In this document: positions 1-64,000 of the stretch, one piece after another
Layout of the letters: each line of letters starts with the position of its first letter
How positions within the stretch are numbered: position 1 is the first letter of the stretch
DNA from: Candidatus Vogelbacteria bacterium
GTDB taxonomy: Bacteria; Patescibacteriota; Minisyncoccia; Phycocordibacterales; XYD1-FULL-46-19
Assembly (NCBI GenBank): GCA_903864935.1
Contig: CAIPHT010000017.1
Span: 16,096 to 80,095, forward strand
Direction: 5' to 3'
DNA length: 64,000 bases
Position numbers and translations under genes: made by a program
The notes under the pieces: generated by a model
What the model was told of the DNA's origin: nothing
The model's input: only the letters and a program-made list of their open reading frames with translations
Databases searched by the model: none

Positions 1-3000
1 TTAATACGGTTAGTTTGATTTTGAACGGGACAAATACTCTGACATATAATCATTTGCCAACTTTTTATCAAAATGGTTTTAAGAATCTCACTGTCGGTCA
101 AAGTGGGGGAACAACAACATTGGTAACAACAAACTCAGCTTATGGTTTAGCTGTTCGGTCTGTGTTGGCAATTGGTTCGGGCTCTTTGACAGGTTCAGGA
201 GTTGCTAATACGCTAAGTAATGGTGATTTATGGTTGGTAGGTTCTAACCCTCTCAGTTTTGATGCTAATTCGAGAATTTCTGTACCAAATTTGAGATTTT
301 GGAATACCGCAACAATCCCGTCTCTTACTAATGGTTATGATTGTAATATCGTAGTTGATTATAATTCTGGAGTTACTCAAACGGGCAATGTTGTTTTGAA
401 TGGTACGAAATCCTTGTTTGTTAGTGGAGAAAACGCTCCGGCCAGAACTCCTTCTTGGAATACTGCTGGTTATAATCTCTCAGTGGGAGGAAACATACAA
501 ATCGGTGCTAATGGTGGAGGAGATACTGGTCTTAAAACCCTCAACGCCACCGGTGCCGGTGGTCGCAACTCCACAATTACTGTGGGCGGGGACTGGCTCA
601 ATTATGGCACGGGGTCAGCTTCCTCGACCTTCGTTGCTGATAATTCTACGGTCATCTTCAACAAGACGTCCGGCACACAGAATCTAACCAGTGGTGGGAG
701 CTCCTTCTACAACCTCACCCACTCCGGCGCCGGTACCTTGAAGCTCTTGGCCAATGCCTTAACCGTCACTCACGATCTCACCAACTCTGGTGGTACCCTA
801 GACTCCAACGGTCAGACCATTAATGTCGCCGGCACTTGGAGCAACACCGCCAGCTTCTTGCATGGTTCAAGCACCGTCAACTTCACTGGTACCGATCAAG
901 GTATCTTCGGTACCTCCACCTTCTACAATCTCACCAAGACAGTCACTACCGCCGCCACCCTCACCTTCGAAGCGGCCAAGACCCAAGTCATTGCTGGTGT
1001 CCTCACCCTGCAAGGCGCTCTTAATCAACTTCTTTCTCTCGTTTCCTCGGTCGCTGGCACTGCCTTCAGTCTTAATCCTCTCAACATCAGTACCCTCAAC
1101 TTCCTCAGTGTCCAAGACTTCACCAATGCTTCATCAACCCCACTCATCCTCACCAACTCTCGTAACATTAGTGGTACCACCAACCTTGTCTTCGGACCGA
1201 CTACCGTCACGTGGACAGGAACCACCAACACCAATTGGAGTGTCGGTACTAACTGGGATGTGGGCTATGTACCAAACGCCACCGACAATGTCATCATCGC
1301 CAATACTGCCAACCAGCCGGTGCTCTCCACCTCTACCTCAGCCAACACCATCACCGTTAACTCTGGTGCAACACTTGCTGTCGGTACTTACAACTTAGCC
1401 ATCACGGGCACCTCGACTATTAATGGTACCTTAACCATTGGCAATTCAGCTGGCACTGGTTGGACGACGACCAACTTAATTATCGGTGCTAACGGTACCG
1501 CCTCGTCCACTGCCAATGGTACTATCTATTACAATCAGGTGACGGTGACGGGGACCTTGAGTCCGGATGCGACGGGGGTTTATACTGTAGTAGGGATGTA
1601 TAATGGTTATCCGTATTATCGACGAGGAACTGATAATTACTATGTTTATTATAATATGACGGGGTCGGGATTCGATTATTATCGTATCGGAACCGCGTTG
1701 GGCTCTACATATCCAGTTTGGAATTTTGTTGTTACTCAAGGTCTATTTAATCTTCCTAGCTCATCATACTTTAATAGTGGAACGACTGGCACCGCCACCG
1801 TCGCCAACGTCACCGCCTCCGGCGAATACACCAGATTAAACAATTCCAAAATAACTATTTCTGGTAATTATGATCAGTCGGCCACCTCATCTAAATTCCT
1901 CGCCGCCTCGTCGCTAATTACGGTTAATGGCAATGGCACTTTCACTGCGGATGGGACAGTAGCACCAACGCAGTATAATGGCGCTAGTTTAGTATTAAAT
2001 GGGGCGAATACTTTGACTTATAATTCCTTAGGCCCAGTTGTTCAAAATGGTTTTAATAATTTAACGGTTGCTCAAAATGGAAGCACTACTACTTTAGCTG
2101 GCAACTGGGCATATGGGGTTAAGAATCTTTTAACTGTTGGCTCGGGAACTTTGACTGGTAAAGTACTTTATTTGTCGAGCAATAATCCTTTGAGTGTGGA
2201 TGCCTCTGCACATATATTAACAGTCATGGCTTTTTATGGTACTGGTAATTCCATTCCTATTCCCTCGTGTGCCGGGTATGGCCAATTGTCTGTCTATAAT
2301 AGCGGAACAGTTATTCAAATGGGTAATATAATTGCAACTCAATTATTTTTAAATGCGGATGGATCAACTGGTTTATCAGCTACTTGGAAAACGGATGGTT
2401 ATAATCTAACCCTTGGAGGTAGTGTTACTATCGGCGCAAGCTCCGACTCCGGTCGCAAAACACTCGATGCCACCAGTGGTGCCACTAGTACTAGAAACTC
2501 CACCATCACCGTCGGTGGCAATTGGATTAACTATGGCAATGGAACAGCACCTTCACAGTTTATTGCCGCTAGTTCGACGGTTGTGATGACTGGCACTGGC
2601 GCGAGCGGAGCAATAACTTCTGGCTCCTCAACCTCCGCCTTCTACAATCTCACCATCAACGGCACCGGCGGGACTTACACTTTGCAAGATGCCGCCTCGG
2701 TGGCCGGCAATCTTAATGTCACGGCAGGCACTCTTGCCATTGGGGCGAATAATTTAGCGGTCACGGGCTCATCAACTATCACTAGCACCTTAACCCTTGG
2801 CACAGCCTCAAGTACCGGTTGGACAACAGGGGACTTGAATCTTGGTGCGAGCGGTACTATCACTTCCAATGCCACAACTTACTACAACCAAGTGACGGTG
2901 AGTGGGACTTCAAATCCAGATGTATCTGGAACCTACACCTTTTCCGGAACTTACAACGGAAGACCTTATTATAGAAGAGGAAGTGATAACTGGTATGTCT

Positions 3001-6000
3001 GGTATAACAACGATACTTATCTTAGATATTATATAACGTCAGCCGTTGGTAGCCGAACTGGAAATATTTGGTCAAACGGGACTCAAATGTCTAGCCCTAT
3101 TATTCCTGGAACATATGACCCTAACAATGGAGCGACCGGTAATCCAGTTATTGCCAACGTCACAGCCAGCGGGATTTATTATGGCGCGACTTCTGACGTG
3201 ACGATCTCTGGCAATTACACCCAAACCGCTGGCGGATATTTCAACGCTGGACCGTCATTGATTACCCAAAACGGCAACGGCACCTTCACCGCCGATGGCA
3301 ACAATGATGCGACCAAATCCCTGCAATTTAATAATGCTTCGCTTGTACTGAACGGAGCGAATACGTTGACTTATAATAATCTTTCAGCCACCTATGCCAA
3401 TGGATTCAACAACCTTACTTGCGGACAAAATGGTAATACGACGATAACATCAGGCACTTTCAGTATCCAGTCGTTAGTAACAATTGGGTCTGGGACATTG
3501 ACGGGCGGTCAGATTTTCTTGTACGGGGCTACTCCATTAAGTTTTGATGTAGCTTCACATCTATCTTCTAGTTATATATGGTTTACTCGATATTCAACTC
3601 AAACCATACCATTTCTTACGAATGGTTATGATAGTAATATAATTCTTAATGGTACTCCCGTTATCCAAAACAGTGATATAACAATTAACCCTAATAAGAA
3701 TTTGCAGATTCTTGGCGGGGCTAGTAGTGTGAGTACTTACAATACTAATGGCTATAATTTAACGGTTGGTGGGCTTGTTCAAATTGGCGCAGGCTCCGAC
3801 ACTGGACTCAAAAAGCTCGACGCCACTAGTGGTGCTACTAGCACGCGCAACTCGACCATCACCGTCGGAGGCAATTGGACGAATTATGGCAGTGGCTCAG
3901 CTCCGTCACAATTTGTCGCTGCGAGCTCGACCGTTATCTTCAATTCTACGGCCACGGGCAAGACAATTACTTCGGGCACAACGAACTCGCCATTCAACGC
4001 TGTACAATTCAACGGCGTGGGTGGTGCGTGGACTTTGCAGGATAATCTAACGGCCACTAGCACAACACTCACTAATGGTAACTTGATAGACAACGCCAAG
4101 ACTGTGACCGTGAATGGCAATATCTCGGTGGCTAACACGGCTGGCCTTTTGACCTCGACTGGTCCGTGGGTGCAGGGAGCGAGTGGTAATTTGAGTAATC
4201 CCAATACGGGTAATCCGTTTTATGCTTTAACGATTGCGGGCTCTGGAGTTACAACAACACTGACTGGGAATGTTAATGTTGGTAATTCGACTATCGGTGG
4301 CGCGACTACTATTGGTGGTATTACTACCGCCGGCAAACTTACAGGGAATTATAATTTAAATATAGCTGCGGCCGTTAATGATGCCCTAACGGTAAATAAT
4401 TTAACAGCAGATTCTCAAATTAGCAATCTTATTTTAGGTGTTCGAGGAGGTGATCGTACTCAAAAAGCAATTACCGTTTCGAATAATTTAGTTGCGGGTG
4501 ACATTCGGATTGCCACTAATGCAGGCTACAATTTGACGGCTACGGGTAATTGGAATTTAGGTAATAATATGGTCGGGTTTGATTCAGGTGCGACAGGATT
4601 AACACATTACACTGATATGGCCTCTTACACCTTAACCGCTGGGGTATTACAAATTGGAGAAAACCTTTCTCCTGGCTATTTAAAACTTGGCTCAAGCGCT
4701 TCTCATTCTATTTCCAGTATTACCAATGACAGTGGCTATTCCACTTGTAAACTAGAACTTGGTTCTTCTAACTTAGCCATCTCCGGCAACGTCGACCTCA
4801 CCGGTATCACTGTCACCCCTGGCTCTTCCACCTTCACCTTTAATGGCGCGGGCCTTCAGACTCTCACCACTAACAATCAATCCTTCTACAATCTCACCCA
4901 CTCCGGCGCCGGCACCTTGAAGCTCTTGGCCAATGCCTTAACCGTCACCCACGACCTCACCAACTCTGGCGGCACTCTAGACTCTAACGGCCAGACCATC
5001 AACGTCGCCGGCACTTGGAGCAACACCGCCAGCTTCCTCCACGGTTCAAGCACCGTCAACTTCACTGGTACCGACCAAGGTATCTTCGGTACCTCCACCT
5101 TCTACAATCTCACCAAGACCGTGACTTCGGCCGCCACCCTCACCTTCGAAGCCGCCAAGACTCAAATCATTGCTGGTGTCCTCACCCTGCAAGGGGCTCT
5201 TAACCAACTCTTGTCTCTTGTCTCCTCCGTCTCTGGCACCGCCTTCAGTCTTAATCCGCTCAACATCAGTACCCTCAACTTCCTCAGTGTCCAAGACTTC
5301 ACCAATGCTTCATCGACACCACTCATCCTCACCAACTCTCGTAACATTAGTGGTACCACCAACCTCATCTTCGGACCGACCACTGTCACGTGGACGGGAA
5401 CGACCAATACCAATTGGAGTGTCGGTACCAACTGGGATGTGGGCTATGTCCCTAACGCCACCGACAATGTCATCATCGCCAATACTGCCAACCAGCCGGT
5501 GCTCTCCACCTCGACTTCAGCTAACACTATCACTGTCAACTCTGGCGCGACCCTCTCTGTTGGCACTTACAACTTAGCCATCACGGGCACCTCTACTATT
5601 AATGGTACCTTAACCATTGGCAATTCAGCGGGTACTGGGTGGACGACGACCAATCTTGTTATTGGAGCCAATGGTACGGCTTCCTCCACTGCCAATGGTA
5701 CTATCTATTACAATCAGGTGACGGTGAGTGGTAATTCTTCACCTAGTGCAAATGGAACTTATACTGTTGCCGGAATTTATAATGGCACACCATATTATTC
5801 TTTAGGGAATAACTGGTATATTTGGCGCAGAGTGTCTGATAACTGGATGATTGGCCCAAGTCTTGATGTCCCGACTACTGCTGGGTGGTATCTCTCTGGT
5901 AGTTTAGTTGGTAGTTATTTCGTTTATGCAAATCCTGGATTTTCTGGGGCACCGGTTGTCGCTAATGTTACCTCTTCCGGCGAATATACCAGATTAAATA

Positions 6001-9000
6001 ATTCCAAAATCACTATCTCTGGCAACTTCGATCAATCGACAACAACTTCTAAATTCTTAGCCGCTTCGTCAATTATCACCATCAACGGCAATGGTACTTT
6101 CACTGCTGACGGCACAGTGAACAGCGCACAATATAATGGTGCGAGTTTGGTGCTTAATGGGGCGAATACTGTAACTTATAATAATGTATCAAGTAATACG
6201 TCTAATGGCTTTAATAATCTTACTGGGGGGCAGGGTGGCAATACTACAAATTTATATGGTGCCACAGCCTTTAACTTTACTGTAATTAATTCTTTAACTA
6301 TTGGTAATGGCACAATTGGTGGAGCCAATGCCTTGTTGTATTTATTGAGCGCGAATCCACTTAATGTAAGCTCTGGTTCGATAATAAATAATTATGCCTT
6401 GGTATTTTATGGTACAAACCAATATATCCCGGCTATCACCATTGGCTCGAATCTTGCTAGTGTTATTGTTGGCGGAACAAATAATACTGTCACTCAGACC
6501 GGAGACGTTGTTATCAGTAATGGGAATTTACAAATTAATGGTACTGGTTCAAACAATCGAACAGATAAGTGGAATACCAATGGCTATAATTTAAATGTTG
6601 GGAATAATTTAGAAATTGGCTATACCTCCAATAATGGCTTGCAACAACTTGATGCCACAAGTGATGCTACTAGCACTCGCAATTCTACAATTACGGTTAA
6701 GGGAAATTGGCTCAACTATGGTACAGGGGCTGTTAAGTCTAAATTCATTGCCGCCAGTTCAACGGTTGTCTTCATTGCCACCTCTACCACTCGTACAATT
6801 ACCAATGGATCAACCACTTCGCCATTTTATAATCTGACAATCAACGGATCGGGGAGTACCTTCACTCTGGCGGATAATGCTAGTGTGAATGGGGCACTAA
6901 CGGTGACGGCTGGCACTCTCGCCATTGGCACCAACGACTTGGCCGTCACTGGATCTTCAACTATCAACGGTGCTTTGACTCAGGGCACTTCGGCCAATAC
7001 CGGTTGGACAACAGGGGACTTGAATCTTGGTGCCAGCGGAACAATCACCTCCAACGCCACGACTTATTATAATCAAGTGACGGTGAGTGGGACTTTGAGC
7101 CCGGATGCGAGTGGAACTTATTCAATTCAGGCTGGAACTGTTAATGGATTTCCGTATTATAAGAGGTCAGACTCTGCTTACTATGTATGGAATACTTCGG
7201 GTAGGTGGGTTATCTCTTCAGTCGTTGGCAATTGGCTCACCGTGTCGAGTTGGATATATAGCCAACCCCTTTTAGCTCCGAATGGCACATATACTCCGTC
7301 TGGATCTCCAACTCCAACCGGTAACGCCACCGTCGCTAATGTCACGGCTAGCGGAATATATTACGGCGCAACTTCCAAAGTGACACTTAGTGGTAATTAC
7401 ACTCAAACCGCTGGCGGATATTTCAACGCTGGGCCATCTTTAATCACTGTGAATGGTAATGGAAATTTCACAGCGGATGGTAATAATGATGCCACCAAAT
7501 CCCAACAATTTAATAACACGAGTTTGGTTTTGAATGGAATTAACACTCTGACATATAATCATATATATGTTGGTTCATTAAACGGATTCAACAATCTAAC
7601 TGTGGGCCAAAGCACCAATACCACAACATTTGTTTCTGATTCTAATTTTAGCATTCGAGAGACACTTACTGTTGGCACGGGTACATTTTATAGTACGACC
7701 AATGGTAATTTTTATATGTATGGCAACACGCCATTAATTGTTGACGCCGCGTCGCATATTTCTCTCCCCGGGGGCCATTATCTATATTTTTATGGCGCAA
7801 GCTCAACTATCCCTGCCCTTGCAAATAATGGTTATGATTGTAGCCTTGCTGTTAGGGGAACAAATGCGACAATTACACAAACAGGGAATATCGTTATCAA
7901 TGGGTCTAATACATTAACGGTTGGTTTATCGGCGATTAGTTCTGTCGATACTTGGAAAACGGATGGCTACAATCTAACTGCCGGTGGAGGTCTCTACATT
8001 GGTACCGGATCAGACACGGGCCGCAAGACACTAGATGCCACTAGTGGCTCGACTAGTACTCGAAATTCTATCATCACTACTGGAGGCAACTGGCTCAACT
8101 ATGGTAACAGTGCCGACTCTGCTAATTCTTCTCGATTTATCGCCGCTAGCTCCACTGTCATCTTTAATTCCACCGCCACTGGTAAAGCTATTACTTCGGG
8201 GGCGAATGCTTCAAGCTATCCATTTAATGCCGTGCAATTCAACGGCGTCGGCGGAGCTTGGACTTTGCAAGACAACCTGACGGCAACTAGCACAACACTC
8301 ACTAATGGTAACTTAATTGATAACGGCAAGACGGTAACAGTGAATGGCAATATCTCGGTGGCCAACACGGCGAACCTCCTCACCTCGACTGGCTCTTGGA
8401 TACAGGGCGTGAGTGGCAGTATCAGTAACCCTCTTTCTGGTAATGCCTTCTACTCTCTAACTATTGCGGGGAGTGGGGTAACGACGACTCTCTCGGCCGA
8501 TGTTCGTGTTGGTTATAACGGTGGCGGATACGTGACCATAGGGCCGGGGACCTTAAACGGCGCTTATACTCTTAACATCTACCCGAGAGCCAACGACGTC
8601 ATAACGGTTAATAATCTTAATGCTTCTTCGCAAATTGCCGGCATGTTTATCAGAGCTCTAAACTCCGGCTTAACGCAAAAGGCGATGACTCTCCCGAATA
8701 ATTTTGTCACGGGGACTATCCGCTTTAGAAATGACAGCAACAATCTCACGGCCTCTGGTGATTGGAATTTGGGCAATAACTCTGTTACCGTCGATTCTCT
8801 CGTCGGCACACCAATTCTCTATACTGATATGGGCTCTAATAGTCTCACGGCCGGAGCAATTACTTTGGGTGGAAGTGGGGGTTGGAATGGTTATCTAAAA
8901 TTAGGCTCAAGTCTTACTAACTCCATCGCCAGCATCTCGGCTTATGACAGCTCTAGCAATGGCAATAAACTTAATTTGGGCACCGGCTCCACGGCGGTCT

Positions 9001-12000
9001 CGGGCAACATTAACTTCACGGGTGTCACTGTCACTCCAAATTCTTCCACAATCAACTTAACAGGCACCAGCACGCAGACTGTCATCTCAAGTGGGCAGTC
9101 ATTCTATAACCTCACTCACTCTGGCTCGGGCACTATGCTCTTGGCAGATAGCTTGGTGGCCACGGGCGCCTTCAATCACAATGCCGGTGCTTTGAATCCC
9201 GCGGGCTGGAATATTAATACCACCGGCAACTTCATTATCGCTGACGGCGCACAAGTCACCGCTTCGGGTTTGAATTCTTCTGTTTATTATAATCAAGTGC
9301 AAGTGACGGGGACTTTAACGCCAGACGCGACCGGGGTTTATACTTATGCGGGGATGTATAATAACGCTCCTTATTATCGAAGAGGAAGTGATAGTTATTA
9401 TATTTCATTCTCAACTAATGGCAGGTGGTATATCGGTGATACTTTAATCCCACAAGGGACGGGAATTTTTTGGCCAAGCAATACTGGAATTCAGTATTTG
9501 AATTCAACTTACGGAAATCATACGGGGACAACTTCTGGCGCTCCCGTCGTCGCCAATGTCACTGCTGCCGGCTTCATCGGCTCCACCTTCACAATTGGTG
9601 GCGATTTCAATGTCACTGGTCACTCGGGGGCTTTGCTTGCCCTTAACCCAAGCAATACTTGGTATCTTAATGTGGCCGGCGTAGCTACAGCCAATTATGT
9701 TAATGCTGCTTATTCTAACGCCAGCGGTGGGCACTCGGTCACTCAAGTCAATTCGACAGACTCTGGCCACAACAGCAATTGGGTCTTCGATGCGACGGCT
9801 CCTAGCACCACCGCTTCGGCGACGAGTGGTGGGAGTTCTTATAGCTTTGGCACTTGGACGGGGAGTGATGTAACTGTCGCCTTGAGTTGTGCTGATAATG
9901 TTGGTGGCACTGGTTGCGCGGCGGGCTATCCTAAATATTGTGTTGATACTGATAATTCTTGTACGCCAAGCACGGCTTATGTCGCGCCTCTCACTATCTC
10001 TTCGGCTGGCGAGACTTACATTCGTTATTATTCGGTTGATGTGGCTGGCAATATTGAGAGTATTCAGAGTCGGATTATTCAGATTGATAAATCTAATTCT
10101 ATTATTTCTAATCTTGCGCCGGCCACTGGTGCCACTATCACTAAGTCTGGACAGACCGTGACCTTTACCACTGACAAATCAAGTACTTGCCGTTTTGCGA
10201 CTTCGCCTAAGTCATATGACAATATGTCGGGTGATTATTCTTGTAGCGTGGCTAACAGTATTCAGATGAGCTGCGCGCTACCAAACTTTAATAATTATGG
10301 TACTCAAGACTTATACTTTGCTTGCGCCGATGCTCTTGGTAATGAAGATAGCGCCGAGACGGCAACGCACGTTATTTATAATATTCCAACTCCACCTCAC
10401 TCCGGTGGTGGCGGTTATGTCCAAATTATTTTCCCGACTATCCCAACCCTTGCGACACCGCCGGCCGGACCTTTCAAAGTTAAGATTAATGATGGTGCGC
10501 TAGTAACGAGAGAGAAGAAGGTGACCCTTAATCTCACCACGAGCCCCGACACCACGGCGGTCATCATCTCCACCAGTCCGGATTTTTCGAACGCTGTCAC
10601 TTTGCCGATTATCCCTTCATTGTCCGGCCAGACGAGTCTTGAGTATGATCTCTGTCAGGGGAGCCAGTCTTGCCTCAATAAGTCTTATACTATCTATACC
10701 AAATTCCTCTCGGCTTCGGGTGCGGATTCTCCAGCCTTCTCGGCTCAAACTTATCTTAATATCACATCACTAGCCGATCAGGTCGGGGGCTTCACCAATC
10801 AATTGAGCGAAGGCTTCTCGAATCTTGTTGGCTTCTTCGCGCCTAAGCCAGCGAATGTGTTCTCTCTACCACCGATTGGTGTAGCGGTCTCCTCGAGCAC
10901 CCCGCTCGCCTTCCAAGGTAAGTGGAATTTGGTCCCAACTCCAATGTCGAATTTTGTCTTTGCTTCGTTGCCATCCGACTTCCTCGCGGTCGCCAAGAAA
11001 TTCCCCCAAGTCGTTGGAGCGTTGAGCAAGGTAGGTATTACCCGCATGAATGGTGTGGAGCAACTCCAAGTCGCCAAGATCTCTTTGCCAGGGCTGGCCG
11101 AGTCGGCTGGTTTGCCGGTGGCGCAGAATGTGGCTGTAGCCGACTTCTCGCGGGCTGAGCTTAAGAAGGTGCCATCCAATATTATTTTTGCCAGAGCGGG
11201 GGAGAACAATTTGGATCTCAATGTTAAGTTGTCGATCAATAATCAAGGCACAGCGATTCAGACCGTGAACACGATTCAGGGACATCCTTTGACACTGGCG
11301 ATTAAACCCGACCACCCCGCCGAACGAGTGAAGGGTTACTTGATTTTCAAGACGAGCAAGGTCGCCGACCGAGGAAAGGCCTCGAGCTCCCTTGAGGCCT
11401 CTCCTCGAACAGCCCGAGCCTCTTCTCTGTTAGCTTCGATTGCCAACGCGATGCCCGACTTCGCCGTAGGCTTCGTCGAGGCGATGGATATCAAAGCTTC
11501 AAGTGTGCCGGTCTCACCAGAGACGACACCAGACCTTGTCCTCTCCTCCTTCGATTACAAGGACTCGGGTAATGGTATCTGGACAGCTGACGTCGCTTCA
11601 CCACTTGTCCTTGGTCAATACGAGCTTCGCACCGAAGTGGATTATGTTAATAAGAAGGATAAGCCCGAGACTGTCAGTATGGTGGTGGTTGTCGACCCAG
11701 AGGGTTATGTCTATCGCAAGTTGGCCGACGGGAGCGAGGCACGTATCACCGGCGCTAAGGTCTCTATTTTCTGGCTCCCTCCTTCGCCAAAGGCTTCGGC
11801 GAGGCAAGGCAATCCTTCATATGAACTCTGGCCGGCCACGAAGTTCCGCCAAGATAACCCTCAGACCACTGATGTCACCGGTCGCTACGCCTTCTTAGTG
11901 CCACCAGGAGAGTATTATCTCACAGCGACCGTTTCGGGTTATGGTGACTACAAGAGTGAGATATTCAAGGTCGAAGAAAATAAAGGGGTCTTCATGAATA

Positions 12001-12128
12001 TTGAGATGAAGGCGAAGTTCTCTTTGCCCGCGCTCTTCAATTTACAGAATATTTTATTGGCCGGAATCTTAATCGTTCTCGTCTACTTTGCTGTCCTTTT
12101 TACTTGGCGACGCAAAAGGCAAATTTAG
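1..12128 (+). CDS. Giant repetitive cell-surface protein, 5' end outside the window. It has Thr/Gly/Asn-rich beta-helix-like repeats, Ig-like modules, a C-terminal carboxypeptidase-regulatory-like domain and a C-terminal TM anchor.
   Basis: Continuous ORF of more than 4037 aa in frame from the window edge. The track start at 15 is only the first TTG, and upstream codons continue the repeat pattern NTVSLILNGTNTLTYN. Large tandem modules of about 330-650 aa recur, e.g. LVLNGANTLTYN...WKTDGYNLT.GG...KTLDATSGATSTRNSTITVGGNW. The C-terminal segment has the ...GRYAF..PPGEYYL.. pattern typical of CarboxypepD_reg-like folds. The last ~25 aa are hydrophobic (ILLAGILIVLVYFAVLF), followed by RRKRQI. Confidence 0.8.
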   Translation, partial: NTVSLILNGTNTLTYNHLPTFYQNGFKNLTVGQSGGTTTLVTTNSAYGLAVRSVLAIGSGSLTGSGVANTLSNGDLWLVGSNPLSFDANSRISVPNLRFWNTATIPSLTNGYDCNIVVDYNSGVTQTGNVVLNGTKSLFVSGENAPARTPSWNTAGYNLSVGGNIQIGANGGGDTGLKTLNATGAGGRNSTITVGGDWLNYGTGSASSTFVADNSTVIFNKTSGTQNLTSGGSSFYNLTHSGAGTLKLLANALTVTHDLTNSGGTLDSNGQTINVAGTWSNTASFLHGSSTVNFTGTDQGIFGTSTFYNLTKTVTTAATLTFEAAKTQVIAGVLTLQGALNQLLSLVSSVAGTAFSLNPLNISTLNFLSVQDFTNASSTPLILTNSRNISGTTNLVFGPTTVTWTGTTNTNWSVGTNWDVGYVPNATDNVIIANTANQPVLSTSTSANTITVNSGATLAVGTYNLAITGTSTINGTLTIGNSAGTGWTTTNLIIGANGTASSTANGTIYYNQVTVTGTLSPDATGVYTVVGMYNGYPYYRRGTDNYYVYYNMTGSGFDYYRIGTALGSTYPVWNFVVTQGLFNLPSSSYFNSGTTGTATVANVTASGEYTRLNNSKITISGNYDQSATSSKFLAASSLITVNGNGTFTADGTVAPTQYNGASLVLNGANTLTYNSLGPVVQNGFNNLTVAQNGSTTTLAGNWAYGVKNLLTVGSGTLTGKVLYLSSNNPLSVDASAHILTVMAFYGTGNSIPIPSCAGYGQLSVYNSGTVIQMGNIIATQLFLNADGSTGLSATWKTDGYNLTLGGSVTIGASSDSGRKTLDATSGATSTRNSTITVGGNWINYGNGTAPSQFIAASSTVVMTGTGASGAITSGSSTSAFYNLTINGTGGTYTLQDAASVAGNLNVTAGTLAIGANNLAVTGSSTITSTLTLGTASSTGWTTGDLNLGASGTITSNATTYYNQVTVSGTSNPDVSGTYTFSGTYNGRPYYRRGSDNWYVWYNNDTYLRYYITSAVGSRTGNIWSNGTQMSSPIIPGTYDPNNGATGNPVIANVTASGIYYGATSDVTISGNYTQTAGGYFNAGPSLITQNGNGTFTADGNNDATKSLQFNNASLVLNGANTLTYNNLSATYANGFNNLTCGQNGNTTITSGTFSIQSLVTIGSGTLTGGQIFLYGATPLSFDVASHLSSSYIWFTRYSTQTIPFLTNGYDSNIILNGTPVIQNSDITINPNKNLQILGGASSVSTYNTNGYNLTVGGLVQIGAGSDTGLKKLDATSGATSTRNSTITVGGNWTNYGSGSAPSQFVAASSTVIFNSTATGKTITSGTTNSPFNAVQFNGVGGAWTLQDNLTATSTTLTNGNLIDNAKTVTVNGNISVANTAGLLTSTGPWVQGASGNLSNPNTGNPFYALTIAGSGVTTTLTGNVNVGNSTIGGATTIGGITTAGKLTGNYNLNIAAAVNDALTVNNLTADSQISNLILGVRGGDRTQKAITVSNNLVAGDIRIATNAGYNLTATGNWNLGNNMVGFDSGATGLTHYTDMASYTLTAGVLQIGENLSPGYLKLGSSASHSISSITNDSGYSTCKLELGSSNLAISGNVDLTGITVTPGSSTFTFNGAGLQTLTTNNQSFYNLTHSGAGTLKLLANALTVTHDLTNSGGTLDSNGQTINVAGTWSNTASFLHGSSTVNFTGTDQGIFGTSTFYNLTKTVTSAATLTFEAAKTQIIAGVLTLQGALNQLLSLVSSVSGTAFSLNPLNISTLNFLSVQDFTNASSTPLILTNSRNISGTTNLIFGPTTVTWTGTTNTNWSVGTNWDVGYVPNATDNVIIANTANQPVLSTSTSANTITVNSGATLSVGTYNLAITGTSTINGTLTIGNSAGTGWTTTNLVIGANGTASSTANGTIYYNQVTVSGNSSPSANGTYTVAGIYNGTPYYSLGNNWYIWRRVSDNWMIGPSLDVPTTAGWYLSGSLVGSYFVYANPGFSGAPVVANVTSSGEYTRLNNSKITISGNFDQSTTTSKFLAASSIITINGNGTFTADGTVNSAQYNGASLVLNGANTVTYNNVSSNTSNGFNNLTGGQGGNTTNLYGATAFNFTVINSLTIGNGTIGGANALLYLLSANPLNVSSGSIINNYALVFYGTNQYIPAITIGSNLASVIVGGTNNTVTQTGDVVISNGNLQINGTGSNNRTDKWNTNGYNLNVGNNLEIGYTSNNGLQQLDATSDATSTRNSTITVKGNWLNYGTGAVKSKFIAASSTVVFIATSTTRTITNGSTTSPFYNLTINGSGSTFTLADNASVNGALTVTAGTLAIGTNDLAVTGSSTINGALTQGTSANTGWTTGDLNLGASGTITSNATTYYNQVTVSGTLSPDASGTYSIQAGTVNGFPYYKRSDSAYYVWNTSGRWVISSVVGNWLTVSSWIYSQPLLAPNGTYTPSGSPTPTGNATVANVTASGIYYGATSKVTLSGNYTQTAGGYFNAGPSLITVNGNGNFTADGNNDATKSQQFNNTSLVLNGINTLTYNHIYVGSLNGFNNLTVGQSTNTTTFVSDSNFSIRETLTVGTGTFYSTTNGNFYMYGNTPLIVDAASHISLPGGHYLYFYGASSTIPALANNGYDCSLAVRGTNATITQTGNIVINGSNTLTVGLSAISSVDTWKTDGYNLTAGGGLYIGTGSDTGRKTLDATSGSTSTRNSIITTGGNWLNYGNSADSANSSRFIAASSTVIFNSTATGKAITSGANASSYPFNAVQFNGVGGAWTLQDNLTATSTTLTNGNLIDNGKTVTVNGNISVANTANLLTSTGSWIQGVSGSISNPLSGNAFYSLTIAGSGVTTTLSADVRVGYNGGGYVTIGPGTLNGAYTLNIYPRANDVITVNNLNASSQIAGMFIRALNSGLTQKAMTLPNNFVTGTIRFRNDSNNLTASGDWNLGNNSVTVDSLVGTPILYTDMGSNSLTAGAITLGGSGGWNGYLKLGSSLTNSIASISAYDSSSNGNKLNLGTGSTAVSGNINFTGVTVTPNSSTINLTGTSTQTVISSGQSFYNLTHSGSGTMLLADSLVATGAFNHNAGALNPAGWNINTTGNFIIADGAQVTASGLNSSVYYNQVQVTGTLTPDATGVYTYAGMYNNAPYYRRGSDSYYISFSTNGRWYIGDTLIPQGTGIFWPSNTGIQYLNSTYGNHTGTTSGAPVVANVTAAGFIGSTFTIGGDFNVTGHSGALLALNPSNTWYLNVAGVATANYVNAAYSNASGGHSVTQVNSTDSGHNSNWVFDATAPSTTASATSGGSSYSFGTWTGSDVTVALSCADNVGGTGCAAGYPKYCVDTDNSCTPSTAYVAPLTISSAGETYIRYYSVDVAGNIESIQSRIIQIDKSNSIISNLAPATGATITKSGQTVTFTTDKSSTCRFATSPKSYDNMSGDYSCSVANSIQMSCALPNFNNYGTQDLYFACADALGNEDSAETATHVIYNIPTPPHSGGGGYVQIIFPTIPTLATPPAGPFKVKINDGALVTREKKVTLNLTTSPDTTAVIISTSPDFSNAVTLPIIPSLSGQTSLEYDLCQGSQSCLNKSYTIYTKFLSASGADSPAFSAQTYLNITSLADQVGGFTNQLSEGFSNLVGFFAPKPANVFSLPPIGVAVSSSTPLAFQGKWNLVPTPMSNFVFASLPSDFLAVAKKFPQVVGALSKVGITRMNGVEQLQVAKISLPGLAESAGLPVAQNVAVADFSRAELKKVPSNIIFARAGENNLDLNVKLSINNQGTAIQTVNTIQGHPLTLAIKPDHPAERVKGYLIFKTSKVADRGKASSSLEASPRTARASSLLASIANAMPDFAVGFVEAMDIKASSVPVSPETTPDLVLSSFDYKDSGNGIWTADVASPLVLGQYELRTEVDYVNKKDKPETVSMVVVVDPEGYVYRKLADGSEARITGAKVSIFWLPPSPKASARQGNPSYELWPATKFRQDNPQTTDVTGRYAFLVPPGEYYLTATVSGYGDYKSEIFKVEENKGVFMNIEMKAKFSLPALFNLQNILLAGILIVLVYFAVLFTWRRKRQI

Positions 12129-12221
12129 AAAATATGTTAAACCAAAAGTTTAAAAAAATTATTAAGAAGTGCTATAATTAAAAATAATAATCCCGTCAAG
12201 CGGGAGAAGAAAATAAAAAAC

Positions 12222-12587
12222 ATGTCAACACAGAAAAAAACACTACACTTTGTTCTAATTACTATCATTGTCTTAGCCTTGGTCTTCTTAGGTTGGCAAT
12301 ACATCTCGCTTAGTCAGAAATTGCAGGTGGCGGAGAAGGTGGTGGCTGGCCAACAAACTAATAAGAAGGTTCTCGCTTTCTCGGAGCTCTTTGTCACCAA
12401 TGTTTTGCAGGGTGGTTCATCGGTCTCCTTCGATCAACGTCTCCAGCTTGAGAATGCTGTCCGTGATATCAACGATCCCAAGATCTATGCGGCTTGGCAG
12501 AACTTCACTAATGCCAAGGATCAGGCCCAGATTCAACAAAATTTCTATGTTCTCTTCAGCCTGCTCCTAAAGAAAATTGAAGCTTAA
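12222..12587 (+). CDS. small hypothetical protein with N-terminal TM helix
   Basis: 121 aa ORF with a hydrophobic N-terminus (LHFVLITIIVLALVFLGW), preceded by a TGn-TATAAT-like element at about 12171-12179. No recognisable family. Confidence 0.45.
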   Translation: MSTQKKTLHFVLITIIVLALVFLGWQYISLSQKLQVAEKVVAGQQTNKKVLAFSELFVTNVLQGGSSVSFDQRLQLENAVRDINDPKIYAAWQNFTNAKDQAQIQQNFYVLFSLLLKKIEA

Positions 12588-12588
12588 A

Positions 12589-13230
12589 ATGTATACACTA
12601 CCCAAATTAAATTATGAGCTCGACGCGCTGGAGCCTTACTTGGATAAGGAGACGATGGCGCTTCATTATGGCAAGCATCATCAAACTTATTGCGATAAAT
12701 TAAATGGCGCGTTAGAAAAATATCCTGAGTTGGCCGAGAAACCAGCTGAGGAGTTATTAAAAGATTTAAGTAATTTGCCTGAAGAAATAAGGAAGCCTGT
12801 GCAAAATTTTGGCGGGGGATTCGTGAATCACAATTTCTTCTGGAGTATTATTACTTCGCCACGCCAGAGTCTCAACGAAGGCGGGTCAACGAGTAGTGAA
12901 GAGAATATCCCAACTGGCGAATTAGCGCAAAAAATTACTGAGCAATTTGGCAGTTTCGAAGATTTCAAAAAACAAGTAAGCGACAAGGCTCTTGGCCTCT
13001 TCGGTTCGGGTTGGGTCTGGCTTGTGCTTAATAAAGAGGGGAATTTAGAAATCACCACCACCCCTAATCAAGACTCACCTCTATCTGTTGGGCAAAAACC
13101 GCTCCTAACGATTGACGTTTGGGAACACGCTTATTATCTTAAGTATCAGAACCGCCGAGCCGAGTTCGTGACCGCCATTTGGTTCGTTTTTAATTGGCCG
13201 TTTATAGAAAATTTATTCACTTCTAAATAG
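12589..13230 (+). CDS. sodA: Fe/Mn superoxide dismutase
   Basis: N-terminus YTLPKLNYELDALEPY..HYGKHHQTY. C-terminal DVWEHAYYLKYQNRRAEF motif, which marks the Fe/Mn SOD family. The start is moved to the second ATG at 12589, immediately after the upstream ORF stop. Confidence 0.9.
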   Translation: MYTLPKLNYELDALEPYLDKETMALHYGKHHQTYCDKLNGALEKYPELAEKPAEELLKDLSNLPEEIRKPVQNFGGGFVNHNFFWSIITSPRQSLNEGGSTSSEENIPTGELAQKITEQFGSFEDFKKQVSDKALGLFGSGWVWLVLNKEGNLEITTTPNQDSPLSVGQKPLLTIDVWEHAYYLKYQNRRAEFVTAIWFVFNWPFIENLFTSK

Positions 13231-13268
13231 TGTTTTTTCTCTGATTTTGTGCTATTATCCTAATTAAT

Positions 13269-14051
13269 ATGGATATTAAAGACCTTAATCGTAGCCAATT
13301 TTTGTTGTTACTTCTTCTTATTATGTTCGTTTCGTCTATCACGACGGCGATTGTCACTGTTACCTTGATGGATCAATCACCGAACGCCGGAGTCTCCAAC
13401 ACTATCAATCGAGTTATTGAGCGCGTGATCCCCGGAGCCACCACTACAATTGTGCGGATTGTCAGAGAGACTCCTTCTGCGAGTGAGGGCGAACAGATTG
13501 TTAAAGCGATGGAAATTGTTGCTCCCTCAGTTGTTCGCCTCGATCGTAAGACTGATAAAGGGACGGAGAGTCTTGGCACCGGTTTTGTTGTCCGGGGTGA
13601 TATTGTGGCCACGGCACTTAAGAACCTCCCTGATGATGTTGCCGGCGTGACAATAACCAAGGGTGGGATCGCGGTCAGTGGTGACGTGGTTAAGCGAGAT
13701 GTAGCTGACAATATTGCTCTTATCCGTTTTGCCGCGACTAGTAGTTTGCCAACAGACAGATTGCTCTTTACTAAGAATTTGCCTGCCAGTGGTGCGACCA
13801 GTGTGGCCCTCGCTTATTCTGACAACGGGAGTCCTGAGATTATGATGGGAATTATCATGGGGATTATTCAAACAAACTCAACCTCCACACCAGGGATTAA
13901 TGCTGGTGTTATTCGCACCGGTTCGGTGATTGGAGATAATATTGGTGGACCGGTTATCAATACGGCCGGCGAGATTGTCGGTATTGGCATCTCTCGAGGC
14001 TACGCTCTCTCGGCGAGCGCTCTCCAGGCCATCGTTGACCAAATCAAATAA
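13269..14051 (+). CDS. membrane-anchored HtrA/trypsin-fold domain protein, predicted catalytically inactive
   Basis: N-terminal TM segment, then a region alignable by eye to the S1C protease core (GTGFVV..., ...DNIGGPV..GEIVGI). The His of the TNAHV motif is absent (GDIVATA). The Ser of GNSGGP is replaced by Ile (DNIGGP). There is no PDZ domain. Confidence 0.55.
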   Translation: MDIKDLNRSQFLLLLLLIMFVSSITTAIVTVTLMDQSPNAGVSNTINRVIERVIPGATTTIVRIVRETPSASEGEQIVKAMEIVAPSVVRLDRKTDKGTESLGTGFVVRGDIVATALKNLPDDVAGVTITKGGIAVSGDVVKRDVADNIALIRFAATSSLPTDRLLFTKNLPASGATSVALAYSDNGSPEIMMGIIMGIIQTNSTSTPGINAGVIRTGSVIGDNIGGPVINTAGEIVGIGISRGYALSASALQAIVDQIK

Positions 14052-14057
14052 TTATTT

Positions 14058-14089
<32 letters not shown>

Positions 14090-14125
14090 TTAATTAGGTC
14101 AATTAGTAATTAGACATTTTCTTGT

Positions 14126-16804
14126 ATGCCTCCATTTCAAAATTTCACAACTAAAGCCCGCGAAGTTATACGTCGAGCCCATGAGCTGGCTATTGAGCGT
14201 GGGCAAAATCAGGTTAACCCCTTCCATCTGTTGGCGGCTTTGTTGTTGCAAGAAGAGAGTATGGTTGTCTCAATTCTTGATAAATTAGAGGTTGATTCAC
14301 TTTCGCTAACCGATCACGTTTTGGACAGTATTGAGGCCTTTGGTGCGGGCAATGTGATGAGCCCCTCCTATCAGATTTATCTTACACCAGAGCTTGTTCG
14401 TATTTTTGACACCTCAGCGAAGATTGCCAGTAATTTGAATGAAGAATTTGTTTCGACCGAGCACTTGCTCCTGGCGCTTCTTGATGTCCCAAGTCCGGCG
14501 CGAGATCTCCTAACTCGTTTTAAAATTAGTAATGACGCTGTCTTAAATATTGTCCAAGAAATTAAAGCGGGCAACATCACTCCTGGGGCTAATCAAAAGA
14601 AGACCAAAGCGATTGAGAAATTCACCAAGAACCTTACCGACCTAGCGCGTGCTGACAAACTTGATCCGGTCATCGGTCGTGATGAAGAAATCCGTCGCGT
14701 GATGGAGATACTTTCTCGTCGCACCAAGAATAATCCGGTCTTGGTGGGTGAGGCGGGCACGGGCAAGACGGCTATTGCTGAGGGCTTGGCCTTGCGCATT
14801 GCTAAGGGTGAGGCGCCCGATTCTCTGCGCGACCGCGAGATTGTCTCGCTTGATCTTGGCATGCTCTTGGCTGGTACCAAGTATCGTGGTGAATTCGAAG
14901 AGCGTCTAAAAAATATAATTAAAGAAATTGAGAAATCTGAAGGTAAGATAATTCTTTTTATCGACGAAATTCATACTATTGTTGGCGCTGGTGCCGCTGA
15001 GGGGGCCGTGGACGCTTCGAATATGTTGAAGCCGGCTCTGGCCCGTGGCGAATTGCGCACTATTGGGGCGACCACGATTAAGGAATATCAAAAATATATT
15101 GAGAAGGACCAGGCCCTGACGCGTCGCTTCCAACCGGTTGTTGTCGAAGAGCCAAGTATTGAGGATGCTATCACTATCCTGCGCGGGGTCAAAGATAAGT
15201 ATGAATTGCATCATGGCGTGCATATTACCGATGGCGCGATTGTCGCGGCCGTCAACTTGTCGAGCCGTTATATTACCGACCGTTTCTTGCCAGATAAAGC
15301 GATTGACTTAATTGACGAGGCGGCTAGTGCCCTTCGTCTTCAGCTTGAGAATAAGCCCGCGGCGCTTGAAGATGGCGAACGCAAAATTATGCGTCTTGAA
15401 GTTGAGAAAGAGGCGATGAAGAAGGAGGTCAAATTGTCTGACGACAAGGAGGCCAAGACGCGGATTAAAGAAATAGATAAGAGCATTGGTGAGCTTAAAG
15501 AGACAATTCGTGAGCTTGAATTAAAGTGGAAGAATGAGAAACAAATCATCAGCGAGATTCGTAGCTCCAAGGCTGAGCTAGAGAAATTGCGTCTTGAAGC
15601 GAGTCACGCCGAGATGCGTGCGGACCTGTCTCGGGCCGCCGAGATTCTCTATGGCCGTATCCCTGAGATTAACAAAGCGCTCAAGCTCAAAGAGCAGAAA
15701 TTGAAGAAGCTCCAGAGCGCGCGCAAAATTTTGAAGGAGGAGGTGGGCGATGAAGAGATTGCCAAAGTTGTCTCACGCTGGACCGGTATCCCCGTGATGA
15801 AGATGCTTGAAGAAGAGACCGACAAATTGGCTCGTGTGGAGGAGGAATTGAAGAAGCGGGTGCGGGGCCAAGCCGAAGCAGTTGATCGCGTTGGAGAAGC
15901 CGTTAAGCGGTCTCGCGCCGGTATCTCTGACCCTGACCGTCCGATTGGCTCCTTCATGTTCTTAGGCCCTTCTGGTGTCGGTAAGACAGAATTGGCCCGT
16001 GCCTTGGCTGGCTTTCTCTTCAATGATGAGAAGGCGCTTATCCGCGTGGATATGTCGGAGTATATGGAGAAATATTCGGTCTCTAAACTTATTGGTTCGC
16101 CTCCCGGTTATGTTGGTTATGAAGAGGGGGGTAACTTGACCGAGATTGTGCGTCATCGCCCTTATTCGATTCTTCTTTTTGATGAAATTGAGAAGGCTCA
16201 TCCTGAAGTTTTCAATGTGTTACTCCAGGTTCTTGATAATGGACGCCTGACCGATGCCAAGGGGCGAACTGTTAATTTTAAGAATACCATTATTATTATG
16301 ACCTCCAATATTGGCAGTCAATTTATCAAGAATTATCAGCGCATTGGTTTCTCGAGCGGTGATGAGGGTGCCGATTTTGGCGCTGTCAAGACGAAGATTG
16401 AAGAAAGTTTGCGCGAACACTTCCGTCCTGAATTCTTAAATCGTCTTGATGAGATTGTTGTCTTCAGTCCGTTGTCCAAGGAGACATTGCGTGAGATTGT
16501 TGATTTGCAACTTGATATTGTGCGTGAGCGTTTAATTAAGAAGGGGATTAAGTTAGATGTTTCTGACGAGGTTATGAATTTCTTGTCGGGCGAAGGTCAT
16601 AACCCAGAGTATGGCGCTCGACCGTTGAAGCGTTTGATTCAGAGCAAAATTTTGAATCCGGTGGCTCAATTCATCATTGGTAAGAAGATTGATGGGGGAG
16701 GGATTGTCACTGTCTCGCTCAAAGACGGGGTGCCTTTTGTCGAATTAACTAAAGCGGTTAAATCTAAGATTAATCCAAGAGTTAAGACCGGGGGAACAAA
16801 ATAA
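14126..16804 (+). CDS. Hsp100/Clp AAA+ chaperone with two ATPase modules (ClpB/ClpC family)
   Basis: Two Clp_N repeats and D1 Walker A ([15 protein letters not shown]). A long coiled-coil middle domain of about 120 aa, which is ClpB-like. D2 Walker A ([15 protein letters not shown]) and a Clp D2-small domain. D2 also contains [10 protein letters not shown], an IGF-type ClpP-docking loop, which is ClpC/ClpA-like. Confidence 0.9.
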
Positions 16805-16820
16805 AGGGATTCTCCTTCCT

Positions 16821-16867
16821 GCGCACAAGAAAAAAAGCGACCAAAGTCGCCCTTTTTTCTTGTGCGC
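16821..16867. terminator. Long GC hairpin (gcgcacaagaaaaaa...ttttttcttgtgcgc) between the Hsp100 gene and tRNA-Tyr, plausibly a bidirectional terminator.
   Basis: Inverted repeat of about 21 bp arms with A/T runs on both sides. It overlaps the 3' end of the minus-strand tRNA. Confidence 0.6.
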
Positions 16868-16945
16868 AGGGAGGGATTCGAACCCCCGTAGGCCGAAGCC
16901 GAGTGATTTACAGTCACTTGCAATTGACCACTCTGCCACCTGCGC
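16863..16945 (-). tRNA. tRNA-Tyr (anticodon GTA), long variable arm
   Basis: The minus-strand sequence GCGCAGG..GGCAGAGTGGTCAA..AGTGA-CTGTAAA-TCACT..long arm..GGGGGTTCGAATCCCTCC-CTGCGC-A folds as a class II tRNA. Anticodon loop is CUGUAAA. Confidence 0.85.
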
Positions 16946-16985
16946 ATATTTAATTGTAAAATCTCACAAAAAGTAAGACAAACAA

Positions 16986-17041
16986 GTCACTTGCAATTGA
17001 CTTCACCCCGCCACGGCGGGGCAGGCTCTGCCACCTGCGCA
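16986..17041 (-). repeat. Partial duplicate of the tRNA-Tyr 5' region (nt 1-16 and 19-34), split by a 24-nt insertion containing a CCCCGCC-GTG-GCGGGG hairpin.
   Basis: The 16-nt blocks tgcgcaggtggcagag and gtcaattgcaagtgac (tRNA sense) match the tRNA gene exactly, 40-70 nt upstream of it. No T-arm follows, so this is not a second tRNA. Confidence 0.7.
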
Positions 17042-17111
17042 AATGAACCTCTTAATCTTAAAACAAAAAGCCTCTTTTCGCAACTTTGGTTTGTTGTTTT
17101 ACGTCAACTCC

Positions 17112-17140
17112 TTGACATTGTGTCAAGTATGGTATATAAT
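17112..17140 (+). promoter_or_regulatory. Consensus sigma70-type promoter: TTGACA, 17-nt spacer, TATAAT. The -35 lies inside the small palindrome TTGACAttgTGTCAA.
   Basis: cttgacattgtgtcaagtatggtatataat read directly. It sits about 110 nt upstream of the 17249 CDS. Confidence 0.65.
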
Positions 17141-17197
17141 AAGTAAGGATGATAAAAGGCAGGCTAAGTGGCCTGTTTTTTGCCTAATTTAAGAGTG

Positions 17198-17226
17198 AAA
17201 TGTCCAACATCCGATGTTGGACATTT
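17198..17226. repeat. 29-nt perfect palindrome AAATGTCCAACAT-CCG-ATGTTGGACATTT (copy 1). It lies in the leader between the promoter and the RBS of the 17249 gene.
   Basis: 13-bp arms with a 3-nt centre. A second copy is at 18731-18758. Confidence 0.9.
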
Positions 17227-17248
17227 GAACATTGAAAAGGAGGAAAAG

Positions 17249-17566
17249 ATGAAGACAAACGCCGTTTTTTTGGGTATGTTGGTGGTCGCCATTGTCCTTT
17301 TGGCCCTGCAGTTTTGTCGGCCTGAAGTGATCGTTGCACCACCGGCTACTTCCACAACCACGACGACCCGTGTCGTCACCCCTCACCCCGTCTCTGAGCC
17401 GCTGGCCGTTAGGCCTGCGTCTCTGCCTGTTCCGACACTGTCGCCAGTTGCGCAATTGTCGGAAGTTGATCAGAAGTTGGACCAAAATGGTTTCGCCCTA
17501 TCGGCGGAGACCCATAAGATGTCGGTGCGTCTACCTGTCGCGTCGGCAAAAAACATCAACAAGTAG
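17249..17566 (+). CDS. small secreted or membrane-anchored Thr/Pro-rich hypothetical protein (GC-rich cassette gene 1)
   Basis: AAGGAGG RBS 6-7 nt upstream of the ATG. N-terminal hydrophobic segment (AVFLGMLVVAIVLLALQF). GC-rich relative to its surroundings. The track ORF began at an earlier in-frame ATG at 17168 that overlaps the palindrome. Confidence 0.55.
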   Translation: MKTNAVFLGMLVVAIVLLALQFCRPEVIVAPPATSTTTTTRVVTPHPVSEPLAVRPASLPVPTLSPVAQLSEVDQKLDQNGFALSAETHKMSVRLPVASAKNINK

Positions 17567-17581
17567 AAGGAGATTGAAGAG

Positions 17582-18646
17582 ATGAAGAAGATGTTGTTTG
17601 TGCTCGCATTGGCCCTCGTGGTCGTTGCCACGCCCGTTTGGGCGGCCCCTACCGAGGACGAACTCCTGCGTATGGCCAGCGCCTACGCTGGTCTCAACGT
17701 GACGCAGTATGAGGGGGACTTCGGGTTTACTCGGCTCCTTGTGAACGGATCGACACAGTTGGTCAACGGGAGCTTCACCATGATGGCAAACGGCGAGATC
17801 CCTCGCCTAGTCATCAATGGCGAGCAGGTCGTGGATTGGGGCGACGAGCCGTTGAGTGGTCTCCCTGAGAACAAAGTGGGCAGCGCGACCGATTACCACG
17901 TCCAGCTTAACGGCTGGGACGGGGAGTTGGGTCGCTACGTGACCTATGGGTGGTTCCAAGTCCCGCTCATGAAGCCGGGCGATCCCATTGCGGTTCAACT
18001 CTCCCTGTATTTTCAAGAGAGGCTTGTCAGCTTCGATCTCGACGGTCGACCGGCGGGCTCGGTGGTCTTGCGTATTATCGGCGACTCACGCTTCAGTTAC
18101 GATACCAATCGTGGCGCCTTCGATGTCTGGGTGGATCCAGCTTCGGCCGGTGACTACGAGATTGTCGATGTCGCCAGCGGAGAAGTACTGGCTACCGGGA
18201 GCATTCAGGTTGGTGCGAGCGGTAACAACACGGTCAATGCCATAATGCCCAACGGCATTAAGGAGTTGATCCCCGCCGGTGAGGACAGCATGTCTTGGTC
18301 CAACCAGAATTTCCAAGCCGTGAGTACTGGCAAGGCCTGGGTGCCGATGTTGGTCTACGTTGCTCGTGCCTACGGCTCTGGTCTGTCCATTGGTCCCAAT
18401 TTGCCATTCGGTGGGACCATTAACGTCTATTCGGTTGACGGTGACGAGTCAAAACTCGTACTCACAAAGGATGTCCCGATGAGTGTCGAGGTACCCTTTC
18501 CCGGTGGCGTGGGCAAGGCCGGTGGTTCCAATGTCGAGGTTCCCGCCGGCTTTGACCATCTCGTAATCCAGGTTGTCGGCAACGACAACAGCTGGAACAC
18601 TTCCTTCAGTCTCTGGGCCTGCCGCAATGGCGGTGGCAAAGGCTGA
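17582..18646 (+). CDS. secreted hypothetical protein, 354 aa, with a cleavable-looking signal peptide (GC-rich cassette gene 2)
   Basis: AAGGAG RBS. Signal peptide MKKMLFVLALALVVVATPVWAAP. Clearly higher GC than the neighbouring genes. No family recognised. Confidence 0.65.
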   Translation: MKKMLFVLALALVVVATPVWAAPTEDELLRMASAYAGLNVTQYEGDFGFTRLLVNGSTQLVNGSFTMMANGEIPRLVINGEQVVDWGDEPLSGLPENKVGSATDYHVQLNGWDGELGRYVTYGWFQVPLMKPGDPIAVQLSLYFQERLVSFDLDGRPAGSVVLRIIGDSRFSYDTNRGAFDVWVDPASAGDYEIVDVASGEVLATGSIQVGASGNNTVNAIMPNGIKELIPAGEDSMSWSNQNFQAVSTGKAWVPMLVYVARAYGSGLSIGPNLPFGGTINVYSVDGDESKLVLTKDVPMSVEVPFPGGVGKAGGSNVEVPAGFDHLVIQVVGNDNSWNTSFSLWACRNGGGKG

Positions 18647-18667
18647 TCGCTTCCTTCCTGTTCGAAC

Positions 18668-18697
18668 CAAGCCCCCGACGCAACGCGTCCGGGGGCT
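18668..18697 (+). terminator. GC hairpin (aagcccccgacgc..gcgtccgggggctt) after cassette gene 2, with no clean U-tract
   Basis: Imperfect 13-bp inverted repeat immediately after the stop at 18646. Confidence 0.4.
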
Positions 18698-18730
18698 TTC
18701 TACTTCTCCTTCTTAATATTATAACACAGA

Positions 18731-18758
18731 AAAATGTCCAACATCCGATGTTGGACAT
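18731..18758. repeat. 29-nt palindrome copy 2 (AAAATGTCCAACAT-CCG-ATGTTGGACAT), downstream of the cassette and upstream of rpmG
   Basis: 25 nt identical to copy 1. Confidence 0.9.
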
Positions 18759-18780
18759 CTGAGGGACATTTTGGAGAATT

Positions 18781-18809
18781 TGCCTTTTTGGGCCTTTTCC
18801 TGTATAGTA
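18781..18809 (+). promoter_or_regulatory. candidate promoter TTGCCT, 17-nt spacer, TATAGT upstream of rpmG
   Basis: ttgcctttttgggccttttcctgtatagt. Spacing is canonical, but the -35 is a weak match. Confidence 0.35.
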
Positions 18810-18833
18810 AGACGGTCCTAAATATATATCATT

Positions 18834-18992
18834 ATGTCACAAGATTTTTTAATCAGATTAAGCTGTAAGACCTGCAAACGCATTAACTATTGGTCCAGCA
18901 AAAACAAGAAAAAAGTTGAGCGCAAGATTGAGCTCAAGAAATATTGTAAGTGGTGCAAAAAGAATACCACACACATCGAAACCAAGAAATAA
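18834..18992 (+). CDS. rpmG: 50S ribosomal protein L33 (zinc-ribbon form)
   Basis: 52-aa ORF MSQDFLIRLSCKTCKRINYWSSKNKKKVERKIELKKYCKWCKKNTTHIETKK. It has the C..C...C..C spacing and the LKKYC..C...THIETK signature of L33. Below the ORF-track length cut-off. Followed by a hairpin and T7 terminator at 18982-19008. Confidence 0.8.
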   Translation: MSQDFLIRLSCKTCKRINYWSSKNKKKVERKIELKKYCKWCKKNTTHIETKK

Positions 18993-19008
18993 GCCTCTTG
19001 GTTTTTTT
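18982..19008 (+). terminator. intrinsic terminator after rpmG: CCAAGA/TCTTGG stem plus TTTTTTT
   Basis: 6-bp stem, 8-nt loop, U7 tract. Confidence 0.5.
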
Positions 19009-19053
19009 GTTGCTTGCTTGGTTTTTAGTTTCTAAATAGTTTATACTTATAGA

Positions 19054-20385
19054 GTGGTAAATTATCGTCAAATAATTTATTTCCTTTTGTTAACTTTATT
19101 TTTTCTTTTTAATCCGTCTCCGGCTTTAGCCGATACGGCTTCTTCGCCCAGCTTCAATATGCTCGAAGGGGTGATTGCTCCGGCGGGTTATTCGGCTTCA
19201 AGCAATTTCAAACTAGATGGTCTCATTTCGCAATTTAGCATTGGGCCAAGTCAGGCTGTTGATTTTATCCTGAAGAGTGGTTTACTTTATTTCCCTATTA
19301 TCAGTACCCCTGTCGTTACGGCTTCGGCCGGTCCGGGCAAAGTCTCTCTCTCGTGGACACCGGCCACCGGGCTCCTTGGTTGGCGGGCGGGCGAATATAT
19401 CGTTGGTTGGTCAGACACTTCGGGCGGGCCTTATAATCTTGTTAGCGCGGGGACTGATCTTAGCTACACTAAGGCGGGTCTAGGTAATAATAGCCCTTAT
19501 TATTTTGTGATTAAAGTTAAGGATATGTTGGGTAATGATGTGGCCACTTCTACCGAGGTCTCGGCAACCCCGGTCCCTAATAATGACAATGGGGGAGGCG
19601 GTGGTGGCGGTGGCGGAGGTGGTAGTGGCTCTGGTCGTGTCTCAGGAGCGGGGGCAACATTTAGGGGGCGAGCTTTCCCCAACAGTGACGTGTCGCTCTT
19701 CCGTGATGGACAATTCGTCGCCACCACCAAAGCGGGGCCCGATGCTAATTTTGAAATTTCTGTCGCCAGTCTTGCCGCTGGTCTTTATAATTTTGGTGTG
19801 AATTCGACCGATAATTCTGGCCGGCAATCTTTAATTCAAACTTTCCCCGTGACCTTAACGGAGGGAGCCTCAGTGGTTGTTAGTGGTATTTTCATCGCCC
19901 CGTCAATCTCAGTGGATAAACAGGAGGTGAAGCAGGGTGATAATATTGCCATTTTCGGTCAGAGTATTCCCGATGGCAAAGTGACAATTGCCGTGAATTC
20001 GGAGAAACAAATTTTTGCTCAAGCCTCGACCGACAAATCTGGTGTTTACTTATACAATCTCGATACGGTAGTGTTGGAGATGGGGGGTCACACGGCCAAA
20101 TCTAAGGCGGCCTTGGTCAATGAGGTAAGCCCCTTTGGCCCGACAGCCGGCTTCAAGGTAGGGACGGAGAATATTTTGTTAGATCAAGCAGCGAAGAAAT
20201 GTCCGGCTAAAGGCGACCTGAATGGTGATTGTAAGGTTAATTTGATCGATTTCTCGATTGCTGCTTACTGGTACAAGCGACCACTCTCGGCCACCTTCCT
20301 CGCGCTGGAGAAGACTAAATTAAATGGTGACGGCAAACTCAATCTTACTGACTTCAGTATCATGGCGTATTATTGGTCGAAGTAA
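19054..20385 (+). CDS. Secreted protein with an FN3-like module, a poly-Gly linker, an Ig-like domain and a C-terminal dockerin-like duplicated calcium-binding loop.
   Basis: N-terminal signal or anchor (IIYFLLLTLFFLFNPSPALA). GGGGGGGGGGGSGSG linker. The C-terminus has two copies of the D-x-N-x-D-G-x-x-N-x-x-D loop (GDLNGDCKVNLIDFSIAAYW and KLNGDGKLNLTDFSIMAYYW), as in type I dockerins. Confidence 0.65.
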   Translation: MVNYRQIIYFLLLTLFFLFNPSPALADTASSPSFNMLEGVIAPAGYSASSNFKLDGLISQFSIGPSQAVDFILKSGLLYFPIISTPVVTASAGPGKVSLSWTPATGLLGWRAGEYIVGWSDTSGGPYNLVSAGTDLSYTKAGLGNNSPYYFVIKVKDMLGNDVATSTEVSATPVPNNDNGGGGGGGGGGGSGSGRVSGAGATFRGRAFPNSDVSLFRDGQFVATTKAGPDANFEISVASLAAGLYNFGVNSTDNSGRQSLIQTFPVTLTEGASVVVSGIFIAPSISVDKQEVKQGDNIAIFGQSIPDGKVTIAVNSEKQIFAQASTDKSGVYLYNLDTVVLEMGGHTAKSKAALVNEVSPFGPTAGFKVGTENILLDQAAKKCPAKGDLNGDCKVNLIDFSIAAYWYKRPLSATFLALEKTKLNGDGKLNLTDFSIMAYYWSK

Positions 20386-20417
20386 TAAAATTAACCTAAT
20401 TACTAAAAAAAATTCCA

Positions 20418-21365
20418 ATGACCCAAATTTCAAAATTTTTTAGACATTGTATTTTTGGCGCTTATTTAGGTCAATTAGAAATTAGAATAATTAGAAATTA
20501 TTTTCTGATCATTGTTTTGTTTTCATTTTTTCTGGCTACCCCCGCTCTTGCCCTAGACATCTTCCTCTTCCCCGCTCAGCCTGAATTAAGCAACGATAGC
20601 CTTGTCGTCTCCTTCGGTCTTGATACTGGCGCGGATAAGATCAATGCCGTTTCGGGCGAATTATCATATGATGTGAGCAAATTAGAACTGGTCACGACTT
20701 CTAATGCCAACTCTTTTATCTCTCTCTGGCTTGAAGCACCCAATACTAAGACGGCTGGCTCGGTTTCTTTCTCGGGTATCGCTCCAGGTGGTTTTGCCGG
20801 ACAGGGGAAAATTATTTCGCTTATTTTCAAATCTAAGACAGGGGAGCATGAGGCCTTAAATTTTGTTCATATTAAAAATGTCGAGATCCTCAAGAACGAC
20901 GGCACCGGTAGTCCTATTGCAACTAAAATTATTTCTCCCAGCGCTAGTTTGATAAGCTCTCTTGATGTATCGAGTGCTTCTGACAATAGCGCGCCCGAAC
21001 TCTTCAAACCAATTTTAAGTAAGAATGATCCGCTTCTTGGCAATCAGTCTTATCTCATCTTCAGCACCACTGATAAGGGTTCAGGTGTGGATAAGTATTT
21101 TGTTGCCGAGACTAAGTCGCGTCTCAATATCCATAATGCCGAGTCTCTCTCCGCTGCCATGTGGCAAGAAGCAGAGAGCCCATATCTCCTGCAAGACCAG
21201 TCTCTCTCGAGTTATGTCTATGTGAAGGCGGTGGATAGGGCTGGTAACGCCCTCGTCGTGGAGCTTGATCAAGGTAAAAATATTTATCAATTCTGGTGGT
21301 TCTGGGTTATAATTATAGTGGCGCTTATTGGCGTATGTCTTTGGTTAAAAAGAAAGTTTTTCTAA
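20418..21365 (+). CDS. membrane protein with a cohesin-like beta-sandwich domain and an Ig-like domain (paralog 1 of 3); the start is uncertain
   Basis: A domain of about 140 aa is shared with the 21335 and 22863 genes (..SGELSYDVSKLELV...GSVSFSGIAPGG...ISLIFKSKTGE..NDGTG). C-terminal TM (FWWFWVIIIVALIGVCLWL). The 19-nt upstream motif TAGGTCAATTAGAAATTAG lies inside the annotated N-terminus at 20467-20485, so the true start may be further downstream. Confidence 0.5.
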   Translation: MTQISKFFRHCIFGAYLGQLEIRIIRNYFLIIVLFSFFLATPALALDIFLFPAQPELSNDSLVVSFGLDTGADKINAVSGELSYDVSKLELVTTSNANSFISLWLEAPNTKTAGSVSFSGIAPGGFAGQGKIISLIFKSKTGEHEALNFVHIKNVEILKNDGTGSPIATKIISPSASLISSLDVSSASDNSAPELFKPILSKNDPLLGNQSYLIFSTTDKGSGVDKYFVAETKSRLNIHNAESLSAAMWQEAESPYLLQDQSLSSYVYVKAVDRAGNALVVELDQGKNIYQFWWFWVIIIVALIGVCLWLKRKFF

Positions 21366-22723
21366 TAGCTCTGTTTGTCACCTTAGGCCTTTTGGCGTGT
21401 CCGGGGGCTTCTGTGTGGGCCGCCGATTTTGGAATCTCTTCGCCGAAGAATACTTATGAGGTAGGGGAGACAATCCCCATTAAAATTTATGTCGCGAGTC
21501 CCGCCGAGGCCTCCAACGCCGTCTCGGGTGTGGTAAGTTTTCCTAATAATAGATTACAGGCTACCTCTCTGGCCAAGACCGGCTCCGTCGTTAATATGTG
21601 GGTCCAAGAACCAGCCCACTTTAACGCTGACGGCCAAGTTAATTTTGAGGGCGTAATTTTGAACCCGGGGTACAAGGGGAGTGCGGGCACAATTCTAACC
21701 ATTAATTTTAAAGCGCTCACGACCGGTACCGCTAAATTAAGTTTTGCCAACGGTTCTATCTTGGCCAATGATGGTGAGGGGACTAATATTTTGAAAAAAT
21801 TGGGGCAAATTTCTCTCACCATAGTCCCCGCTTCAGGGTTAAAAGTGTCCCCTGTCTCTCCTAATAAAACTGTCTCCAACAAGCCTCTAATAGCGACGAC
21901 TACCCTGCAAATAGACACCACACCACCCGAGCAATTAGCCATCGTTGAGATTGAGTCGACGAATTCTAAGCGTGCCCGTTTCTCTTTCTCGGCGAGCGAT
22001 TATCTCTCTGGCGTTGATTATTATGAGTTCAGTGTTGATGACTTGATCACTGGTCGCTTACCTTATGGCTCGAACGTCTATGAGACTACCGATCAAACTT
22101 CTGGTTCACATCGCCTTAAGATTAGTGTCTTCGACAAGGCGGGTAACGAGACCTCGCAAACAATTAATTTTGAAATCAAGCGAGAGACTTTCTTCGGTCT
22201 TGGGTCAATTTTCTCTGGCAATGGCAGTGTGATTGTGCTTGTTGTGGTGGGTGGCTTAATCTTGCTCTTAATCCTTATTATTTTACTCGTCCTTCTTAAG
22301 AGTCTTCGTCGCTTGTTCGTTCTCGAACGCGAATTAACTCAAGCGAAGACGGGGGCTTCTTCGCCCGTTGTCGCCGAGAGCCCAGCTATCAAGCCATATC
22401 AAGAAGCCTTACCGAGCACAGCCAAAATTCTCTTCCGTGGGCGCTCCGAAGCGACGCAGGCCGTGGTCTTATTGCGCAACGGACAGATTGTGGCTGAGAC
22501 CAAGCCAGGCGCTGATAATATCTTTGAATTTACTTTAGACAATTTGCCGGCCGGCTTCCAACACTTCGCACTTGTCGCGCTCGAGGCCATTGGCAATCCT
22601 ACGCTCACGCAAGATTATCCGGTGATGCTCTCGGCCGGTGCTTCAATTGTTGTCTCAGGTGTCGAGATTAAATTACCAAGTATCCCCAAAAAAGATTTTA
22701 ATTATTCTGAACCTAATGTATAA
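21335..22723 (+). CDS. Membrane protein (paralog 2) with a signal peptide, a cohesin-like domain, an Ig-like domain, a TM helix and a C-terminal beta-sandwich domain homologous to the middle of the 19054 protein.
   Basis: The ATG at 21335 (MSLVKKKVFLIALFVTLGLLA) is chosen over the GTG at 21296. The domain FGISSPKNTYEVGETIPIKIYV...TILTINFKALTTGTAKLSFANGSILANDGEGTNIL parallels the 22863 protein. After the TM, the segment FRGRSEATQAVVLLRNGQIVAETKPGADNIFEF... aligns with FRGRAFPNSDVSLFRDGQFVATTKAGPDANFEI... of the 19054 protein. Confidence 0.55.
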   Translation: MSLVKKKVFLIALFVTLGLLACPGASVWAADFGISSPKNTYEVGETIPIKIYVASPAEASNAVSGVVSFPNNRLQATSLAKTGSVVNMWVQEPAHFNADGQVNFEGVILNPGYKGSAGTILTINFKALTTGTAKLSFANGSILANDGEGTNILKKLGQISLTIVPASGLKVSPVSPNKTVSNKPLIATTTLQIDTTPPEQLAIVEIESTNSKRARFSFSASDYLSGVDYYEFSVDDLITGRLPYGSNVYETTDQTSGSHRLKISVFDKAGNETSQTINFEIKRETFFGLGSIFSGNGSVIVLVVVGGLILLLILIILLVLLKSLRRLFVLERELTQAKTGASSPVVAESPAIKPYQEALPSTAKILFRGRSEATQAVVLLRNGQIVAETKPGADNIFEFTLDNLPAGFQHFALVALEAIGNPTLTQDYPVMLSAGASIVVSGVEIKLPSIPKKDFNYSEPNV

Positions 22724-22862
22724 TTGAAGAGAAGATAAAAATTAATCTAATTACTAATTTCTAATTAACCTAAAAAAATAACCAATAACCAAAATTTAGA
22801 AATTGGGATTTGGAATTTGTTTAGAAATTAGAGTAATTAGGTCAATTAGAAATTAAGTAATA

Positions 22863-24341
22863 ATGAATTGGAAATTTAAAATTACACTCGTCTTGCTTGC
22901 TGTCATGTTGGCTTCTCCCGCTTTCGCCGCTGATCTTAAAGTTAGCGTTAGCAAGAGCGAAGTTGTCGTGGGCGAATTAATTACGGTGCGCATCATTGTG
23001 AGCACCCCCGATCAGGCGGCCAATGCCCTCTCGGGCGTCCTTAATTTTAATCCGAGCAAATTACAAGTCGTCTCTCTGTCTAAGTCTGGCTCCGTCGTTA
23101 ACCTTTGGGTGACCGAGCCGGATTTTTCTAATGCTAAGGGGCAAGTCTCTTTTGAGGGGGCTATTTTGAACCCCGGCTTCACGGGGAGTGCGGGCACAGC
23201 CCTTACTATCAATTTCAAGGCTAAGGAGACAGGCTCGGCCACCATCTCTTTTGCCAACGGCTCGGTCTTGGCCAATGATGGCTCAGGGACGAGTATTTTA
23301 AACAAACTCGGCCAGGCCATTATCTCTATCAAAGCTTTGGCGCCCAAAGTAGAGCCGGTAGTAGAAGAAGAACCAGTTGTGGCCCCAACTCCCGCCCCTG
23401 AAGTTAAGAAATCAACAACGGTACCGGGAGCTCCAGTTATCTCTTCGACAACTCACTTCGATCAGACTCGGTGGTATAACAATCGTTTCCCTAAATTCTC
23501 TTGGACTCTTCCCGATGATGTCACGGACGTTAGCTTCTTGTTTAATGATGAGAAATTGGCGACACCGGGGACTAAGAGCGATGGCCTCTTTGATGATTAT
23601 ACGGCCGACAACGAGGTGCCAGACGGTGTGTGGTACTTCCACCTTCGCCTCAAGAATAGTAAGGGCTGGGGGCCATCAGCGACCTTCGCTATCCATGTTG
23701 ATGGGACAGTACCGAACCGTTTAGAGGTTGAGGAGAAGAAATTAAGCGATCTTAATTATAAAACCAGTTTTATTTTTGACGGTACCGACGAGCTCTCAGG
23801 TCTCTCTCAATACGAATTTATTATTGATGACCTTAAGCCCGAGATAATACCCGCCGACAAGTCTCATGTCTACGAGACACCAGCGCTCTCTTCTGGCCAT
23901 CACACCTTAGTGGCCCGCGCGGTTGACCAAGCCGGTAACAAATTAGAGAAGAAGATTGAGTTCGAGATAATCTCTCCGCTTACCAAGGCCTCGCTTTATC
24001 GTTGGGGCAATGAACTTGTCATAATTTTGTCAGTCCTTATCCCACTTATTCTCCTCCTTTTAGCTTTAATTTATATTCTCATCATCGGCAGTCGCAAAAT
24101 TGCCAAGCTTAAGCGTAGTCTGCGTCAAGAAGTCAACGAGGTAGAGGAACATTTGCATCAAGCCTTTGACTTCATCCGTGATGATTTGCGTGAGCAAGTG
24201 AAATTGATTGAGAAGACGAAGGGCAAGCGCAAACTTACCTTGCTAGAGAACAAAATTATGCGCAAATTGCGCACCAATCTCACCGAAACCGAGAAATATA
24301 TCAAGAAAGACATTGAAGAAATTACGGAAAAAATCAAGTAA
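22863..24341 (+). CDS. Membrane protein (paralog 3) with a signal peptide, a cohesin-like domain, an Ig-like domain, a TM helix and a charged coiled-coil cytoplasmic tail.
   Basis: The N-terminal domain is about 50 percent identical by eye to the 21335 protein. Pro/Val/Glu-rich linker. Ig-like segment with the Y.S.D.AGN motif. TM (LVIILSVLIPLILLLLALIYILII), then a K/E-rich tail. The motif TAGGTCAATTAGAAATTAAG lies immediately upstream. Confidence 0.6.
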   Translation: MNWKFKITLVLLAVMLASPAFAADLKVSVSKSEVVVGELITVRIIVSTPDQAANALSGVLNFNPSKLQVVSLSKSGSVVNLWVTEPDFSNAKGQVSFEGAILNPGFTGSAGTALTINFKAKETGSATISFANGSVLANDGSGTSILNKLGQAIISIKALAPKVEPVVEEEPVVAPTPAPEVKKSTTVPGAPVISSTTHFDQTRWYNNRFPKFSWTLPDDVTDVSFLFNDEKLATPGTKSDGLFDDYTADNEVPDGVWYFHLRLKNSKGWGPSATFAIHVDGTVPNRLEVEEKKLSDLNYKTSFIFDGTDELSGLSQYEFIIDDLKPEIIPADKSHVYETPALSSGHHTLVARAVDQAGNKLEKKIEFEIISPLTKASLYRWGNELVIILSVLIPLILLLLALIYILIIGSRKIAKLKRSLRQEVNEVEEHLHQAFDFIRDDLREQVKLIEKTKGKRKLTLLENKIMRKLRTNLTETEKYIKKDIEEITEKIK

Positions 24342-24398
24342 AATTGACCTAAAATTGTTGATTTTTGCCTTTTGATTTGCCAATGTTATAATAGCCCT

Positions 24399-24776
24399 AT
24401 GGCCCCTAAAAAAACTATGACAATTGAAGATTTGGCTAAGTTAATGAAGCAAGGCTTCTCTAAAGCTGATACAGACACCGATAAAAAAATCGATAACTTA
24501 GCTGTTGCAATGCAAAAAGGCTTTGCTAAGGCCGAGAAAGATACCGATAAAAAAATCGATAACTTAGCGGTTATGGTTCAGCAAGGTTTTGAAGAAGTTC
24601 ATGCCGATATTTCCGATCTCAAGACCGACATTTCTCGTTTGGATGGAAGAATGGACAACATTGAGACCCGAATGGATAGCCTCGAACTTAAAATTGATGG
24701 CGTGAGAAGCATCATTGTTGTCGAGCATGGCAAGAGAATTGAGAAGCTCGAAAAGGCAGTTTTTCTTGGCCATTAG
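24399..24776 (+). CDS. small coiled-coil protein with an internal 22-aa tandem repeat (TDKKIDNLAV.MQ.GF); likely leaderless
   Basis: The ATG at 24399 lies 6 nt after a TGn-TATAAT box (24384-24392). The nucleotide repeat gatac(c/a)gataaaaaaatcgataacttagc occurs twice, 66 nt apart. Confidence 0.5.
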   Translation: MAPKKTMTIEDLAKLMKQGFSKADTDTDKKIDNLAVAMQKGFAKAEKDTDKKIDNLAVMVQQGFEEVHADISDLKTDISRLDGRMDNIETRMDSLELKIDGVRSIIVVEHGKRIEKLEKAVFLGH

Positions 24777-24778
24777 AA

Positions 24779-24799
24779 CTTAGAGGCTTCGCCTCTAAG
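24779..24799. repeat. REP-like palindrome, family 1, copy a: CTTAGAGGC-TTC-GCCTCTAAG
   Basis: Perfect 9-bp arms with a 3-nt loop, 2 nt after the stop of the 24399 gene. Confidence 0.9.
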
Positions 24800-24812
24800 T
24801 GAAGTTGTTTTT

Positions 24813-25193
24813 ATGAAAATCATAAAAGAAGGGAACGAGCTAGTTCTAAGGCTCCCCTTGTTACAAAAAGAGAATAATTTCTATAAAGGGGAGGAAGATT
24901 TAATTGATACCCAAAACTTAATTGGGGTTGTTTCCGGTAATGAATATACTATTTCTCAATTGAATGATCTTTCTTATAAAGGTGACCAACAAGAAGGTAT
25001 GCCGATTATCTATTTCTCAAGCAAAGAAGAACTAAAAGAAGCTTGTAAAACCTGTGGAATTGACATCTGGGAACACCCACTCTGTGCTTATTGTGGAAAA
25101 GTTATCAGAGGAAGCTCTACTTGGGCGAGCAAAGGTACCCAATGTTGGGATTGTTCTAATTTAGAGAACTTAGAGGCTTCGCCTCTAAGTTGA
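24813..25193 (+). CDS. hypothetical protein with a C-terminal Cys-rich zinc-ribbon-like segment; its stop codon is embedded in REP1 copy b
   Basis: 126 aa. C-terminus CKTCG..(11 aa)..CAYCGK..(12 aa)..CWDCSN. The last codons (LEASPLS) are encoded by the palindrome. Confidence 0.5.
   Translation: MKIIKEGNELVLRLPLLQKENNFYKGEEDLIDTQNLIGVVSGNEYTISQLNDLSYKGDQQEGMPIIYFSSKEELKEACKTCGIDIWEHPLCAYCGKVIRGSSTWASKGTQCWDCSNLENLEASPLS
25169..25189. repeat. REP-like palindrome, family 1, copy b (identical to copy a)
   Basis: cttagaggcttcgcctctaag. Overlaps the 3' end of the 24813 CDS and sits 24 nt upstream of the transposase ATG. Confidence 0.9.
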
Positions 25194-25212
25194 TAAGTAT
25201 AAACAAAAACAA

Positions 25213-25878
25213 ATGGCTCAAAGAAAAGTCGAGTTTGCAATTGGAGAGTACTATCATATCTACAATCGAGGGGTTGAGGGTCGGTGTATTTTTGCTGACC
25301 AGAAAGATCTGGCTCATTTTGCGCAAAGTGTCGAAGAGTTTAATGGAAACAATGTGGTCGGAGGCCTGTATATGGGCTCTTTTAAGAAACACAAAGAGAG
25401 GGGAGAGAAATTGGTAAATATAATTTGTTACGCTTTTAACCCTAATCATTACCACTTTTTAATGACCCCGTTGGTTGATAAAGGGATAGAAAATTTTATG
25501 CAAAGGCTTGGTACGGGTCACGCTATGTTTTTTAATAATCAACACAAAAGGAAGGGCCGATTGTTTCAAGGGGTTTTCAAATCTGTTCATGTTGGTTCAA
25601 ATAGACAGCTTTTGCATGCGAGTGTTTATGTTAATCTTAACGATAAAATCCACCAAATCGGAGGCGAAGCCTCTAAGTTGGTAAAGACAAGTTGGGGTAG
25701 TTATTCTTCGAATTCTTCAAAAAAGAGAGACTTTTTGCTTGGTGACACCAGTATTATTACCGATCAATTTAAAAATTTTCAAGAATATAAAAAATTTGCT
25801 GAAGAAATTTTGCCTGATATTATTGCCCGCAAAAAATCTCTAAAAGAGCTTGAAGAATTGATGTTGGATGAGAATTAA
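25213..25878 (+). CDS. HuH-family tyrosine transposase of the IS200/REP-associated (RAYT-like) type, copy 1
   Basis: N-terminal IGEYYHIYNRGVEGR. HuH motif NPNHYHFLM. RKGRLFQGVF. Tyr-containing segment ASVYVNLN, then WGSYSS. Paralogous to the 42223 gene. Flanked by family-1 palindromes, with a degenerate copy (GAGGCGAAGCCTCTAAG at 25662-25678) inside the CDS. Confidence 0.75.
   Translation: MAQRKVEFAIGEYYHIYNRGVEGRCIFADQKDLAHFAQSVEEFNGNNVVGGLYMGSFKKHKERGEKLVNIICYAFNPNHYHFLMTPLVDKGIENFMQRLGTGHAMFFNNQHKRKGRLFQGVFKSVHVGSNRQLLHASVYVNLNDKIHQIGGEASKLVKTSWGSYSSNSSKKRDFLLGDTSIITDQFKNFQEYKKFAEEILPDIIARKKSLKELEELMLDEN
25662..25678. repeat. degenerate REP1 copy (3' arm and loop only) inside the transposase CDS
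   Basis: ggaggcgaagcctctaag, encoding IGGEASKLV. Confidence 0.6.
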
Positions 25879-25882
25879 TCAC

Positions 25883-25903
25883 TTAGAGGCGAAGCCTCTA
25901 AGT
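25883..25903. repeat. REP-like palindrome, family 1, copy d: CTTAGAGGC-GAA-GCCTCTAAG, i.e. the opposite orientation
   Basis: Exact reverse complement of copies a and b, 5 nt after the transposase stop. Confidence 0.9.
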
Positions 25904-25937
25904 TGTAGAAATTTCCCCCTGACTTATCCACTTTTTT

Positions 25938-25962
25938 ATCGCTAAATATAGCGATTTTTTTG
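25938..25962 (+). terminator. hairpin ATCGCTA-aata-TAGCGAT plus T7; -10 box TATAAT at 25964-25969 directly after
   Basis: 7-bp stem then a U-tract. The giant-gene ATG is 14 nt after the -10, so that gene is probably leaderless or nearly so. Confidence 0.5.
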
Positions 25963-25982
25963 GTATAATATAAGCAAACTTT

Positions 25983-28900
25983 ATGTTTTCTGTTTGGCAA
26001 AATTTCGTGAGTAGAAAAGGCTTTTTTGGCGTTCTTTTTTTGATTGTTTTTTCTTTTATTTTGACGCCAACTTTTTCGGCTTTTGCCGTCACCGGTGTCC
26101 CGGCCACCATGAGCTATCAGGGTCGCTTGGCGAACTCAGCCGGTGATCTTGTTGGTGGTGCCGGTGCCATCTATTCTTTCAAATTTTCTCTCTGGGACAA
26201 TGCGACCGTTGGTGCGGGTTCGCAAGTTTGGCCAGCGGGCGCGCCCACCGCTGTCAATGCTACCGTCCGTCAAGGTCTCTTCAACGTCAACATTGGCGAC
26301 ACCGGGAGTGGTTATCCCGATGCTCTCAATTACGACTTCAGTCAGAACAACAAAATTTATTTGCAGGTTGAAGTCTCTTCCGACGGTCTTACTTACGAGA
26401 CTCTTGGTCCTCGTCAACCCATCACCAGTGCGCCCTTCGCTCAAGTCGCGGGTCAAGTCTCTGGCTCTGCTGTCTCCACTATGGGTGGTCTTGTCGTTAA
26501 CGGCGGGGTCACTAGCACCCACTCCACCACCACCGGCTCGGGCTACTTCGGCACCGCTTTAGGCCTCGCCGGTCAGTATATTAATTCTTGGTCTGACCTC
26601 GCCACTTATCTCCCCGTTGTTGTTGGTTGGAGCACCAGCTCTGATAGCACCAACTTCGCCACTCTCCTCGCTGGTACGACGACGGATGCTCTTGCTGAAG
26701 GTGTCAATCACAAGTATTACAGCAACGTCTACGTCGCTGATTATATTTCTTCCTCCTCCACCCTTGCCTCCTCGTTAAATTATTGGGCCAAGTCGGGGAG
26801 CGATCTTAGTTACACTGCGGGGAATGTTGGTGTCGGGATGAGCCCTGTCTACAAGCTTGATGTCAATGGCGCGATAAGGGCTAATGGTAGCAATATTATT
26901 GCTGGAGGCGGTTCGGTGTTTGGTTGGATTTTTGGTTCGAACGGTTTATCTAATGTTGACACTACCTTAAACACCTCGGCCGGTTACAATATTTTATTTA
27001 AAAATGGTACATCCGAGCAAATGAGAATCTCTTCAGGGGGTCTTGTTGGTATCGGCACCACCACCCCTACACAAAGACTCGACGTCCTCGGCAACATCCA
27101 AGTCAACGGCACCTCCTCCTACATGATCAATGGCGTCAACCTTGCTTTTGGTTCAACCACAAAACAAAATTATTTCTTCGGTGCGGCGGGCAATAGTAAT
27201 ATCACTGGGAGTTATAACACCGGTGTCGGCAAGGGCGCGCTCGTCACCACCACTTCGGGCGGTTACAATACGGCCGTTGGGCGTCAATCTCTCTACCTTA
27301 ATACTATCGGTTCATCAAACACGGCTTTGGGTAATAACGCTCTACAATCTGTCTCGGCAGGTGATGGCAATGTCGGCCTTGGTGCTGATGCTGGTCAATA
27401 CGAGCTCGGTTCTAACTCTTTCTACCTCAATAATATTGATCAGAACGATACCGCCGGCGACAAGGCCTACTCCTTATTGTATGGCAAATTCTCTGGTGTG
27501 GCCGGTTCGCTCACCAACCAATTCCTCACCGTCAACGGCAAACTTAATATCGGTACCACTACCATGGCCTCGACCTTCAACATTCAAGGTATCTCCGGTG
27601 TCTCGGCCTTAAATATTGCCTCATCAACTGGAGCTCCGATGTTCACGGTGGCAAGCAATGGCAACGTCGGTATCGGGACCAATGCGCCAGCGTATCCTTT
27701 GGACGTAAACGGGAATGCTAAAGTTAATGGAGTTTTGACCGTATTGAATGGCACTTCTTATGGTATTCTTGCGGGACTTTCAAAATTGAATTTGTATGAT
27801 AATGCCGGGAATGCCTCATATCAAAATAGTTATACTGGAGGTTGGGGTTTTGGAATTGGGAATATCTCGCCTACCTATACTTTAGACGTTAAAGGAAGTG
27901 GAGCTGCTGGTGGTATCTTTAATGTCGCTTCGTCGTCAGGAGTAAGTGCTTTGATGGTTTCGAATAATGGCAACGTCGGCATTGGCACAAACGCACCATC
28001 TACTGGGTTACATCTTTATGATAATACAAGCACTGCTAATAAAGCTCTTATGAGATTAGAGACTACGGCTGGAAGTGGTCAGAATGCTGGAATAAGAATG
28101 ATTGGCGGGGCTAGCAATGCAGATTGGATGATTGGTACTAATAGAGCCGATTTAGCTGGTGCAGGAGACAGCCTATTATTTTATAAAAGTTTAGGCACAG
28201 CCGGAACTAAAATGGTGATCCAAGATAACGGCAACGTCGGTATTGGCACCACTTCGCCCGCAACAGCCTTACATGTTTATGGCGCAACACCAGAGATTAG
28301 GTTAGATGCGAGTGGTAGCGTCAATGCTCAATATACTTTAAATCAAAACAATGTTAAATATGGTTTATTGGGTCTATCGCTAGCCACTGATCAGCTTGCT
28401 CTTGGGTCAGCTGTCGGTGACGTTGTCCTTAGAGCTAACGCTGGTCAGAAACTTATGTTAAGCGCCAACGGTTCAGGCGCAAGCTCGACCATGACTTTAT
28501 TGAATGGTCTTGTTGGGATTGGCACCACCACCCCAAGCTCCTTGCTTCATCTCTATGGCAGTAGCGCCAACCCTTTGATTCTTGAGAGAAATAGCAGCCT
28601 TGCTAATGTTGGAATTCAATTCAAAGATACTTCGGGCTCTTGGTATGCTGGTAAGGGTACTGGGACGGGGAATTTTGCTATTGGTACTGATGCTAATCTT
28701 GGGGCCAGCACAATTTTTAATATTCAATCGAATGGTAACGTTGGTATTGGGACTTCTTCACCAGCTAACCCTTTGACCGTTGCGGATAAAGCTCAGATCG
28801 GAACATCTATTACAAACACCTCTCAGTCCGCCTCACTTGTTGTCCAAGGCACGGCTTCAAGAGCAGCCATGTATATTCAGGGTGATGCTTCGCGTTCAGC

Positions 28901-31900
28901 TTCGACCGATTTGATTTATTCAGTCAATAGATATGGAGTCGCTGGCGGATTCCAAATGTTCGGTGATCACAGCATGCTTATCGGCAGTACCGGGAAAGAA
29001 TTTCAATATCAAGGTAGCACCGGCTATGTCGGTATCGGCACTACCTCACCATCACAGTTATTGACCGTTGGGAATAACAATCAATTTACCGTCACGTCTG
29101 GGGGAGCGGTTAGTGCCACGGGCGGATTCTCGACCAATGGCACTGTCAACGCTGGTTATTATCAACTTGGCGGTATCCAAGCCTTTGCTTACTCTGGGAC
29201 GCAGGTCCAAGTTTCGCCGGCCGCCTATTGGCAATCCCTCGGCTTATTTACCAATGGTTCAGAAAAAGTTTCTATTTTAAGTAATGGCAACGTCGGTATC
29301 GGTACCACTACCCCATGGGCCAAACTTTCTCTTCAGAATTCCTACGGCTCCACAGGGGCTTTGCTTGATATTGCCACTACCACCTCGTCGGCTTTTGCCA
29401 CTTCATCGGTCTTCTATGTGGGGTCCAATGGTTACGTCGCGGTGGGAACGAACAATCCAACCAATCTTTTTGAAGTTGATGTTGGTGGTGTTTATAAGGT
29501 AGCAGTAAATGCAGGAGGAACATTTGTTGCCAAGAATGACGTAATGACCAACCTGATTGGTGATCTTGGCTCAAAATATCAGAAGATAATGCTTGATCAA
29601 GCAAACGGTTTGAGATTCTTTGCTGGCTCTTCGGCTTCCAATGAGTATATGAGAATCAACCAATCTGGCCTCGTCGGCATCGGCACCACTTCACCAATGG
29701 CCACTCTGTCTGTCATGGGCACTTCAACCTTGCCGGGCGTTAATCCTTTTGTTGTCGCTTCTTCGTCTGGTGTTCAACTTTTAACCGTGTTGCCGAATGG
29801 TAATGTGGGGGTGGGGACAACAAATCCGAGTGCTAAATTAACAGCATTTTCCGATGCAACATCCGGCGCAATAGGAGACACTCTAAGAGTATTTTCTGGT
29901 CTAGGGTCTGTAGCATTAAAAATATATTCAACCACAAATGGTGACGGATTGATCATCAATCAGTATTATCAGGGTTCAGGGCAAAATTATATCAGAATGG
30001 CGGATATCGTGTCTAACTCAGGAGATACTTCAGAAGCACAAATTCGGTTTCTAACTAAGCCAAACTCAGCAAATCCTAGCGAAGCAATGCGAATTACTGG
30101 CAGTGGTTTTGTTGGTATCGGTACTACGAGCCCCGCTCTTAAATTGCATGTATTAGGCACTATTGGTCTGCCGGCTACTTCTGGTACGGCCCAGAATGGT
30201 GTCGCAAGATTCTCGGTTGACCCAGCCGGAACGGGTTATGTTTTGGATATGGGTGTTCTCTCCGGTGCCTCATGGTTGCAGACAACTATTGCCGGTGACC
30301 TAGGCACTTATGGTTCTTTGCTCTTGAACCCACGCGGGGGCAATATCGGTATTGGCACAGCTACTCCGGGTAAGACCTTAGATGTGAATGGTGATATCAG
30401 AATAGGGGTAAATAATAAACTTTATTTGGTCTCAACAAATGATAGTAATTATCTATCATATAATGAGTGGAACACTGCCTCCTCGATTGGTCTTAAGTTT
30501 TTAATTAGTGGCAACGAGAAGATGAGAATTGATGCTTCCGGCAACGTCGCCATTGGCACCTCAACCCCTTGGGCCAAGCTCGCCATTCAGAATTCCTACG
30601 GCTCCACTCAGGCCTTGTTTGATATAGCGACGACGACTTCATCAGCCTTCGCCACCTCGTCGGTCTTCTATGTTGGGGCGAATGGCAATGTGGGTATCGG
30701 CACGGCGAACCCTGCCAAGAGACTGTCAATAACGGATGCGAATACGGCCTTAAGCGCGTATGCTTTAAATATTAGTGCTTATAAGAGCTCTGGCAATTTC
30801 TCTGGACTCTCGTTTGGCGATGATAGTGGCGGAACTGTTTGGGGCGCAATTAAGTTCAAAGCCGATACCAATAACGACAGTTCTTTGAGATTCTTGACTT
30901 GGGACGGGACGACTGGCGGCACAGAGAGATTAACAATCAAGGGAGTTGGGGGCTCAGTTGGTATTGGTTCTACTTCTCCTATTTCTACCCTCTCTGTTAA
31001 AGGTGTTGCCGGCTATAATCCATTCACCATTTCTTCTTCCACGGATGCTTCGCTCCTCACTATCTTACAGAATGGCAACGTCGGTATTGGGACAAGTAGT
31101 CCGGCGACTTCTTTGGATGTTTATAGTAATACGACGGACAATATCTTCCGTTTGATGACGGGGCCCGCTATTGGGGTGATGCCCACCTTTACCATGTCAC
31201 AAGGGGGAACCAACAATTTTCAAATTGGCCGAGCGCTAACTCTTTTCAACCCTAACCTTGGGGGTATCGCCGCCGAGAATGATGTCGGTTTCTCTGCCCC
31301 GACCAACCGAAGCCTCTATTTTGGTACCGCCGCTAATCCTTACTTAGCAATAAGAAATGGTGGCAATGTGGGTATTGGCACGACGAGCCCCCCTGATTTA
31401 CTAACTGTTTACCATGATAGCTCCGCAGACACCGTCTTAAATATTTCTAATAATAGCCTCAGTGCAAGTTACGGGAGTTCGGTTTTGAAGTTCAGCCAAG
31501 GAAACGGTGAGGCAGCCTATATCTCTTGGAATCAGGCAAACCAGCTTTTTAAATTTGTAGCTGGACGAAATAATTTTAATAACTTCTCTTTCAATACTGT
31601 TACAGGAGGAGCTGAGGTCTCAAGATTATTTATACAAAATAATGGTAACGTTGGTATCGGCTCCACTTCACCAATGGCCACCTTGTCAGTAATGGGCACC
31701 TCGACCTTGCCGGGCGTTAATCCTTTTGTCGTCGCTTCTTCATCCGGTGCTCAACTTTTGACGGTGTTGCCAAATGGCAAAGTGGGCATAGGGACAACCG
31801 GACCTGTTACTAAGTTATCTTTATCGGATGCCACGTCCACTTTTCTAACTATTTCTAATACTAACAATGCTAGTGGTGTGGTCGGAGGAATGTTGTTCTC

Positions 31901-34900
31901 AAGTCAATACGAATCAACGTATAGAAAAGGGGCTATCTCTTTTGTGCGGACTGAGAGTAACGCAAACAGGGGTTATCTCTCTTTTGCCTTGGATGCCAGT
32001 AACACCGCTAGTAACGTTGACTCTGATATTATCGGTAATACAAAAATGGTCATTGACTATACTGGCTCTGTCGGGATTGGAACGACGGCCCCAGGGGCAA
32101 AGTTAGATATTGTTGGTGTAAATAATCAATTAAGAATTACTAATGCAGACGGAACTAATTATTATAGTATCGGTAGGAGTAATTCAAACGGGTATTTAGA
32201 GTTTAGTTTAACTGGTGCTAATTCTTATGGATATACATTCAATGGTGGCCTCGTCGGTATCGGTACCACTTCACCAATGGCCACCTTATCAGTAATGGGC
32301 ACTTCAACCTTGCCGGGCGTTAATCCTTTTGTCGTCGCTTCTTCATCCGGTGCTCAACTTTTGACTGTATTGCCGAGTGGTAACGTGGGAATTGGTATTT
32401 CTAATCCTGCTCAGTTACTGGATGTTGAGGGGAGAATAAGAGCTAATACCCTTGAGTTTGGCGCTAACAATAGTTATCTCGGTTATCTTGATCAGGGGGG
32501 TCTAGTCTTTAACTCTTCGGGTGTGGGGACTATCTATAATGCTTACTCTGGTTCCAACCTCTTCCTTTCTAGTAACGGAGGCAACGTGATATTGGGGATG
32601 AGAGATGACGGACTCGCTTCTTATAATGGCAAGGTGGGCATCGGCACTTCAACTCCTTTTGCCAAACTTGCCATTCAGAATTCCTTTGGTTCCACTCAGG
32701 CCTTGTTTGATATTGCGACGACCACTTCATCCGCCTTCGCCACCTCGTCGGTCTTCTATGTTGGGGCGAATGGTAATGTGGGTGTTGGTACTAACCTCCC
32801 GACAAATAAATTTACCGTCAGTGGGACAGTTGACCCTGTGCGCTTCCATAGCACCGGTCAAAATGTCTTAGAAATTTCTAGTACGGGGAATAGTGAGAAT
32901 GGTGTTAGATTCACTCGTAGCGGCGATGCCTCTTACTGGACCTTGGGGATGGATAATAATTCGACTAATGACTTTTATCTTGGCTCTAGCGGTTTTGGAA
33001 CAAAGTATCTAACTGTTTTGCAAACAAACGGCAACGTTGGTATTGGCACCACCACACCAATCTCCACTCTCTCTGTTTCCGGTACCGCGGGCATTAATCC
33101 GTTTACCATTGCTTCATCCACCGGCCAGACAATGCTAACAATGCTTCAGAATGGCAATGTGGGAATCGGTACAGCGAATCCAATTTCGCCTCTAACTATT
33201 TCTAAAAATTCTGCCACTACGGCAACTTGGTTAAATTTGGATAATACTGATGTTGGGGGCGCGGGGGTAATGTTGGATTTTACACAAGGCGGAGGGATGA
33301 TGGGACGAATAAATAGTTACTATGCTGGTAATGGGTTATGGAATCTTGGTTTGGGGACAAATGCTAACTCAGGATTGCCGGTGTTGTTTGTGACAAACGG
33401 CCGAGTGGGAGTAGCGAGCACTACGCCACAATCCACCTTCGCTGTCTCTGGTATCGCTGGCACAAATCCTTTCACTATTGCTTCTTCAACTGGCCAGACA
33501 ATGCTAACAATGCTTCAGAATGGCAACGTCGGTATTGGTACAGCGGCGCCAAGTTATCCATTGGATGTTGTCGCAAATTCAAGTGGATCAAATTTGAATC
33601 TTATAAACAACCCCAGTAATCTTTCGGGGATTAGATTTGGGGTAAATGGAACGCCTGCCTCTTCTTACACGACGATTTTCGCTGATGGCAGATCTACCGG
33701 TTATTTGTATATTAAAACTAATGATATTGAGCGATTCCGCATCGACTCAAATGGCAACGTCGGTATTGGCACGACAACCCCAAGTGATATCCTAAGTATC
33801 CAAGGTAATTCATCAATCCTTGGTAATACTCCTTCCGTTGGACTTAATAATACGGATTCTGGAGGTAGATTGTGGAGTATTTATTCTTCTGGTAACAGTA
33901 ATTCTATTGGCGGTGGTAAGTTTAGTATTTTTGATAAAACAGCCAGTTTAAATAGACTCGTTATTGATTCCTCTGGCAATGTGGGGATTGGTACTTCTAG
34001 CCCACAGTCAATTCTTCATCTCTATGGTGCGACAGTTAAGCCTCGACTCGAGCGTTCGGTTAGTTCGGGCGCGGCAGTTTTGGACTTCTGGCCATCGGGT
34101 ACTTTGAGTCAGGCTAATTCTGTTTGGAGTTTTGGTATGGTTGAGAATAATAGTAATTTCTCGGTCAATCAATGGACTGGCTCGCAAACTTTGCAGAGAC
34201 TTCTTGTTGATACGAATGGCAACGTTGGTATTGGTACGACGAGTCCTGCGGCGACTTTGGATATAGAGATAAATAATACATCAGGAGCTTCAACCATTCC
34301 TGTTTTTAGAGTAGGAAATTTGGCGGGTACTCCAGCCTACTTTGGTATTACATTGGGCGGTTCGGCGAGTGGTTGGGAAAATATCGCACAGCTCCAACTT
34401 AATGGGACTAAATACATATCTTTAGATGGTGGGCAATCCACAGTTGATTTACATAAAAATATGTTATTGGATAATAATGTATCTTTTCAGGCATCTTCCA
34501 ATGGATTTAACAACTTTGTTCCTTATAACACAGCTTTTTCAAATGGATTCTCTTTTGATACAGGCTCAATATTTAGCTTCCAGACAAATGGTAGTCCGGT
34601 TATGACAATATTAAATAATGGCAACGTCGGCATTGGCTCCACCACCCCGCTCTCCACCCTCTCAGTCTCCGGCACGGCTGGCACCAACCCATTCACAGTC
34701 GCTTCCTCCACTGGCAACGCGATGTTGACGATGCTTCAGAATGGCAATGTGGGAATCGGTACAGCGAATCCCGGGAACAAGCTTCATATTGTAGGTGGGG
34801 GTCTCTCTTTGGGTGATAGCGTTTCTGCCTTAACAACAAGGGGATTATTTAATATTCACGACTCAAGTAATGCTCGAATGAGCATTACTAAAGCAAGCGT

Positions 34901-37900
34901 TGGAGGGTTTAGATTTGATGTGACTGGGTCTGGAAGTAGCTACAGATTAAATATCGGAGATGATAATGTTGCTAATAGTGGCGATACTAATGCTTGGATG
35001 ACCTTTACTAATCTCGGCCTCGTCGGCCTCGGCACCACCACCCCTAACGCCAACCTTAATATCTTCGGTACCACCAACACCTTCATGCGGGTAGCCTCTT
35101 CAACCAATCAGAATATCTTCGTCATTGATAATAATGGCGACGTCTCCATGTCTGGTGGCTTGGCTCTCACTGGTCTCACTGGCAACATCATCACCTCAAC
35201 CAATGTTAAGCAAGCCATCCAAGACTTAGACACCAGCCTATATAATCAACAGAACAATACTAAGGAGATCACTGGTTTCCCTAACCGCACCGACACGAGC
35301 ATTGCCTTCACTAGCGGCACCCGCACCTTCACCATCACCGGCACCAACTTCAAGCTCTACTCAGTCGGCAAAGAATATACCAAGAATACCGAATCCATTG
35401 GTCTCCCTAACACTGTCGGCCTCTACTATATATACTACGACAAGACCAGCCACAACTTAGCCACCAGCACCACCGCTTGGGGTCTCACCGATGGCACCAT
35501 CCAAGTCGCCACGGTCTATTGGGATGGCACCACTGGCGTGTTGGGCGAAGAGCGTCACGGGGTCACCATGGATGGCGCCACTCATGAGTATCTCCACCAT
35601 ACTGTCGGTACCAGATACCAGTCTGGCTTAGCTGGTACCTTCAATTCCGACAGAACCTTCTCCATCACCGCTGGCGCGGTGGATGACGAAGATATCGAAG
35701 AGACAATCCCACTCACCACGACTGGTCGTATTCTCTACCACAATGGTCCAACCAACTTCACTTATACTTCGGCCACCTCCAGCTTCTTCGATGAGACTTG
35801 TACGGGCGGAGTTGTCTGTTACGACAATGCGGGCACCAAGGCGGCCGTCACAAACAACAACTATGTCGCCTATTGGATCTTCGCCACCAATGACCCGACC
35901 ACCCCAATCTACTCAATGATGGGTCAACGCCAAGACACCAGCCTCGCTAATGCTCAAGCTAATCAGACCTATGGCAGCCTCACACTTGGGACCCTCCCAT
36001 TTGCTGAGATGAAGTTACTCTATCGTGTCATTGTCAGGAACAACGCCGGCAGTACCTTGTCCGTCGATGACTATCGCTCCGTCTCTAACCTCCCATCGGG
36101 CACCTACCTCGCTACTTTGCACAGCAGTTTGACTGGTCTTACTAATGACGACCACACTCAATACGCTTTGCTCGCTGGTCGCGCTGGTGGTCAGAGTTTA
36201 ATTGGTGGCAATACCGCCGGAGACAATCTCACCTTGTTTGGCAACTCCATTGACTACGGCAATATCTTCACTCAACCTTATGGGGGGAGCTTAACGGTGG
36301 GCACCACTTCTACTATCACCCTCGCCAACACCTTATTCAATGTGGCTTCGTCTACTGGTGCCAATTACTTAACGGTGTTGAAGAATGGGAATGTTGGGAT
36401 TGGGACGAGTAGTCCAAGCACAAATTTTTACGTACAGGGCAATTCGGAGGTTACGGGGTATCTTATTGCTGGAGGGGCTTATTCCAACGCCGATACAGTT
36501 AGAATTTCTCTTGATGAATATACTGACCGAAGTAGAATTGCGACAGCTGGATATACCAACAAATATTATGCGGGAAGGGCGACCGGAGTAAATGGCGAAC
36601 ACCGTTTCTATGTTGGAGCCAATGGCTCATGGAATGAAGCACTAAGTATTCTATCTTCTGGTTCCATCGGTATTGGCACTACCACCCCTCTCGCCAAGCT
36701 TGATCTCACTGGGACCCTTGGGTCACTGGCCGATATCTTCAACGTCTCCACGAGCACGGGGGCCAACTTAGTCTCAAGTCTCTTCCGCATTACGGCCAAC
36801 GGCGATGTGTCTATTGGCGGAGCTAATCTTGGTAATTACAGCACCACCACCATCAATAATGACTTAGTGGTTGGTGGTGGCGCTCTCACTTACTCTTCAT
36901 CCACTGGCATTGTCTCAATTGATAATGTGGAGTTGGGAGCCACCTCCTTCCCAACTGATGCCGGGATGGTTAGCTGGATGGATATGCCTCTCACCTCAGG
37001 TACGGCTGCCGGTGTCGGTGTGGCTTATACTGCCAACCTCGCGGGCAACCCTATCCTTTCCATCGCTGGTATCTCTGATGGTAATGGCGACCTCTCGAGC
37101 TTTGGTGTTGGTATTGGTACCACCAGTGTGCCTGCCTTCCTTACAATCCAAAATGCTTCGACCACCAGCAATATGCCTCTGCTGCTTTTTGCTTCGTCTT
37201 CTGGATCTTCAATCCTCTCTATTTCTAATAATGGCAATATCGGGATTGGGACGAGTACCTCAGGTGGGACACTCCACGTAATTAATCCTACTGGTATAAC
37301 CTCAGCTAAGTTCCAGGCTGGCACTGGTAACACAATCACTAATTCTTTGTTAGAAATCTTACCTAATAGTGGGCTTAGTAAAATTTATTTCTCCTCTGAC
37401 AATAATGGGCAAAGAATGGTTTATCTTGATACGACGGGTTCACCAAGAATGAATATCGATAACTCGTCTATTGTCCAAGGTTCTAATCGTTTAATCAATT
37501 GGACATCTGGCGACATGAACGCCTCCGCTGATATTGGTCTTTCTCGCGGGGCCGCTGGTAAATTATATGTCGGCAATGGGGCAACCTATGACTATACCGG
37601 AGGATTAATCGCTGGGTCTGTGGGCATTGGCTCCAGCACTCCCGTGGCCAAGCTTTCCATCCATGATAATTCGGGACTCGCGGCATCTAATCCACTCTTC
37701 ACCATTGCTTCATCGAGCGCCGCGGGCACGGGCACTACCACTTTGTTGACGATACTCGGGAATGGCAACTTGGGCATTGGCACCGCTTCGCCGAATTCTC
37801 CACTTCAAATTTCTAACACTACCGCTACTACCAAATTTATTCGAGTGGGGACCAACTCCAATCCTTCCACCACAGCCAATGCTGGCGGTATAGTCGTGGA

Positions 37901-39824
37901 TGTTAACGGTGGTGGTGGGGTCTATATGGGAGACTCAGCCAACGGTCTTTATGGTAAGTATGAGGCCTATGGTGGGAAGATAGGTATCGGCTCAATGTCC
38001 AATCATCCTGTTGGTTTGTTTACAAATAGTGTTGAGCGATTAAGTATCACCAACGGTGGTTTGGTTGGCATTGGCACCACGACACCATCGGCGAAGTTCT
38101 CTATTCAGAATGCCTTCGGCGCGACTGGGGCTCTGTTTGATATTGCCACCACCACTTCTTCAGCTTTTGCTACCTCGTCACTCTTCACCGTGTTGGCCAA
38201 TGGTAATGTGGGTATCGGGACGAATAATCCGACATTGATATCTGGAGGAAGTGGTTTACATATTAAAAATAGTAACGGTGAAGGGAATCTTAGATTGGAT
38301 AGCACAGTTGGTAATAATCAACAGGTATTTGAATTAAGGACCGAAGGAACAGTGACAGGTTTTGAATTATACGATATTACTAATGGAAAAAGTAAAATAT
38401 GGGTTAAACCGAATAATGGTGACATAATGCTGATGAACAGCAACGTTGGCATTGGCACCACTTCACCAATTGCTAAATTATCAGTGATTGGAAATACTTA
38501 TCTAGGAGGCAATCTTACCGCCACAGGCACTCTTGATGTTGCCGGTACCACAACGATACCTTTTGGTTCCAAGATTGGCGACGTTGCGGGTAGTAATTAT
38601 GTGACCGTTGAGAATAGGCCATTCGATGGGACCTATGCCAGTGGCAGTATCCCTTTGATTAAATTCAACTCCCTGTTCCCTGGTGACTCATCGGTGGGTG
38701 GGATTGATAGGAGTTTGATAATTACGGCTAGTGGTGGTGTCTCGCCTTCACTTCAATTTGCCGCTGAAGATTTTGCCGATACCGCAAATGTCGGAAAAAT
38801 TATTTATGATACCCATAATAATAGAATGGTTGTTAGTGATATTACTGGTACGGGCGCTGTTAATTCAGTTGATTTGTTCATCCCTAATGGTAATGTGACA
38901 ATTAACGGGCTTAATAGTAACGGCGCCGTCTATTCGAATGGCGGTTTGCTCACCAACACCAATCCATCCTCTCGTGATTACAAGAAGAATATTATTGACA
39001 CTAATCTTAATCTTGACGCTCTACTCGGCTTGCAAGTTAAATCATTTGTTTGGAAGAATAATGGCCAGAGTGATTTTGGTCTGATTGCCGAGGAGGTTAA
39101 GAGTGCTTTGCCTGAGCTCTATGTGGATGATGGCAAGACCAAGGGTTATCGCGCCGACCACTTACCATTCTACTTATTGCAGATTGCTCAGCGCCAAGAA
39201 GGGGAGATTAATAGTTTGAACGAGCAAATCACCTCATTGCTCGGCGCCAGCACTAGCTCACCAATTACTCTCACCGAGGGTGGTCTGATTGATCCAAGTT
39301 TACTCGCCGTCTCTAGCTCAAGCCTCGCGGTGGCGACAACAACAGCCGAGACTTCTACTTCTACCGCTTTCTCAATTATCTCTGATCGGCTGCTTACGGG
39401 TGTCGGTACTGTCAAAGAGCTTGTCTCTGAGCGCATGGTGGCGATGGTGGGCCTCTTCGATTATATCAAGGCTAAGGTGGTCGAGACGGATACGCTTAAG
39501 GTCCAGAAGGGGATGGAGATTAAAGATTCGGCCACTGGCGATATCTACTGTGTCTTGATCGTGAATGGCGAATGGCAGAAGACGAAGGGCAAATGCTCGG
39601 ATGTCCCTGTTGCGCCTACCACGCCAAGCACGCCTACTTCTCCCGCTCCCGCTGACTCTTCTTCTGGCTCTTCCACCCCTTCGACTTCCGGTGATACTAG
39701 CACCAGCACACCTAGCTCTGATACTCCGGTAATTACCACTGATTCTTCTGTCCCTCCTGCCCCAACCGAACCAGCCCCAACTCCTGATCCTGTCCCAGCT
39801 CCAGCCCTCGAACCAGCTCCCTAA
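25983..39824 (+). CDS. Giant secreted fibre protein (4613 aa) with about 44 NGNVGIGTTxP-x3-L repeats, a tail-fibre-like central region, a C-terminal intramolecular chaperone (peptidase S74 / endosialidase-chaperone type) domain and a Pro/Thr/Ser-rich tail.
   Basis: N-terminal hydrophobic anchor (GFFGVLFLIVFSFILTPTFSAFA). The motif recurs every 60-130 aa. The C-terminal segment NTNPSSRDYKKNI..LDALLGLQVKSFVWKNNGQSDFGLIAEEVKSALPELYVDDGKTKGYRADHLPFYLLQIAQRQEGEINSLNEQI matches the S74 autoproteolytic chaperone pattern (SDRRLKENI..VSY.WK.....GFIAQEV..V.PE...). Confidence 0.85.
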   Translation: MFSVWQNFVSRKGFFGVLFLIVFSFILTPTFSAFAVTGVPATMSYQGRLANSAGDLVGGAGAIYSFKFSLWDNATVGAGSQVWPAGAPTAVNATVRQGLFNVNIGDTGSGYPDALNYDFSQNNKIYLQVEVSSDGLTYETLGPRQPITSAPFAQVAGQVSGSAVSTMGGLVVNGGVTSTHSTTTGSGYFGTALGLAGQYINSWSDLATYLPVVVGWSTSSDSTNFATLLAGTTTDALAEGVNHKYYSNVYVADYISSSSTLASSLNYWAKSGSDLSYTAGNVGVGMSPVYKLDVNGAIRANGSNIIAGGGSVFGWIFGSNGLSNVDTTLNTSAGYNILFKNGTSEQMRISSGGLVGIGTTTPTQRLDVLGNIQVNGTSSYMINGVNLAFGSTTKQNYFFGAAGNSNITGSYNTGVGKGALVTTTSGGYNTAVGRQSLYLNTIGSSNTALGNNALQSVSAGDGNVGLGADAGQYELGSNSFYLNNIDQNDTAGDKAYSLLYGKFSGVAGSLTNQFLTVNGKLNIGTTTMASTFNIQGISGVSALNIASSTGAPMFTVASNGNVGIGTNAPAYPLDVNGNAKVNGVLTVLNGTSYGILAGLSKLNLYDNAGNASYQNSYTGGWGFGIGNISPTYTLDVKGSGAAGGIFNVASSSGVSALMVSNNGNVGIGTNAPSTGLHLYDNTSTANKALMRLETTAGSGQNAGIRMIGGASNADWMIGTNRADLAGAGDSLLFYKSLGTAGTKMVIQDNGNVGIGTTSPATALHVYGATPEIRLDASGSVNAQYTLNQNNVKYGLLGLSLATDQLALGSAVGDVVLRANAGQKLMLSANGSGASSTMTLLNGLVGIGTTTPSSLLHLYGSSANPLILERNSSLANVGIQFKDTSGSWYAGKGTGTGNFAIGTDANLGASTIFNIQSNGNVGIGTSSPANPLTVADKAQIGTSITNTSQSASLVVQGTASRAAMYIQGDASRSASTDLIYSVNRYGVAGGFQMFGDHSMLIGSTGKEFQYQGSTGYVGIGTTSPSQLLTVGNNNQFTVTSGGAVSATGGFSTNGTVNAGYYQLGGIQAFAYSGTQVQVSPAAYWQSLGLFTNGSEKVSILSNGNVGIGTTTPWAKLSLQNSYGSTGALLDIATTTSSAFATSSVFYVGSNGYVAVGTNNPTNLFEVDVGGVYKVAVNAGGTFVAKNDVMTNLIGDLGSKYQKIMLDQANGLRFFAGSSASNEYMRINQSGLVGIGTTSPMATLSVMGTSTLPGVNPFVVASSSGVQLLTVLPNGNVGVGTTNPSAKLTAFSDATSGAIGDTLRVFSGLGSVALKIYSTTNGDGLIINQYYQGSGQNYIRMADIVSNSGDTSEAQIRFLTKPNSANPSEAMRITGSGFVGIGTTSPALKLHVLGTIGLPATSGTAQNGVARFSVDPAGTGYVLDMGVLSGASWLQTTIAGDLGTYGSLLLNPRGGNIGIGTATPGKTLDVNGDIRIGVNNKLYLVSTNDSNYLSYNEWNTASSIGLKFLISGNEKMRIDASGNVAIGTSTPWAKLAIQNSYGSTQALFDIATTTSSAFATSSVFYVGANGNVGIGTANPAKRLSITDANTALSAYALNISAYKSSGNFSGLSFGDDSGGTVWGAIKFKADTNNDSSLRFLTWDGTTGGTERLTIKGVGGSVGIGSTSPISTLSVKGVAGYNPFTISSSTDASLLTILQNGNVGIGTSSPATSLDVYSNTTDNIFRLMTGPAIGVMPTFTMSQGGTNNFQIGRALTLFNPNLGGIAAENDVGFSAPTNRSLYFGTAANPYLAIRNGGNVGIGTTSPPDLLTVYHDSSADTVLNISNNSLSASYGSSVLKFSQGNGEAAYISWNQANQLFKFVAGRNNFNNFSFNTVTGGAEVSRLFIQNNGNVGIGSTSPMATLSVMGTSTLPGVNPFVVASSSGAQLLTVLPNGKVGIGTTGPVTKLSLSDATSTFLTISNTNNASGVVGGMLFSSQYESTYRKGAISFVRTESNANRGYLSFALDASNTASNVDSDIIGNTKMVIDYTGSVGIGTTAPGAKLDIVGVNNQLRITNADGTNYYSIGRSNSNGYLEFSLTGANSYGYTFNGGLVGIGTTSPMATLSVMGTSTLPGVNPFVVASSSGAQLLTVLPSGNVGIGISNPAQLLDVEGRIRANTLEFGANNSYLGYLDQGGLVFNSSGVGTIYNAYSGSNLFLSSNGGNVILGMRDDGLASYNGKVGIGTSTPFAKLAIQNSFGSTQALFDIATTTSSAFATSSVFYVGANGNVGVGTNLPTNKFTVSGTVDPVRFHSTGQNVLEISSTGNSENGVRFTRSGDASYWTLGMDNNSTNDFYLGSSGFGTKYLTVLQTNGNVGIGTTTPISTLSVSGTAGINPFTIASSTGQTMLTMLQNGNVGIGTANPISPLTISKNSATTATWLNLDNTDVGGAGVMLDFTQGGGMMGRINSYYAGNGLWNLGLGTNANSGLPVLFVTNGRVGVASTTPQSTFAVSGIAGTNPFTIASSTGQTMLTMLQNGNVGIGTAAPSYPLDVVANSSGSNLNLINNPSNLSGIRFGVNGTPASSYTTIFADGRSTGYLYIKTNDIERFRIDSNGNVGIGTTTPSDILSIQGNSSILGNTPSVGLNNTDSGGRLWSIYSSGNSNSIGGGKFSIFDKTASLNRLVIDSSGNVGIGTSSPQSILHLYGATVKPRLERSVSSGAAVLDFWPSGTLSQANSVWSFGMVENNSNFSVNQWTGSQTLQRLLVDTNGNVGIGTTSPAATLDIEINNTSGASTIPVFRVGNLAGTPAYFGITLGGSASGWENIAQLQLNGTKYISLDGGQSTVDLHKNMLLDNNVSFQASSNGFNNFVPYNTAFSNGFSFDTGSIFSFQTNGSPVMTILNNGNVGIGSTTPLSTLSVSGTAGTNPFTVASSTGNAMLTMLQNGNVGIGTANPGNKLHIVGGGLSLGDSVSALTTRGLFNIHDSSNARMSITKASVGGFRFDVTGSGSSYRLNIGDDNVANSGDTNAWMTFTNLGLVGLGTTTPNANLNIFGTTNTFMRVASSTNQNIFVIDNNGDVSMSGGLALTGLTGNIITSTNVKQAIQDLDTSLYNQQNNTKEITGFPNRTDTSIAFTSGTRTFTITGTNFKLYSVGKEYTKNTESIGLPNTVGLYYIYYDKTSHNLATSTTAWGLTDGTIQVATVYWDGTTGVLGEERHGVTMDGATHEYLHHTVGTRYQSGLAGTFNSDRTFSITAGAVDDEDIEETIPLTTTGRILYHNGPTNFTYTSATSSFFDETCTGGVVCYDNAGTKAAVTNNNYVAYWIFATNDPTTPIYSMMGQRQDTSLANAQANQTYGSLTLGTLPFAEMKLLYRVIVRNNAGSTLSVDDYRSVSNLPSGTYLATLHSSLTGLTNDDHTQYALLAGRAGGQSLIGGNTAGDNLTLFGNSIDYGNIFTQPYGGSLTVGTTSTITLANTLFNVASSTGANYLTVLKNGNVGIGTSSPSTNFYVQGNSEVTGYLIAGGAYSNADTVRISLDEYTDRSRIATAGYTNKYYAGRATGVNGEHRFYVGANGSWNEALSILSSGSIGIGTTTPLAKLDLTGTLGSLADIFNVSTSTGANLVSSLFRITANGDVSIGGANLGNYSTTTINNDLVVGGGALTYSSSTGIVSIDNVELGATSFPTDAGMVSWMDMPLTSGTAAGVGVAYTANLAGNPILSIAGISDGNGDLSSFGVGIGTTSVPAFLTIQNASTTSNMPLLLFASSSGSSILSISNNGNIGIGTSTSGGTLHVINPTGITSAKFQAGTGNTITNSLLEILPNSGLSKIYFSSDNNGQRMVYLDTTGSPRMNIDNSSIVQGSNRLINWTSGDMNASADIGLSRGAAGKLYVGNGATYDYTGGLIAGSVGIGSSTPVAKLSIHDNSGLAASNPLFTIASSSAAGTGTTTLLTILGNGNLGIGTASPNSPLQISNTTATTKFIRVGTNSNPSTTANAGGIVVDVNGGGGVYMGDSANGLYGKYEAYGGKIGIGSMSNHPVGLFTNSVERLSITNGGLVGIGTTTPSAKFSIQNAFGATGALFDIATTTSSAFATSSLFTVLANGNVGIGTNNPTLISGGSGLHIKNSNGEGNLRLDSTVGNNQQVFELRTEGTVTGFELYDITNGKSKIWVKPNNGDIMLMNSNVGIGTTSPIAKLSVIGNTYLGGNLTATGTLDVAGTTTIPFGSKIGDVAGSNYVTVENRPFDGTYASGSIPLIKFNSLFPGDSSVGGIDRSLIITASGGVSPSLQFAAEDFADTANVGKIIYDTHNNRMVVSDITGTGAVNSVDLFIPNGNVTINGLNSNGAVYSNGGLLTNTNPSSRDYKKNIIDTNLNLDALLGLQVKSFVWKNNGQSDFGLIAEEVKSALPELYVDDGKTKGYRADHLPFYLLQIAQRQEGEINSLNEQITSLLGASTSSPITLTEGGLIDPSLLAVSSSSLAVATTTAETSTSTAFSIISDRLLTGVGTVKELVSERMVAMVGLFDYIKAKVVETDTLKVQKGMEIKDSATGDIYCVLIVNGEWQKTKGKCSDVPVAPTTPSTPTSPAPADSSSGSSTPSTSGDTSTSTPSSDTPVITTDSSVPPAPTEPAPTPDPVPAPALEPAP

Positions 39825-39829
39825 TTTGT

Positions 39830-39842
39830 CTAGGCCTTGCCT
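39830..39842. repeat. 13-nt remnant of the REP family-2 palindrome (CTAGGCCTTGCCT) between the giant gene stop and the LamG gene
   Basis: Exact match to the core of the 42886 copy. The chance of this at this length in 64 kb is negligible. Confidence 0.6.
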
Positions 39843-39869
39843 GGACAAAACCAAGTGCTTAAAATATTT

Positions 39870-42077
39870 ATGAATAAAATTTTATTTTTTATAATCTCTA
39901 TTAGTTTAGGCTTGACCTTTTCTCTTCCCGCCTTTTCTCTGGCCGCACAAATTGATTCCGCCCCCACTCGTGGCCTTGTTGGCTACTGGTCTTTCGACGA
40001 AGGGACCTCTACTATTGCCCATGATTATTCAGGGAATAAAAATAATGGGACTTTGGTGGGAACTCCTAAACCTAGTTGGGTTGCTGGTAAAAATGGTAAA
40101 GCTTTAATTTTGAATGATGCGACGCAATATGTTGATGCGGGGACAGGTAATACGGGTGTTTATAATCCGGGTCAAACCTTTACTTTGTCTGTTTGGGTAT
40201 TACCAACTGCAACCGGTAAAGCTAGTGGAGCTGATATAATTCAAAAACAAACAGGCTCTGCTTCACCGTATGCGAGTTGGTCACTTGATTTTAGTAATAA
40301 TCAGGAATTTGGGCTTGGCTTAGGTGGGACAAATAATACATTTTATGATTTCAGGGCAAAAACGCCAGCCGTTGCACTTAATCAGTGGTACCATGTTGTG
40401 GCAACTTATGATGGCACGACGATAAAAACATATTTAAATGGGGCCCTGTCTAATTCCGAAGTTTTCCCACTGACTATTAAATACACCAGTGACAAACTTG
40501 TTTTTGGATCATGGTCTTATGGTCAGGCAACTAATTTATTTGTCGGTAAAATAGATGAAGCTCGCATCTACAACCGTGCCCTAACAGCCGGCGAAATTTC
40601 TGCCCTTTATCAAACCAGCGCCACCAAGATTAATCCAGCACCGCCGATCAATAAAGCTGGTCTTAATGCTGGACTCATTGCTTATTGGACGATGGATACT
40701 CAAGATATTAATTGGACGACGAGCCGGATGATTGATAAGTCGGGGAGTGGTAACACGGGCACACTTGGAGCCTTTACTAGTACGGCCTCGGCTCTGGGTA
40801 AATTGGGACAGACGCTCAAGTTCAATGGTACGAGCAATTATCTGGTCAATAGTCAGGTGGTTAATATCACCAAGTCCACCGTCTCGGCGTGGGTCAATTT
40901 GCCGAGCTACCCCACGAGCGGGAGCTTGGGCATGCTCGCTGGTTTTGCTCAAGGTAATAATTCTGATACTCACGACAAGGACCTCTTCATCGATGGGAGT
41001 GGTAAGGCCTATTATTACACTTACACTGGCCAACTCAAGTGCACCACTGAGCCGACCAATGCCATTCCGCGCAATTCTTGGCACTTGGTCACCGGCACTA
41101 ACGATGGTGTTAACAATTATCTTTATATTGATGGACAGCTGGCCGGTTCGGTCTCCGCCGGTAATTCGTATGCTGGCTATGGTTCGGCCAACCTGCTTGT
41201 TGGGGGCAAAGTTAATTATTCCGGCTCGGTTGGTTGTGGTACCGGCAACACCACGCGCACCTATCTCCCGGCGAATACCAAGATTGATGATGTGCGCATC
41301 TACAACCGCGCGCTCTCAGCGAGTGAAGTTAAAACTTTATATAATCAGAGCCAGGGGACAAAAGTGAATGCTCCTCCGACTCTCAAACCTCTTGGTCTCG
41401 ACTCCGGCCTTGTCGGTTATTGGACAATGAACAATCAAGACATTAATTGGAAGACGATGACGATGGTAGACAAATCCGGCAAAGGCAACACTGGCACGCT
41501 CACCAACATGCCTACCTCCACTTCCCCCGTCGCCGGCAAAATTGGTCAGGCGTTGAAGTTTAATGGGAGTAGTTACGTTGATACTAATAGTGCAAGTCTT
41601 GGTCTAACAAATAGTAGTGATCTGACCGTCTCTGTTTGGTTTAAAAGAGCCGATTCGGATGTCGGCCAGCATCATTTGGTTAGTGATTATAATAAAAATA
41701 CGCCAACGGGTTGGATGTTTATGTTCGAATCTAACTACTTATGGATAAAAAATTATCAAACGAGCGCAGTGAACGCAAGAATGTCTGCATCCGTCTCAAC
41801 CATTATTGATACGAAGTGGCATCACGCAGTCGGGATAATAAAAGGAGATGGAACAGATACAAAATTATATATAGACGGCATCCTCCAAGGGAGCAGTTTT
41901 TTTGGTGGTGCGGGAGGCATTGTGACTCAATTGAACATGGGAAGCGGGAATGTAACTATCGGGAGACAGTCCTTGCCTTCTGAAAGATTTTTCAATGGCT
42001 CTATCGACGACACCCGCATCTATAATCGCACCCTTACCCCCGCCGAAGTCCTCCAACTCTACCGCCAAGGAAAATAA
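39870..42077 (+). CDS. secreted protein with three tandem LamG / ConA-like lectin-glucanase domains
   Basis: Signal peptide MNKILFFIISISLGLTFSLPAFSLA. Three repeats each start (L)VGYW(S/T)(F/M)D and end D(E/D)xRIYNR(A/T)L(T/S)..E(I/V)..LY, the hallmark of the LamG_3 / ConA-like superfamily. The ATG at 39870 is chosen over the upstream TTG. Confidence 0.75.
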   Translation: MNKILFFIISISLGLTFSLPAFSLAAQIDSAPTRGLVGYWSFDEGTSTIAHDYSGNKNNGTLVGTPKPSWVAGKNGKALILNDATQYVDAGTGNTGVYNPGQTFTLSVWVLPTATGKASGADIIQKQTGSASPYASWSLDFSNNQEFGLGLGGTNNTFYDFRAKTPAVALNQWYHVVATYDGTTIKTYLNGALSNSEVFPLTIKYTSDKLVFGSWSYGQATNLFVGKIDEARIYNRALTAGEISALYQTSATKINPAPPINKAGLNAGLIAYWTMDTQDINWTTSRMIDKSGSGNTGTLGAFTSTASALGKLGQTLKFNGTSNYLVNSQVVNITKSTVSAWVNLPSYPTSGSLGMLAGFAQGNNSDTHDKDLFIDGSGKAYYYTYTGQLKCTTEPTNAIPRNSWHLVTGTNDGVNNYLYIDGQLAGSVSAGNSYAGYGSANLLVGGKVNYSGSVGCGTGNTTRTYLPANTKIDDVRIYNRALSASEVKTLYNQSQGTKVNAPPTLKPLGLDSGLVGYWTMNNQDINWKTMTMVDKSGKGNTGTLTNMPTSTSPVAGKIGQALKFNGSSYVDTNSASLGLTNSSDLTVSVWFKRADSDVGQHHLVSDYNKNTPTGWMFMFESNYLWIKNYQTSAVNARMSASVSTIIDTKWHHAVGIIKGDGTDTKLYIDGILQGSSFFGGAGGIVTQLNMGSGNVTIGRQSLPSERFFNGSIDDTRIYNRTLTPAEVLQLYRQGK

Positions 42078-42096
42078 TTACCGCCAAGGCAAAAAT
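42059..42096. repeat. 19-bp tandem direct duplication (ctaccgccaaggaaaataa / ttaccgccaaggcaaaaat) spanning the LamG gene stop codon
   Basis: 17 of 19 positions identical, immediately adjacent. Confidence 0.7.
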
Positions 42097-42120
42097 TTCA
42101 CCGAGGTAGTTTTTTGCCCA

Positions 42121-42149
42121 ATCACCGCTAGGCATTGCCTAGCGGTGAT
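42121..42149. repeat. REP-like palindrome, family 2, copy a: core CCGCTAGGC-ATT-GCCTAGCGG, extended to 14-bp arms (ATCACCGCTAGGCA/TGCCTAGCGGTGAT)
   Basis: Perfect inverted repeat read directly. Confidence 0.9.
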
Positions 42150-42195
42150 TATACGTTGCAAACAAAGGCTAAATTTATCCACATTTTTCCATTTT

Positions 42196-42216
42196 CCGCT
42201 AGGCATTGCCTAGCGG
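42196..42216. repeat. REP-like palindrome, family 2, copy b, followed by TATAAT and the transposase ATG
   Basis: ccgctaggcattgcctagcgg, then tataat (42217-42222), then ATG at 42223. Confidence 0.9.
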
Positions 42217-42222
42217 TATAAT

Positions 42223-42903
42223 ATGTTTATGTCGGAAAGGAAATTTATTTTTTCGATCGGTGAATTTTATCACATCTATAATCGTGGAGTAGAGAAGCGC
42301 GTTATCTTTAACACGGTCGCAGACAAATATCGTTTCTTGAAGTTGCTTTATTTGTGTAATGGAGGAGAGCCTTTTAAGTTCGATGAACTAAAGAGAGGTG
42401 AGGAATATCTATTCAGACGGGGCGAACCGATTGTTGATATATGCGCCTATTGTTTAATGGACAATCACTATCATCTTATCCTGAGAGAAATTAAGGAGGG
42501 CGGGATCAGTATTTTTATGCACCGGCTTGGGACTTCTTACTCAGCCTATTTTAATAAATTGAATGAACGCAAAGGGTCATTATTCCAAGATAAATTTGGG
42601 GCCAGACATTTTGATAGTGATGAATATTTGAAATATGGGATTGCTTATAATCATCTTAATCCGGTGAAAATGGTTGAGCCCAAGTGGAAGGAGGAGGGCA
42701 TTAAAGATATGGATAAGGTAAAAAAATTTATCGAGAAATATCGCTTTTCTAGTTATCTTGATTATAAGGGCCAAAAACGGAACGAAAATCGCATTTTGAA
42801 TATGGATTCTTTGCCCGAGTATTTTGATAATGCCAAGGAGTTTGACGATTACTTAACTGATTGGCTAGGTTATCATGCGGAAGAACCGCTAGGCCTTGCC
42901 TAG
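42223..42903 (+). CDS. HuH-family tyrosine transposase of the IS200/REP-associated (RAYT-like) type, copy 2
   Basis: IGEFYHIYNRGVEKR. HuH motif MDNHYHLIL. RKGSLFQDKF. YGIAYNHLNPVK, comparable to the Y..NPVK motif of REP-associated Y1 transposases. FSSY. The stop codon TAG lies inside REP2 copy c. Confidence 0.8.
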   Translation: MFMSERKFIFSIGEFYHIYNRGVEKRVIFNTVADKYRFLKLLYLCNGGEPFKFDELKRGEEYLFRRGEPIVDICAYCLMDNHYHLILREIKEGGISIFMHRLGTSYSAYFNKLNERKGSLFQDKFGARHFDSDEYLKYGIAYNHLNPVKMVEPKWKEEGIKDMDKVKKFIEKYRFSSYLDYKGQKRNENRILNMDSLPEYFDNAKEFDDYLTDWLGYHAEEPLGLA

Positions 42904-42906
42904 CGG
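42886..42906. repeat. REP-like palindrome, family 2, copy c (loop variant CTT), overlapping the transposase stop
   Basis: ccgctaggccttgcctagcgg. Confidence 0.9.
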
Positions 42907-42957
42907 TAATTTAATGTCGATAAATAAGGCTTAAATAGCCACTGCTTTTGGAGTTTT

Positions 42958-42984
42958 CCCTAGGCATTGCCTAGCGGTTTTTTT
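42958..42984 (+). terminator. REP family 2, copy d (5' arm degenerate: CCCTAGGCATTGCCTAGCGG) plus T7; acts structurally as a hairpin and U-tract terminator
   Basis: Hairpin followed by ttttttt. Confidence 0.6.
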
Positions 42985-43040
42985 GCTTGAGAGACGAATT
43001 ATGTTAGGATATATGAGACCATATGTCAGAAATGGTATAT

Positions 43041-43114
43041 GGGCCTATAGTTCAATGGTAGAACAATGGTCTCCAAAACCATCGATCGAGGTTCGAGTCC
43101 TCGTGGGCCCGCCA
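43041..43114 (+). tRNA. tRNA-Trp (anticodon CCA), CCA end encoded
   Basis: GGGCCTA-TA-GTTC-AATGGTA-GAAC-A-ATGGT-CTCCAAA-ACCAT-CGAT-CGAGG-TTCGAGT-CCTCG-TGGGCCC-G-CCA. Cloverleaf folded by hand. Confidence 0.85.
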
Positions 43115-43171
43115 GAAACAGGATTTAAGAAGGTTTGCTTATTTTTTGCCATCGTTTATAATAGGCTTAAT

Positions 43172-43291
43172 ATGATAGAACAACCACAAGAAAACAAAGG
43201 CGAAATTGTCCCTCAAGATTTTGTTGAGGAGGTAATGAGAGCCTATAACCAAGCACTAGAATCATTAGCAAATAATCCTGATGGTTCTTAG
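43172..43291 (+). CDS. small acidic hypothetical protein (39 aa), low confidence
   Basis: ATG after the TATAAT at 43156-43161. The upstream part of track ORF 42983..43291 overlaps tRNA-Trp and is rejected. Confidence 0.25.
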   Translation: MIEQPQENKGEIVPQDFVEEVMRAYNQALESLANNPDGS

Positions 43292-43295
43292 TTTT

Positions 43296-43490
43296 ATGTC
43301 AGACGAATTAAAAGTTAAAGCTCAAAAATTAGGTCAATTATTAGCCAATTCCAACAAGATCGATTTAGACCAGAAGATGAAAGTTCTGGGTCTTCTCAAG
43401 GATCTTACGGAGGGCAAAATTGATGAGATAATTACTTATCTCGAAGAGAAGGAAGGTTCGGGCAGTCTTGAGTTAATTCTTGCCATCTAA
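43296..43490 (+). CDS. small amphipathic hypothetical protein (64 aa); 3' end overlaps the convergent miaA
   Basis: MSDELKVKAQKLGQLLANSN... with K/L heptad-like periodicity. No family recognised. Confidence 0.3.
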   Translation: MSDELKVKAQKLGQLLANSNKIDLDQKMKVLGLLKDLTEGKIDEIITYLEEKEGSGSLELILAI

Positions 43491-44394
43491 TTCTCTTGTC
43501 CCGTTTAAACCAGGTTAGCTGGCGTTTACTGTATTTTACTATCTCTCGATAAAGTTGCTCGATCATCTCCTGTTTGGTAATTTTTCCGCCAGCTGGCGGA
43601 TGCAAAAAGCGTGACACATGGCGATATTCTAAACCTAAATTCTCAAGGCGCTTCCACGACACACCATTCTGGTGTATTTTTTTTACCTCAGCCACCATCC
43701 CACTCTTAATTCTCTCAACTAGGCGTTTATAGATTTTTTTGTTTAATTTTTCTTGGTCAATTTTAATACCGATAATTTCAAAATCATATTGTGAATTGCG
43801 AAGTCCAACTTCGGGCTCTCTTGAAGTTGGACTTCTCAATTCAGGCACCTTGCCCAATTTTTTGGCAATTTCAATCGCTCGAATTAATCTAACCGGATTT
43901 TGGCTATCAATAGTCTTGGCTCGCGCTGAGTCTAGTTTTTTAAGCATAGCAAAAAGTTGAGCGGGAGTTTTTTTGCTTAGCTCAGACCGAAGTTTTTTGT
44001 TCGGCTCAACCTCAGGCAAAACAAGGTTGTCAACGACCGCCTGAATATAGAAGCCGGTACCGCCGACAATAATCGGTGTCTTGCCTCGAGCGATAATTTC
44101 TTTGATTTTCTTATCAGCCAGCTTTTTGAAATCCGAGACGGTAAAAACTTTTTTGGGGCTTATCACATCAAGCAAGTGGTGGGGGATGCCGGCCATCTCC
44201 TTCTTGGTGACTTTGCCACTGCCTATATCTAAGCCCTTATAGACTTGTCTGGAGTCAGCGCTAATAATCTCACCCCCTACCTTCTTCGCCAGTTTGATAG
44301 AATAGGCGGTCTTACCACTAGCCGTCGGTCCGACGATAACGTAGATTTGAGGCCTATTCTTGGGTGTTTTTACTGGATTGATTTTCTCTCTCAT
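43432..44394 (-). CDS. miaA: tRNA dimethylallyltransferase
   Basis: P-loop GPTASGKT. The conserved segments SADSRQVYKGLDIGS..K, HHLLD and VGGTGFY..A are those of MiaA. Confidence 0.9.
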   Translation of the reverse strand: MREKINPVKTPKNRPQIYVIVGPTASGKTAYSIKLAKKVGGEIISADSRQVYKGLDIGSGKVTKKEMAGIPHHLLDVISPKKVFTVSDFKKLADKKIKEIIARGKTPIIVGGTGFYIQAVVDNLVLPEVEPNKKLRSELSKKTPAQLFAMLKKLDSARAKTIDSQNPVRLIRAIEIAKKLGKVPELRSPTSREPEVGLRNSQYDFEIIGIKIDQEKLNKKIYKRLVERIKSGMVAEVKKIHQNGVSWKRLENLGLEYRHVSRFLHPPAGGKITKQEMIEQLYREIVKYSKRQLTWFKRDKRIRWQELTQDCPNLPSLRDK

Positions 44395-44430
44395 ATCGTT
44401 TAAAATAAACCTAGTTCACTAAATAAGCAA

Positions 44431-44514
44431 GCCGAAGTGGCGGAATTGGTAGACGCGCACGACTCAAAATCGTGTATCGCAAGATGTGAGAGTTCGATTC
44501 TCTCCTTCGGCACC
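44431..44514 (+). tRNA. tRNA-Leu (anticodon CAA), class II with long variable arm
   Basis: GCCGAAG-TG-GCGG-AATTGGTAGA-CGCG-CACGA-CTCAAAA-TCGTG-long arm-GAGAGTTCGATTCTCTC-CTTCGGC-A. Confidence 0.85.
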
Positions 44515-44519
44515 CACAT

Positions 44520-45497
44520 ATGTCAAATAATTACGAAGATCACATCTTCCTTATTGAGGTTGATAAAATTAAACCTAATCCTTATCAACCAAGGCGTGAA
44601 TTCAACGAAGAGCGTTTGCGAGATTTGGCTGACTCTATTAAGCAATATGGCGTCCTTCAGCCCCTCGTTGTCACGAGAAAGGAGGTGGAGCGCGAGGATG
44701 GTAGCCTCTATACCGAATACGAAATCATCGCCGGTGAGCGCCGTTGGCGTGCCTCGAAGTTGGCCGGCTTACCACAAGTCCCTGCCATTATCCGCACGGG
44801 CGAACAGAGCGACAAAGAGAAGTTGGAGCTAGCTATTATTGAGAATCTCCAACGTGAGGATTTGAATTCGGTTGACCGCGCCCAAGCTTTTGCTCGCTTG
44901 GTTTCGGAATTTGGCTTATCTCATGGCGAGGTGGGCAAACGTGTCGGCCGCAGTCGTGAGTATGTCTCGAACACCATTCGCATTCTCAATTTGCCTCAAG
45001 AAATTTTGACAGCCTTGGTCGCGGGTCAGATTGCCGAGGGTCACACCAAGCCACTCTTGATGCTGGCCGATCACCCCGAAGAACAAATCACCGTCTTCAA
45101 AGAGATTATGATTAAGAGGCTTACGGTGCGTGACACCGAGTCCATCGCCCGGCGTATTGCCTATGATCGGGTGCGCAAGAAGGAGACTTTTGTTGAGCCC
45201 GAGATCATTGAGCTCGAGAGCAAATTAACCGAGAAATATGGCAATCGAGTGAAGGTGGAGTCTAAGGGCGACACCGGCGGGCGAATTATGATTGACTTTA
45301 CTTCGTCCGACGAGCTGCGCCGCATCCTCTCCATGCTTGAGCAAGGTGGCCCGTCAAGTGTCATTGATATCCCCCTTACTGGTTTGGCCCCAGAGGAGGC
45401 GAGTCAAGAAATTAATATCGCCGAGACGAAGCCCGGACAAGAGGCCGAGCTTGAAGAGCCCGAGGACCTCTACTTCATTAAGAATTTTTCTCTTTAA
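44520..45497 (+). CDS. parB: chromosome partitioning protein ParB/Spo0J
   Basis: The I.P...QPR, GVLQP..V, GERRWRA and I.ENLQRE.L motifs are present. Confidence 0.9.
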
Positions 45498-46951
45498 ATT
45501 TTGTTCGTTAGGAGATAGTTGCGGATATGTCTTTTGGCATCTGTCGTTTTGGTGAAGTCGAGCCACTTCTTAGAGGGCTTACTGTTTTTACTGGTGGCAA
45601 TTTCTACTAAGTCGCCATTTTTTAATTTGGTATCAAGGCTAGACATTTTTTTATTAACTTTAGCCCCGAAGGCGTGGTGGCCGATATCGGAGTGGATGGC
45701 ATAAGCAAAATCAATGGGGGTGGCATTCTTGGGCAATTCTACAACTTCGCCCTTGGGGGTGAAGACAAAAATACGCTCATGAACTAGGCGGTCTTTCACA
45801 AAAGAGATAAACTCAGTGTCATCCTTAAGGTGCTTCTGCCATTCAATCAACTCTTCAACCCAGGCCATATCCTTGGTTATTTTTTCACCAATTGTTCCAT
45901 TTTTTTTATTTTTCTTACCTTGTTCATCGTAGACGACGTGTGAGGCAATACCGTATTCGGCTTCATTTTGCATTTGCTCGGTTCTTATTTGAATTTCTAA
46001 AGCATTGCCGTCACCAGTAAAAATTGAAGTGTGGATACTCTGATAACCGTTTGGCTTAGGGTTGGCAATATAATCCTTGAGTCGCCCAGGGATAGGGCGC
46101 CAGAGATTATGTATAACACCAAGAGCTTGATAACATTCGTCGTTGGTCTTTACGATCACGCGGAGGGCCGAGATATCATAGATCTCGTCCATGTCCATAT
46201 TTTTGCGGAGAAGTTTGGTGTAGAGGCTATAGAGATATTTGATGCGGTAGTCGATAACAAAATCTTTTAAACCGCGAGCTGATAATTCTTTTTGTAGAGT
46301 GCGATAAATTTTTTCCAAACGTTTAATTGTCTCCTTACCTTTTGTCTTTCTTAGGGCAACAACTTTTTGATAATCATCGGGAAAAGCATAAGGGAAACTG
46401 GCATCCTCAAGCATACCCTTAAGACGCCAAACACCGAGGCGGTTGGCGAGTGGGGCATAAATCTCTAGTGTTTCTAAAGCGATACGTTTTTGTTTGTCTG
46501 CTGGTAGGTGGTTTAGGGTTCGCACGTTGTGAAGGCGGTCAGCCAGACGAATCATAATAATACGAATATCCTCGGCCATGGCGACGAAGAGTTTGCGCAA
46601 ACTCTCGGCGTGACGATTGGTCCCGCGATATTTGAGAGCACCAAGCTTGGTTACTCCCTCCACCATGAAGGCAATTTGTTTGCTAAATTCACGCTCGATA
46701 TCTGCCAGCGTGACTTCGGTATCTTCAACGGTGTCGTGCAAGAGACCGGCGGCAATAGTCTCGGCGTCAGCTTTAAACTCGGCCAATATGAGGGCGGTAT
46801 TAAAAGGGTGGATAATATAAGGCTCACCTGAGGCCCGCTTCTTTTCGCCGTGCGCTTTATCAGCAAAAGCAAACGCCTTTAAAATAAGCGCTTTGTCAGC
46901 GTCGCTTGGGTCTCTCATTAGGGCAATGATTTCTTTCGGATTTATCTCCAT
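45494..46951 (-). CDS. rel: short RelA/SpoT-family (p)ppGpp synthetase/hydrolase with HD, synthetase and TGS domains but no ACT/C-terminal domain
   Basis: HD motif (HDTVEDT). Synthetase segment YQSIHT..G...EIQIRT. TGS-like C-terminus (VFTPKGEVVELPKNATPIDFAY). Confidence 0.85.
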   Translation of the reverse strand: MEINPKEIIALMRDPSDADKALILKAFAFADKAHGEKKRASGEPYIIHPFNTALILAEFKADAETIAAGLLHDTVEDTEVTLADIEREFSKQIAFMVEGVTKLGALKYRGTNRHAESLRKLFVAMAEDIRIIMIRLADRLHNVRTLNHLPADKQKRIALETLEIYAPLANRLGVWRLKGMLEDASFPYAFPDDYQKVVALRKTKGKETIKRLEKIYRTLQKELSARGLKDFVIDYRIKYLYSLYTKLLRKNMDMDEIYDISALRVIVKTNDECYQALGVIHNLWRPIPGRLKDYIANPKPNGYQSIHTSIFTGDGNALEIQIRTEQMQNEAEYGIASHVVYDEQGKKNKKNGTIGEKITKDMAWVEELIEWQKHLKDDTEFISFVKDRLVHERIFVFTPKGEVVELPKNATPIDFAYAIHSDIGHHAFGAKVNKKMSSLDTKLKNGDLVEIATSKNSKPSKKWLDFTKTTDAKRHIRNYLLTNKI

Positions 46952-46978
46952 TGCCTCTAAAATAGCACAAAAGGGAAT

Positions 46979-49147
46979 TTATTTCATCCGATGGGGATTA
47001 TGATTGGCGCAAGTTTTATTAGAGCAACGCTCAGGGATAGTTTTTGTCCCCTCCATCATTAGGGACCCACACTCGGGACAAATTCGGCCCGTTGGTTTGG
47101 ATTTAATAATGTTCTTGCACTTGGGATAATTCGAACAGCCGTAGAAGACGCCAAAGCGACCGCGCTTTTCCACCATCGTCCCCACTTTGCAGATTGGGCA
47201 CTCCACACCCGTGTCGCCCTGTTTCTCTTGCCCTTCGATCACCGCATCTTTCTTAATATATTTACACTTTGGATATTTCGAACAAGCGACAAAACGGCCA
47301 AACTTGCCATCGCGCTCGACAAGGTCACCACCACAGTCGGGACATTGCTCGCCGGTTAATTTTGGGCCTTCTAATTCTTTGCCTTCGAAGGTTAGAGCCC
47401 CGTCACAATCAGGGAATTTCGAACAGCTAAAGAATTTGCCACTCTTGGCAAGTTTGATGATCATCGAAGAGCCACATTTCGGGCACTTCATATCCTTAGG
47501 GGCCTCGCCGAGGTTGGTAATTTTCTCAATTTTCTTTTTGCTGGCGATATCTTTGGTAAATGGGGTGTAGAAATCTTTAAGCGTTTTAACATAATCACGT
47601 TTGCCTTCGGCAATCTCATCAAGATTATCCTCCATCTCCGCCGTGAAGCTATCGCTAATATAATCAGCAAAATATTGGCTCAAGAAATCGCTCACCACCT
47701 CACCCGTGTCTGTCGGTTTAAGAGCCTTATTATCTTTAATAACATAACCACGATCCTGAATCGTTTTAATAATGGCGGCATAAGTACTTGGGCGACCAAT
47801 ACCACGCTTTTCTAATTCTTTAACCAAACCGGCTTCTGTATAGCGGTGAGGCGGTTCGGTTTCTTTACCAGTGGAGTTCACTTCTAAGAGTTTGAGCGGG
47901 TCGCCCTTCTCAAGTTTAGGCAAATCAATTTCTTCACCACGGGCTTCGGGGTCGGCCTTAAGCCAACCGTCGAAGAGAACGCGAGAACCAGAAGTTTCAA
48001 AAACGGGGATCTCTTTGTTGTCAGCAACCGCCGTAATCTTGGTACGCAAACTCTCAGCATCAGCCATCTGGCTCGCAACAGTACGTTGCCAGATAAGCTC
48101 ATAAAGTTTTTTCTCTTGTGGACTAGTACCAGCCGAGATAATTGTTGAGTGGGTTGGGCGAATAGCTTCGTGGGCTTCTTGAGCATTCTTGCTCTTAGTC
48201 TTGAATTGCTTTGGGTCAGAATAATTATCACCGAATCTTTTTTTAATGACACCCGTAATTTCGTCGACAGCTTGCTGTCCAAGGGTCGTGCTATCGGTAC
48301 GCATGTAAGAAATATGACCCGCTTCATAAAGTTTCTGAGCGAGACGCATAGTAATACTTGGCGCATAACCTAAGCGCGAAGAAGCGGCCTGTTGCAAGGT
48401 GGAGGTGGTGAAGGGGGCGCGAGCCGAACGTTTGGCTTTGGTCTCCTCAATACTCTCCACTTGCCAATCAGCCTTCTTGGCTCGTTCGACAATATCTGTG
48501 GCCTCTTTTTCTGTCTTAGGTTCAATTGAACAATGGAAGGGGATTTGGTTTTTCTTCTTATCCTCGAAGAGAGCATCAATCACCCAATATGCTTCGGGGA
48601 TGAAGGCCCGAATTTCTTTTTCTTTCTCGACGATTAAACGTAGGGCGGGGGATTGCACCCGGCCGGCCGAGAGGCCATAGCGCACCTTCTGCCAGATAAG
48701 CGCCGAGAGATCGTAACCAAAGAGACGGTCTAAGACACGTCGGGCTTCTTGAGCGACACGCAAATTGGTATCGATCACGCGTGGATGCTTCATTGCTTCT
48801 TGCACGGCCTCCTTAGTAATTTCGTGGAAGGCTATACGCTTGGGATTCTTTAATTTGAGGGTCTGCTCTAGATGCCAAGCAATCGCCTCACCTTCGCGGT
48901 CGGGGTCAGTGGCAAGCAAGACCTCGTCAGCTTTTTTGGTTAACTTCTTTAATTCTTCAATGACATGTTCCTTGCCTTTGCTGATCTCGTAATGGGGGAC
49001 GAAACCGCCAGAAATATCGATAGCATTCTTGTTAGATTTTGGAAGATCACGAATATGCCCAACACTCGCTCGCACGGTATAGGCATTATCTAAATACTTG
49101 GCAATAGTCTTGGCTTTTGCCGGTGATTCTACTATGAGGAGCTTCAT
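46979..49147 (-). CDS. topA: DNA topoisomerase I with three C-terminal zinc ribbons
   Basis: TOPRIM N-terminus MKLLIVESPAKAKTI. The start is moved from the track start at 49168 to the Met at 49147. Active-site region ...HISYMRTDS... C-terminal CxxC..CxxC repeats. Confidence 0.9.
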   Translation of the reverse strand: MKLLIVESPAKAKTIAKYLDNAYTVRASVGHIRDLPKSNKNAIDISGGFVPHYEISKGKEHVIEELKKLTKKADEVLLATDPDREGEAIAWHLEQTLKLKNPKRIAFHEITKEAVQEAMKHPRVIDTNLRVAQEARRVLDRLFGYDLSALIWQKVRYGLSAGRVQSPALRLIVEKEKEIRAFIPEAYWVIDALFEDKKKNQIPFHCSIEPKTEKEATDIVERAKKADWQVESIEETKAKRSARAPFTTSTLQQAASSRLGYAPSITMRLAQKLYEAGHISYMRTDSTTLGQQAVDEITGVIKKRFGDNYSDPKQFKTKSKNAQEAHEAIRPTHSTIISAGTSPQEKKLYELIWQRTVASQMADAESLRTKITAVADNKEIPVFETSGSRVLFDGWLKADPEARGEEIDLPKLEKGDPLKLLEVNSTGKETEPPHRYTEAGLVKELEKRGIGRPSTYAAIIKTIQDRGYVIKDNKALKPTDTGEVVSDFLSQYFADYISDSFTAEMEDNLDEIAEGKRDYVKTLKDFYTPFTKDIASKKKIEKITNLGEAPKDMKCPKCGSSMIIKLAKSGKFFSCSKFPDCDGALTFEGKELEGPKLTGEQCPDCGGDLVERDGKFGRFVACSKYPKCKYIKKDAVIEGQEKQGDTGVECPICKVGTMVEKRGRFGVFYGCSNYPKCKNIIKSKPTGRICPECGSLMMEGTKTIPERCSNKTCANHNPHRMK

Positions 49148-49239
49148 ATAATGGTTATAGTGTAGCAAGTATTAGCCTTCTTGTCACAATTTGTCAAATT
49201 GGGGATTGTTTTTGCTGTTTATTTTTTGTAAACTAAATA

Positions 49240-49530
49240 TCAGAGGTCGACTGTCGGGAATGTCTCCCGCCGGCCGATCCAACTGCTAAACATGATGGAG
49301 GAATTTGTCATGGGAACGCAGCGGCGTCTTGTTCTGGCCAGCTTCGTCGCATAGGGTATTGAAAAGAACCCACCTAACTACGCCTTTCTTTGGTGTAGAT
49401 AGGCCCCGGTGCGAGCCCGGGTGGCGAAGGTTTGGCAAAAATGTTTTAGGGAGGCAGGCACTTTGGACCTGCGCATCCCGCCACCGGCGTGCCGTTCCTA
49501 TTGGATTCGGCGCGCCTCTTTTTTTTATAA
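49240..49530. ncRNA. GC-rich structured intergenic island of about 290 nt, a candidate small RNA of unassigned class
   Basis: Sharp local GC rise in a 434-nt AT-rich intergenic region between topA and the PaaX-like gene. Many short complementary GC blocks (ggccccggtgcgagcccgggtggc etc.). Ends in ggcgcgcctcttttttttat. Track ORFs on both strands (49286..49546 minus, 49305..49598 plus) are Arg-rich and unconvincing. No match recognised by eye to RNase P, tmRNA, SRP or 6S. Confidence 0.3.
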
Positions 49531-49555
49531 AATTATCAAAAGTCATATCAATTGA

Positions 49556-49590
49556 CGCTAACTATATTTTCACGGTCGTGAATAATTTGT
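49556..49590. promoter_or_regulatory. Left flanking element of the PaaX-like gene: CTAACTATATT followed by the imperfect palindrome TTCACGGTCGTGAA
   Basis: taactatattttcacggtcgtgaataatttgttag. The palindrome core is at 49569-49582. Confidence 0.6.
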
Positions 49591-49602
49591 TAGAATAACA
49601 AG

Positions 49603-50166
49603 ATGAAGTTTAGTTTAAAACTTAAGCCAAGCGAATTGGAATCAGGCGAGCTGAGTATACCTCTTGCTGTTCTCGCCGTAATCGCTGTCTCTGGTATTAT
49701 GGCAACAGCTTCTGTGGCTCCTGGAGTGATGCCTCTTCTTAAATATTTAAAAAAGAAAAGAAAAATATATCCCTCGCATATAAACTCCTGCCTAGATCGG
49801 CTGATTAAAAATGGGTTAATTCATAAAAAGGATGGTAAATTGTCTTTAACCACAAAAGGTGAACTACGCTTATCAAAATATCAAGAAGAACTTTCCCCAA
49901 GCAGAAGAAAATGGGATAAAAAATGGCGAATTGTGATTTTTGATATTTGGGAAAAGAGTCGCAAGAAGAGAGACTTTTTGCGGAATGAATTATCCGACTT
50001 CGGTTTTGTTAAATTGCAGAATAGCGTTTGGGTGACCCCTTATGATTGTGAAGAGTATGTTAATTTATTAAAAACGGATATCGGGATTGGTCGGGGAGTT
50101 GTTTATATAATAGCCGATAAAATTGATAACGAACTCGTTCTCAAAAAGATATTTGGTTTAGTTTAG
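49603..50166 (+). CDS. PaaX-like winged-helix transcriptional regulator
   Basis: wHTH-like SCLDRLIKNGLIHKKDGKLSLTTKG, followed by WDKKWRIVIFDIWEKSRKKRDFLRNELSDFGFVKLQNSVWVTP. That second segment parallels the WDG.W..L.......R..L...L...GFG.L..S....P segment of PaaX family proteins. Confidence 0.5.
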   Translation: MKFSLKLKPSELESGELSIPLAVLAVIAVSGIMATASVAPGVMPLLKYLKKKRKIYPSHINSCLDRLIKNGLIHKKDGKLSLTTKGELRLSKYQEELSPSRRKWDKKWRIVIFDIWEKSRKKRDFLRNELSDFGFVKLQNSVWVTPYDCEEYVNLLKTDIGIGRGVVYIIADKIDNELVLKKIFGLV

Positions 50167-50167
50167 T

Positions 50168-50202
50168 CACTAACTATATTCTCACGACCGTGAAAAAATA
50201 GT
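50168..50202. promoter_or_regulatory. Right flanking element of the PaaX-like gene: CTAACTATATT followed by CTCACGACCGTGAA, the inverted core
   Basis: taactatattctcacgaccgtgaaaaaatagttag. Shares the 11-nt direct repeat CTAACTATATT with the left element. Confidence 0.6.
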
Positions 50203-50232
50203 TAGTCATTTAAAAATGAATTGATCTTATTT

Positions 50233-51159
50233 TTAAGCCAACCTTACTTCGCCCATGGATTCCTTAATTATGCCTTTAATCTCCATGGTGGAGAGGATGA
50301 TATTAGCTTCGCTGGCGGAGAGTTCGGCCACTTCGATAAGCTCATCGCGGGGGAAGGAGTCGGTCTCTAAGATATCAACAATTTTTTGTTCGATGGGGGA
50401 GAGGTCGAGGAAGAGGCGACCTTGCTTTTCTCTTTCTTTCTCATCAGTATTGAAGCCGAGCGCTTGGAGTAAGTTCTCACTTTTATTAATGGGCATGGCG
50501 CCTTGGCGGATTAAACTATTAGCACCACGAGAAGATGGAGAGAAGATAGAGCCCGGCACGACGAGAACATCTCGATTGTATTCCATCGCGAGGCGCGCGG
50601 TGATAAGGGTGCCCGATTTCTCCCCCGCCTCTATTATAAGAGTGGCATGAGAGAGCCCCGCCATAATGCGATTGCGCCTTGGGAAGGTGTGGAGGCCGGC
50701 GGGGCACTCGGGCTCAAGTTCGGACAAGAGACATCCCCCTCGTTCTATTATCTCGTCGGCTAAGCGATGGTTGGTAAAAGGGTGGAGAACATTGCGACTG
50801 GTGCCCGAGCCAGGGACGGCGATGGTTAGCAAATTATTTTTAAGCGCGCTCTGGTGGGCGATAGTGTCGATACCTAAAGCAAGTCCGGAGACTATAACAA
50901 TGGGGTAGCCGGCGAGTCCAGCAATTAATTCTTCGCAAGCCTCTTTGCCATAACGGGAATATTTGCGCGAGCCAACCACGGCCAAGAATTTATATTCGTT
51001 ATCTCTGGGCAAATCCCCTTCTAGATATAGAAATTCTGGCGGGTCATTGATTTCCTTAAGCAAAGCGGGGAAGTCTTTTGGCTCTAATTTTTTGAATTTA
51101 GATTTCACTGATAAATATTTTAGCAAATTAAGAAATTTCTCGCACGATTTGCAAAACAA
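50233..51159 (-). CDS. dprA: DNA processing protein DprA (Smf)
   Basis: The core segment VVGSRKYSRYGKEACEELIAGLAGYPIVIVSGLALGIDTIAHQSAL...GTSRNVLHPFTNHRLA carries the GxGxD and nucleotide-binding-fold elements of the DprA/Smf core. Confidence 0.85.
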   Translation of the reverse strand: MFCKSCEKFLNLLKYLSVKSKFKKLEPKDFPALLKEINDPPEFLYLEGDLPRDNEYKFLAVVGSRKYSRYGKEACEELIAGLAGYPIVIVSGLALGIDTIAHQSALKNNLLTIAVPGSGTSRNVLHPFTNHRLADEIIERGGCLLSELEPECPAGLHTFPRRNRIMAGLSHATLIIEAGEKSGTLITARLAMEYNRDVLVVPGSIFSPSSRGANSLIRQGAMPINKSENLLQALGFNTDEKEREKQGRLFLDLSPIEQKIVDILETDSFPRDELIEVAELSASEANIILSTMEIKGIIKESMGEVRLA

Positions 51160-51219
51160 TTTAGTCTTCGGCTATAATAATGAGCGGATTACAACTCAAA
51201 CATAAGGAGTGATTGCACT

Positions 51220-51339
51220 ATGGATACCGAGGAGAAGGATGTTCTGCCAGTAAGTGAATCTGAACCACTGTCGGTTAAGGTCACAAAAGACGCCGTCCCT
51301 GGTCCCAACCCCGACGAGGAGACCGAGGGCCGTTTGTAA
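51220..51339 (+). CDS. small GC-rich acidic ORF (39 aa) between a sigma70-like promoter and serS; possibly a leader peptide or an artefact
   Basis: Promoter TTGCAA, 18-nt spacer, TATAAT at 51149-51178. TAAGGAG RBS. Followed by hairpin CCCGC-tca-GCGGG and T7 at 51368-51397. Confidence 0.3.
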   Translation: MDTEEKDVLPVSESEPLSVKVTKDAVPGPNPDEETEGRL

Positions 51340-51448
51340 TGATGACCTCTTGCTCTCATGCCTCCGTCCCGCTCAGCGGGCCGGGGGCGCTTTTTTTCTT
51401 CCTTATTATTTGCTATCATTAAATCAATCAATTAATCCACTATATATT

Positions 51449-52711
51449 ATGTTAGACATCAAATTCATTCGAGAGAATAAGGACCTCATTAACGAAGCCG
51501 CCCGCAAGAAGCGCTTAGACTTCAAGGTTGAAGAATTGCTTAAGATTGACGAAGAACGAGTTAAGGTTGTCTCAAGAGTTGATGAACTTCGTCGCCAGCA
51601 GAATGAAGCGAGTGATGGTATTGCCCGTGCCGAAGGAGATGAGAAAGCCAAGCTGATTGAGACAATTTCTAGCGTTAAGGGCGAACTCCAGCAAAAGGAA
51701 GAAGAGCTTAAGGAGATAATGAAGGCGTGGCAAGGTCAAATGCTCTTGGTGCCCAACATCCCCGATATTAGTGTGCCCGAGGGTGATGATGATTCTGGCA
51801 ATCAAGAGGTGAAGGTTTGGGGCGATATTCGCAAATTTGATTTCATCCCTAAGGATCATGTGGAGTTAATGACGAATCTTAAGTTGGCCGAGTTTGATCG
51901 TGGTACCAAAGTGGCCGGCTTCAGAGGTTATTTTCTTAAGAATGAAGCAGCTGAGCTCTCCATGGCGCTTTGGCACTATGCCATGAGCGTAGCGCGCGAG
52001 GATGGCTATACCCCACTTATGGCCCCGATTATTGACCGTCCGGAGATGTTTATGGGCACCGGTTACTTGCCGCAAGGTGAAGAAGATCTCTACAAGACAC
52101 AAGATGGCGAATATTTGGCTGGTACGGCCGAAGTGCCAACCATGGGTTATTATTTTGACGAAGTGATTCCGCGCGAGCACTTGCCGATTAAATTTGTCGC
52201 CTTCTCCCCTTGTTATCGTCGTGAAGCGGGGAGCCATGGCAAAGATACCAAGGGGCTTATCCGTGTGCACGAATTTTATAAAGTAGAGCAAGTGGTCTTG
52301 TGCGAGGCAAGTCATGAGGAGAGTGTGAAGTATCACGAAGCGATTCTCTCCAACGCCGAGAAAATTATGCAAGGTCTGGAGATTCCTTATCACGTCGTGG
52401 TCAATTGTACTGGTGACCTTGGTCAAGGTCAGGTGAAGAAATATGATATTGAGGCTTGGGTGCCATCAGAGAATAAATATCGTGAGACTCACTCCATCTC
52501 TTACTTCCATGACTTCCAAACTCGTCGTTCGAATATTAGATATAAAGATGCTGAAGGTAAAATGCGACTTACTCATTCTCTAAACGGCACGGCTCTGGCC
52601 TCGCCACGTATTCTCGTGGCTCTTCTTGAAAATAACCAACAAGCCGATGGCTCCATCTTGATTCCTAAAGTTCTCCAGCCTTATATGGGTGGGCGCACTG
52701 TTATCAAATAA
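51449..52711 (+). CDS. serS: seryl-tRNA synthetase
   Basis: Start MLDIKFIRENKDLI (the track start at 51254 is rejected). N-terminal coiled-coil arm. The class II motifs around FRRE, GSHGKDTKGL.RVHEF and a C-terminal GGRT-like segment are present. Confidence 0.9.
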   Translation: MLDIKFIRENKDLINEAARKKRLDFKVEELLKIDEERVKVVSRVDELRRQQNEASDGIARAEGDEKAKLIETISSVKGELQQKEEELKEIMKAWQGQMLLVPNIPDISVPEGDDDSGNQEVKVWGDIRKFDFIPKDHVELMTNLKLAEFDRGTKVAGFRGYFLKNEAAELSMALWHYAMSVAREDGYTPLMAPIIDRPEMFMGTGYLPQGEEDLYKTQDGEYLAGTAEVPTMGYYFDEVIPREHLPIKFVAFSPCYRREAGSHGKDTKGLIRVHEFYKVEQVVLCEASHEESVKYHEAILSNAEKIMQGLEIPYHVVVNCTGDLGQGQVKKYDIEAWVPSENKYRETHSISYFHDFQTRRSNIRYKDAEGKMRLTHSLNGTALASPRILVALLENNQQADGSILIPKVLQPYMGGRTVIK

Positions 52712-52714
52712 AAA

Positions 52715-53575
52715 ATGGCCCTATCTAAAGCCGAAATTTTACAAGCTAGTCGGGAGCGTGACCGGCATAAGCGGCAGGGAGCCGTTTTTATAGGAGTGGG
52801 TCTTATTATTCTTATTGTTGGTGTCTTTTTGATTCTCCTCAACCTTTCTTTTTTGCGGGTTAACAATGTGAAGATTATTGGCCAAACTAGCGCCGACCCA
52901 GATACGATCAAAGAGTTCGTGAATAAACAATTGACCGGACGGTATCTCGGTCTTGTCCCCAAGAGTAGTATTTTCTTTGTCACTAAGAGTGTTCTCGTTA
53001 ATGGGGTTTCGCGAGAATTCCCTGGCTTGGCTAAGGTGAGTATTACTTGGCCTGACCTCAACACTTTGGCTATTCTCATTGTTGATCGTGAGTCTAAAGT
53101 GCTCTGGTGTGTGGATGGTGAGAAAGATAAGAGTTGTTATTACTTATCACCTGAGGGGCTGGCTTATCAAGAAGCGCCAAGTTTCTCCGACGCCCTTTTT
53201 ATTGAACTGCATACTAAGCAACCTTTGAAAAAAATAGGGGAGAAGGTGATTGATCCAAAAACTTTAATCAGAACGACAGCCTTTCTTAATTTTATGAAGA
53301 GCTCAATGACCTTATGGCCTAAGTCGGGATTACTTTTGTCGCGCGCCGAGGTTTATTCGCAAAATGATTTTATTGCTTTTCTCTTCGACCCTGCTAATCC
53401 CGCTTGGCAAGCGCAAGTTCTCTTTAATGTTGATCGTGGGGCCAATAACTTGATTACCGACTTCCACTCCGTCCTTAAGAACGACAAATTCCAGTCCGAT
53501 TGGAAGGCGGGCAACGGCGGGCTCAATTATCTTGACCTCCGCTTCCCTGGGAAGGTTTTTTACAGGTTCCGCTAA
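52715..53575 (+). CDS. ftsQ: FtsQ/DivIB-like cell division protein with a TM helix and a POTRA domain
   Basis: Short cytoplasmic N-terminus, TM (AVFIGVGLIILIVGVFLILL), then a POTRA-like pattern VNNVKIIGQT....I........G....V.......L......V..V.I.WPDLNTLAILIVDRE. Confidence 0.5.
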   Translation: MALSKAEILQASRERDRHKRQGAVFIGVGLIILIVGVFLILLNLSFLRVNNVKIIGQTSADPDTIKEFVNKQLTGRYLGLVPKSSIFFVTKSVLVNGVSREFPGLAKVSITWPDLNTLAILIVDRESKVLWCVDGEKDKSCYYLSPEGLAYQEAPSFSDALFIELHTKQPLKKIGEKVIDPKTLIRTTAFLNFMKSSMTLWPKSGLLLSRAEVYSQNDFIAFLFDPANPAWQAQVLFNVDRGANNLITDFHSVLKNDKFQSDWKAGNGGLNYLDLRFPGKVFYRFR

Positions 53576-53590
53576 AGGCGCGAGGCTTTT

Positions 53591-53680
53591 CAAAATTACT
53601 AAGCCTCGCTTAACTGCCGGGCTACAAATGAGGGGATTTTTGACATTGACAGGGAGGTATTGTTAGTGCTATAATTAAAG
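53591..53680 (+). promoter_or_regulatory. Promoter module copy 1: conserved 45-nt upstream block, then TTGACA, an 18-nt spacer and TGcTATAAT
   Basis: caaaattactaagcctcgcttaactgccgggctacaaatgagggg...ttgacagggaggtattgttagtgctataat. About 88 percent identical by eye to copy 2 at 54531-54623. Confidence 0.65.
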
Positions 53681-53739
53681 TAGAAAGAATAAACGGCTAC
53701 TGGCAAAGCCAGCAAGCTTTTGAAAAGGAAGGAGCTGCT

Positions 53740-54357
53740 ATGAAGGATCCTCTTACCATTCTCTTTGTTGAGGATGGCGATGGACACTTTGCTGACCTGC
53801 AGCAGATGCTGGCCATCGAGATTCCTCGCTTGCCGATCCGGGTCAACGCGCTTTTTGCTCGCACCCAAGTCGAAGCCGAGGCCCTGCTAAATCAGGCTGA
53901 TGCCGTGATGACCGATGTTTTCTTTCCCGCCGAAGTCGGAGACAAAGAAGCCGGTAACGGTCTGGCAATTGTCGCGCTCTGCTTGGAGAAGAAAAAACCC
54001 GTGGTTTGGATCACAAGCACCTATCATCATGGGACGAAGACTGACCCTCTCAACGAATGGGGGTGTAAACACGGCCTCAAGATGTTCGACTCCTGCACTC
54101 CGGACTCAACTAGTGAGAACGATACAGAGGGCGATCATAAGCCGTGGAAGTCAGCCCTTTTGGGACTCTTCTATGTGATTGTGGCTGTCGAAAGCGGGGC
54201 GGCGATCTTCAAGGATGGCTGCATTATTCAGAGCCGTAACGGTCATGGCCTTCATCACTGCATGTACGATATACATTACTATTGCAGTGGGGAAGGAGAC
54301 CTCTCTCGGGAGCCGGTTCTGATCAAGATGAAGGAAGAGGGGTTCCCCCTCGACTGA
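53740..54357 (+). CDS. stand-alone CheY-like receiver-domain protein with an additional C-terminal region of unknown function (GC-rich, SD-led)
   Basis: AAGGAG RBS. ILFVEDGDG..L.., then a hydrophobic beta-strand followed by the Asp of AVMTDVFFP (candidate phospho-acceptor). The conserved Thr is in VVWITST. Confidence 0.5.
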   Translation: MKDPLTILFVEDGDGHFADLQQMLAIEIPRLPIRVNALFARTQVEAEALLNQADAVMTDVFFPAEVGDKEAGNGLAIVALCLEKKKPVVWITSTYHHGTKTDPLNEWGCKHGLKMFDSCTPDSTSENDTEGDHKPWKSALLGLFYVIVAVESGAAIFKDGCIIQSRNGHGLHHCMYDIHYYCSGEGDLSREPVLIKMKEEGFPLD

Positions 54358-54530
54358 ACTCTTTCCACAATACTTTCCGCCCGCAGTGCCGCCTGGCTCT
54401 GTCGGGCGGTTTCTGTTTATCTCAATTATATGTGAAGCCCCGAGTGCTTCACATCATCCGACCGTGCCCGCCAAAGCTTTAGTGTCAGCGGCGGTTGTTT
54501 TACTGAACGAGCCCTCGCTTGAATCCCCAG

Positions 54531-54623
54531 CTCAAAATTACTAAGCTTCGCTTAACTGCAGGGCTACAAATAAGGTGATTTCTGGTCTTGACAGAGAGGG
54601 GTCATTGGTGCTATAATTAAAAG
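54531..54623 (+). promoter_or_regulatory. Promoter module copy 2 (TTGACA, 18-nt spacer, TGcTATAAT) upstream of the small gene at 54675
   Basis: ctcaaaattactaagcttcgcttaactgcagggctacaaataaggtgatttctggtcttgacagagaggggtcattggtgctataat. Confidence 0.65.
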
Positions 54624-54674
54624 AGAGTAACTTTGTATCGTCTAGTGCTTCTAAACTTGAGACAGGAGGTCTAT

Positions 54675-54872
54675 ATGGACAAGATTTACGAGGACAATGA
54701 CTTGATTGTAAGTGTTGATTCAGACCTTGGGGTTGTTGTTGAGTTGAAATCTCGCGACAATGTCGGTGTCAGGATTGACCCCACCCTGGGGTCCTTGGTT
54801 GTCCAGGTGAGAGCTGGGTCGGAGATGGTTGTCTCCGGGAAGGGGATGACGGAAATCCGAGCCTTGACATAG
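54675..54872 (+). CDS. small hypothetical protein (65 aa), GC-rich, AGGAGG RBS
   Basis: MDKIYEDNDLIVSVDSDLGVVVELKSRDNVGVRIDPTLGSLVVQVRAGSEMVVSGKGMTEIRALT. Followed by a strong terminator. Confidence 0.45.
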   Translation: MDKIYEDNDLIVSVDSDLGVVVELKSRDNVGVRIDPTLGSLVVQVRAGSEMVVSGKGMTEIRALT

Positions 54873-54883
54873 AAGACTTTTTG

Positions 54884-54940
54884 TCACCGCCGGACGACCA
54901 GCGAGAAATCGCTGGCTCGTCTGGCGGTTTTTCGTTTTTA
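54884..54940 (+). terminator. long imperfect hairpin (about 19 bp: caccgccggacgaccagcga-gaaa-tcgctggctcgtctggcggt) plus a T-run
   Basis: read directly. Confidence 0.7.
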
Positions 54941-54988
54941 TACACAGTCTGGTCGGGCAAAGTCGTGAATTTGTAGTATAATTAAATC

Positions 54989-55384
54989 ATGCGCTTTCTA
55001 GCGATTATTGTTAACTATATCATCTGGCATTATACGCGGGCGATTTTGGAATTCAGTCATATTTATAAAAATATTCTATCTTTTCTTTTTAATTTCTTTT
55101 CGATCCCGATTCTTATTCGTTCTTATTTTGCCCCGTGGCGTCGCATGGGTGAAGATTATACCAAGAATATTGTCACGGACTTGGAGGATGTGGCCTCGGT
55201 CTTTGTGGTGAACACCATTATGCGTTTGGTGGGTATGGTAATGCGCACGATAATTATTGTCTTGGGGCTTCTCTTTATTGCTTTGGTTGCCTTGTTTTAT
55301 CCCATCTTACTTTTTATCTGGCTGATTATGCCCTTGATTTTAATTTTCCTAGTAACGCTCGGGGTTGGCCTAATTATCAATTAA
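54989..55384 (+). CDS. small polytopic membrane protein, hypothetical
   Basis: 131 aa with at least 3 hydrophobic helices. Overlaps the next gene by 4 nt, so it is probably co-transcribed. Confidence 0.55.
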   Translation: MRFLAIIVNYIIWHYTRAILEFSHIYKNILSFLFNFFSIPILIRSYFAPWRRMGEDYTKNIVTDLEDVASVFVVNTIMRLVGMVMRTIIIVLGLLFIALVALFYPILLFIWLIMPLILIFLVTLGVGLIIN

Positions 55385-55387
55385 GAT

Positions 55388-57838
55388 ATGGATATTAAAC
55401 AAATTTTAAAAAGTAGTCCGCTTTATCCTGTCCTTGTTGTGGAATCTATTTTGTCTTCGCGTTGGCGAACCTTCATTATCAAGCTTAGCAGTATATTATT
55501 GCTCTTATTGTTTGCTCTCGCCACCTTCTTTTCCTTTGCCAATCCGGAGTTGGTCTTGGTGGCGCCTCGGGTTTGGGGCTTGGTTTGTCTCGCCCTTGCC
55601 TTTTATATTATGGCGAAGATGACGGAGTGGCACTTCAACTCCTCTTATTATTTTGATAATGTGGCGCTCAATCGCTATAAGCCCGGCGATCTCTTTACCT
55701 TCACCGTGGGGCGAGTTCTTATGTCGACCAAAGGGGGAGATGTCCTTGCGGGCTTCATGACTTCTTCGGTTGGACACCATATTCTCTCACGTTGTGGTAT
55801 CTCAAGCAGTGACATTAAGAAATTTCTTGAATTGCGACCGGTGGGACAATTCTATAAATTGCCGATTAATTCTGATCGAGTTTTGAAATTGCGCGAGCTT
55901 GGCACCTTTCTCTTCGAAAATGACAAAAGTTTTTCACAATTTCTCGCTGAGCACGGTATCAACCAAGAAAAATTAATCGGAGCGCTCAATTGGGTGGTCT
56001 ATGAGATTGAGTTCGGCGAATATCGCAAGCGTTGGTGGAGTGAGACCAATCTGGCTAAATTGCCTGGCATCGCCAAGGATTGGGGCTTTGGCAACACTGG
56101 TACGCTCGATCAATACAGCTGGGATTTAATTTATGGGCTCGAGTTCTCATCTGACCTCTACGAATATTCTTCGCGTCTAGACGAAATCAGCCAGATTGAA
56201 ACAATTTTATCGAAACAAAAAGAGGCCAACGTCTTTATTGTGGCCGATACTTCGGGGGAGCGAATGGACGCCGTCTGGCATGTTGTTCGACAAATTAAAG
56301 ACGGTACGGCTTCGCCCGCCCTCGAGCACAAGCGTCCCGTTCTCTTCAATTCGGCCGTCTTCCTCTCTCGTTTCAAAAATAAGTCTGACCTGGAGACCGA
56401 GTTGCTAAAAATTTTTAGAGAGGTTAGCTCGGCCGGCAATGTTATTTTAATTTTTGACAATTTCTCAGCTTTTCTTCGTGGTTTCGAAGCTCTGCAATCT
56501 AATTTGCTCGAATTGCTTTACTCTTTTCTTAATTCTAACGCCGTTCAGGTCGTCGGTCTTACTAGTAATGATGACTTCCATCGTGACCTCGAGAATAATT
56601 CTACCTTGATGACCCTCTTTGATCGGGTTTTTATTCGTCCACTTCCGGTCGAATCAATTATCCATAATCTAGAGCAAACAGTTTGGTCAATTGAGGCGCG
56701 CTATAAATTATTCTTTACTTATCCGGCCCTCTTGGCCATTGTCACAGGGGCGGACAAATATTTTGCCGTTAGTGACTCGGGCGATAAGGCAGTAGATCTC
56801 TTGACGGAGATTATCCCTTGGGCGACAGGTCGAGGTTATAAGGTTATTGGCGAGGACGAGGTCAATGAGTTATTGCAGAGCAAATCAGGAATTCCGGTTG
56901 GCAAAATTAACGAAGCCGAGAAAGAGAATTTAATGTTGTTAGAGAAAAATCTTGCCAAGCGAGTTGTGGGGCAAAGTGAGGCGATTAATCAAGTTAGCAA
57001 TGCTCTTCGTCGAGCTCGCTCGGGCATACGCAACGACAAGAAGCCGATTGGCTCTTTCTTGTTCCTTGGCCCGACTGGTGTGGGTAAGACTGAGACAGCC
57101 AAGGCTCTCGCCGAAATTATGTTTGGTAATGAGAAGATGTTGCTTCGCCTCGATATGGCTGAATTCCAGACCCCTGAAGGGGCCGACACCCTTATTGGTT
57201 CGGCGGCCGATGGCAAACCGGGGGTCTTAGCTAATCTGGTGCGCGAACATTCTTACGGCGTCTTATTGCTTGATGAGTTCGAGAAGGCTCACGCGGACGT
57301 CCACGATTTGTTTCTCACTATTTTTGACGAGGGTTATTTTTCTGACAAGAGTGGCCGACAAGTAAGTTTGCGCAATATGATTATCATTGCCACTTCTAAT
57401 GCTGGAGCCGATACTATCTGGGAAAGTCTCAAGGCTGGCAAAAAGCCAGAGACAGACGTCTTGATTAATGATCTGGTCGAGCGAGCCATCTTCAAGCCCG
57501 AATTATTGAATCGTTTTGACGCGGTCGTGATTTATCATCCTCTGGCCGAAGTTGAGCTTAATCAAATTTCTCGACTAATGCTTGGTCGCTTGGCTTCGCG
57601 TTTGGCTAACCAAGGTGTCACTCTGATGATTAGCGATTATTTAGTGCAAGTGGTGGCCAAGCTTGGGGCCAACGAGGTCTTTGGGGCTCGCCCAATGCAA
57701 CGTTTTATCCAAGATAAGATTGAACAACAAATTGCCGATAGCCTTATCCGTGGAGATGTGGCGAGTGGTGGGATTATCGCTTTCGAACCGCAAACTGAGA
57801 CACATGAACCAATTCTGATTGTCAAAAATTTAAAATGA
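55388..57838 (+). CDS. Membrane-anchored Clp/Hsp100-like AAA+ ATPase with an N-terminal TM region, a degenerate D1-like module with no Walker A, and an intact ClpB-type D2 module with no IGF loop.
   Basis: TM helices in the first 100 aa. The middle region keeps ...GNVILIFDNFSAFLRG (compare ILFIDEIH of D1), but the position of GEAGTGKT reads VFIVADTSGERMD. The C-terminal 330 aa contain VVGQSEAINQVSNALRRARSG, Walker A GPTGVGKTETAKALA, Walker B LLLDEFEKAH, sensor IIIATSNAG and a D2-small domain. Confidence 0.8.
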   Translation: MDIKQILKSSPLYPVLVVESILSSRWRTFIIKLSSILLLLLFALATFFSFANPELVLVAPRVWGLVCLALAFYIMAKMTEWHFNSSYYFDNVALNRYKPGDLFTFTVGRVLMSTKGGDVLAGFMTSSVGHHILSRCGISSSDIKKFLELRPVGQFYKLPINSDRVLKLRELGTFLFENDKSFSQFLAEHGINQEKLIGALNWVVYEIEFGEYRKRWWSETNLAKLPGIAKDWGFGNTGTLDQYSWDLIYGLEFSSDLYEYSSRLDEISQIETILSKQKEANVFIVADTSGERMDAVWHVVRQIKDGTASPALEHKRPVLFNSAVFLSRFKNKSDLETELLKIFREVSSAGNVILIFDNFSAFLRGFEALQSNLLELLYSFLNSNAVQVVGLTSNDDFHRDLENNSTLMTLFDRVFIRPLPVESIIHNLEQTVWSIEARYKLFFTYPALLAIVTGADKYFAVSDSGDKAVDLLTEIIPWATGRGYKVIGEDEVNELLQSKSGIPVGKINEAEKENLMLLEKNLAKRVVGQSEAINQVSNALRRARSGIRNDKKPIGSFLFLGPTGVGKTETAKALAEIMFGNEKMLLRLDMAEFQTPEGADTLIGSAADGKPGVLANLVREHSYGVLLLDEFEKAHADVHDLFLTIFDEGYFSDKSGRQVSLRNMIIIATSNAGADTIWESLKAGKKPETDVLINDLVERAIFKPELLNRFDAVVIYHPLAEVELNQISRLMLGRLASRLANQGVTLMISDYLVQVVAKLGANEVFGARPMQRFIQDKIEQQIADSLIRGDVASGGIIAFEPQTETHEPILIVKNLK

Positions 57839-58884
57839 TTAAAGTTAGGAATTTTTTAATTAGGAATCATCACATTCGTTGGGGAGTTGTTGGCCTTATT
57901 TTTTTGGCGATCATTTTTGTTTTTTGTTTTGCCACTTGGGCTGTAATGAAGATTACTTATTATACTCTCTGGCGTGAGCACTCTATATCGTATCAGTCAC
58001 AAGATTTGGCTAATAGTACCGATATTGAACAGACCATCTCCTCCTATCTTCTTGATAAGCCAGTGACCAATTTGCCTTTGTCAGCAGGGGCCTTCTTAGT
58101 TAGTGACCTTACTTCTAAAGAGACAGTCGTGGGACGTAATGAGGACCAAGTTTTACCCATCGCTTCGGTGACCAAACTTATTACCGCTTCGGTGGCTGAA
58201 CAATTATTAAGACCCGACCAGCCCGTCGTTGTCACCAAGGAGGCGTGGCAAACCTATGGCAATACCGGCCAGCTCAGTGTGGGAGAGAAGTTGCCACTTA
58301 AGATTATTCTCTACCCTTTGCTCCTAACTTCGAGCAATGATGCGGCTGAGGCGATTGCCACTGCTTATGGTCGAGATAAGTTTATTAGCAAGATGAATGA
58401 GTTTGCCAAGAGTATTGGGATGACCCATACCCACTTCGATGACCCGAGTGGTTTGTCGGCTGATAATCTCTCAACGCCTAACGACTTGTCTAAATTGGCG
58501 AGCTATTTGTATGAGAAAAAACCGGAGCTCCTGGCCATTACCAGAGAGACCTCTTACCACTTCGGTCGCCATACTTGGACCAACTATAATAATGTCTCTC
58601 TGATGAAGTATTATATCGGGGGCAAGAATGGTTATACCACTGAGGCCAATCGCACTCTTGTCTCACTCTTCGAGGTGCCAATCAACAGTTCGTCATCAGC
58701 CAATTCTAAGGTGACAGTAAAGAAGAACCGTCTCTTGGCCGTCGTCTTGCTCCAAAGTGATGACAAAAAGAAGGATGCTCGCAATTTAATAAATTATTTG
58801 GCTCGCTACGCCTCCTTCAATAATGGCAAGAACGGCTTCGTGCCGATTAACCCCCCGTCAGTTAGCGGATTGCCTAAAACCTAA
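57835..58884 (+). CDS. dacA: D-alanyl-D-alanine carboxypeptidase (penicillin-binding protein, S11 family), membrane-anchored
   Basis: SxxK (ASVTK), SxN (SSND) and K(T/N)G (KNGYT) active-site triads with appropriate spacing. N-terminal TM. Confidence 0.7.
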   Translation: MIKVRNFLIRNHHIRWGVVGLIFLAIIFVFCFATWAVMKITYYTLWREHSISYQSQDLANSTDIEQTISSYLLDKPVTNLPLSAGAFLVSDLTSKETVVGRNEDQVLPIASVTKLITASVAEQLLRPDQPVVVTKEAWQTYGNTGQLSVGEKLPLKIILYPLLLTSSNDAAEAIATAYGRDKFISKMNEFAKSIGMTHTHFDDPSGLSADNLSTPNDLSKLASYLYEKKPELLAITRETSYHFGRHTWTNYNNVSLMKYYIGGKNGYTTEANRTLVSLFEVPINSSSSANSKVTVKKNRLLAVVLLQSDDKKKDARNLINYLARYASFNNGKNGFVPINPPSVSGLPKT

Positions 58885-58904
58885 AAATCTTCTTTAATAA
58901 GGGG

Positions 58905-59963
58905 ATGAGTAATTTCTGGCAAGAACTAAAAGATTCTAAAAAGACGTTCTTTGTCTTGGCACCAATGTATGACGTGACCGACGCGGCTTTTCGCCAGATG
59001 TTTGTTAAGTATGGAAGGCCCGATGTTTTTTTCACCGAATTCGTCTCGGCCGACGGCTTAGCTAGCGAAGCTGGGTGCGAAAAATTAAAACGTGAACTTT
59101 ATTTTGAAGAAAACGAGCACCCAATCGTCGCCCAAATTTTTGGTTCTAATCCTGAGACAATTAAAACGGCGGTTAAGTTGATCAAAGAGCTTGGTTTTGA
59201 TGGCGTGGATATTAATATGGGTTGTCCTGATCGTGCTGTCGAGAAGCAGGGGGCTGGCTCGGCTCTTATCAAGAACCCTAAGCGGGCGCAAGAAATAATT
59301 TTAGCGGCCAAGGAAGCCGCCCGTTCGACGAACTCAGGGCAAGGAGACATGCCTGTCTCGGTTAAGACGCGTCTGGGTTATAACAAAATTGATTTGGATT
59401 GGATTAAGAATATTTTAGAAACAAAACCTTCGGCCCTGACCGTACACTTGCGCACGCGCAAAGAAATGTCTAAAGAAGATGCCCATTGGGAAGAGGCCAA
59501 ACTTTTGGGCGAGCTTGGGCGTGAATATGATGTCCCGATTATCTGTAATGGCGATGTTACGAGCGTTGAACAGGGGATTGAACTCGCTAAGAAATATAAA
59601 ATCGACGGCATCATGATTGGGCGTGGTGCTTTTGGCAAACCGTGGCTCTTCGGAGGCTCGGCTGTGAGAAATGCGACTTCAAGTGAGCCCGAAGTCGTTT
59701 TTCGCACAGTTGAGCCAGACTTACCAACAAGACTTAAAATCATGCTCAAGCATTCTCGCCTCTTCGAAAAATTATATTTGCTTGGCCCTACCAATGACCA
59801 GCTCTTCCACGGCCACACCAAGAACTTCGCGGTTATGCGCAAACATTTCAAAGCTTATGTCACCGGCTTCAAGGGCGCCCTTGCCCTTCGCGCCAAACTG
59901 ATGGAAACCCAAAACGCCGACGAGGTTGAAAAAATCATCACCAACTTTCTCAACTCAAGGTAA
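58905..59963 (+). CDS. dus: tRNA-dihydrouridine synthase
   Basis: FVLAPMYDVTD..FR, VAQIFG, DGVDINMGCP and SVKTRLGY are the DUS family motifs. Confidence 0.85.
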   Translation: MSNFWQELKDSKKTFFVLAPMYDVTDAAFRQMFVKYGRPDVFFTEFVSADGLASEAGCEKLKRELYFEENEHPIVAQIFGSNPETIKTAVKLIKELGFDGVDINMGCPDRAVEKQGAGSALIKNPKRAQEIILAAKEAARSTNSGQGDMPVSVKTRLGYNKIDLDWIKNILETKPSALTVHLRTRKEMSKEDAHWEEAKLLGELGREYDVPIICNGDVTSVEQGIELAKKYKIDGIMIGRGAFGKPWLFGGSAVRNATSSEPEVVFRTVEPDLPTRLKIMLKHSRLFEKLYLLGPTNDQLFHGHTKNFAVMRKHFKAYVTGFKGALALRAKLMETQNADEVEKIITNFLNSR

Positions 59964-59970
59964 TCAATCG

Positions 59971-59984
59971 TTCACGGTCGTGAA
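59971..59984. promoter_or_regulatory. third copy of the TTCACGGTCGTGAA palindrome, downstream of dus and upstream of a GC-rich small gene
   Basis: cgttcacggtcgtgaatagttta. Same core and the same ATA(A/G)TTT 3' flank as the copy at 49569. Confidence 0.6.
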
Positions 59985-60078
59985 TAGTTTATTACCTAAA
60001 AGAATCTTTTTCGCTTGATTTTTATTTAGACCAGCGCATACTTATTCTTGGGTTGATCAACACATGGAGGACTTTGTT

Positions 60079-60306
60079 ATGAAGAAGTTGTTGGCCGTGT
60101 GGTGTGCGTTTCAGGCGGGGCTTCACAAGGCCGGCTGGTTTGGCATTGTCAAGGCACTGGGCGAATTCGATCACTCCGAATTTCGCCAGAACCTTCCTCC
60201 TGAACAGGCCGAGGAGGTTCGGGCTCGCATCGTTCAAGCGAAAGACGAGGAGGCTGAAAATTTCCATCTCCACTGGGAGCGACGACGACGCCTGCTCTTC
60301 CGCTGA
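60079..60306 (+). CDS. small GC-rich hypothetical protein (75 aa) with GGAGG RBS; low confidence
   Basis: GGAGG 8 nt before the ATG at 60079 (the track start at 60064 precedes the RBS). A competing ORF exists on the minus strand (60022..60327), so the coding strand is uncertain. Confidence 0.3.
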   Translation: MKKLLAVWCAFQAGLHKAGWFGIVKALGEFDHSEFRQNLPPEQAEEVRARIVQAKDEEAENFHLHWERRRRLLFR

Positions 60307-60533
60307 AGCATAAGCAAGGAGGTTCAAATGGAAGTCTTAGATGCAATCTTTCTTTGGGATTTTTTCTGGAGGAATCTGAGGCAATTGGTGATGCTGATCT
60401 GGAATCTCATCTTCAATCCTGACAACGTTTTCTTCTCGTGAGTGTCCGGCGCGGGCCCCATCATGGGGCACGCGCCGGTTTTTGTTTTAGGATGCCTTTT
60501 GTCATCTCTCGAGCTCCTTGCTATAATCTCTTT

Positions 60534-61562
60534 ATGTCTGAAGTTGCCCTATATCGCAAATATCGCCCGAGCAAATTTAGTGAAGTGATTGGCCAGGACC
60601 AAGTCACGGGTGTCTTGGCGGAGTCTATTAAACACGACAATATTGTCCATGCTTATCTCTTCTCTGGACCACGTGGGACCGGCAAGACGAGCGTCGCCCG
60701 TATCTTCGCCAAGGCCTTGGGCACGAGCGATAACGACTTGATTGAGATTGATGGCGCCTCTAATCGCGGGATTGATGAGATTCGCGCTTTGCGTGATGCC
60801 GTGCGCACTCTACCCTTCGAATCGCGCTATAAGGTCTACATTATCGACGAGGTGCACATGTTGACTAAAGATGCCTTCAACGCCCTTCTCAAGACCTTAG
60901 AAGAGCCACCAGCGCATGTTATCTTTATCCTAGCGACCACTGAACAGCACAAAGTGCTAGAAACAATTGTCTCGCGTTGCCAGTCTTACGTTTTTAAAAA
61001 ACCAACTATTGAAATTCTTAAGAAGGTGGCTAAAGATATTGCTAAAGAAGAGGGCTTCACCGTCTCGGATGATGTGGCGGACCTCTTGGCCTTCATGGGG
61101 GACGGCTCCTTCCGTGACACTATTGGTATTTTGCAAAAAATTATCGGTTCATCGGCGGATAAGAAAATTGCACTAGAAGAAGTGGAGAGAATTACCGGCG
61201 CGCCAGCGATGAGGTTGGTTTATGATTTTATCTTAGCTCTCGCTGATGGCAATCGCGACCAGGCCTTAACCTTGATTGATAAGGGTGTAGAGACCTCTAT
61301 TGATTTCAAAATTTTCTTGAAGTTGGTAATGAGAGAAATTCGCCTCGCCTTACTTCTTGTCATGGCCCCATCTTTAGAAAATAAAATAATGAATGAAGCG
61401 GGGGAGAAAGAGACTGAATTTTTCAATACGCTTAAAACCAAACCTCAGTCCAAGATCTTGGCCCCTGCCTTGCGTGAATTTCTCGATACGTATTTACAAT
61501 TATCTGGCTCGTATCTTCCTCAAGTCCCTCTTGAACTTGCGGTAATTAAGATTTTGGGGTAA
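60534..61562 (+). CDS. dnaX: DNA polymerase III subunit gamma/tau, short form (domains I-III only)
   Basis: YRKYRP..F.EV.GQ, Walker A GPRGTGKTS, DEVHML (Walker B), SRC sensor. The ATG lies 7 nt after TGcTATAAT (60520-60527), so the gene is probably leaderless. The track start at 60438 is rejected. Confidence 0.85.
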   Translation: MSEVALYRKYRPSKFSEVIGQDQVTGVLAESIKHDNIVHAYLFSGPRGTGKTSVARIFAKALGTSDNDLIEIDGASNRGIDEIRALRDAVRTLPFESRYKVYIIDEVHMLTKDAFNALLKTLEEPPAHVIFILATTEQHKVLETIVSRCQSYVFKKPTIEILKKVAKDIAKEEGFTVSDDVADLLAFMGDGSFRDTIGILQKIIGSSADKKIALEEVERITGAPAMRLVYDFILALADGNRDQALTLIDKGVETSIDFKIFLKLVMREIRLALLLVMAPSLENKIMNEAGEKETEFFNTLKTKPQSKILAPALREFLDTYLQLSGSYLPQVPLELAVIKILG

Positions 61563-61628
61563 AAATAGAGTGGAGTTTGTAACATTTGTTCAAGACCTTG
61601 CGCAAGCAAGGTAAGCAAGGAGGTTATT

Positions 61629-61961
61629 TTGGGTGTTTATAAGTTGGCAAAAAAGAAGGGGAGTTTCAAGATTGAAGAATTCACTGCGTTTAGTTTTGGA
61701 GCGCTTCGCTCCGGAACGAGGTTTTACACCAACGAGGAAGGCTACGGGTCTTCCTATAAGAAGGAATACCCCGACCCTAAGAAAGAAAAAACCGATGATC
61801 GTAACACTCGTCGACTTGGCGGACGTGGCGGACGTTGCCACTTCTCAGACGAAGATGTTGTGTATGTGGCCTTGTCGGAGCAGAAACGGGTAAAAAGGGA
61901 GATGGCCAAGGAGGCCCTCCTTAGGGTAAATAGCAAGAAAACTGGGCCCAAGGCCCACTAA
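61629..61961 (+). CDS. small basic hypothetical protein (110 aa), GC-rich, AGGAGG RBS, TTG start
   Basis: RBS aggagg at 61617-61622. No family recognised. Confidence 0.35.
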   Translation: MGVYKLAKKKGSFKIEEFTAFSFGALRSGTRFYTNEEGYGSSYKKEYPDPKKEKTDDRNTRRLGGRGGRCHFSDEDVVYVALSEQKRVKREMAKEALLRVNSKKTGPKAH

Positions 61962-61988
61962 ACTGCGGGAGCAGAGGAGGTCTCAATC

Positions 61989-62291
61989 ATGTCCACTCCT
62001 AAGAAACCGAGGAAAAGGAAACGCTATGTCCAATCGCACTTTTTCGAGCTTGTTCCCGGAACCGTTTTCCGTGACGCCGATGAAGGCAGCGGGAAGCGCT
62101 ATGTCAAAATGTTTCTTCCTTTTGAGGAGCAACGGGATCCGAGAAAAGCGAACAGCCAACGCCTTACGTCCAAAGGCGAAGAAGGAGGCTATCGCCACTT
62201 CAGTCCGAACACGAAGGTGTTTGCGACCCAGGTGGAGATGGATCGGGCCACAGATGCTCTTGTGCAGCGGATGAACAGGATTCATCCCTGA
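61989..62291 (+). CDS. small basic hypothetical protein (100 aa), GC-rich, GAGGAGG RBS
   Basis: Followed by a strong GC hairpin and T-rich terminator at 62309-62356. Confidence 0.4.
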   Translation: MSTPKKPRKRKRYVQSHFFELVPGTVFRDADEGSGKRYVKMFLPFEEQRDPRKANSQRLTSKGEEGGYRHFSPNTKVFATQVEMDRATDALVQRMNRIHP

Positions 62292-62308
62292 CTTTCCCCT
62301 GACCAAGC

Positions 62309-62356
62309 CGGCCACCAGCGCGTATCGTCGCGCGGGTGGCCGTTTCTATTTATTTT
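62309..62356 (+). terminator. intrinsic terminator: 14-bp GC stem (cggccaccagcgcg/cgcgcgggtggccg) plus a T-rich tract
   Basis: read directly. Confidence 0.7.
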
Positions 62357-62422
62357 AAAATCAATTAAAAATCTTACTTCGCTCTACTGAGCTCAGCATC
62401 TTCGTCACCTTCGTTCCTCGAG

Positions 62423-62493
62423 CTGCGGGACTTGGAATCGAACCAAGATACTGAGCTTCAAAGGCTCATGTCCTACCTTTAGACGATCCCGCA
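62423..62493 (-). tRNA. tRNA-Gln (anticodon TTG)
   Basis: Minus-strand TGCGGGA-TC-GTC-TAAAGGTAG-GAC-A-TGAGC-CTTTGAA-GCTCA-GTAT-CTTGG-TTCGATT-CCAAG-TCCCGCA-G. 3-bp D stem. Confidence 0.75.
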
Positions 62494-62721
62494 ATATTTA
62501 CTAAATTGTTCTAATATTAAACACTTTTTTCTGACTTTTCGCAATAATGGGCAAAGGCCCTATTGACCAAACTTTATATTAATTGTAGTTTTAAGTCAGA
62601 TTGGGTCTGGTGCCTGATCGTTGAAATCGGATAAGGTGGGTCGTCTGCCCGCCAAGTCCACAGACCTCTCCCCTGGGGAAGAGGTTGGCAATGCAGCTCT
62701 GGTGGCTGCGGAAAGGATGAG

Positions 62722-63750
62722 ATGGGAATCGCAAATACGAGTTTTCGACTTGAAGTCTATCTGGAGTCGGCGAATTTATCGTTGCTCTGTCAAGTTAAGC
62801 CGATGCCTCCGGCTGACCGAGTATCGCACATCGATGGTATTATCCGTTTGGTGGTCGGGACTGTGGCCGAGCTTGATGCGGCTTCGGTGAAGTCGGCGAC
62901 GGAGAGGGAGCTTGTGTCCCTTGTTAAATCGCTCAACCTGGCCATCAAGGATCAGTACTCACCTATCGGGGATGAAAATGAAGATGCCTACGTCAAAGCG
63001 ATTGGCACTGCCTGTCTGGCTCTCTATGAGTCCTTGCCAGAGCGCTTCGACATCCTTATTGGCCTGAGGAGAGCACTCCTTGACCTTATGTTGGCCAGCT
63101 GGTCCTCAGAGTGGACCGAGGTCGAAGATACCGAGAAAAAGATCGTTTTCATCCTTGAAGCCACAACGGCCGATTCACGGCTCGACCAACATGTTGCGGG
63201 CTGGCTACGGGCCCATTTCTTTAGCGGGAGCATGAATTCTGTGCAGGAGTTTCGGGGCGAAATCCTCTGCCGCAAGTTGATGAAAATGGATGCGTCGAAG
63301 CGGCCGACGGCGATCATGCGGGCCGTCCTTGCGCATTGGTTCCGGAATCTGGATTCGCCGACGGCTGCCGCCCTCTACAAGGTCGGAGTCTGCTTGACGG
63401 AAAACCCTCCGGCGTTTGATGCCGCGGCCGCATCAGTCATTGCGCACACTGATGCCGTCAGAGCCCTTGCCTACAAGGCCACGGTGGTTGTGGATTGGCT
63501 TAAGGGGAGCGACAAACTGCTGGCCTTCGACTTCCGCATCAAGCACCTCGACCCGGCCACGGGGAGGATTGACCTTGAGACAGATCGGTTCGATGGCGGC
63601 TACTTTACTCTCGCGACCATCTTCCAAGAGGCTCGCGTTACTCTCATGCCGTACAAGGAAAGAACGGGCGATGACAACTTCACGGTCATGCTGACCCTCG
63701 TGGACAGCGGGGAGCAACTCAGGGCAGACGAGACCGAAAAAATCTGGTAG
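62722..63750 (+). CDS. hypothetical cytoplasmic protein (342 aa), moderately GC-rich
   Basis: AAAGGATGAG RBS region. No recognisable motifs. Followed by a strong terminator. Confidence 0.5.
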   Translation: MGIANTSFRLEVYLESANLSLLCQVKPMPPADRVSHIDGIIRLVVGTVAELDAASVKSATERELVSLVKSLNLAIKDQYSPIGDENEDAYVKAIGTACLALYESLPERFDILIGLRRALLDLMLASWSSEWTEVEDTEKKIVFILEATTADSRLDQHVAGWLRAHFFSGSMNSVQEFRGEILCRKLMKMDASKRPTAIMRAVLAHWFRNLDSPTAAALYKVGVCLTENPPAFDAAAASVIAHTDAVRALAYKATVVVDWLKGSDKLLAFDFRIKHLDPATGRIDLETDRFDGGYFTLATIFQEARVTLMPYKERTGDDNFTVMLTLVDSGEQLRADETEKIW

Positions 63751-63774
63751 GCACCACCAGAACATTGAATTACG

Positions 63775-63812
63775 CAGCCCGCACTGTCAAAAGTGCGGGC
63801 TGTAGCTTTTTA
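63775..63812 (+). terminator. intrinsic terminator: 11-bp stem cagcccgcact/agtgcgggctg plus TTTTT
   Basis: read directly. Confidence 0.8.
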
Positions 63813-63868
63813 TTAAGAACCAATGTTTGGATATTGACTCTTATCTTATAGTGAAATAAAATTAAGTT

Positions 63869-64000
63869 ATGAAAGAAGAACTTAATCCAGAACCAAAATT
63901 TGAAGAAACGGAGCTTGGGGCGTGGGCCAAGAGACAGGAGGAACAAGAGCTTCCTCCATTAGAGCACCTGGATTGTAAGTATTGTGAGGACTCAGGGACT
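63869..64000 (+). CDS. 5' part of a gene continuing beyond the window (MKEELNPEPKFEETELGAWAKRQ...)
   Basis: Open frame to the window edge. Nothing identifiable. Confidence 0.25.
   Translation, partial: MKEELNPEPKFEETELGAWAKRQEEQELPPLEHLDCKYCEDSGT

Follow-up and report, generated by a model that had tools for sequence, protein, structure and literature searches.

The locus examined here lies in a 64-kb stretch of DNA (the window) from an uncultured Parcubacteria-type (CPR) bacterium; the closest relatives to carry a name are a Candidatus Uhrbacteria MAG and a Candidatus Paceibacterota MAG. It carries two small accessory genes which, judged by comparison with related genomes, are insertions between core genes, and a DprA gene is found near it. 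The features of the locus, all on the forward strand, are as follows.

53576..54932, + strand: whole insertion with two expression cassettes, between an FtsQ-like 286-aa gene and the ancestral promoter of a 131-aa membrane-protein gene
53580..53609, + strand: hairpin GCGAGGCTT-12 nt-AAGCCTCGC (-17.9 kcal/mol, z -3.1), its right arm overlapping the start of block A
53590..53645, + strand: upstream block, copy A, about -92 to -37 from the inferred start site, 50/56 identical to L001
53646..53675, + strand: predicted promoter A (TTGACA, 18-nt spacer, TGc-TATAAT), 12/12 consensus with TG, 29/30 identical to L001
53676..53739, + strand: leader A with SD AGGAG (53730-53734), not common to copy B, 60/64 identical to L001
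53740..54357, + strand: ORF1, 205 aa, a divergent receiver (REC) protein, stand-alone, extended by ~55 aa at its C terminus
54377..54418, + strand: intrinsic terminator A, stem 54377-54409 plus U-tract (-25.3 kcal/mol, z -5.2)
54419..54531, + strand: unique 113-nt spacer upstream of module B, without homology to L001 or other loci
54532..54587, + strand: upstream block, copy B, located by repeat and pattern searches
54588..54617, + strand: predicted promoter B (TTGACA, 18-nt spacer, TGc-TATAAT), 12/12 consensus with TG
54618..54674, + strand: leader B with SD AGGAGG (54664-54669), unrelated to leader A
54675..54872, + strand: ORF2, 65 aa, an orphan, predicted to be an all-beta small protein
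54886..54938, + strand: intrinsic terminator B, stem 54886-54928 plus U-tract (-39.8 kcal/mol, z -8.0)

Both ORF1 and ORF2 are considered insertions because close relatives have an empty site: in three of them (L019/L020, L021 and L023) the two flanking core genes are adjacent, the 286-aa gene being followed directly by ...TTTTATACACAGTC...TAGTATAAT and then by the 131-aa gene, a finding that confirms the proposal in the initial annotation that the genes were acquired. A syntenic relative, L001, has the ORF1 cassette only, without ORF2, and the presence of the two cassettes is patchy on the flanking-gene tree; successive stages of an insertion history, namely an empty site, one cassette and two cassettes, are visible among these genomes. 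The description of both genes as GC-rich holds in that they are enriched relative to the window (46%) and to the GC3 of the core genes (48-49%), but the enrichment is only moderate (ORF1, 53% with a GC3 of 62%; ORF2, 51% with a GC3 of 63%).

ORF1 had been read as a receiver-domain protein, and this identification stands: the acidic pair is present, as are the phospho-acceptor Asp and the Thr. By itself the protein gives no match to Pfam Response_reg even at E<=1, below the gathering threshold, and neither ORF1 nor ORF2 alone finds anything significant in Pfam, NCBIfam, PHROGs, PADLOC or PDB sequences; at the family level, 28 of the 60 ORF1 members match Response_reg at E<=0.01, and the family profile matches PDB receivers (E 3e-7). 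In an hhalign comparison with CheY (E 2.4e-6), E11/D12, D59 and T92 pair with D12/D13, D57 and T87. Conservation over the 60 family members reaches 90% or more at E11-D12, D59 and T92, and also at K134, a candidate for the receiver Lys at the end of beta5, which lies past the end of the alignments and belongs to a K134-P135 pair that is invariant in seven close homologues. The AF2 model (pLDDT 87) shows alternating strands and helices in a (beta-alpha)5 CheY-like fold, with low confidence in the loop at 120-131 just before K134, and its top Foldseek matches in the PDB are mostly receiver domains (E about 1e-3, TM up to 0.67 on the target). ORF1 resembles CheY, DivK and Spo0F (PF00072) in its acidic pair, conserved Thr, phospho-acceptor Asp (followed in ORF1 by xxxP..G), (beta-alpha)5 fold and lack of a recognisable output domain, and its conserved Lys-Pro may be the counterpart of theirs; it differs in falling under any Pfam threshold itself, in the family hallmark TSTYHHG directly after the conserved Thr, in a ~15-residue variable loop before K-P, and in the ~55-aa extension. 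In agreement with the earlier remark that the window holds no kinase gene, none was found among the ~30 ORFs scanned, two giant ORFs lying outside the scan, and no histidine kinase is situated beside ORF1 homologues in L001, L003, L005, L013 or L016; in none of the six genomic contexts examined is a kinase close by.

ORF2, by comparison, retrieves itself alone among 5.8e9 proteins. Its codon-position GC profile is coding-like and the same as that of ORF1, its structure model is of low confidence (pLDDT 63), and a fold search returned nothing at E<0.1. Searches with blastn, tblastn and tblastx show the two cassettes to be similar nowhere but in the module and the terminator tail, and the idea that ORF2 arose from ORF1 or from other window sequence was rejected, no similarity having been found.

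Ahead of these two non-homologous genes stands a duplicated promoter module, as first proposed. A repeat search of the window aligns the ~90-bp copies at 53590-53684 and 54532-54626 without gaps over 95 nt at 83% identity, and BLAST gives 84.4% over 90 nt (E 2.8e-13); the modules are indeed alike, but the ~88% estimated by eye is replaced by a measured 83-84%. The similarity begins abruptly at TCAAAATTAC and ends a few bases past the -10, the end of the duplicated segment falling almost exactly at the predicted start site, so that relative to the genes the module occupies -150..-56 (ORF1) and -143..-49 (ORF2). The conserved block, initially put at ~45 nt beyond the -35, is in fact 56 nt long; A and B agree at 92% of its distal 50 nt, and its proximal part, CTACAAAT.AGG.GATTT(T/C)T, consists of short A and T tracts broken by G-rich runs. 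Two promoters of 12/12 consensus with a TG extension are present, where 0.03 would be expected; promoter activity and start sites at both modules are predictions from this consensus match. A 39-nt pattern of the block occurs exactly twice in the window and not once in 100 shuffles, and a fuzzy search allowing up to 14/50 mismatches found no further copies in the window or at any unrelated locus, nor did blastn at distant settings find a match in phage records. Exact-pattern scans with TCGCTTAACTGCNGGGNTACAAAT of genome, metagenome and viral contig collections gave 0 matches and likewise failed to recover the source genome and L001; since these two are missing from the collections scanned, the zero is uninformative on copy number in the genome.

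Between the window and L001, the module plus leader is 93% identical and the block alone 89% (50/56), even though identity at 4-fold synonymous sites is 0.31-0.47 in the flanking genes, near saturation, and 0.55 in ORF1. In the same comparison, 34/53 positions (64%) agree in a control intergenic stretch, the region holding the promoter of the 131-aa gene. Between copies A and B, mismatches number 4/50 in the block against 6/15 in the promoter spacer (Fisher p=0.007), with 4/6 immediately 5' of the -35. The block's distal 32 nt show 2-3 differences in each pairwise comparison of A, B and L001, which are the only three independent versions on which the block comparison rests; module B is about equally distant from A and L001, with a longer branch of its own. 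Because the module and leader have kept such identity alongside near-saturated synonymous sites, and because mismatches are so unequally shared between block and spacer, the 50-nt upstream block is, on this comparative evidence, a constrained cis-element under purifying selection, and the suspicion that it is more than an accident of duplication is upheld.

The constrained block probably represents a regulator or UP-type site placing both genes under common control, with protein binding at the block and co-regulation of ORF1 and ORF2 regarded as putative. UP elements are A/T-rich tracts at about -40 to -60 that contact the alpha subunit of RNA polymerase. The short A and T tracts of the proximal block leave conservation as far out as -92 unexplained. 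Across A, B and L001 the block has no clear dyad or direct-repeat architecture beyond one 5-bp palindrome, TAAGC-N3-GCTTA, which is not kept in L001, and ORF1 homologues situated in other genomic contexts (L003, L005, L013, L015, L016 and L018) have no such block in front of them.

Leaders A and B are unrelated, and an SD read from the sequence lies 5 nt from the ATG in both ORF1 and ORF2; the diverging leaders, the SD-led genes and the provision of each gene with its own terminator (both of them strong stems with U-runs) were all correctly described at the outset. Leader RNA structure was rejected as a cause of leader conservation, its z-scores (-1.7 to +0.4) not being significant. Terminator A is 100% identical to L001 across 41 nt (54377-54417). 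The 3' halves of terminators A and B are homologous, CTGGCTC(T)GTC(G/T)GGCGGTTT..GTTT, with a similarity score of 30, where shuffled sequences average 12.6 and reach 22 at most, and they are the sole two such sites in the 64 kb; terminators of a similar form, CCGCCCGC...GGCGGGTTT, accompany the ORF1 homologues found in other contexts. The spacer between the cassettes contains, at 54430-54454, a hairpin of 9 perfectly paired bp and, at ~54470-54500, what looks like the relic of a terminator, ending in ...GGCGGTTGTTTT, and the DNA upstream of module B has no homology to the extra 128 nt of L001.

Additionally, the first 23 nt of the block constitute one arm of a 23-nt inverted repeat in L001 and L024. 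The L001 arms (5713-5735 and 5848-5870) bound a 158-nt structured element (5713-5870) whose folding is far above that of shuffles (z -5.5); they are 91% complementary to one another, and the left arm is the perfect reverse complement of window positions 53587-53609. L024 has this left arm too, 3' of its 286-aa gene. By this comparison, the hairpin at 53580-53609 is a collapsed remnant of the inverted repeat, window copy A resembling an internal deletion between CGAGGCTT direct repeats. In the window and in L001 alike, a separate 10-nt inverted repeat, CTTTTCAAAA/TTTTGAAAAG, connects the block start with the SD region. A search of 168 kb, comprising the window and relatives, turned up the 158-nt element nowhere else, no target-site duplication or transposase was seen at the inverted-repeat element, and an Rfam search of the region and the L001 element at a permissive E-value gave only chance-level eukaryotic miRNA and snoRNA matches. 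The initial annotation had allowed that the block might be a fragment of a larger repeated mobile sequence, and this is true to the extent that 23 nt lie in an inverted-repeat arm, but evidence of a multi-copy or mobile sequence was not found. As these 23 nt double as such an arm, part of the conservation may serve another role.

Taking these features together, we lean, at somewhat better than even chances, toward two independent cassettes that have reused a constrained promoter module, in which the block would be a putative docking site and both genes would be co-controlled. The region 53576-54932 would comprise two independent monocistronic expression cassettes on one common "chassis", each laid out as a ~56-nt block, a near-perfect sigma-70-type extended -10 promoter, a leader with SD, one ORF and a long-stem terminator, with the ~90-nt module reused ahead of a second, unrelated gene. 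Most likely the block would act at the DNA level as a putative docking surface, composed of an UP-like proximal part (ACAAAT...GATTTTT) and a distal site for a putative DNA-binding protein, and ORF1 and ORF2 would be transcribed strongly under the same control.

Several other explanations can be weighed against co-control through a docking site. If ~90 nt of DNA had simply been copied and only the -35 and -10, perhaps with an UP element, mattered, the distal block would be a functionless hitch-hiker, and the duplicated segment would be expected to stop almost at the predicted start site, as in promoter capture, which it does; the lack of obvious operator-like symmetry and the absence of the block from ORF1 homologues elsewhere also agree with such plain reuse. 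However, a distal segment differing at only 2-3 positions per pair, next to a sequence-neutral spacer differing at 6/15 (A vs B), and neutral sites near saturation between the window and L001, with the control intergenic region at 64%, make it unlikely. The similarity of A and B would also be explained if the block, or its distal 23 nt at least, were the end of a MITE- or REPIN-like element beside the promoter, a reading to which the strongly folding, repeat-bounded element of L001, the matching left arm of L024 and the deletion-like copy A all lend weight. Only 20-23 of the ~90 shared nt are in the arm, however, the promoter and ~35 nt of the block falling outside it; copy B is without a left arm, and the absence of another copy in the 168 kb, of a target-site duplication and of a transposase renders this origin quite unlikely. 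Instead of a DNA-level promoter element, the module could be part of a transcribed RNA, whether the 3' UTR or a small RNA of the upstream gene or an antisense RNA, given that upstream sequence pairs into hairpins with copy A and with its L001 counterpart, and that the 10-nt inverted repeat joins the block start to the SD region in the window as in L001. The upstream partners are missing from copy B, though, Rfam has no match, the leaders are not significantly structured, and two full-consensus promoters with TG stand where 0.03 are expected, all of which leave the RNA reading very improbable.

Two remaining proposals concern the cassettes as units. The module and terminator might serve as recombination anchors, either homology arms or an att-like site, at which cassettes are exchanged and cargo is added in tandem: cassette B is homologous to A at both ends with an unrelated interior, the B insertion is flanked by imperfect direct repeats of the terminator 3' half, the cassettes are distributed patchily over close relatives, whose empty sites are clean, module B is equally far from A and L001 on a longer branch as if imported, similar terminators accompany ORF1 homologues elsewhere, and DprA is encoded nearby. 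Against this, no recombinase or integrase is present among the window ORFs scanned, a single event is observed, the terminator similarity may be convergent, and 113 nt of unique DNA precede module B, and we see a slim chance that exchange of this kind takes place; a "landing pad" for tandem single-gene cassettes between core genes, homology-anchored and independent of a recombinase or else operating via an unrecognised site-specific system, is speculative to the same degree. The genes themselves might form a functional pair, toxin-antitoxin-like or signalling, as was suggested originally, and their adjacency, similar composition and common promoter module speak for it. That suggestion has not survived: the genes are separate transcription units with their own promoters and terminators and no operon, ORF2 has no homologue, PADLOC, Pfam, NCBIfam and PHROG matches are lacking, and the presence of ORF1 in L001 without ORF2 largely refutes the pair reading on comparative grounds, making it barely credible.

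Reuse of a constrained module, as preferred here, finds its closest parallel in the putative mobile promoters of prokaryotes (Matus-Garcia, Nijveen and van Passel, NAR 2012; commentary PMC3575422), defined, as the commentary presents them, by at least 80% identity over at least 50 nt located at -150 to -50 of two non-paralogous genes in one genome (PMC3575422). With 84.4% identity over 90 nt at -150..-56 and -143..-49, and genes that blastn, tblastn and tblastx find to be non-paralogous, the module pair fits this known phenomenon, its promoter function being itself predicted. Like most such families it is a pair, and it belongs to no known IS or Rfam family; in contrast to them, the module is shown here to be selectively constrained across species, the terminator is common as well, both genes are recent insertions, and the host is an uncultured CPR bacterium. 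Promoter-bearing miniature inverted-repeat elements such as Correia, ERIC and REPIN (cited in PMC3575422) offer a second comparison. These resemble the short folding inverted-repeat element that lies beside or overlaps the module in L001 and L024, with its remnant in the window, but here the promoter is outside the inverted repeat and no multi-copy distribution, target duplication or cognate transposase is seen. Integron cassettes are usually promoterless, and phage "morons" have their own promoter and terminator. The cassettes described here are, like both, small autonomous one-gene units between conserved genes and, like "morons", each has its own promoter and terminator, but there is no integrase, attC-like site or prophage context.

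Catalogues of promoter reuse have for the most part been statistical and drawn from cultured bacteria; the present locus supplies a single case that can be dissected, in which a reused non-coding module is far better conserved between species than the surrounding genes and proteins and puts an orphan gene under the same putative control as a signalling protein. The analysis also draws attention to a sizeable REC subfamily, of about 500 clusters at 50% identity, that is in part missed by Pfam. If the speculative landing pad were real, newcomers, including the orphan ORF2, would be expressed and co-regulated at once in reduced-genome, probably naturally transformable bacteria. Finally, transcription signals and regulation in CPR/Parcubacteria are almost unstudied, and the locus offers for this group a candidate cis-regulatory element together with a strong predicted promoter-terminator pair.

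Two copies of a promoter module, recovered as one family in a repeat search, form a direct repeat of 2 x 95 nt (53590-53684 and 54532-54626; ungapped identity 83%), copy A preceding ORF1 and copy B preceding ORF2. BLAST aligns the copies at 84.4% identity over 90 nt (E 2.8e-13), a 39-nt core pattern occurs twice in the 64-kb window versus never in 100 shuffles, and a fuzzy search of the window found no third copy of the block upstream of the -35. Both copies carry a 12/12 TTGACA-18 nt-TATAAT promoter with a preceding TG (53646-53675, 54588-54617); the whole window has three TTGACA-N16-19-TATAAT sites, against 0.03 expected. By gapped alignment the similarity has sharp boundaries, starting at TCAAAATTAC and ending a few bases past the -10, near the expected start site, and BLAST detects no relationship between the leaders, SD regions or ORFs of the two cassettes. 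Each ORF ends in its own strong hairpin and U-run terminator, as the initial annotation had stated. Taken together, these observations establish the duplicated module as a real, non-chance feature; the earlier description was largely accurate and needs minor corrections: the similarity does reach well beyond the -35/-10 hexamers, into an upstream block that measures 56 nt rather than about 45, and the identity is about 84% rather than the roughly 88% judged by eye.

Features of the cassettes and of related loci

53740-54357: ORF1, receiver-domain protein, 205 aa
54419-54531: unique spacer before module B, 113 nt, with a perfect 9-bp hairpin at 54430-54454
54675-54872: ORF2, orphan protein, 65 aa
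12170, 40232, 44561, 51411, 53667, 54609, 54974 (+ strand): TGnTATAAT-TAAA sites
L001 (syntenic relative with the ORF1 cassette only), 5713-5870: inverted-repeat element, 158 nt, with internal hairpins, between the FtsQ-like gene and the promoter module
L024 (a further relative), 1050-1072: left arm of this element

The extended -10 followed by TAAA occurs at these seven plus-strand sites with at most one mismatch, versus 0.7 expected, which suggests a promoter/discriminator signature typical of this genome.

Both cassettes are insertions between core genes, spanning about 53576-54932. The syntenic locus of L001 encodes SerRS, the FtsQ-like 286-aa protein, P0002 (the ORF1 homologue), the 131-aa membrane protein and a ClpB-like protein, and lacks the ORF2 cassette. 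Among further relatives, fetched via orthologues of the 286-aa gene, the sites are empty: the 131-aa gene follows the 286-aa gene after 33-60 nt in L019/L020 (79% identical), L021 (70%) and L023 (82%), where it is preceded by the same TAGTATAAT promoter that follows the ORF2 terminator in the window. These empty sites bear out the initial suggestion that the genes were acquired. Cassette presence is patchy across the flanking-gene tree, in which cassette-bearing L001 is sister to the empty L023 and L019, and the window groups with L024, whose left junction is of the cassette type. Among named relatives, the closest are MAGs assigned to Candidatus Uhrbacteria and Paceibacterota. ORF1 homologues also occupy unrelated neighbourhoods (L003, L005, L013/L017, L015, L016, L018); none of these has the block upstream, where a promoter can be recognised it is their own, of the TTGAC(A)-17/18-TGnTATAAT type, and several ORF1 homologues elsewhere have similar CCGCCCGC...GGCGGGTTT terminators. 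Elsewhere in the window, the TopA and DprA genes flank a gene (49603-50166) for a 187-aa protein whose central domain is PaaX-type (Cas2-like); its L001 counterpart is a 415-nt gap without a called gene, and it may be a further variable insertion. The plus strand also carries two giant ORFs (15-12128, 4037 aa; 25983-39824, 4613 aa), the second followed by a 746-aa Laminin_G_3-rich protein (39837-42077).

ORF1 alone matched nothing in Pfam, NCBIfam, PHROGs, PADLOC or PDB sequences. It has seven close homologues, and its profile reaches 509 cluster representatives (50% identity) at E<=1e-3 among 1.8 billion, mostly of about 200 aa. The family profile matches receiver domains of solved structure (E 3e-7 and below), 28 of 60 members match Pfam Response_reg, hhalign pairs E11-D12/D59/T92 with D12-D13/D57/T87 of E. 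coli CheY (E 2.4e-6), and the AlphaFold model (pLDDT 87) has an alternating beta-alpha fold, with receiver domains making up most of its top PDB matches. ORF1 is therefore a divergent response regulator of the single-domain type, extended at its C-terminus by about 55 aa, in keeping with the stand-alone receiver, acidic pair and phospho-acceptor Asp proposed initially. Residues E11, D12, D59, P63, G67, T92, D117, K134 and W136 are at least 90% conserved in the 60-member alignment, in which a TSTYHHG consensus directly follows the conserved Thr; K134-P135 may supply the beta5 lysine. The family forms a sizeable receiver subfamily marked by TSTYHHG, D117 and (H)K-P-W after a variable loop, and many members, ORF1 included, are missed by Response_reg. 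A histidine kinase was found neither among some 30 window ORFs, as first noted, nor beside ORF1 homologues in five other contexts. Family members do lie beside cell-division or wall genes in three contexts: after the 286-aa gene in the window and L001 (52715-53575; weak POTRA FtsQ similarity, E 0.002), 1-3 kb from FtsZ and FtsA (L005:3958-6405), and between MurB-like genes and a POTRA FtsQ gene (L016:366-4573). The placement might point to a DivK-like role, or it might be coincidental.

A search of 5.8 billion proteins with ORF2 returned no sequence other than ORF2; the single-sequence model is all-beta and of low confidence, and a fold search gave no significant match. Its codon-position GC (0.57/0.34/0.63) is coding-like and nearly equal to that of ORF1 (0.60/0.37/0.62), and the GC-richness reported for both genes holds at third positions (0.63 and 0.62, versus 0.48-0.49 in core genes). 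The suggested toxin-antitoxin-like pair was rejected, the genes being separate transcription units without a toxin or antitoxin family match, and ORF1 occurring without ORF2 in L001.

Whether the block is functional or hitch-hikes without function can be weighed from its conservation. Between the window and L001, four-fold degenerate sites are 31-47% identical in four flanking genes, near saturation, and 55% in ORF1, the least conserved and fastest-evolving of five compared proteins (67% identity). Over the same distance the block retains 50/56 positions, the -35 to -10 region 29/30 and the leader 60/64 (93% over the whole 159 nt), and terminator A is identical at 41/41; the control, the promoter region of the 131-aa gene, retains only 34/53. 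Between copies A and B, mismatches number 4/50 in the distal block versus 6/15 in the spacer (Fisher p=0.007) and 4/6 in the stretch immediately before the -35, with none in the hexamers or TG. These two independent comparisons, orthologous and paralogous, which rest on three independent versions (A, B and L001), indicate constraint on the block about as tight as that on the core promoter elements, and functionless hitch-hiking is the less supported account. The -35-proximal part has short, UP-like A and T tracts, and a 5-bp palindrome (TAAGC-N3-GCTTA) is not kept in L001; no clear operator architecture emerges among the three versions. Across 53740-54420 (L001 6001-6680), the non-coding flanks of ORF1 are 93-100% identical despite 67% protein identity, and 40 nt within ORF1 (54021-54060, encoding YHHGTKTDPLNEW) are 97% identical, synonymous sites included.

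A MITE-type origin of the block, also less supported, touches on its start. The block's first 23 nt double, in L001 and L024, as right arm of an inverted repeat (arms of 23 nt, 112 nt enclosed), so that some of the block may have come from this repeat or serve it. Reverse-complemented, the L001 left arm matches window 53587-53609 perfectly, and the 158-nt element folds far better than its shuffles (z -5.5); it had no Rfam match and no further copies in 168 kb of window and relatives, and may represent either a structured 3' UTR or a miniature inverted-repeat element. The window retains a 30-nt remnant (53580-53609) with only a 9-bp-stem hairpin, consistent with deletion between CGAGGCTT direct repeats. 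Nearby, a terminator-like hairpin and T-run (CTTCCCTGGGAAG GTTTTTT, 53542-53561) lie within the last codons of the 286-aa gene; kept in L001, with similar sequence in L022, L023 and L024, they may reflect constraint on the coding sequence (…LRFPGKVFY…) or a terminator that overlaps the stop codon. A recombination 'landing pad' is likewise less supported. The terminator 3' half is common to both cassettes (alignment score 30 versus a shuffle maximum of 22) and occurs at two sites only in the window, so the insertion of cassette B is flanked by its imperfect direct repeats. At variable sites module B matches L001 as often as it matches A, and it has the longest private branch; B is not a very recent local copy of A, and may come from another lineage or locus. 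The spacer before module B also holds a terminator-like relic ending GGCGGTTGTTTT, resembling ORF1-homologue terminators of L003 and L005, and in its donor context module B may have followed another cassette.

Promoter reuse is the best-supported reading of these sequences: one constrained region of about 90 nt, with a related terminator, would serve a tandem insertion of two unrelated accessory genes between core genes, and strong, common transcriptional control of ORF1 and ORF2 is likely. By the operational definition published for putative mobile promoters (PMC3575422), the pair of modules qualifies as such. Reused or 'mobile' promoters and orphan stand-alone receivers are known already; what is unusual here is the cross-species constraint on a non-coding module, and a promoter-terminator chassis common to unrelated cargo.

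Follow-up and report, generated by a model that had tools for sequence, protein, structure and literature searches.

Gene organization of the locus

The window analysed here is a 64,000-nucleotide stretch of a contig from Candidatus Vogelbacteria, an ultra-small bacterium of the Patescibacteria. The three consecutive genes described in the earlier note on this DNA are confirmed as ORFs of 131, 816 and 349 aa on the forward strand, and an FtsQ-like gene lies on their 5' side. The features are as follows:

52715–53575, + strand: FtsQ/DivIB-like bitopic membrane protein, 286 aa (homology to module-flanking genes)
54989–55384, + strand: small helical membrane protein, 131 aa (ORF directly 5' of the ATPase gene)
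55388–57838, + strand: ClpB-derived, membrane-anchored AAA+ ATPase, 816 aa (Pfam, NCBIfam, PDB search, AF2 and Foldseek)
55466–55627, + strand: TM hairpin of the ATPase, aa 27–80 (hydrophobicity scan, AF2)
55685–56026, + strand: helical N-domain of the ATPase, aa 100–213 (AF2 helices 105–213)
56027–56173, + strand: linker of the ATPase with R215-W216-W217, aa 214–262 (family conservation)
56174–56833, + strand: pseudo-ATPase D1 tier, aa 263–482 (ClpB alignment, family logos, AF2)
56846–57778, + strand: D2 tier and D2-small, aa 487–797 (Pfam, ClpB D2 alignment)
57197–57223, + strand: shortened D2 pore loop, GSAADGKPG (alignment to the canonical loop)
57835–58884, + strand: membrane-anchored S11 penicillin-binding-type serine peptidase, 349 aa (Pfam Peptidase_S11)

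The small gene and the ATPase gene are separated by a 3-nt spacer (TAA-gat-ATG) and do not share the 4-nt overlap reported in the earlier note, an arrangement that was found instead in three relatives (loci L005, L021 and L023). The ATPase stop does overlap the S11 start (ATGA), as had been stated, and the S11 gene appears to be translationally coupled to the ATPase gene through this overlap. The ATPase gene and its neighbours are very probably co-expressed, in line with the operon proposed earlier. The module adjoins cell-division and cell-wall genes.

Domain architecture of the ATPase

A Kyte-Doolittle scan detected hydrophobic helices at residues 26–59 and 53–76, and the AF2 model of the 816-aa protein (pLDDT 82) places N-terminal helices at 24–51 and 59–93, confirming that the ATPase begins with TM helices, two in number. 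At least one N-terminal hydrophobic segment is present in all 126 full-length representatives of the family and at least two in 122 of them. The outer loop of the hairpin is very short, and both ends of the ATPase are therefore cytoplasmic; the two-helix hairpin fixes the AAA+ protein in the cytoplasmic membrane. No Clp_N match was obtained for the following helical N-domain in Pfam at E ≤ 10, and hhalign against canonical Clp N-termini gave a probability of 37% and a pairwise E-value of 3.6e-4 in the register of the Clp_N repeats, so that the domain is possibly a diverged Clp_N repeat domain. The linker has low pLDDT at aa 219–232 and 251–260 and contains an RWW motif conserved at ≥85% across 161 members, one of the family-specific conserved features along with R27 and W202.

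The D1 tier aligns to ClpB D1 with a score of just 41 bits, and the D2 tier to ClpB D2 with 255 bits. In D1, the Walker A motif GEPGVGKT is replaced by ADTSGERM (nt 56243–56266), as expected from the P-loop loss described earlier; in Walker B, DE is changed to DN (GNVILIFDNF), with loss of the glutamate; and the alignments show neither arginine fingers nor a pore-loop tyrosine, the pore-loop position being occupied by E, D or N across the family. The alpha/beta AAA fold is preserved in the AF2 model. D1 is thus a pseudo-ATPase scaffold in which every catalytic motif has been lost. A single P-loop is found in 124 of the 126 full-length representatives, and a distant subgroup still carries the D1 P-loop, which argues for ordered evolutionary loss and not for random decay.

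The only Pfam domains of the ATPase are AAA_2 (552–712; 1.9e-39) and ClpB_D2-small (719–797; 1.6e-18). D2 retains Walker A (GPTGVGKT, nt 57068–57091), Walker B (LLLDEFEKA), sensor-1 (TSN), the arginine finger (NRFD) and sensor-2 (GARP), and G561–T568, D629, E630, N671, R709 and R768 are invariant or ≥85% conserved among 161 divergent members. Judged by these motifs, D2 is probably the only tier competent for ATP hydrolysis, and the earlier picture of an Hsp100 derivative tethered to the membrane, inactive in D1 and ATPase-competent in D2, is upheld. The D2 tier had also been called complete, which is correct for the motifs listed above but not for pore loop 1, where GYVG has been deleted: GSAADGKPG, a loop with no aromatic or bulky hydrophobic residue, stands in place of 13 canonical residues. 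Across the 161 members, the D2 loop falls short of the canonical length by 4 residues or more, and G[YF][VIL]G is absent from 122 of 126 full-length representatives. The pore-loop tyrosine therefore appears to be missing from both tiers throughout the family. One semi-conserved position in the shortened D2 loop is Phe in just 50% of the 161 members, and some form of substrate gripping may thus still occur. An IGF/LGF-type ClpP-docking loop was not found in the ATPase, in agreement with the earlier note, and only three incidental matches occurred among 151 members. The M-domain is also absent, which excludes Hsp70 coupling of the ClpB type.

Distribution and phylogeny of the ATPase family

A search with the N-terminal profile yielded 1,782 clusters at 50% identity (E ≤ 1e-30), and the best 150 representatives align to the profile from approximately residue 1. 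All named relatives of the ATPase belong to Patescibacteria, and the two-gene module described below spans this group, mainly the Paceibacteria/Parcubacteria lineage. A gap in score from 628 to 285 bits sets about 40 close homologs apart from ordinary Clp proteins. The same architecture is repeated in >120 mutually divergent representatives, more than can be ascribed to chance; the traits of the ATPase are family-wide and represent neither decay nor artefact. This large and conserved family is so far without study.

In the D2 tree, for which a comparison with ClpB, ClpC and ClpV had been suggested, the family forms a monophyletic group at 98/100 bootstrap, apart from the ClpB/C, ClpA and ClpV sequences that were sampled. 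The NCBIfam scores are far under the cut-offs of the Clp equivalogs (348 vs 1232 for ClpB and 302 vs 993 for ClpA). Foldseek with the AF2 model returned ClpC and ClpB as top matches, the best being ClpC chains. A canonical ClpB is encoded at 14126–16804 in the same window; since an ordinary ClpB is kept elsewhere in the genome, the membrane-anchored ATPase must have a separate job.

The small membrane protein and conserved gene neighbourhood

The small gene immediately precedes the ATPase gene in every one of the 22 loci, those of the distant subgroup (L006 and L024) included, with a spacer of 0–5 nt or an overlap of 1 or 4 nt in most of them. Its product has 353 homologs of ~125–135 aa, all annotated as 'hypothetical' and all from Patescibacteria, and ten positions (W13, S38, L42, P49, N75, R79, G82, R86, W111 and P115) are invariant in 50 sequences. 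The AF2 model (pLDDT 93) consists of helices 2–36, 39–44 and 65–130. No match was found in Pfam (even at E ≤ 10) or NCBIfam, nor in the PDB by Foldseek at E ≤ 0.001. In genomic terms, the ATPase is obligately paired with this small membrane protein.

Of 19 assessable loci, 17 have an FtsQ-like gene next to the pair, on one side or the other; in L004, L019 and L022 it is directly downstream of the ATPase gene, with the stop and start overlapping or abutting. These homologs are 280–303 aa in length (hmmsearch E-values of 1e-44 to 1e-130), and the protein of the window has one TM helix at about aa 19–52. The designation FtsQ/DivIB-like rests on weak, sub-threshold matches to POTRA_1 (FtsQ-type) in relatives (E = 0.0017 and 0.015); the protein of the window has no Pfam match.

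Of 21 assessable loci, 12 (~57%) have the S11 gene immediately 3' of the ATPase gene, with a start/stop overlap in several of them, and the other nine lack it; in relatives it is often fused to YkuD. The S11 protein of the window (Peptidase_S11, E = 1.3e-35) has one N-terminal TM helix. It had been described as a PBP5-like D-Ala-D-Ala carboxypeptidase, of which the membrane-anchored S11 assignment stands; a PBP5 C-terminal domain is not detectable, and the best NCBIfam match is PRK11669, a PBP7-type DD-endopeptidase model (89 bits, below the cut-off). The motifs SVTK, SSN and KNG are conserved in relatives, the third being KNG and not KTG. On these three grounds, the enzyme may be either a DD-carboxypeptidase or a DD-endopeptidase. 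The coupling of the ATPase to a peptidoglycan enzyme suggested by the earlier note is only partly supported: with the small gene present in 22 of 22 loci and the S11 gene in 12 of 21, the conserved core is the small protein plus the ATPase and not the ATPase plus the peptidase. This core unit comprises a ~130-aa helical membrane protein and a downstream ClpB-derived double-tier AAA+ protein of ~800–830 aa. The idea of giant adhesins as substrates finds no support, no giant gene adjoining the module in any of the 21 other loci.

The loci share a conserved housekeeping block (topA-dprA-serS ... dus-dnaX), so that inherited gene order, and not function, could account for some of the linkage to the FtsQ-like and S11 genes. 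In the distant subgroup, the pair is located in a different neighbourhood, beside tmk and groES/EL, with neither envelope gene. The FtsQ-like protein, the small protein, the ATPase and the S11 protein are all membrane proteins.

Comparison with known AAA+ and membrane ATPase systems

By sequence, the ATPase matches ClpB best in both NCBIfam and the PDB, and its AAA_2 and ClpB_D2-small regions are 39% identical to the D2 of the genome's own ClpB. The two-tier AAA+ fold and the missing ClpP-docking loop are shared with ClpB/Hsp104. Unlike these proteins, the ATPase has a TM hairpin anchor, no recognisable Clp_N, no coiled-coil M-domain (D1-small runs straight into D2, as in ClpA), a dead D1, neither pore-loop tyrosine and an obligate small membrane partner. 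It resembles ClpA in giving a single alignment across D1 and D2 (aa 273–802) with no M-domain gap, and ClpC in its best Foldseek matches, but differs from both in the IGF/LGF loop, D1, the pore-loop tyrosines and the TM anchor, and falls outside the sampled clades of both in the D2 tree.

Membrane-held AAA+ rings with the entry face toward the bilayer are known in Pex1/Pex6, Msp1/ATAD1 and FtsH, and Pex1/Pex6 also combines an inactive D1, an active D2 and a small membrane anchor protein. Unlike the ATPase, however, these proteins are members of the classical AAA clade in which the aromatic pore loops are functional, none being of the Clp/Hsp100 type, and FtsH carries a protease domain. In FtsEX, a cytoplasmic ATPase and an integral membrane component tied to the divisome control extracytoplasmic peptidoglycan enzymes, as established for wall hydrolases in E. 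coli, B. subtilis, S. pneumoniae and M. tuberculosis. The ABC-type ATPase FtsE is wholly different in fold and partners from the Clp-like ATPase, and a functional parallel is suggested by the gene neighbourhood alone.

Torsins, AAA+ proteins related to Clp/Hsp100 D2, associate with membranes by means of a hydrophobic segment at the N-terminus; they have no aromatic pore loops and function together with dedicated partners that span the membrane (PMC5425593). Torsins (with LAP1/LULL1, in the eukaryotic ER/nuclear envelope) have a single AAA tier, obtain the arginine finger from the cofactor and reside in the ER lumen, whereas the ATPase has retained R709 as its own arginine finger as well as a pseudo-D1 tier, and has to lie in the cytoplasm. 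The PDB sequence search at E ≤ 0.001 retrieved no Torsin chain. The resemblance is one of analogy and not of membership.

Proposed function

We tentatively propose, at somewhat less than an even chance, that the pair makes up a dedicated membrane AAA+ machine of two proteins whose targets are membrane proteins of division or the cell wall, and that it probably operates as an ATP switch without threading, as is proposed for Torsins. A stoichiometric membrane complex would form between the ATPase and the small protein, in which ATP hydrolysis by D2 would power conformational changes and not processive threading. In a Clp-type ring, if one forms, the N-domain/D1 side, which in ordinary Clp rings is the entry face, would be expected to look toward the membrane. 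The N-domain, the RWW linker, the TM hairpin and the small protein could relay the changes to clients or partners within the membrane, probably the bitopic envelope proteins encoded alongside, namely the FtsQ-like protein and, in many lineages, S11/YkuD enzymes of peptidoglycan cross-links. The machine would thereby assemble, release or switch divisome or cell-wall enzymes from the cytoplasmic side.

The unfolding or extraction of envelope proteins envisaged in the earlier note corresponds to a dislocase in the style of Msp1/ATAD1, Pex1/Pex6 or a protease-less FtsH, in which a hexamer would pull envelope or mis-inserted membrane proteins from the bilayer and through its central pore by non-canonical pore loops, with the small protein as adaptor or anchor. 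Anchoring at the N-terminus would place the D1/entry face next to the bilayer, an arginine finger and sensor-2 are present in the active D2 ring, the Phe of the D2 loop persists in half of the family, and Pex1/Pex6 provides a precedent for a dead-D1/live-D2 type II AAA+ protein at a membrane. This idea is weakened, and we consider it rather unlikely, because the GYVG motif is deleted and the loop shortened family-wide, the loop of the window protein offers nothing aromatic or bulky, the D1 position is acidic or Asn, and neither a protease nor a ClpP-docking loop is present; aromatic pore loops are conserved in Clp/Hsp100 proteins and critical for their processive unfolding (PMC5425593). A membrane-proximal role unrelated to division or the wall (secretion, pilus biogenesis, lipid or membrane remodelling, or other regulation), with the neighbours in inherited order, would fit the synteny of topA, dprA, serS, dus and dnaX, the retention of just the pair in L006 and L024, and the nine loci lacking S11. 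We regard it as rather improbable, since the FtsQ-like gene stays adjacent after switching sides, several loci show an overlap of the S11 start with the ATPase stop, and all four products are membrane proteins.

The two remaining explanations concern the identity of the ATPase and not its role. That it is an ordinary ClpC or ClpA, coupled to ClpP or another protease and with a mis-called N-terminus, might be suspected from the 'ClpC' label given to relatives in the JGI annotation and from the Foldseek matches, but is effectively refuted and very improbable in view of the missing IGF/LGF loop, the low equivalog scores, the N-terminal TM region, which the best 150 representatives share from residue 1 onward, and the position in the D2 tree, outside the sampled ClpA and ClpB/C clades. 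Least credible of all is a decaying, non-functional paralog or a sequencing or assembly artefact, for which only the degenerate D1 motifs speak and which family-wide conservation refutes. No frameshift hides a normal D1, since the reading frame of 816 codons is unbroken and D1 is dead throughout the family, and the architecture recurs in 1,782 clusters. A degenerate paralog kept for a structural role, offered as an alternative by the earlier note, is likewise rejected by the near-invariant D2 catalytic residues of the 161 members, with R27, W202 and RWW also conserved, and the D1 P-loop kept in the distant subgroup again marks the loss as an ordered one.

Gene organization of the Clp-like ATPase locus

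The Clp-like ATPase is encoded by the second of three tandem ORFs called in the window:

54989-55384, + strand, small membrane protein (131 aa)
55388-57838, + strand, Clp-like ATPase (816 aa)
57835-58884, + strand, S11 peptidase (349 aa)

The small gene and the ATPase gene are separated by a 3-nt spacer (TAA-gat-ATG), so the overlap of the ATPase start with the upstream gene described in an earlier note on this DNA does not exist; the overlap of the ATPase stop with the start of the S11 gene, also described there, is present as ATGA. A dus gene follows at 58905. No recognisable Shine-Dalgarno sequence precedes any of the three genes (54977-54991, 55370-55390, and 57820-57837). Only 6 nt separate a TATAAT hexamer (54977-54982) from the start codon of the small gene; initiation from this hexamer would yield a transcript without a leader, but it lacks an acceptable -35 element and was not listed by the promoter scan.

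Domain structure of the 816-aa protein

By its fold and its D2 domains, the 816-aa protein is a member of the double-tier Clp/Hsp100 superfamily. An AlphaFold2 model built from 37 family sequences (mean pLDDT 82) matched the two-tier chains of ClpC and ClpB in Foldseek over ~590 columns or more (E about 1e-45 to 1e-42). The hydrophobicity scan identified two N-terminal hydrophobic segments (26-59 and 53-76), and in the model two helices (24-51 and 59-93) form a membrane hairpin whose outer loop is very short. They are followed by a helical domain (105-213), a low-confidence linker, and two alpha/beta tiers, with D1 at 264-482. The helical N-domain gave no match to Clp_N (PF02861) at E<=10, and hhalign assigned it a probability of 37% in the Clp_N repeat register. 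Several residues in the N-terminal part are conserved specifically in this family (R27, D118, G129, R135, G137, W202, and R215-W216-W217 in an alignment of 161 members).

In a phmmer search against the PDB, aa 243-475 aligned to ClpB D1 (ClpB 164-397) at only 41 bits, and the catalytic positions of this tier are degenerate across the family according to column statistics for the 161 members. In the query, the Walker A sequence GEPGVGKT is replaced by ADTSGERM, the Walker B DE by DN (FDNF), the RR arginine fingers by L-F, and the KYRG pore loop by FKNKS. The M-domain is also absent: query residues 475 to 487 correspond to ClpB 397 to 531, leaving ~130 residues missing, and the model contains no long coiled coil at this point.

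The second tier is far better preserved. Only AAA_2 (PF07724; 552-712, 1.9e-39) and ClpB_D2-small (PF10431; 719-797, 1.6e-18) were detected in the protein by Pfam, both above cut-off, and aa 487-801 aligned to ClpB D2 at 255 bits in the phmmer search. The Walker A (GPTGVGKT), Walker B (LLLDEFEKA), sensor-1 (TSN), arginine finger (NRFD), and sensor-2 (GARP) motifs are intact. K567/T568, D629/E630, N671, R709, and R768 are invariant in the 37 sequences, and all of these except T568 pass an 85% conservation filter in the 161-member alignment. Judging from its motifs, D2 is the ATPase-competent tier, as everything expected of an active AAA+ ring site is present.

The D2 pore loop, by contrast with the canonical sequence, has been reduced. 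The canonical 13-residue pore-loop-1 segment is represented in the query by GSAADGKPG, with a 4-residue deletion that removes GYVG and leaves no aromatic residue. Across the 161 members the loop is at least 4 residues shorter than the canonical form, one of its positions being Phe in just 50%, and the G[YF][VIL]G pattern is absent from 122 of 126 full-length representatives. No IGF/LGF-type ClpP-docking loop was found in the post-sensor-1 segment of the query, the matches in 3 of 151 family members being incidental, and D2 has no loop insertion relative to ClpB in the alignment. Coupling to ClpP is effectively excluded by the lack of this loop. The earlier note was therefore right that the D1 P-loop has been lost, a loss that proved to be family-wide, and that the docking tripeptide is missing; its description of a complete D2 holds for the catalytic motifs, but the deletion of the GYVG motif had gone unnoticed.

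Relationship to ClpB and other known families

All Clp equivalog cut-offs lie far above the scores of the 816-aa protein, i.e. 348 bits against a cut-off of 1232 for ClpB (TIGR03346), with only D2 aligning well, and 302 bits against 993 for the NCBIfam ClpA model. It differs from ClpB in failing this score cut-off and in lacking a functional D1 site, the M-domain, and the pore-loop tyrosines, and from ClpA and ClpC in lacking the ClpP-docking loop. FtsH consists of a single AAA tier and a C-terminal M41 zinc protease, whereas the 816-aa protein has a Clp-type architecture and no Peptidase_M41 match in Pfam; its likeness to FtsH, Pex1/Pex6, and Msp1 is confined to membrane geometry.

A canonical ClpB of 892 aa is encoded in the same window (14126-16804, + strand). 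It carries two Clp_N domains, AAA, AAA_lid_9, AAA_2, and ClpB_D2-small, retains GYVG and both P-loops, and scores 1193 bits, just under the TIGR03346 cut-off of 1232. The D2 of the 816-aa protein is 39% identical to that of this ClpB. The presence of an ordinary ClpB indicates that the 816-aa protein is an additional, specialised paralog. Genes for an Fe/Mn superoxide dismutase (12577-13230) and a trypsin-like peptidase (13269-14051) are located upstream of the clpB gene.

Distribution and phylogeny of the family

In the homolog search, about 40 proteins share the architecture of the 816-aa protein and measure 807-830 aa; below them the score drops sharply, from 628 bits to the 285 bits of the first ordinary Clp proteins. 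All named relatives come from Patescibacteria or Paceibacterota MAGs and are labelled 'AAA family ATPase' or 'ClpC', labels that are misleading for this family. A profile covering the 486 N-terminal positions, from the TM hairpin through the N-domain to the pseudo-D1, was then run against 1.84 billion cluster representatives and matched 1,782 clusters (50% identity) at E<=1e-30; the best 150 of these matches are about 800-830 aa in length and align from residue ~1. A single P-loop was found in 124 of 126 full-length representatives, and N-terminal hydrophobic segments in all 126. The family is real, large, Patescibacteria-specific, and uncharacterised; literature searches, including a Parcubacteria genome paper, found no description of it.

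A distant subgroup (sequences P0052 and P0056; loci L006, 6001-8445, and L024, 6345-8840) is 25% identical to the query in a full-length alignment. Its members keep a D1 P-loop (GQEGTGKT or GPEGTGKT) but lack the Walker B glutamate and GYVG, a combination suggesting that D1 function was lost stepwise, and the subgroup may reflect an earlier step in the decay of D1. In the phylogenetic comparison proposed in the earlier note, carried out here as a neighbour-joining tree of D2 with limited sampling and midpoint rooting, the family and the distant subgroup form one clade (98/100 bootstrap) outside the sampled ClpB/C-like, ClpA, and ClpV sequences.

Conserved gene neighbourhood

Twenty-two distinct loci were compared, comprising the window and loci retrieved through homologs of the ATPase, a GTDB scan, and homologs of the small protein; the GTDB scan, performed with a 5-sequence alignment and limited by its pattern, yielded 12 loci. 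In all 22 loci compared, the gene immediately 5' of the ATPase gene encodes a homolog of the 131-aa protein, in most cases with a spacing of 0-5 nt or an overlap of 1 or 4 nt, and in the opposite direction, all four loci reached from small-protein matches have an ATPase gene directly downstream. The small gene is kept even in the distant subgroup (L006 and L024), where the neighbours are tmk, folD, purF, purD, and groES/EL and not the serS-ftsQ block.

The small-protein family comprises 353 matches of about 125-135 aa, all 'hypothetical', all from Patescibacteria, and none with a Pfam domain. Ten positions are invariant, N75, R79, G82, and R86 among them, and in the AlphaFold2 model (pLDDT 93) the protein folds into long helices. 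The protein of the window has no NCBIfam match and no Pfam match, the latter also at E<=10, and Foldseek with the pLDDT-93 model returned nothing from the PDB at E<=0.001. The small protein and the TM-anchored, ClpB-derived AAA+ protein constitute a conserved two-gene membrane module, and the tight coupling of their genes suggests that the products form a stoichiometric complex.

An FtsQ-like gene (265-303 aa, bitopic product; 52715-53575 in the window) lies beside the pair in 17 of the 19 loci where this could be assessed. In three loci (L004, L019, and L022) it has moved to the other side, lying directly downstream of the ATPase gene, and the linkage has therefore survived rearrangement. The FtsQ-like protein of the window has one N-terminal TM helix and no Pfam match, and homology among the copies was established by alignment; the homologs in L004 and L005 gave POTRA_1 matches with E values of 0.0017 and 0.015; their bit scores, 19 and 16, are below the cut-off of 23.

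The S11 gene comes immediately after the ATPase gene in 12 of 21 loci and is absent from the other nine. Its product in the window belongs to Peptidase_S11 (PF00768; E 1.3e-35, 123 bits against a cut-off of 27.6) and contains the SVTK and SSN motifs, with KNG, which is kept in relatives, instead of KTG as the third motif. The best NCBIfam match is a PBP7-type DD-endopeptidase model, and the DacA, DacD, and PbpG equivalogs all score below cut-off. S11 genes beside the module include those of the window (57835-58884), L002 (8465-9880), L007 (3901-5352), L010, L012, and L014; the S11 neighbours are often YkuD L,D-transpeptidase fusions (about 470-480 aa) or stand in tandem with a second S11 gene. 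The module has division and cell-wall genes as neighbours, and the genome that encodes it possesses a normal ClpB as well.

Possible function of the module

Clp/Hsp100 motors are textbook threading machines, and their tyrosine pore loops are regarded as essential. The present family retains a D2 ATPase site under selection but has shed its D1 engine, the M-domain that couples to Hsp70, the ClpP loop, and the tyrosines of the pore loops. New in the family are a membrane anchor and a small membrane protein as obligate genomic partner; a conserved, membrane-fixed Clp ring of this kind would surprise AAA+ specialists. As predicted from sequence, the ATPase of the module combines a pseudo-ATPase D1 and an ATPase-competent D2. 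With the N-terminus in the membrane, the N-domain and D1 would face toward the bilayer if the protein assembles as a Clp-type ring.

Aromatic pore loops are conserved in Clp/Hsp100 proteins and critical for processive unfolding, and the Clp/Hsp100-related Torsins, which lack them, are believed to operate in another way, together with membrane cofactors (PMC5425593). The 816-aa protein resembles Torsins, by analogy only, in the lack of an aromatic pore loop, in membrane association, and in having a membrane partner. It differs from them in its two tiers and its own arginine finger, Torsins being single-tier, lumenal, and devoid of an intrinsic finger, and no Torsin chain occurs among its 55 PDB matches (E<=0.001).

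Since the pore loops have been lost family-wide and the D2 nucleotide site has been preserved, a conformational switch or remodeller driven by ATP is more plausible than a processive unfoldase. From the neighbouring genes, bitopic envelope proteins, i.e. the FtsQ-like protein and the S11/YkuD enzymes, would be the likely clients or effectors. We tentatively favour such a membrane AAA+ switch or remodeller acting on these proteins, a function proposed from gene context. A more specific version, which we consider speculative and rather unlikely in its entirety, would make the module a Patescibacteria-specific, non-threading bacterial counterpart of the Torsin principle, in which D2 hydrolysis and the small partner operate a transmembrane switch governing divisome assembly (via the FtsQ-like protein) and the editing of peptidoglycan cross-links (via the S11/YkuD enzymes), in an FtsEX-type role within reduced genomes.

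Two other explanations keep the membrane AAA+ protein and differ in what it does. It might extract membrane proteins by a non-canonical action, as its anchor and intact D2 would permit; the same loss of pore loops that favours a switch makes an extractor rather unlikely. Alternatively, its envelope neighbours might reflect inherited synteny only. The patchy occurrence of the S11 gene and the unrelated surroundings of the distant subgroup agree with this idea, but the persistence of the FtsQ-like gene on either side of the pair speaks against it, and we regard it as quite unlikely. A sequencing artefact, a frameshift, or a decaying paralog is effectively excluded, since the architecture recurs in 1,782 clusters and the D2 catalytic residues are conserved; the degenerate paralog offered as an option in the earlier note is likewise contradicted by the conservation of both these and the family-specific residues across 161 members. 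Its suggestion that giant adhesins, for example, might be clients was rejected because no giant surface-protein gene adjoins the module in the other 21 loci. Apart from the upstream overlap and the D2 GYVG motif, the earlier observation was essentially correct, and its interpretation is partly supported.

The module is an unannotated and apparently core component of Patescibacteria, encoded next to division and cell-wall genes in organisms whose cell biology is almost unknown. It offers a tractable prokaryotic case for the question, shared with the eukaryotic Torsins, of what a non-threading Clp-type ring does.

Other features of the window

Searches of the whole window with Rfam (gathering thresholds) and ARAGORN identified four tRNAs as the only RNA genes, none of them in the gap at 54357-54989. 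An inserted segment of ~1.4 kb (53600-54990) separates the FtsQ-like gene from the small gene, a position occupied by 15-60 nt in relatives. It contains two perfect sigma-70-type consensus promoters (TTGACA-18-TATAAT), both TG-extended (53646-53675 and 54588-54617), and an orphan ORF follows each of them (53740-54357, 205 aa; 54633-54872, 65-79 aa). The 205-aa ORF has no Pfam match, and its N-terminus is receiver-like in appearance (ILFVEDGD). Terminator-like hairpins are located at 54388-54410 and about 54903-54931, the latter recognised by eye and not listed by the terminator scan.

Two giant ORFs, presumably the giant adhesins of the earlier note, are present on the + strand (15-12128, 4037 aa; 25983-39824, 4613 aa) and show no synteny with the Clp-like module outside this genome. 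The former starts at the first start codon past the left edge of the window (nt 15) and may extend upstream of it. A Laminin_G_3 lectin-like protein of 746 aa is encoded at 39837-42077. Two stretches are low in GC relative to the window average of about 0.46: 24001-26000 (0.374), close to where the second giant ORF starts, and 42001-44000 (0.393), close to tRNA-Trp. The product of 19054-20385 (+ strand) has a Big_6 domain and a weak dockerin_1 match just under the Pfam cut-off, and that of 22863-24341 (+ strand) has a cohesin domain above the cut-off; encoded a few kb apart, the two could be a cohesin-dockerin surface-assembly pair.
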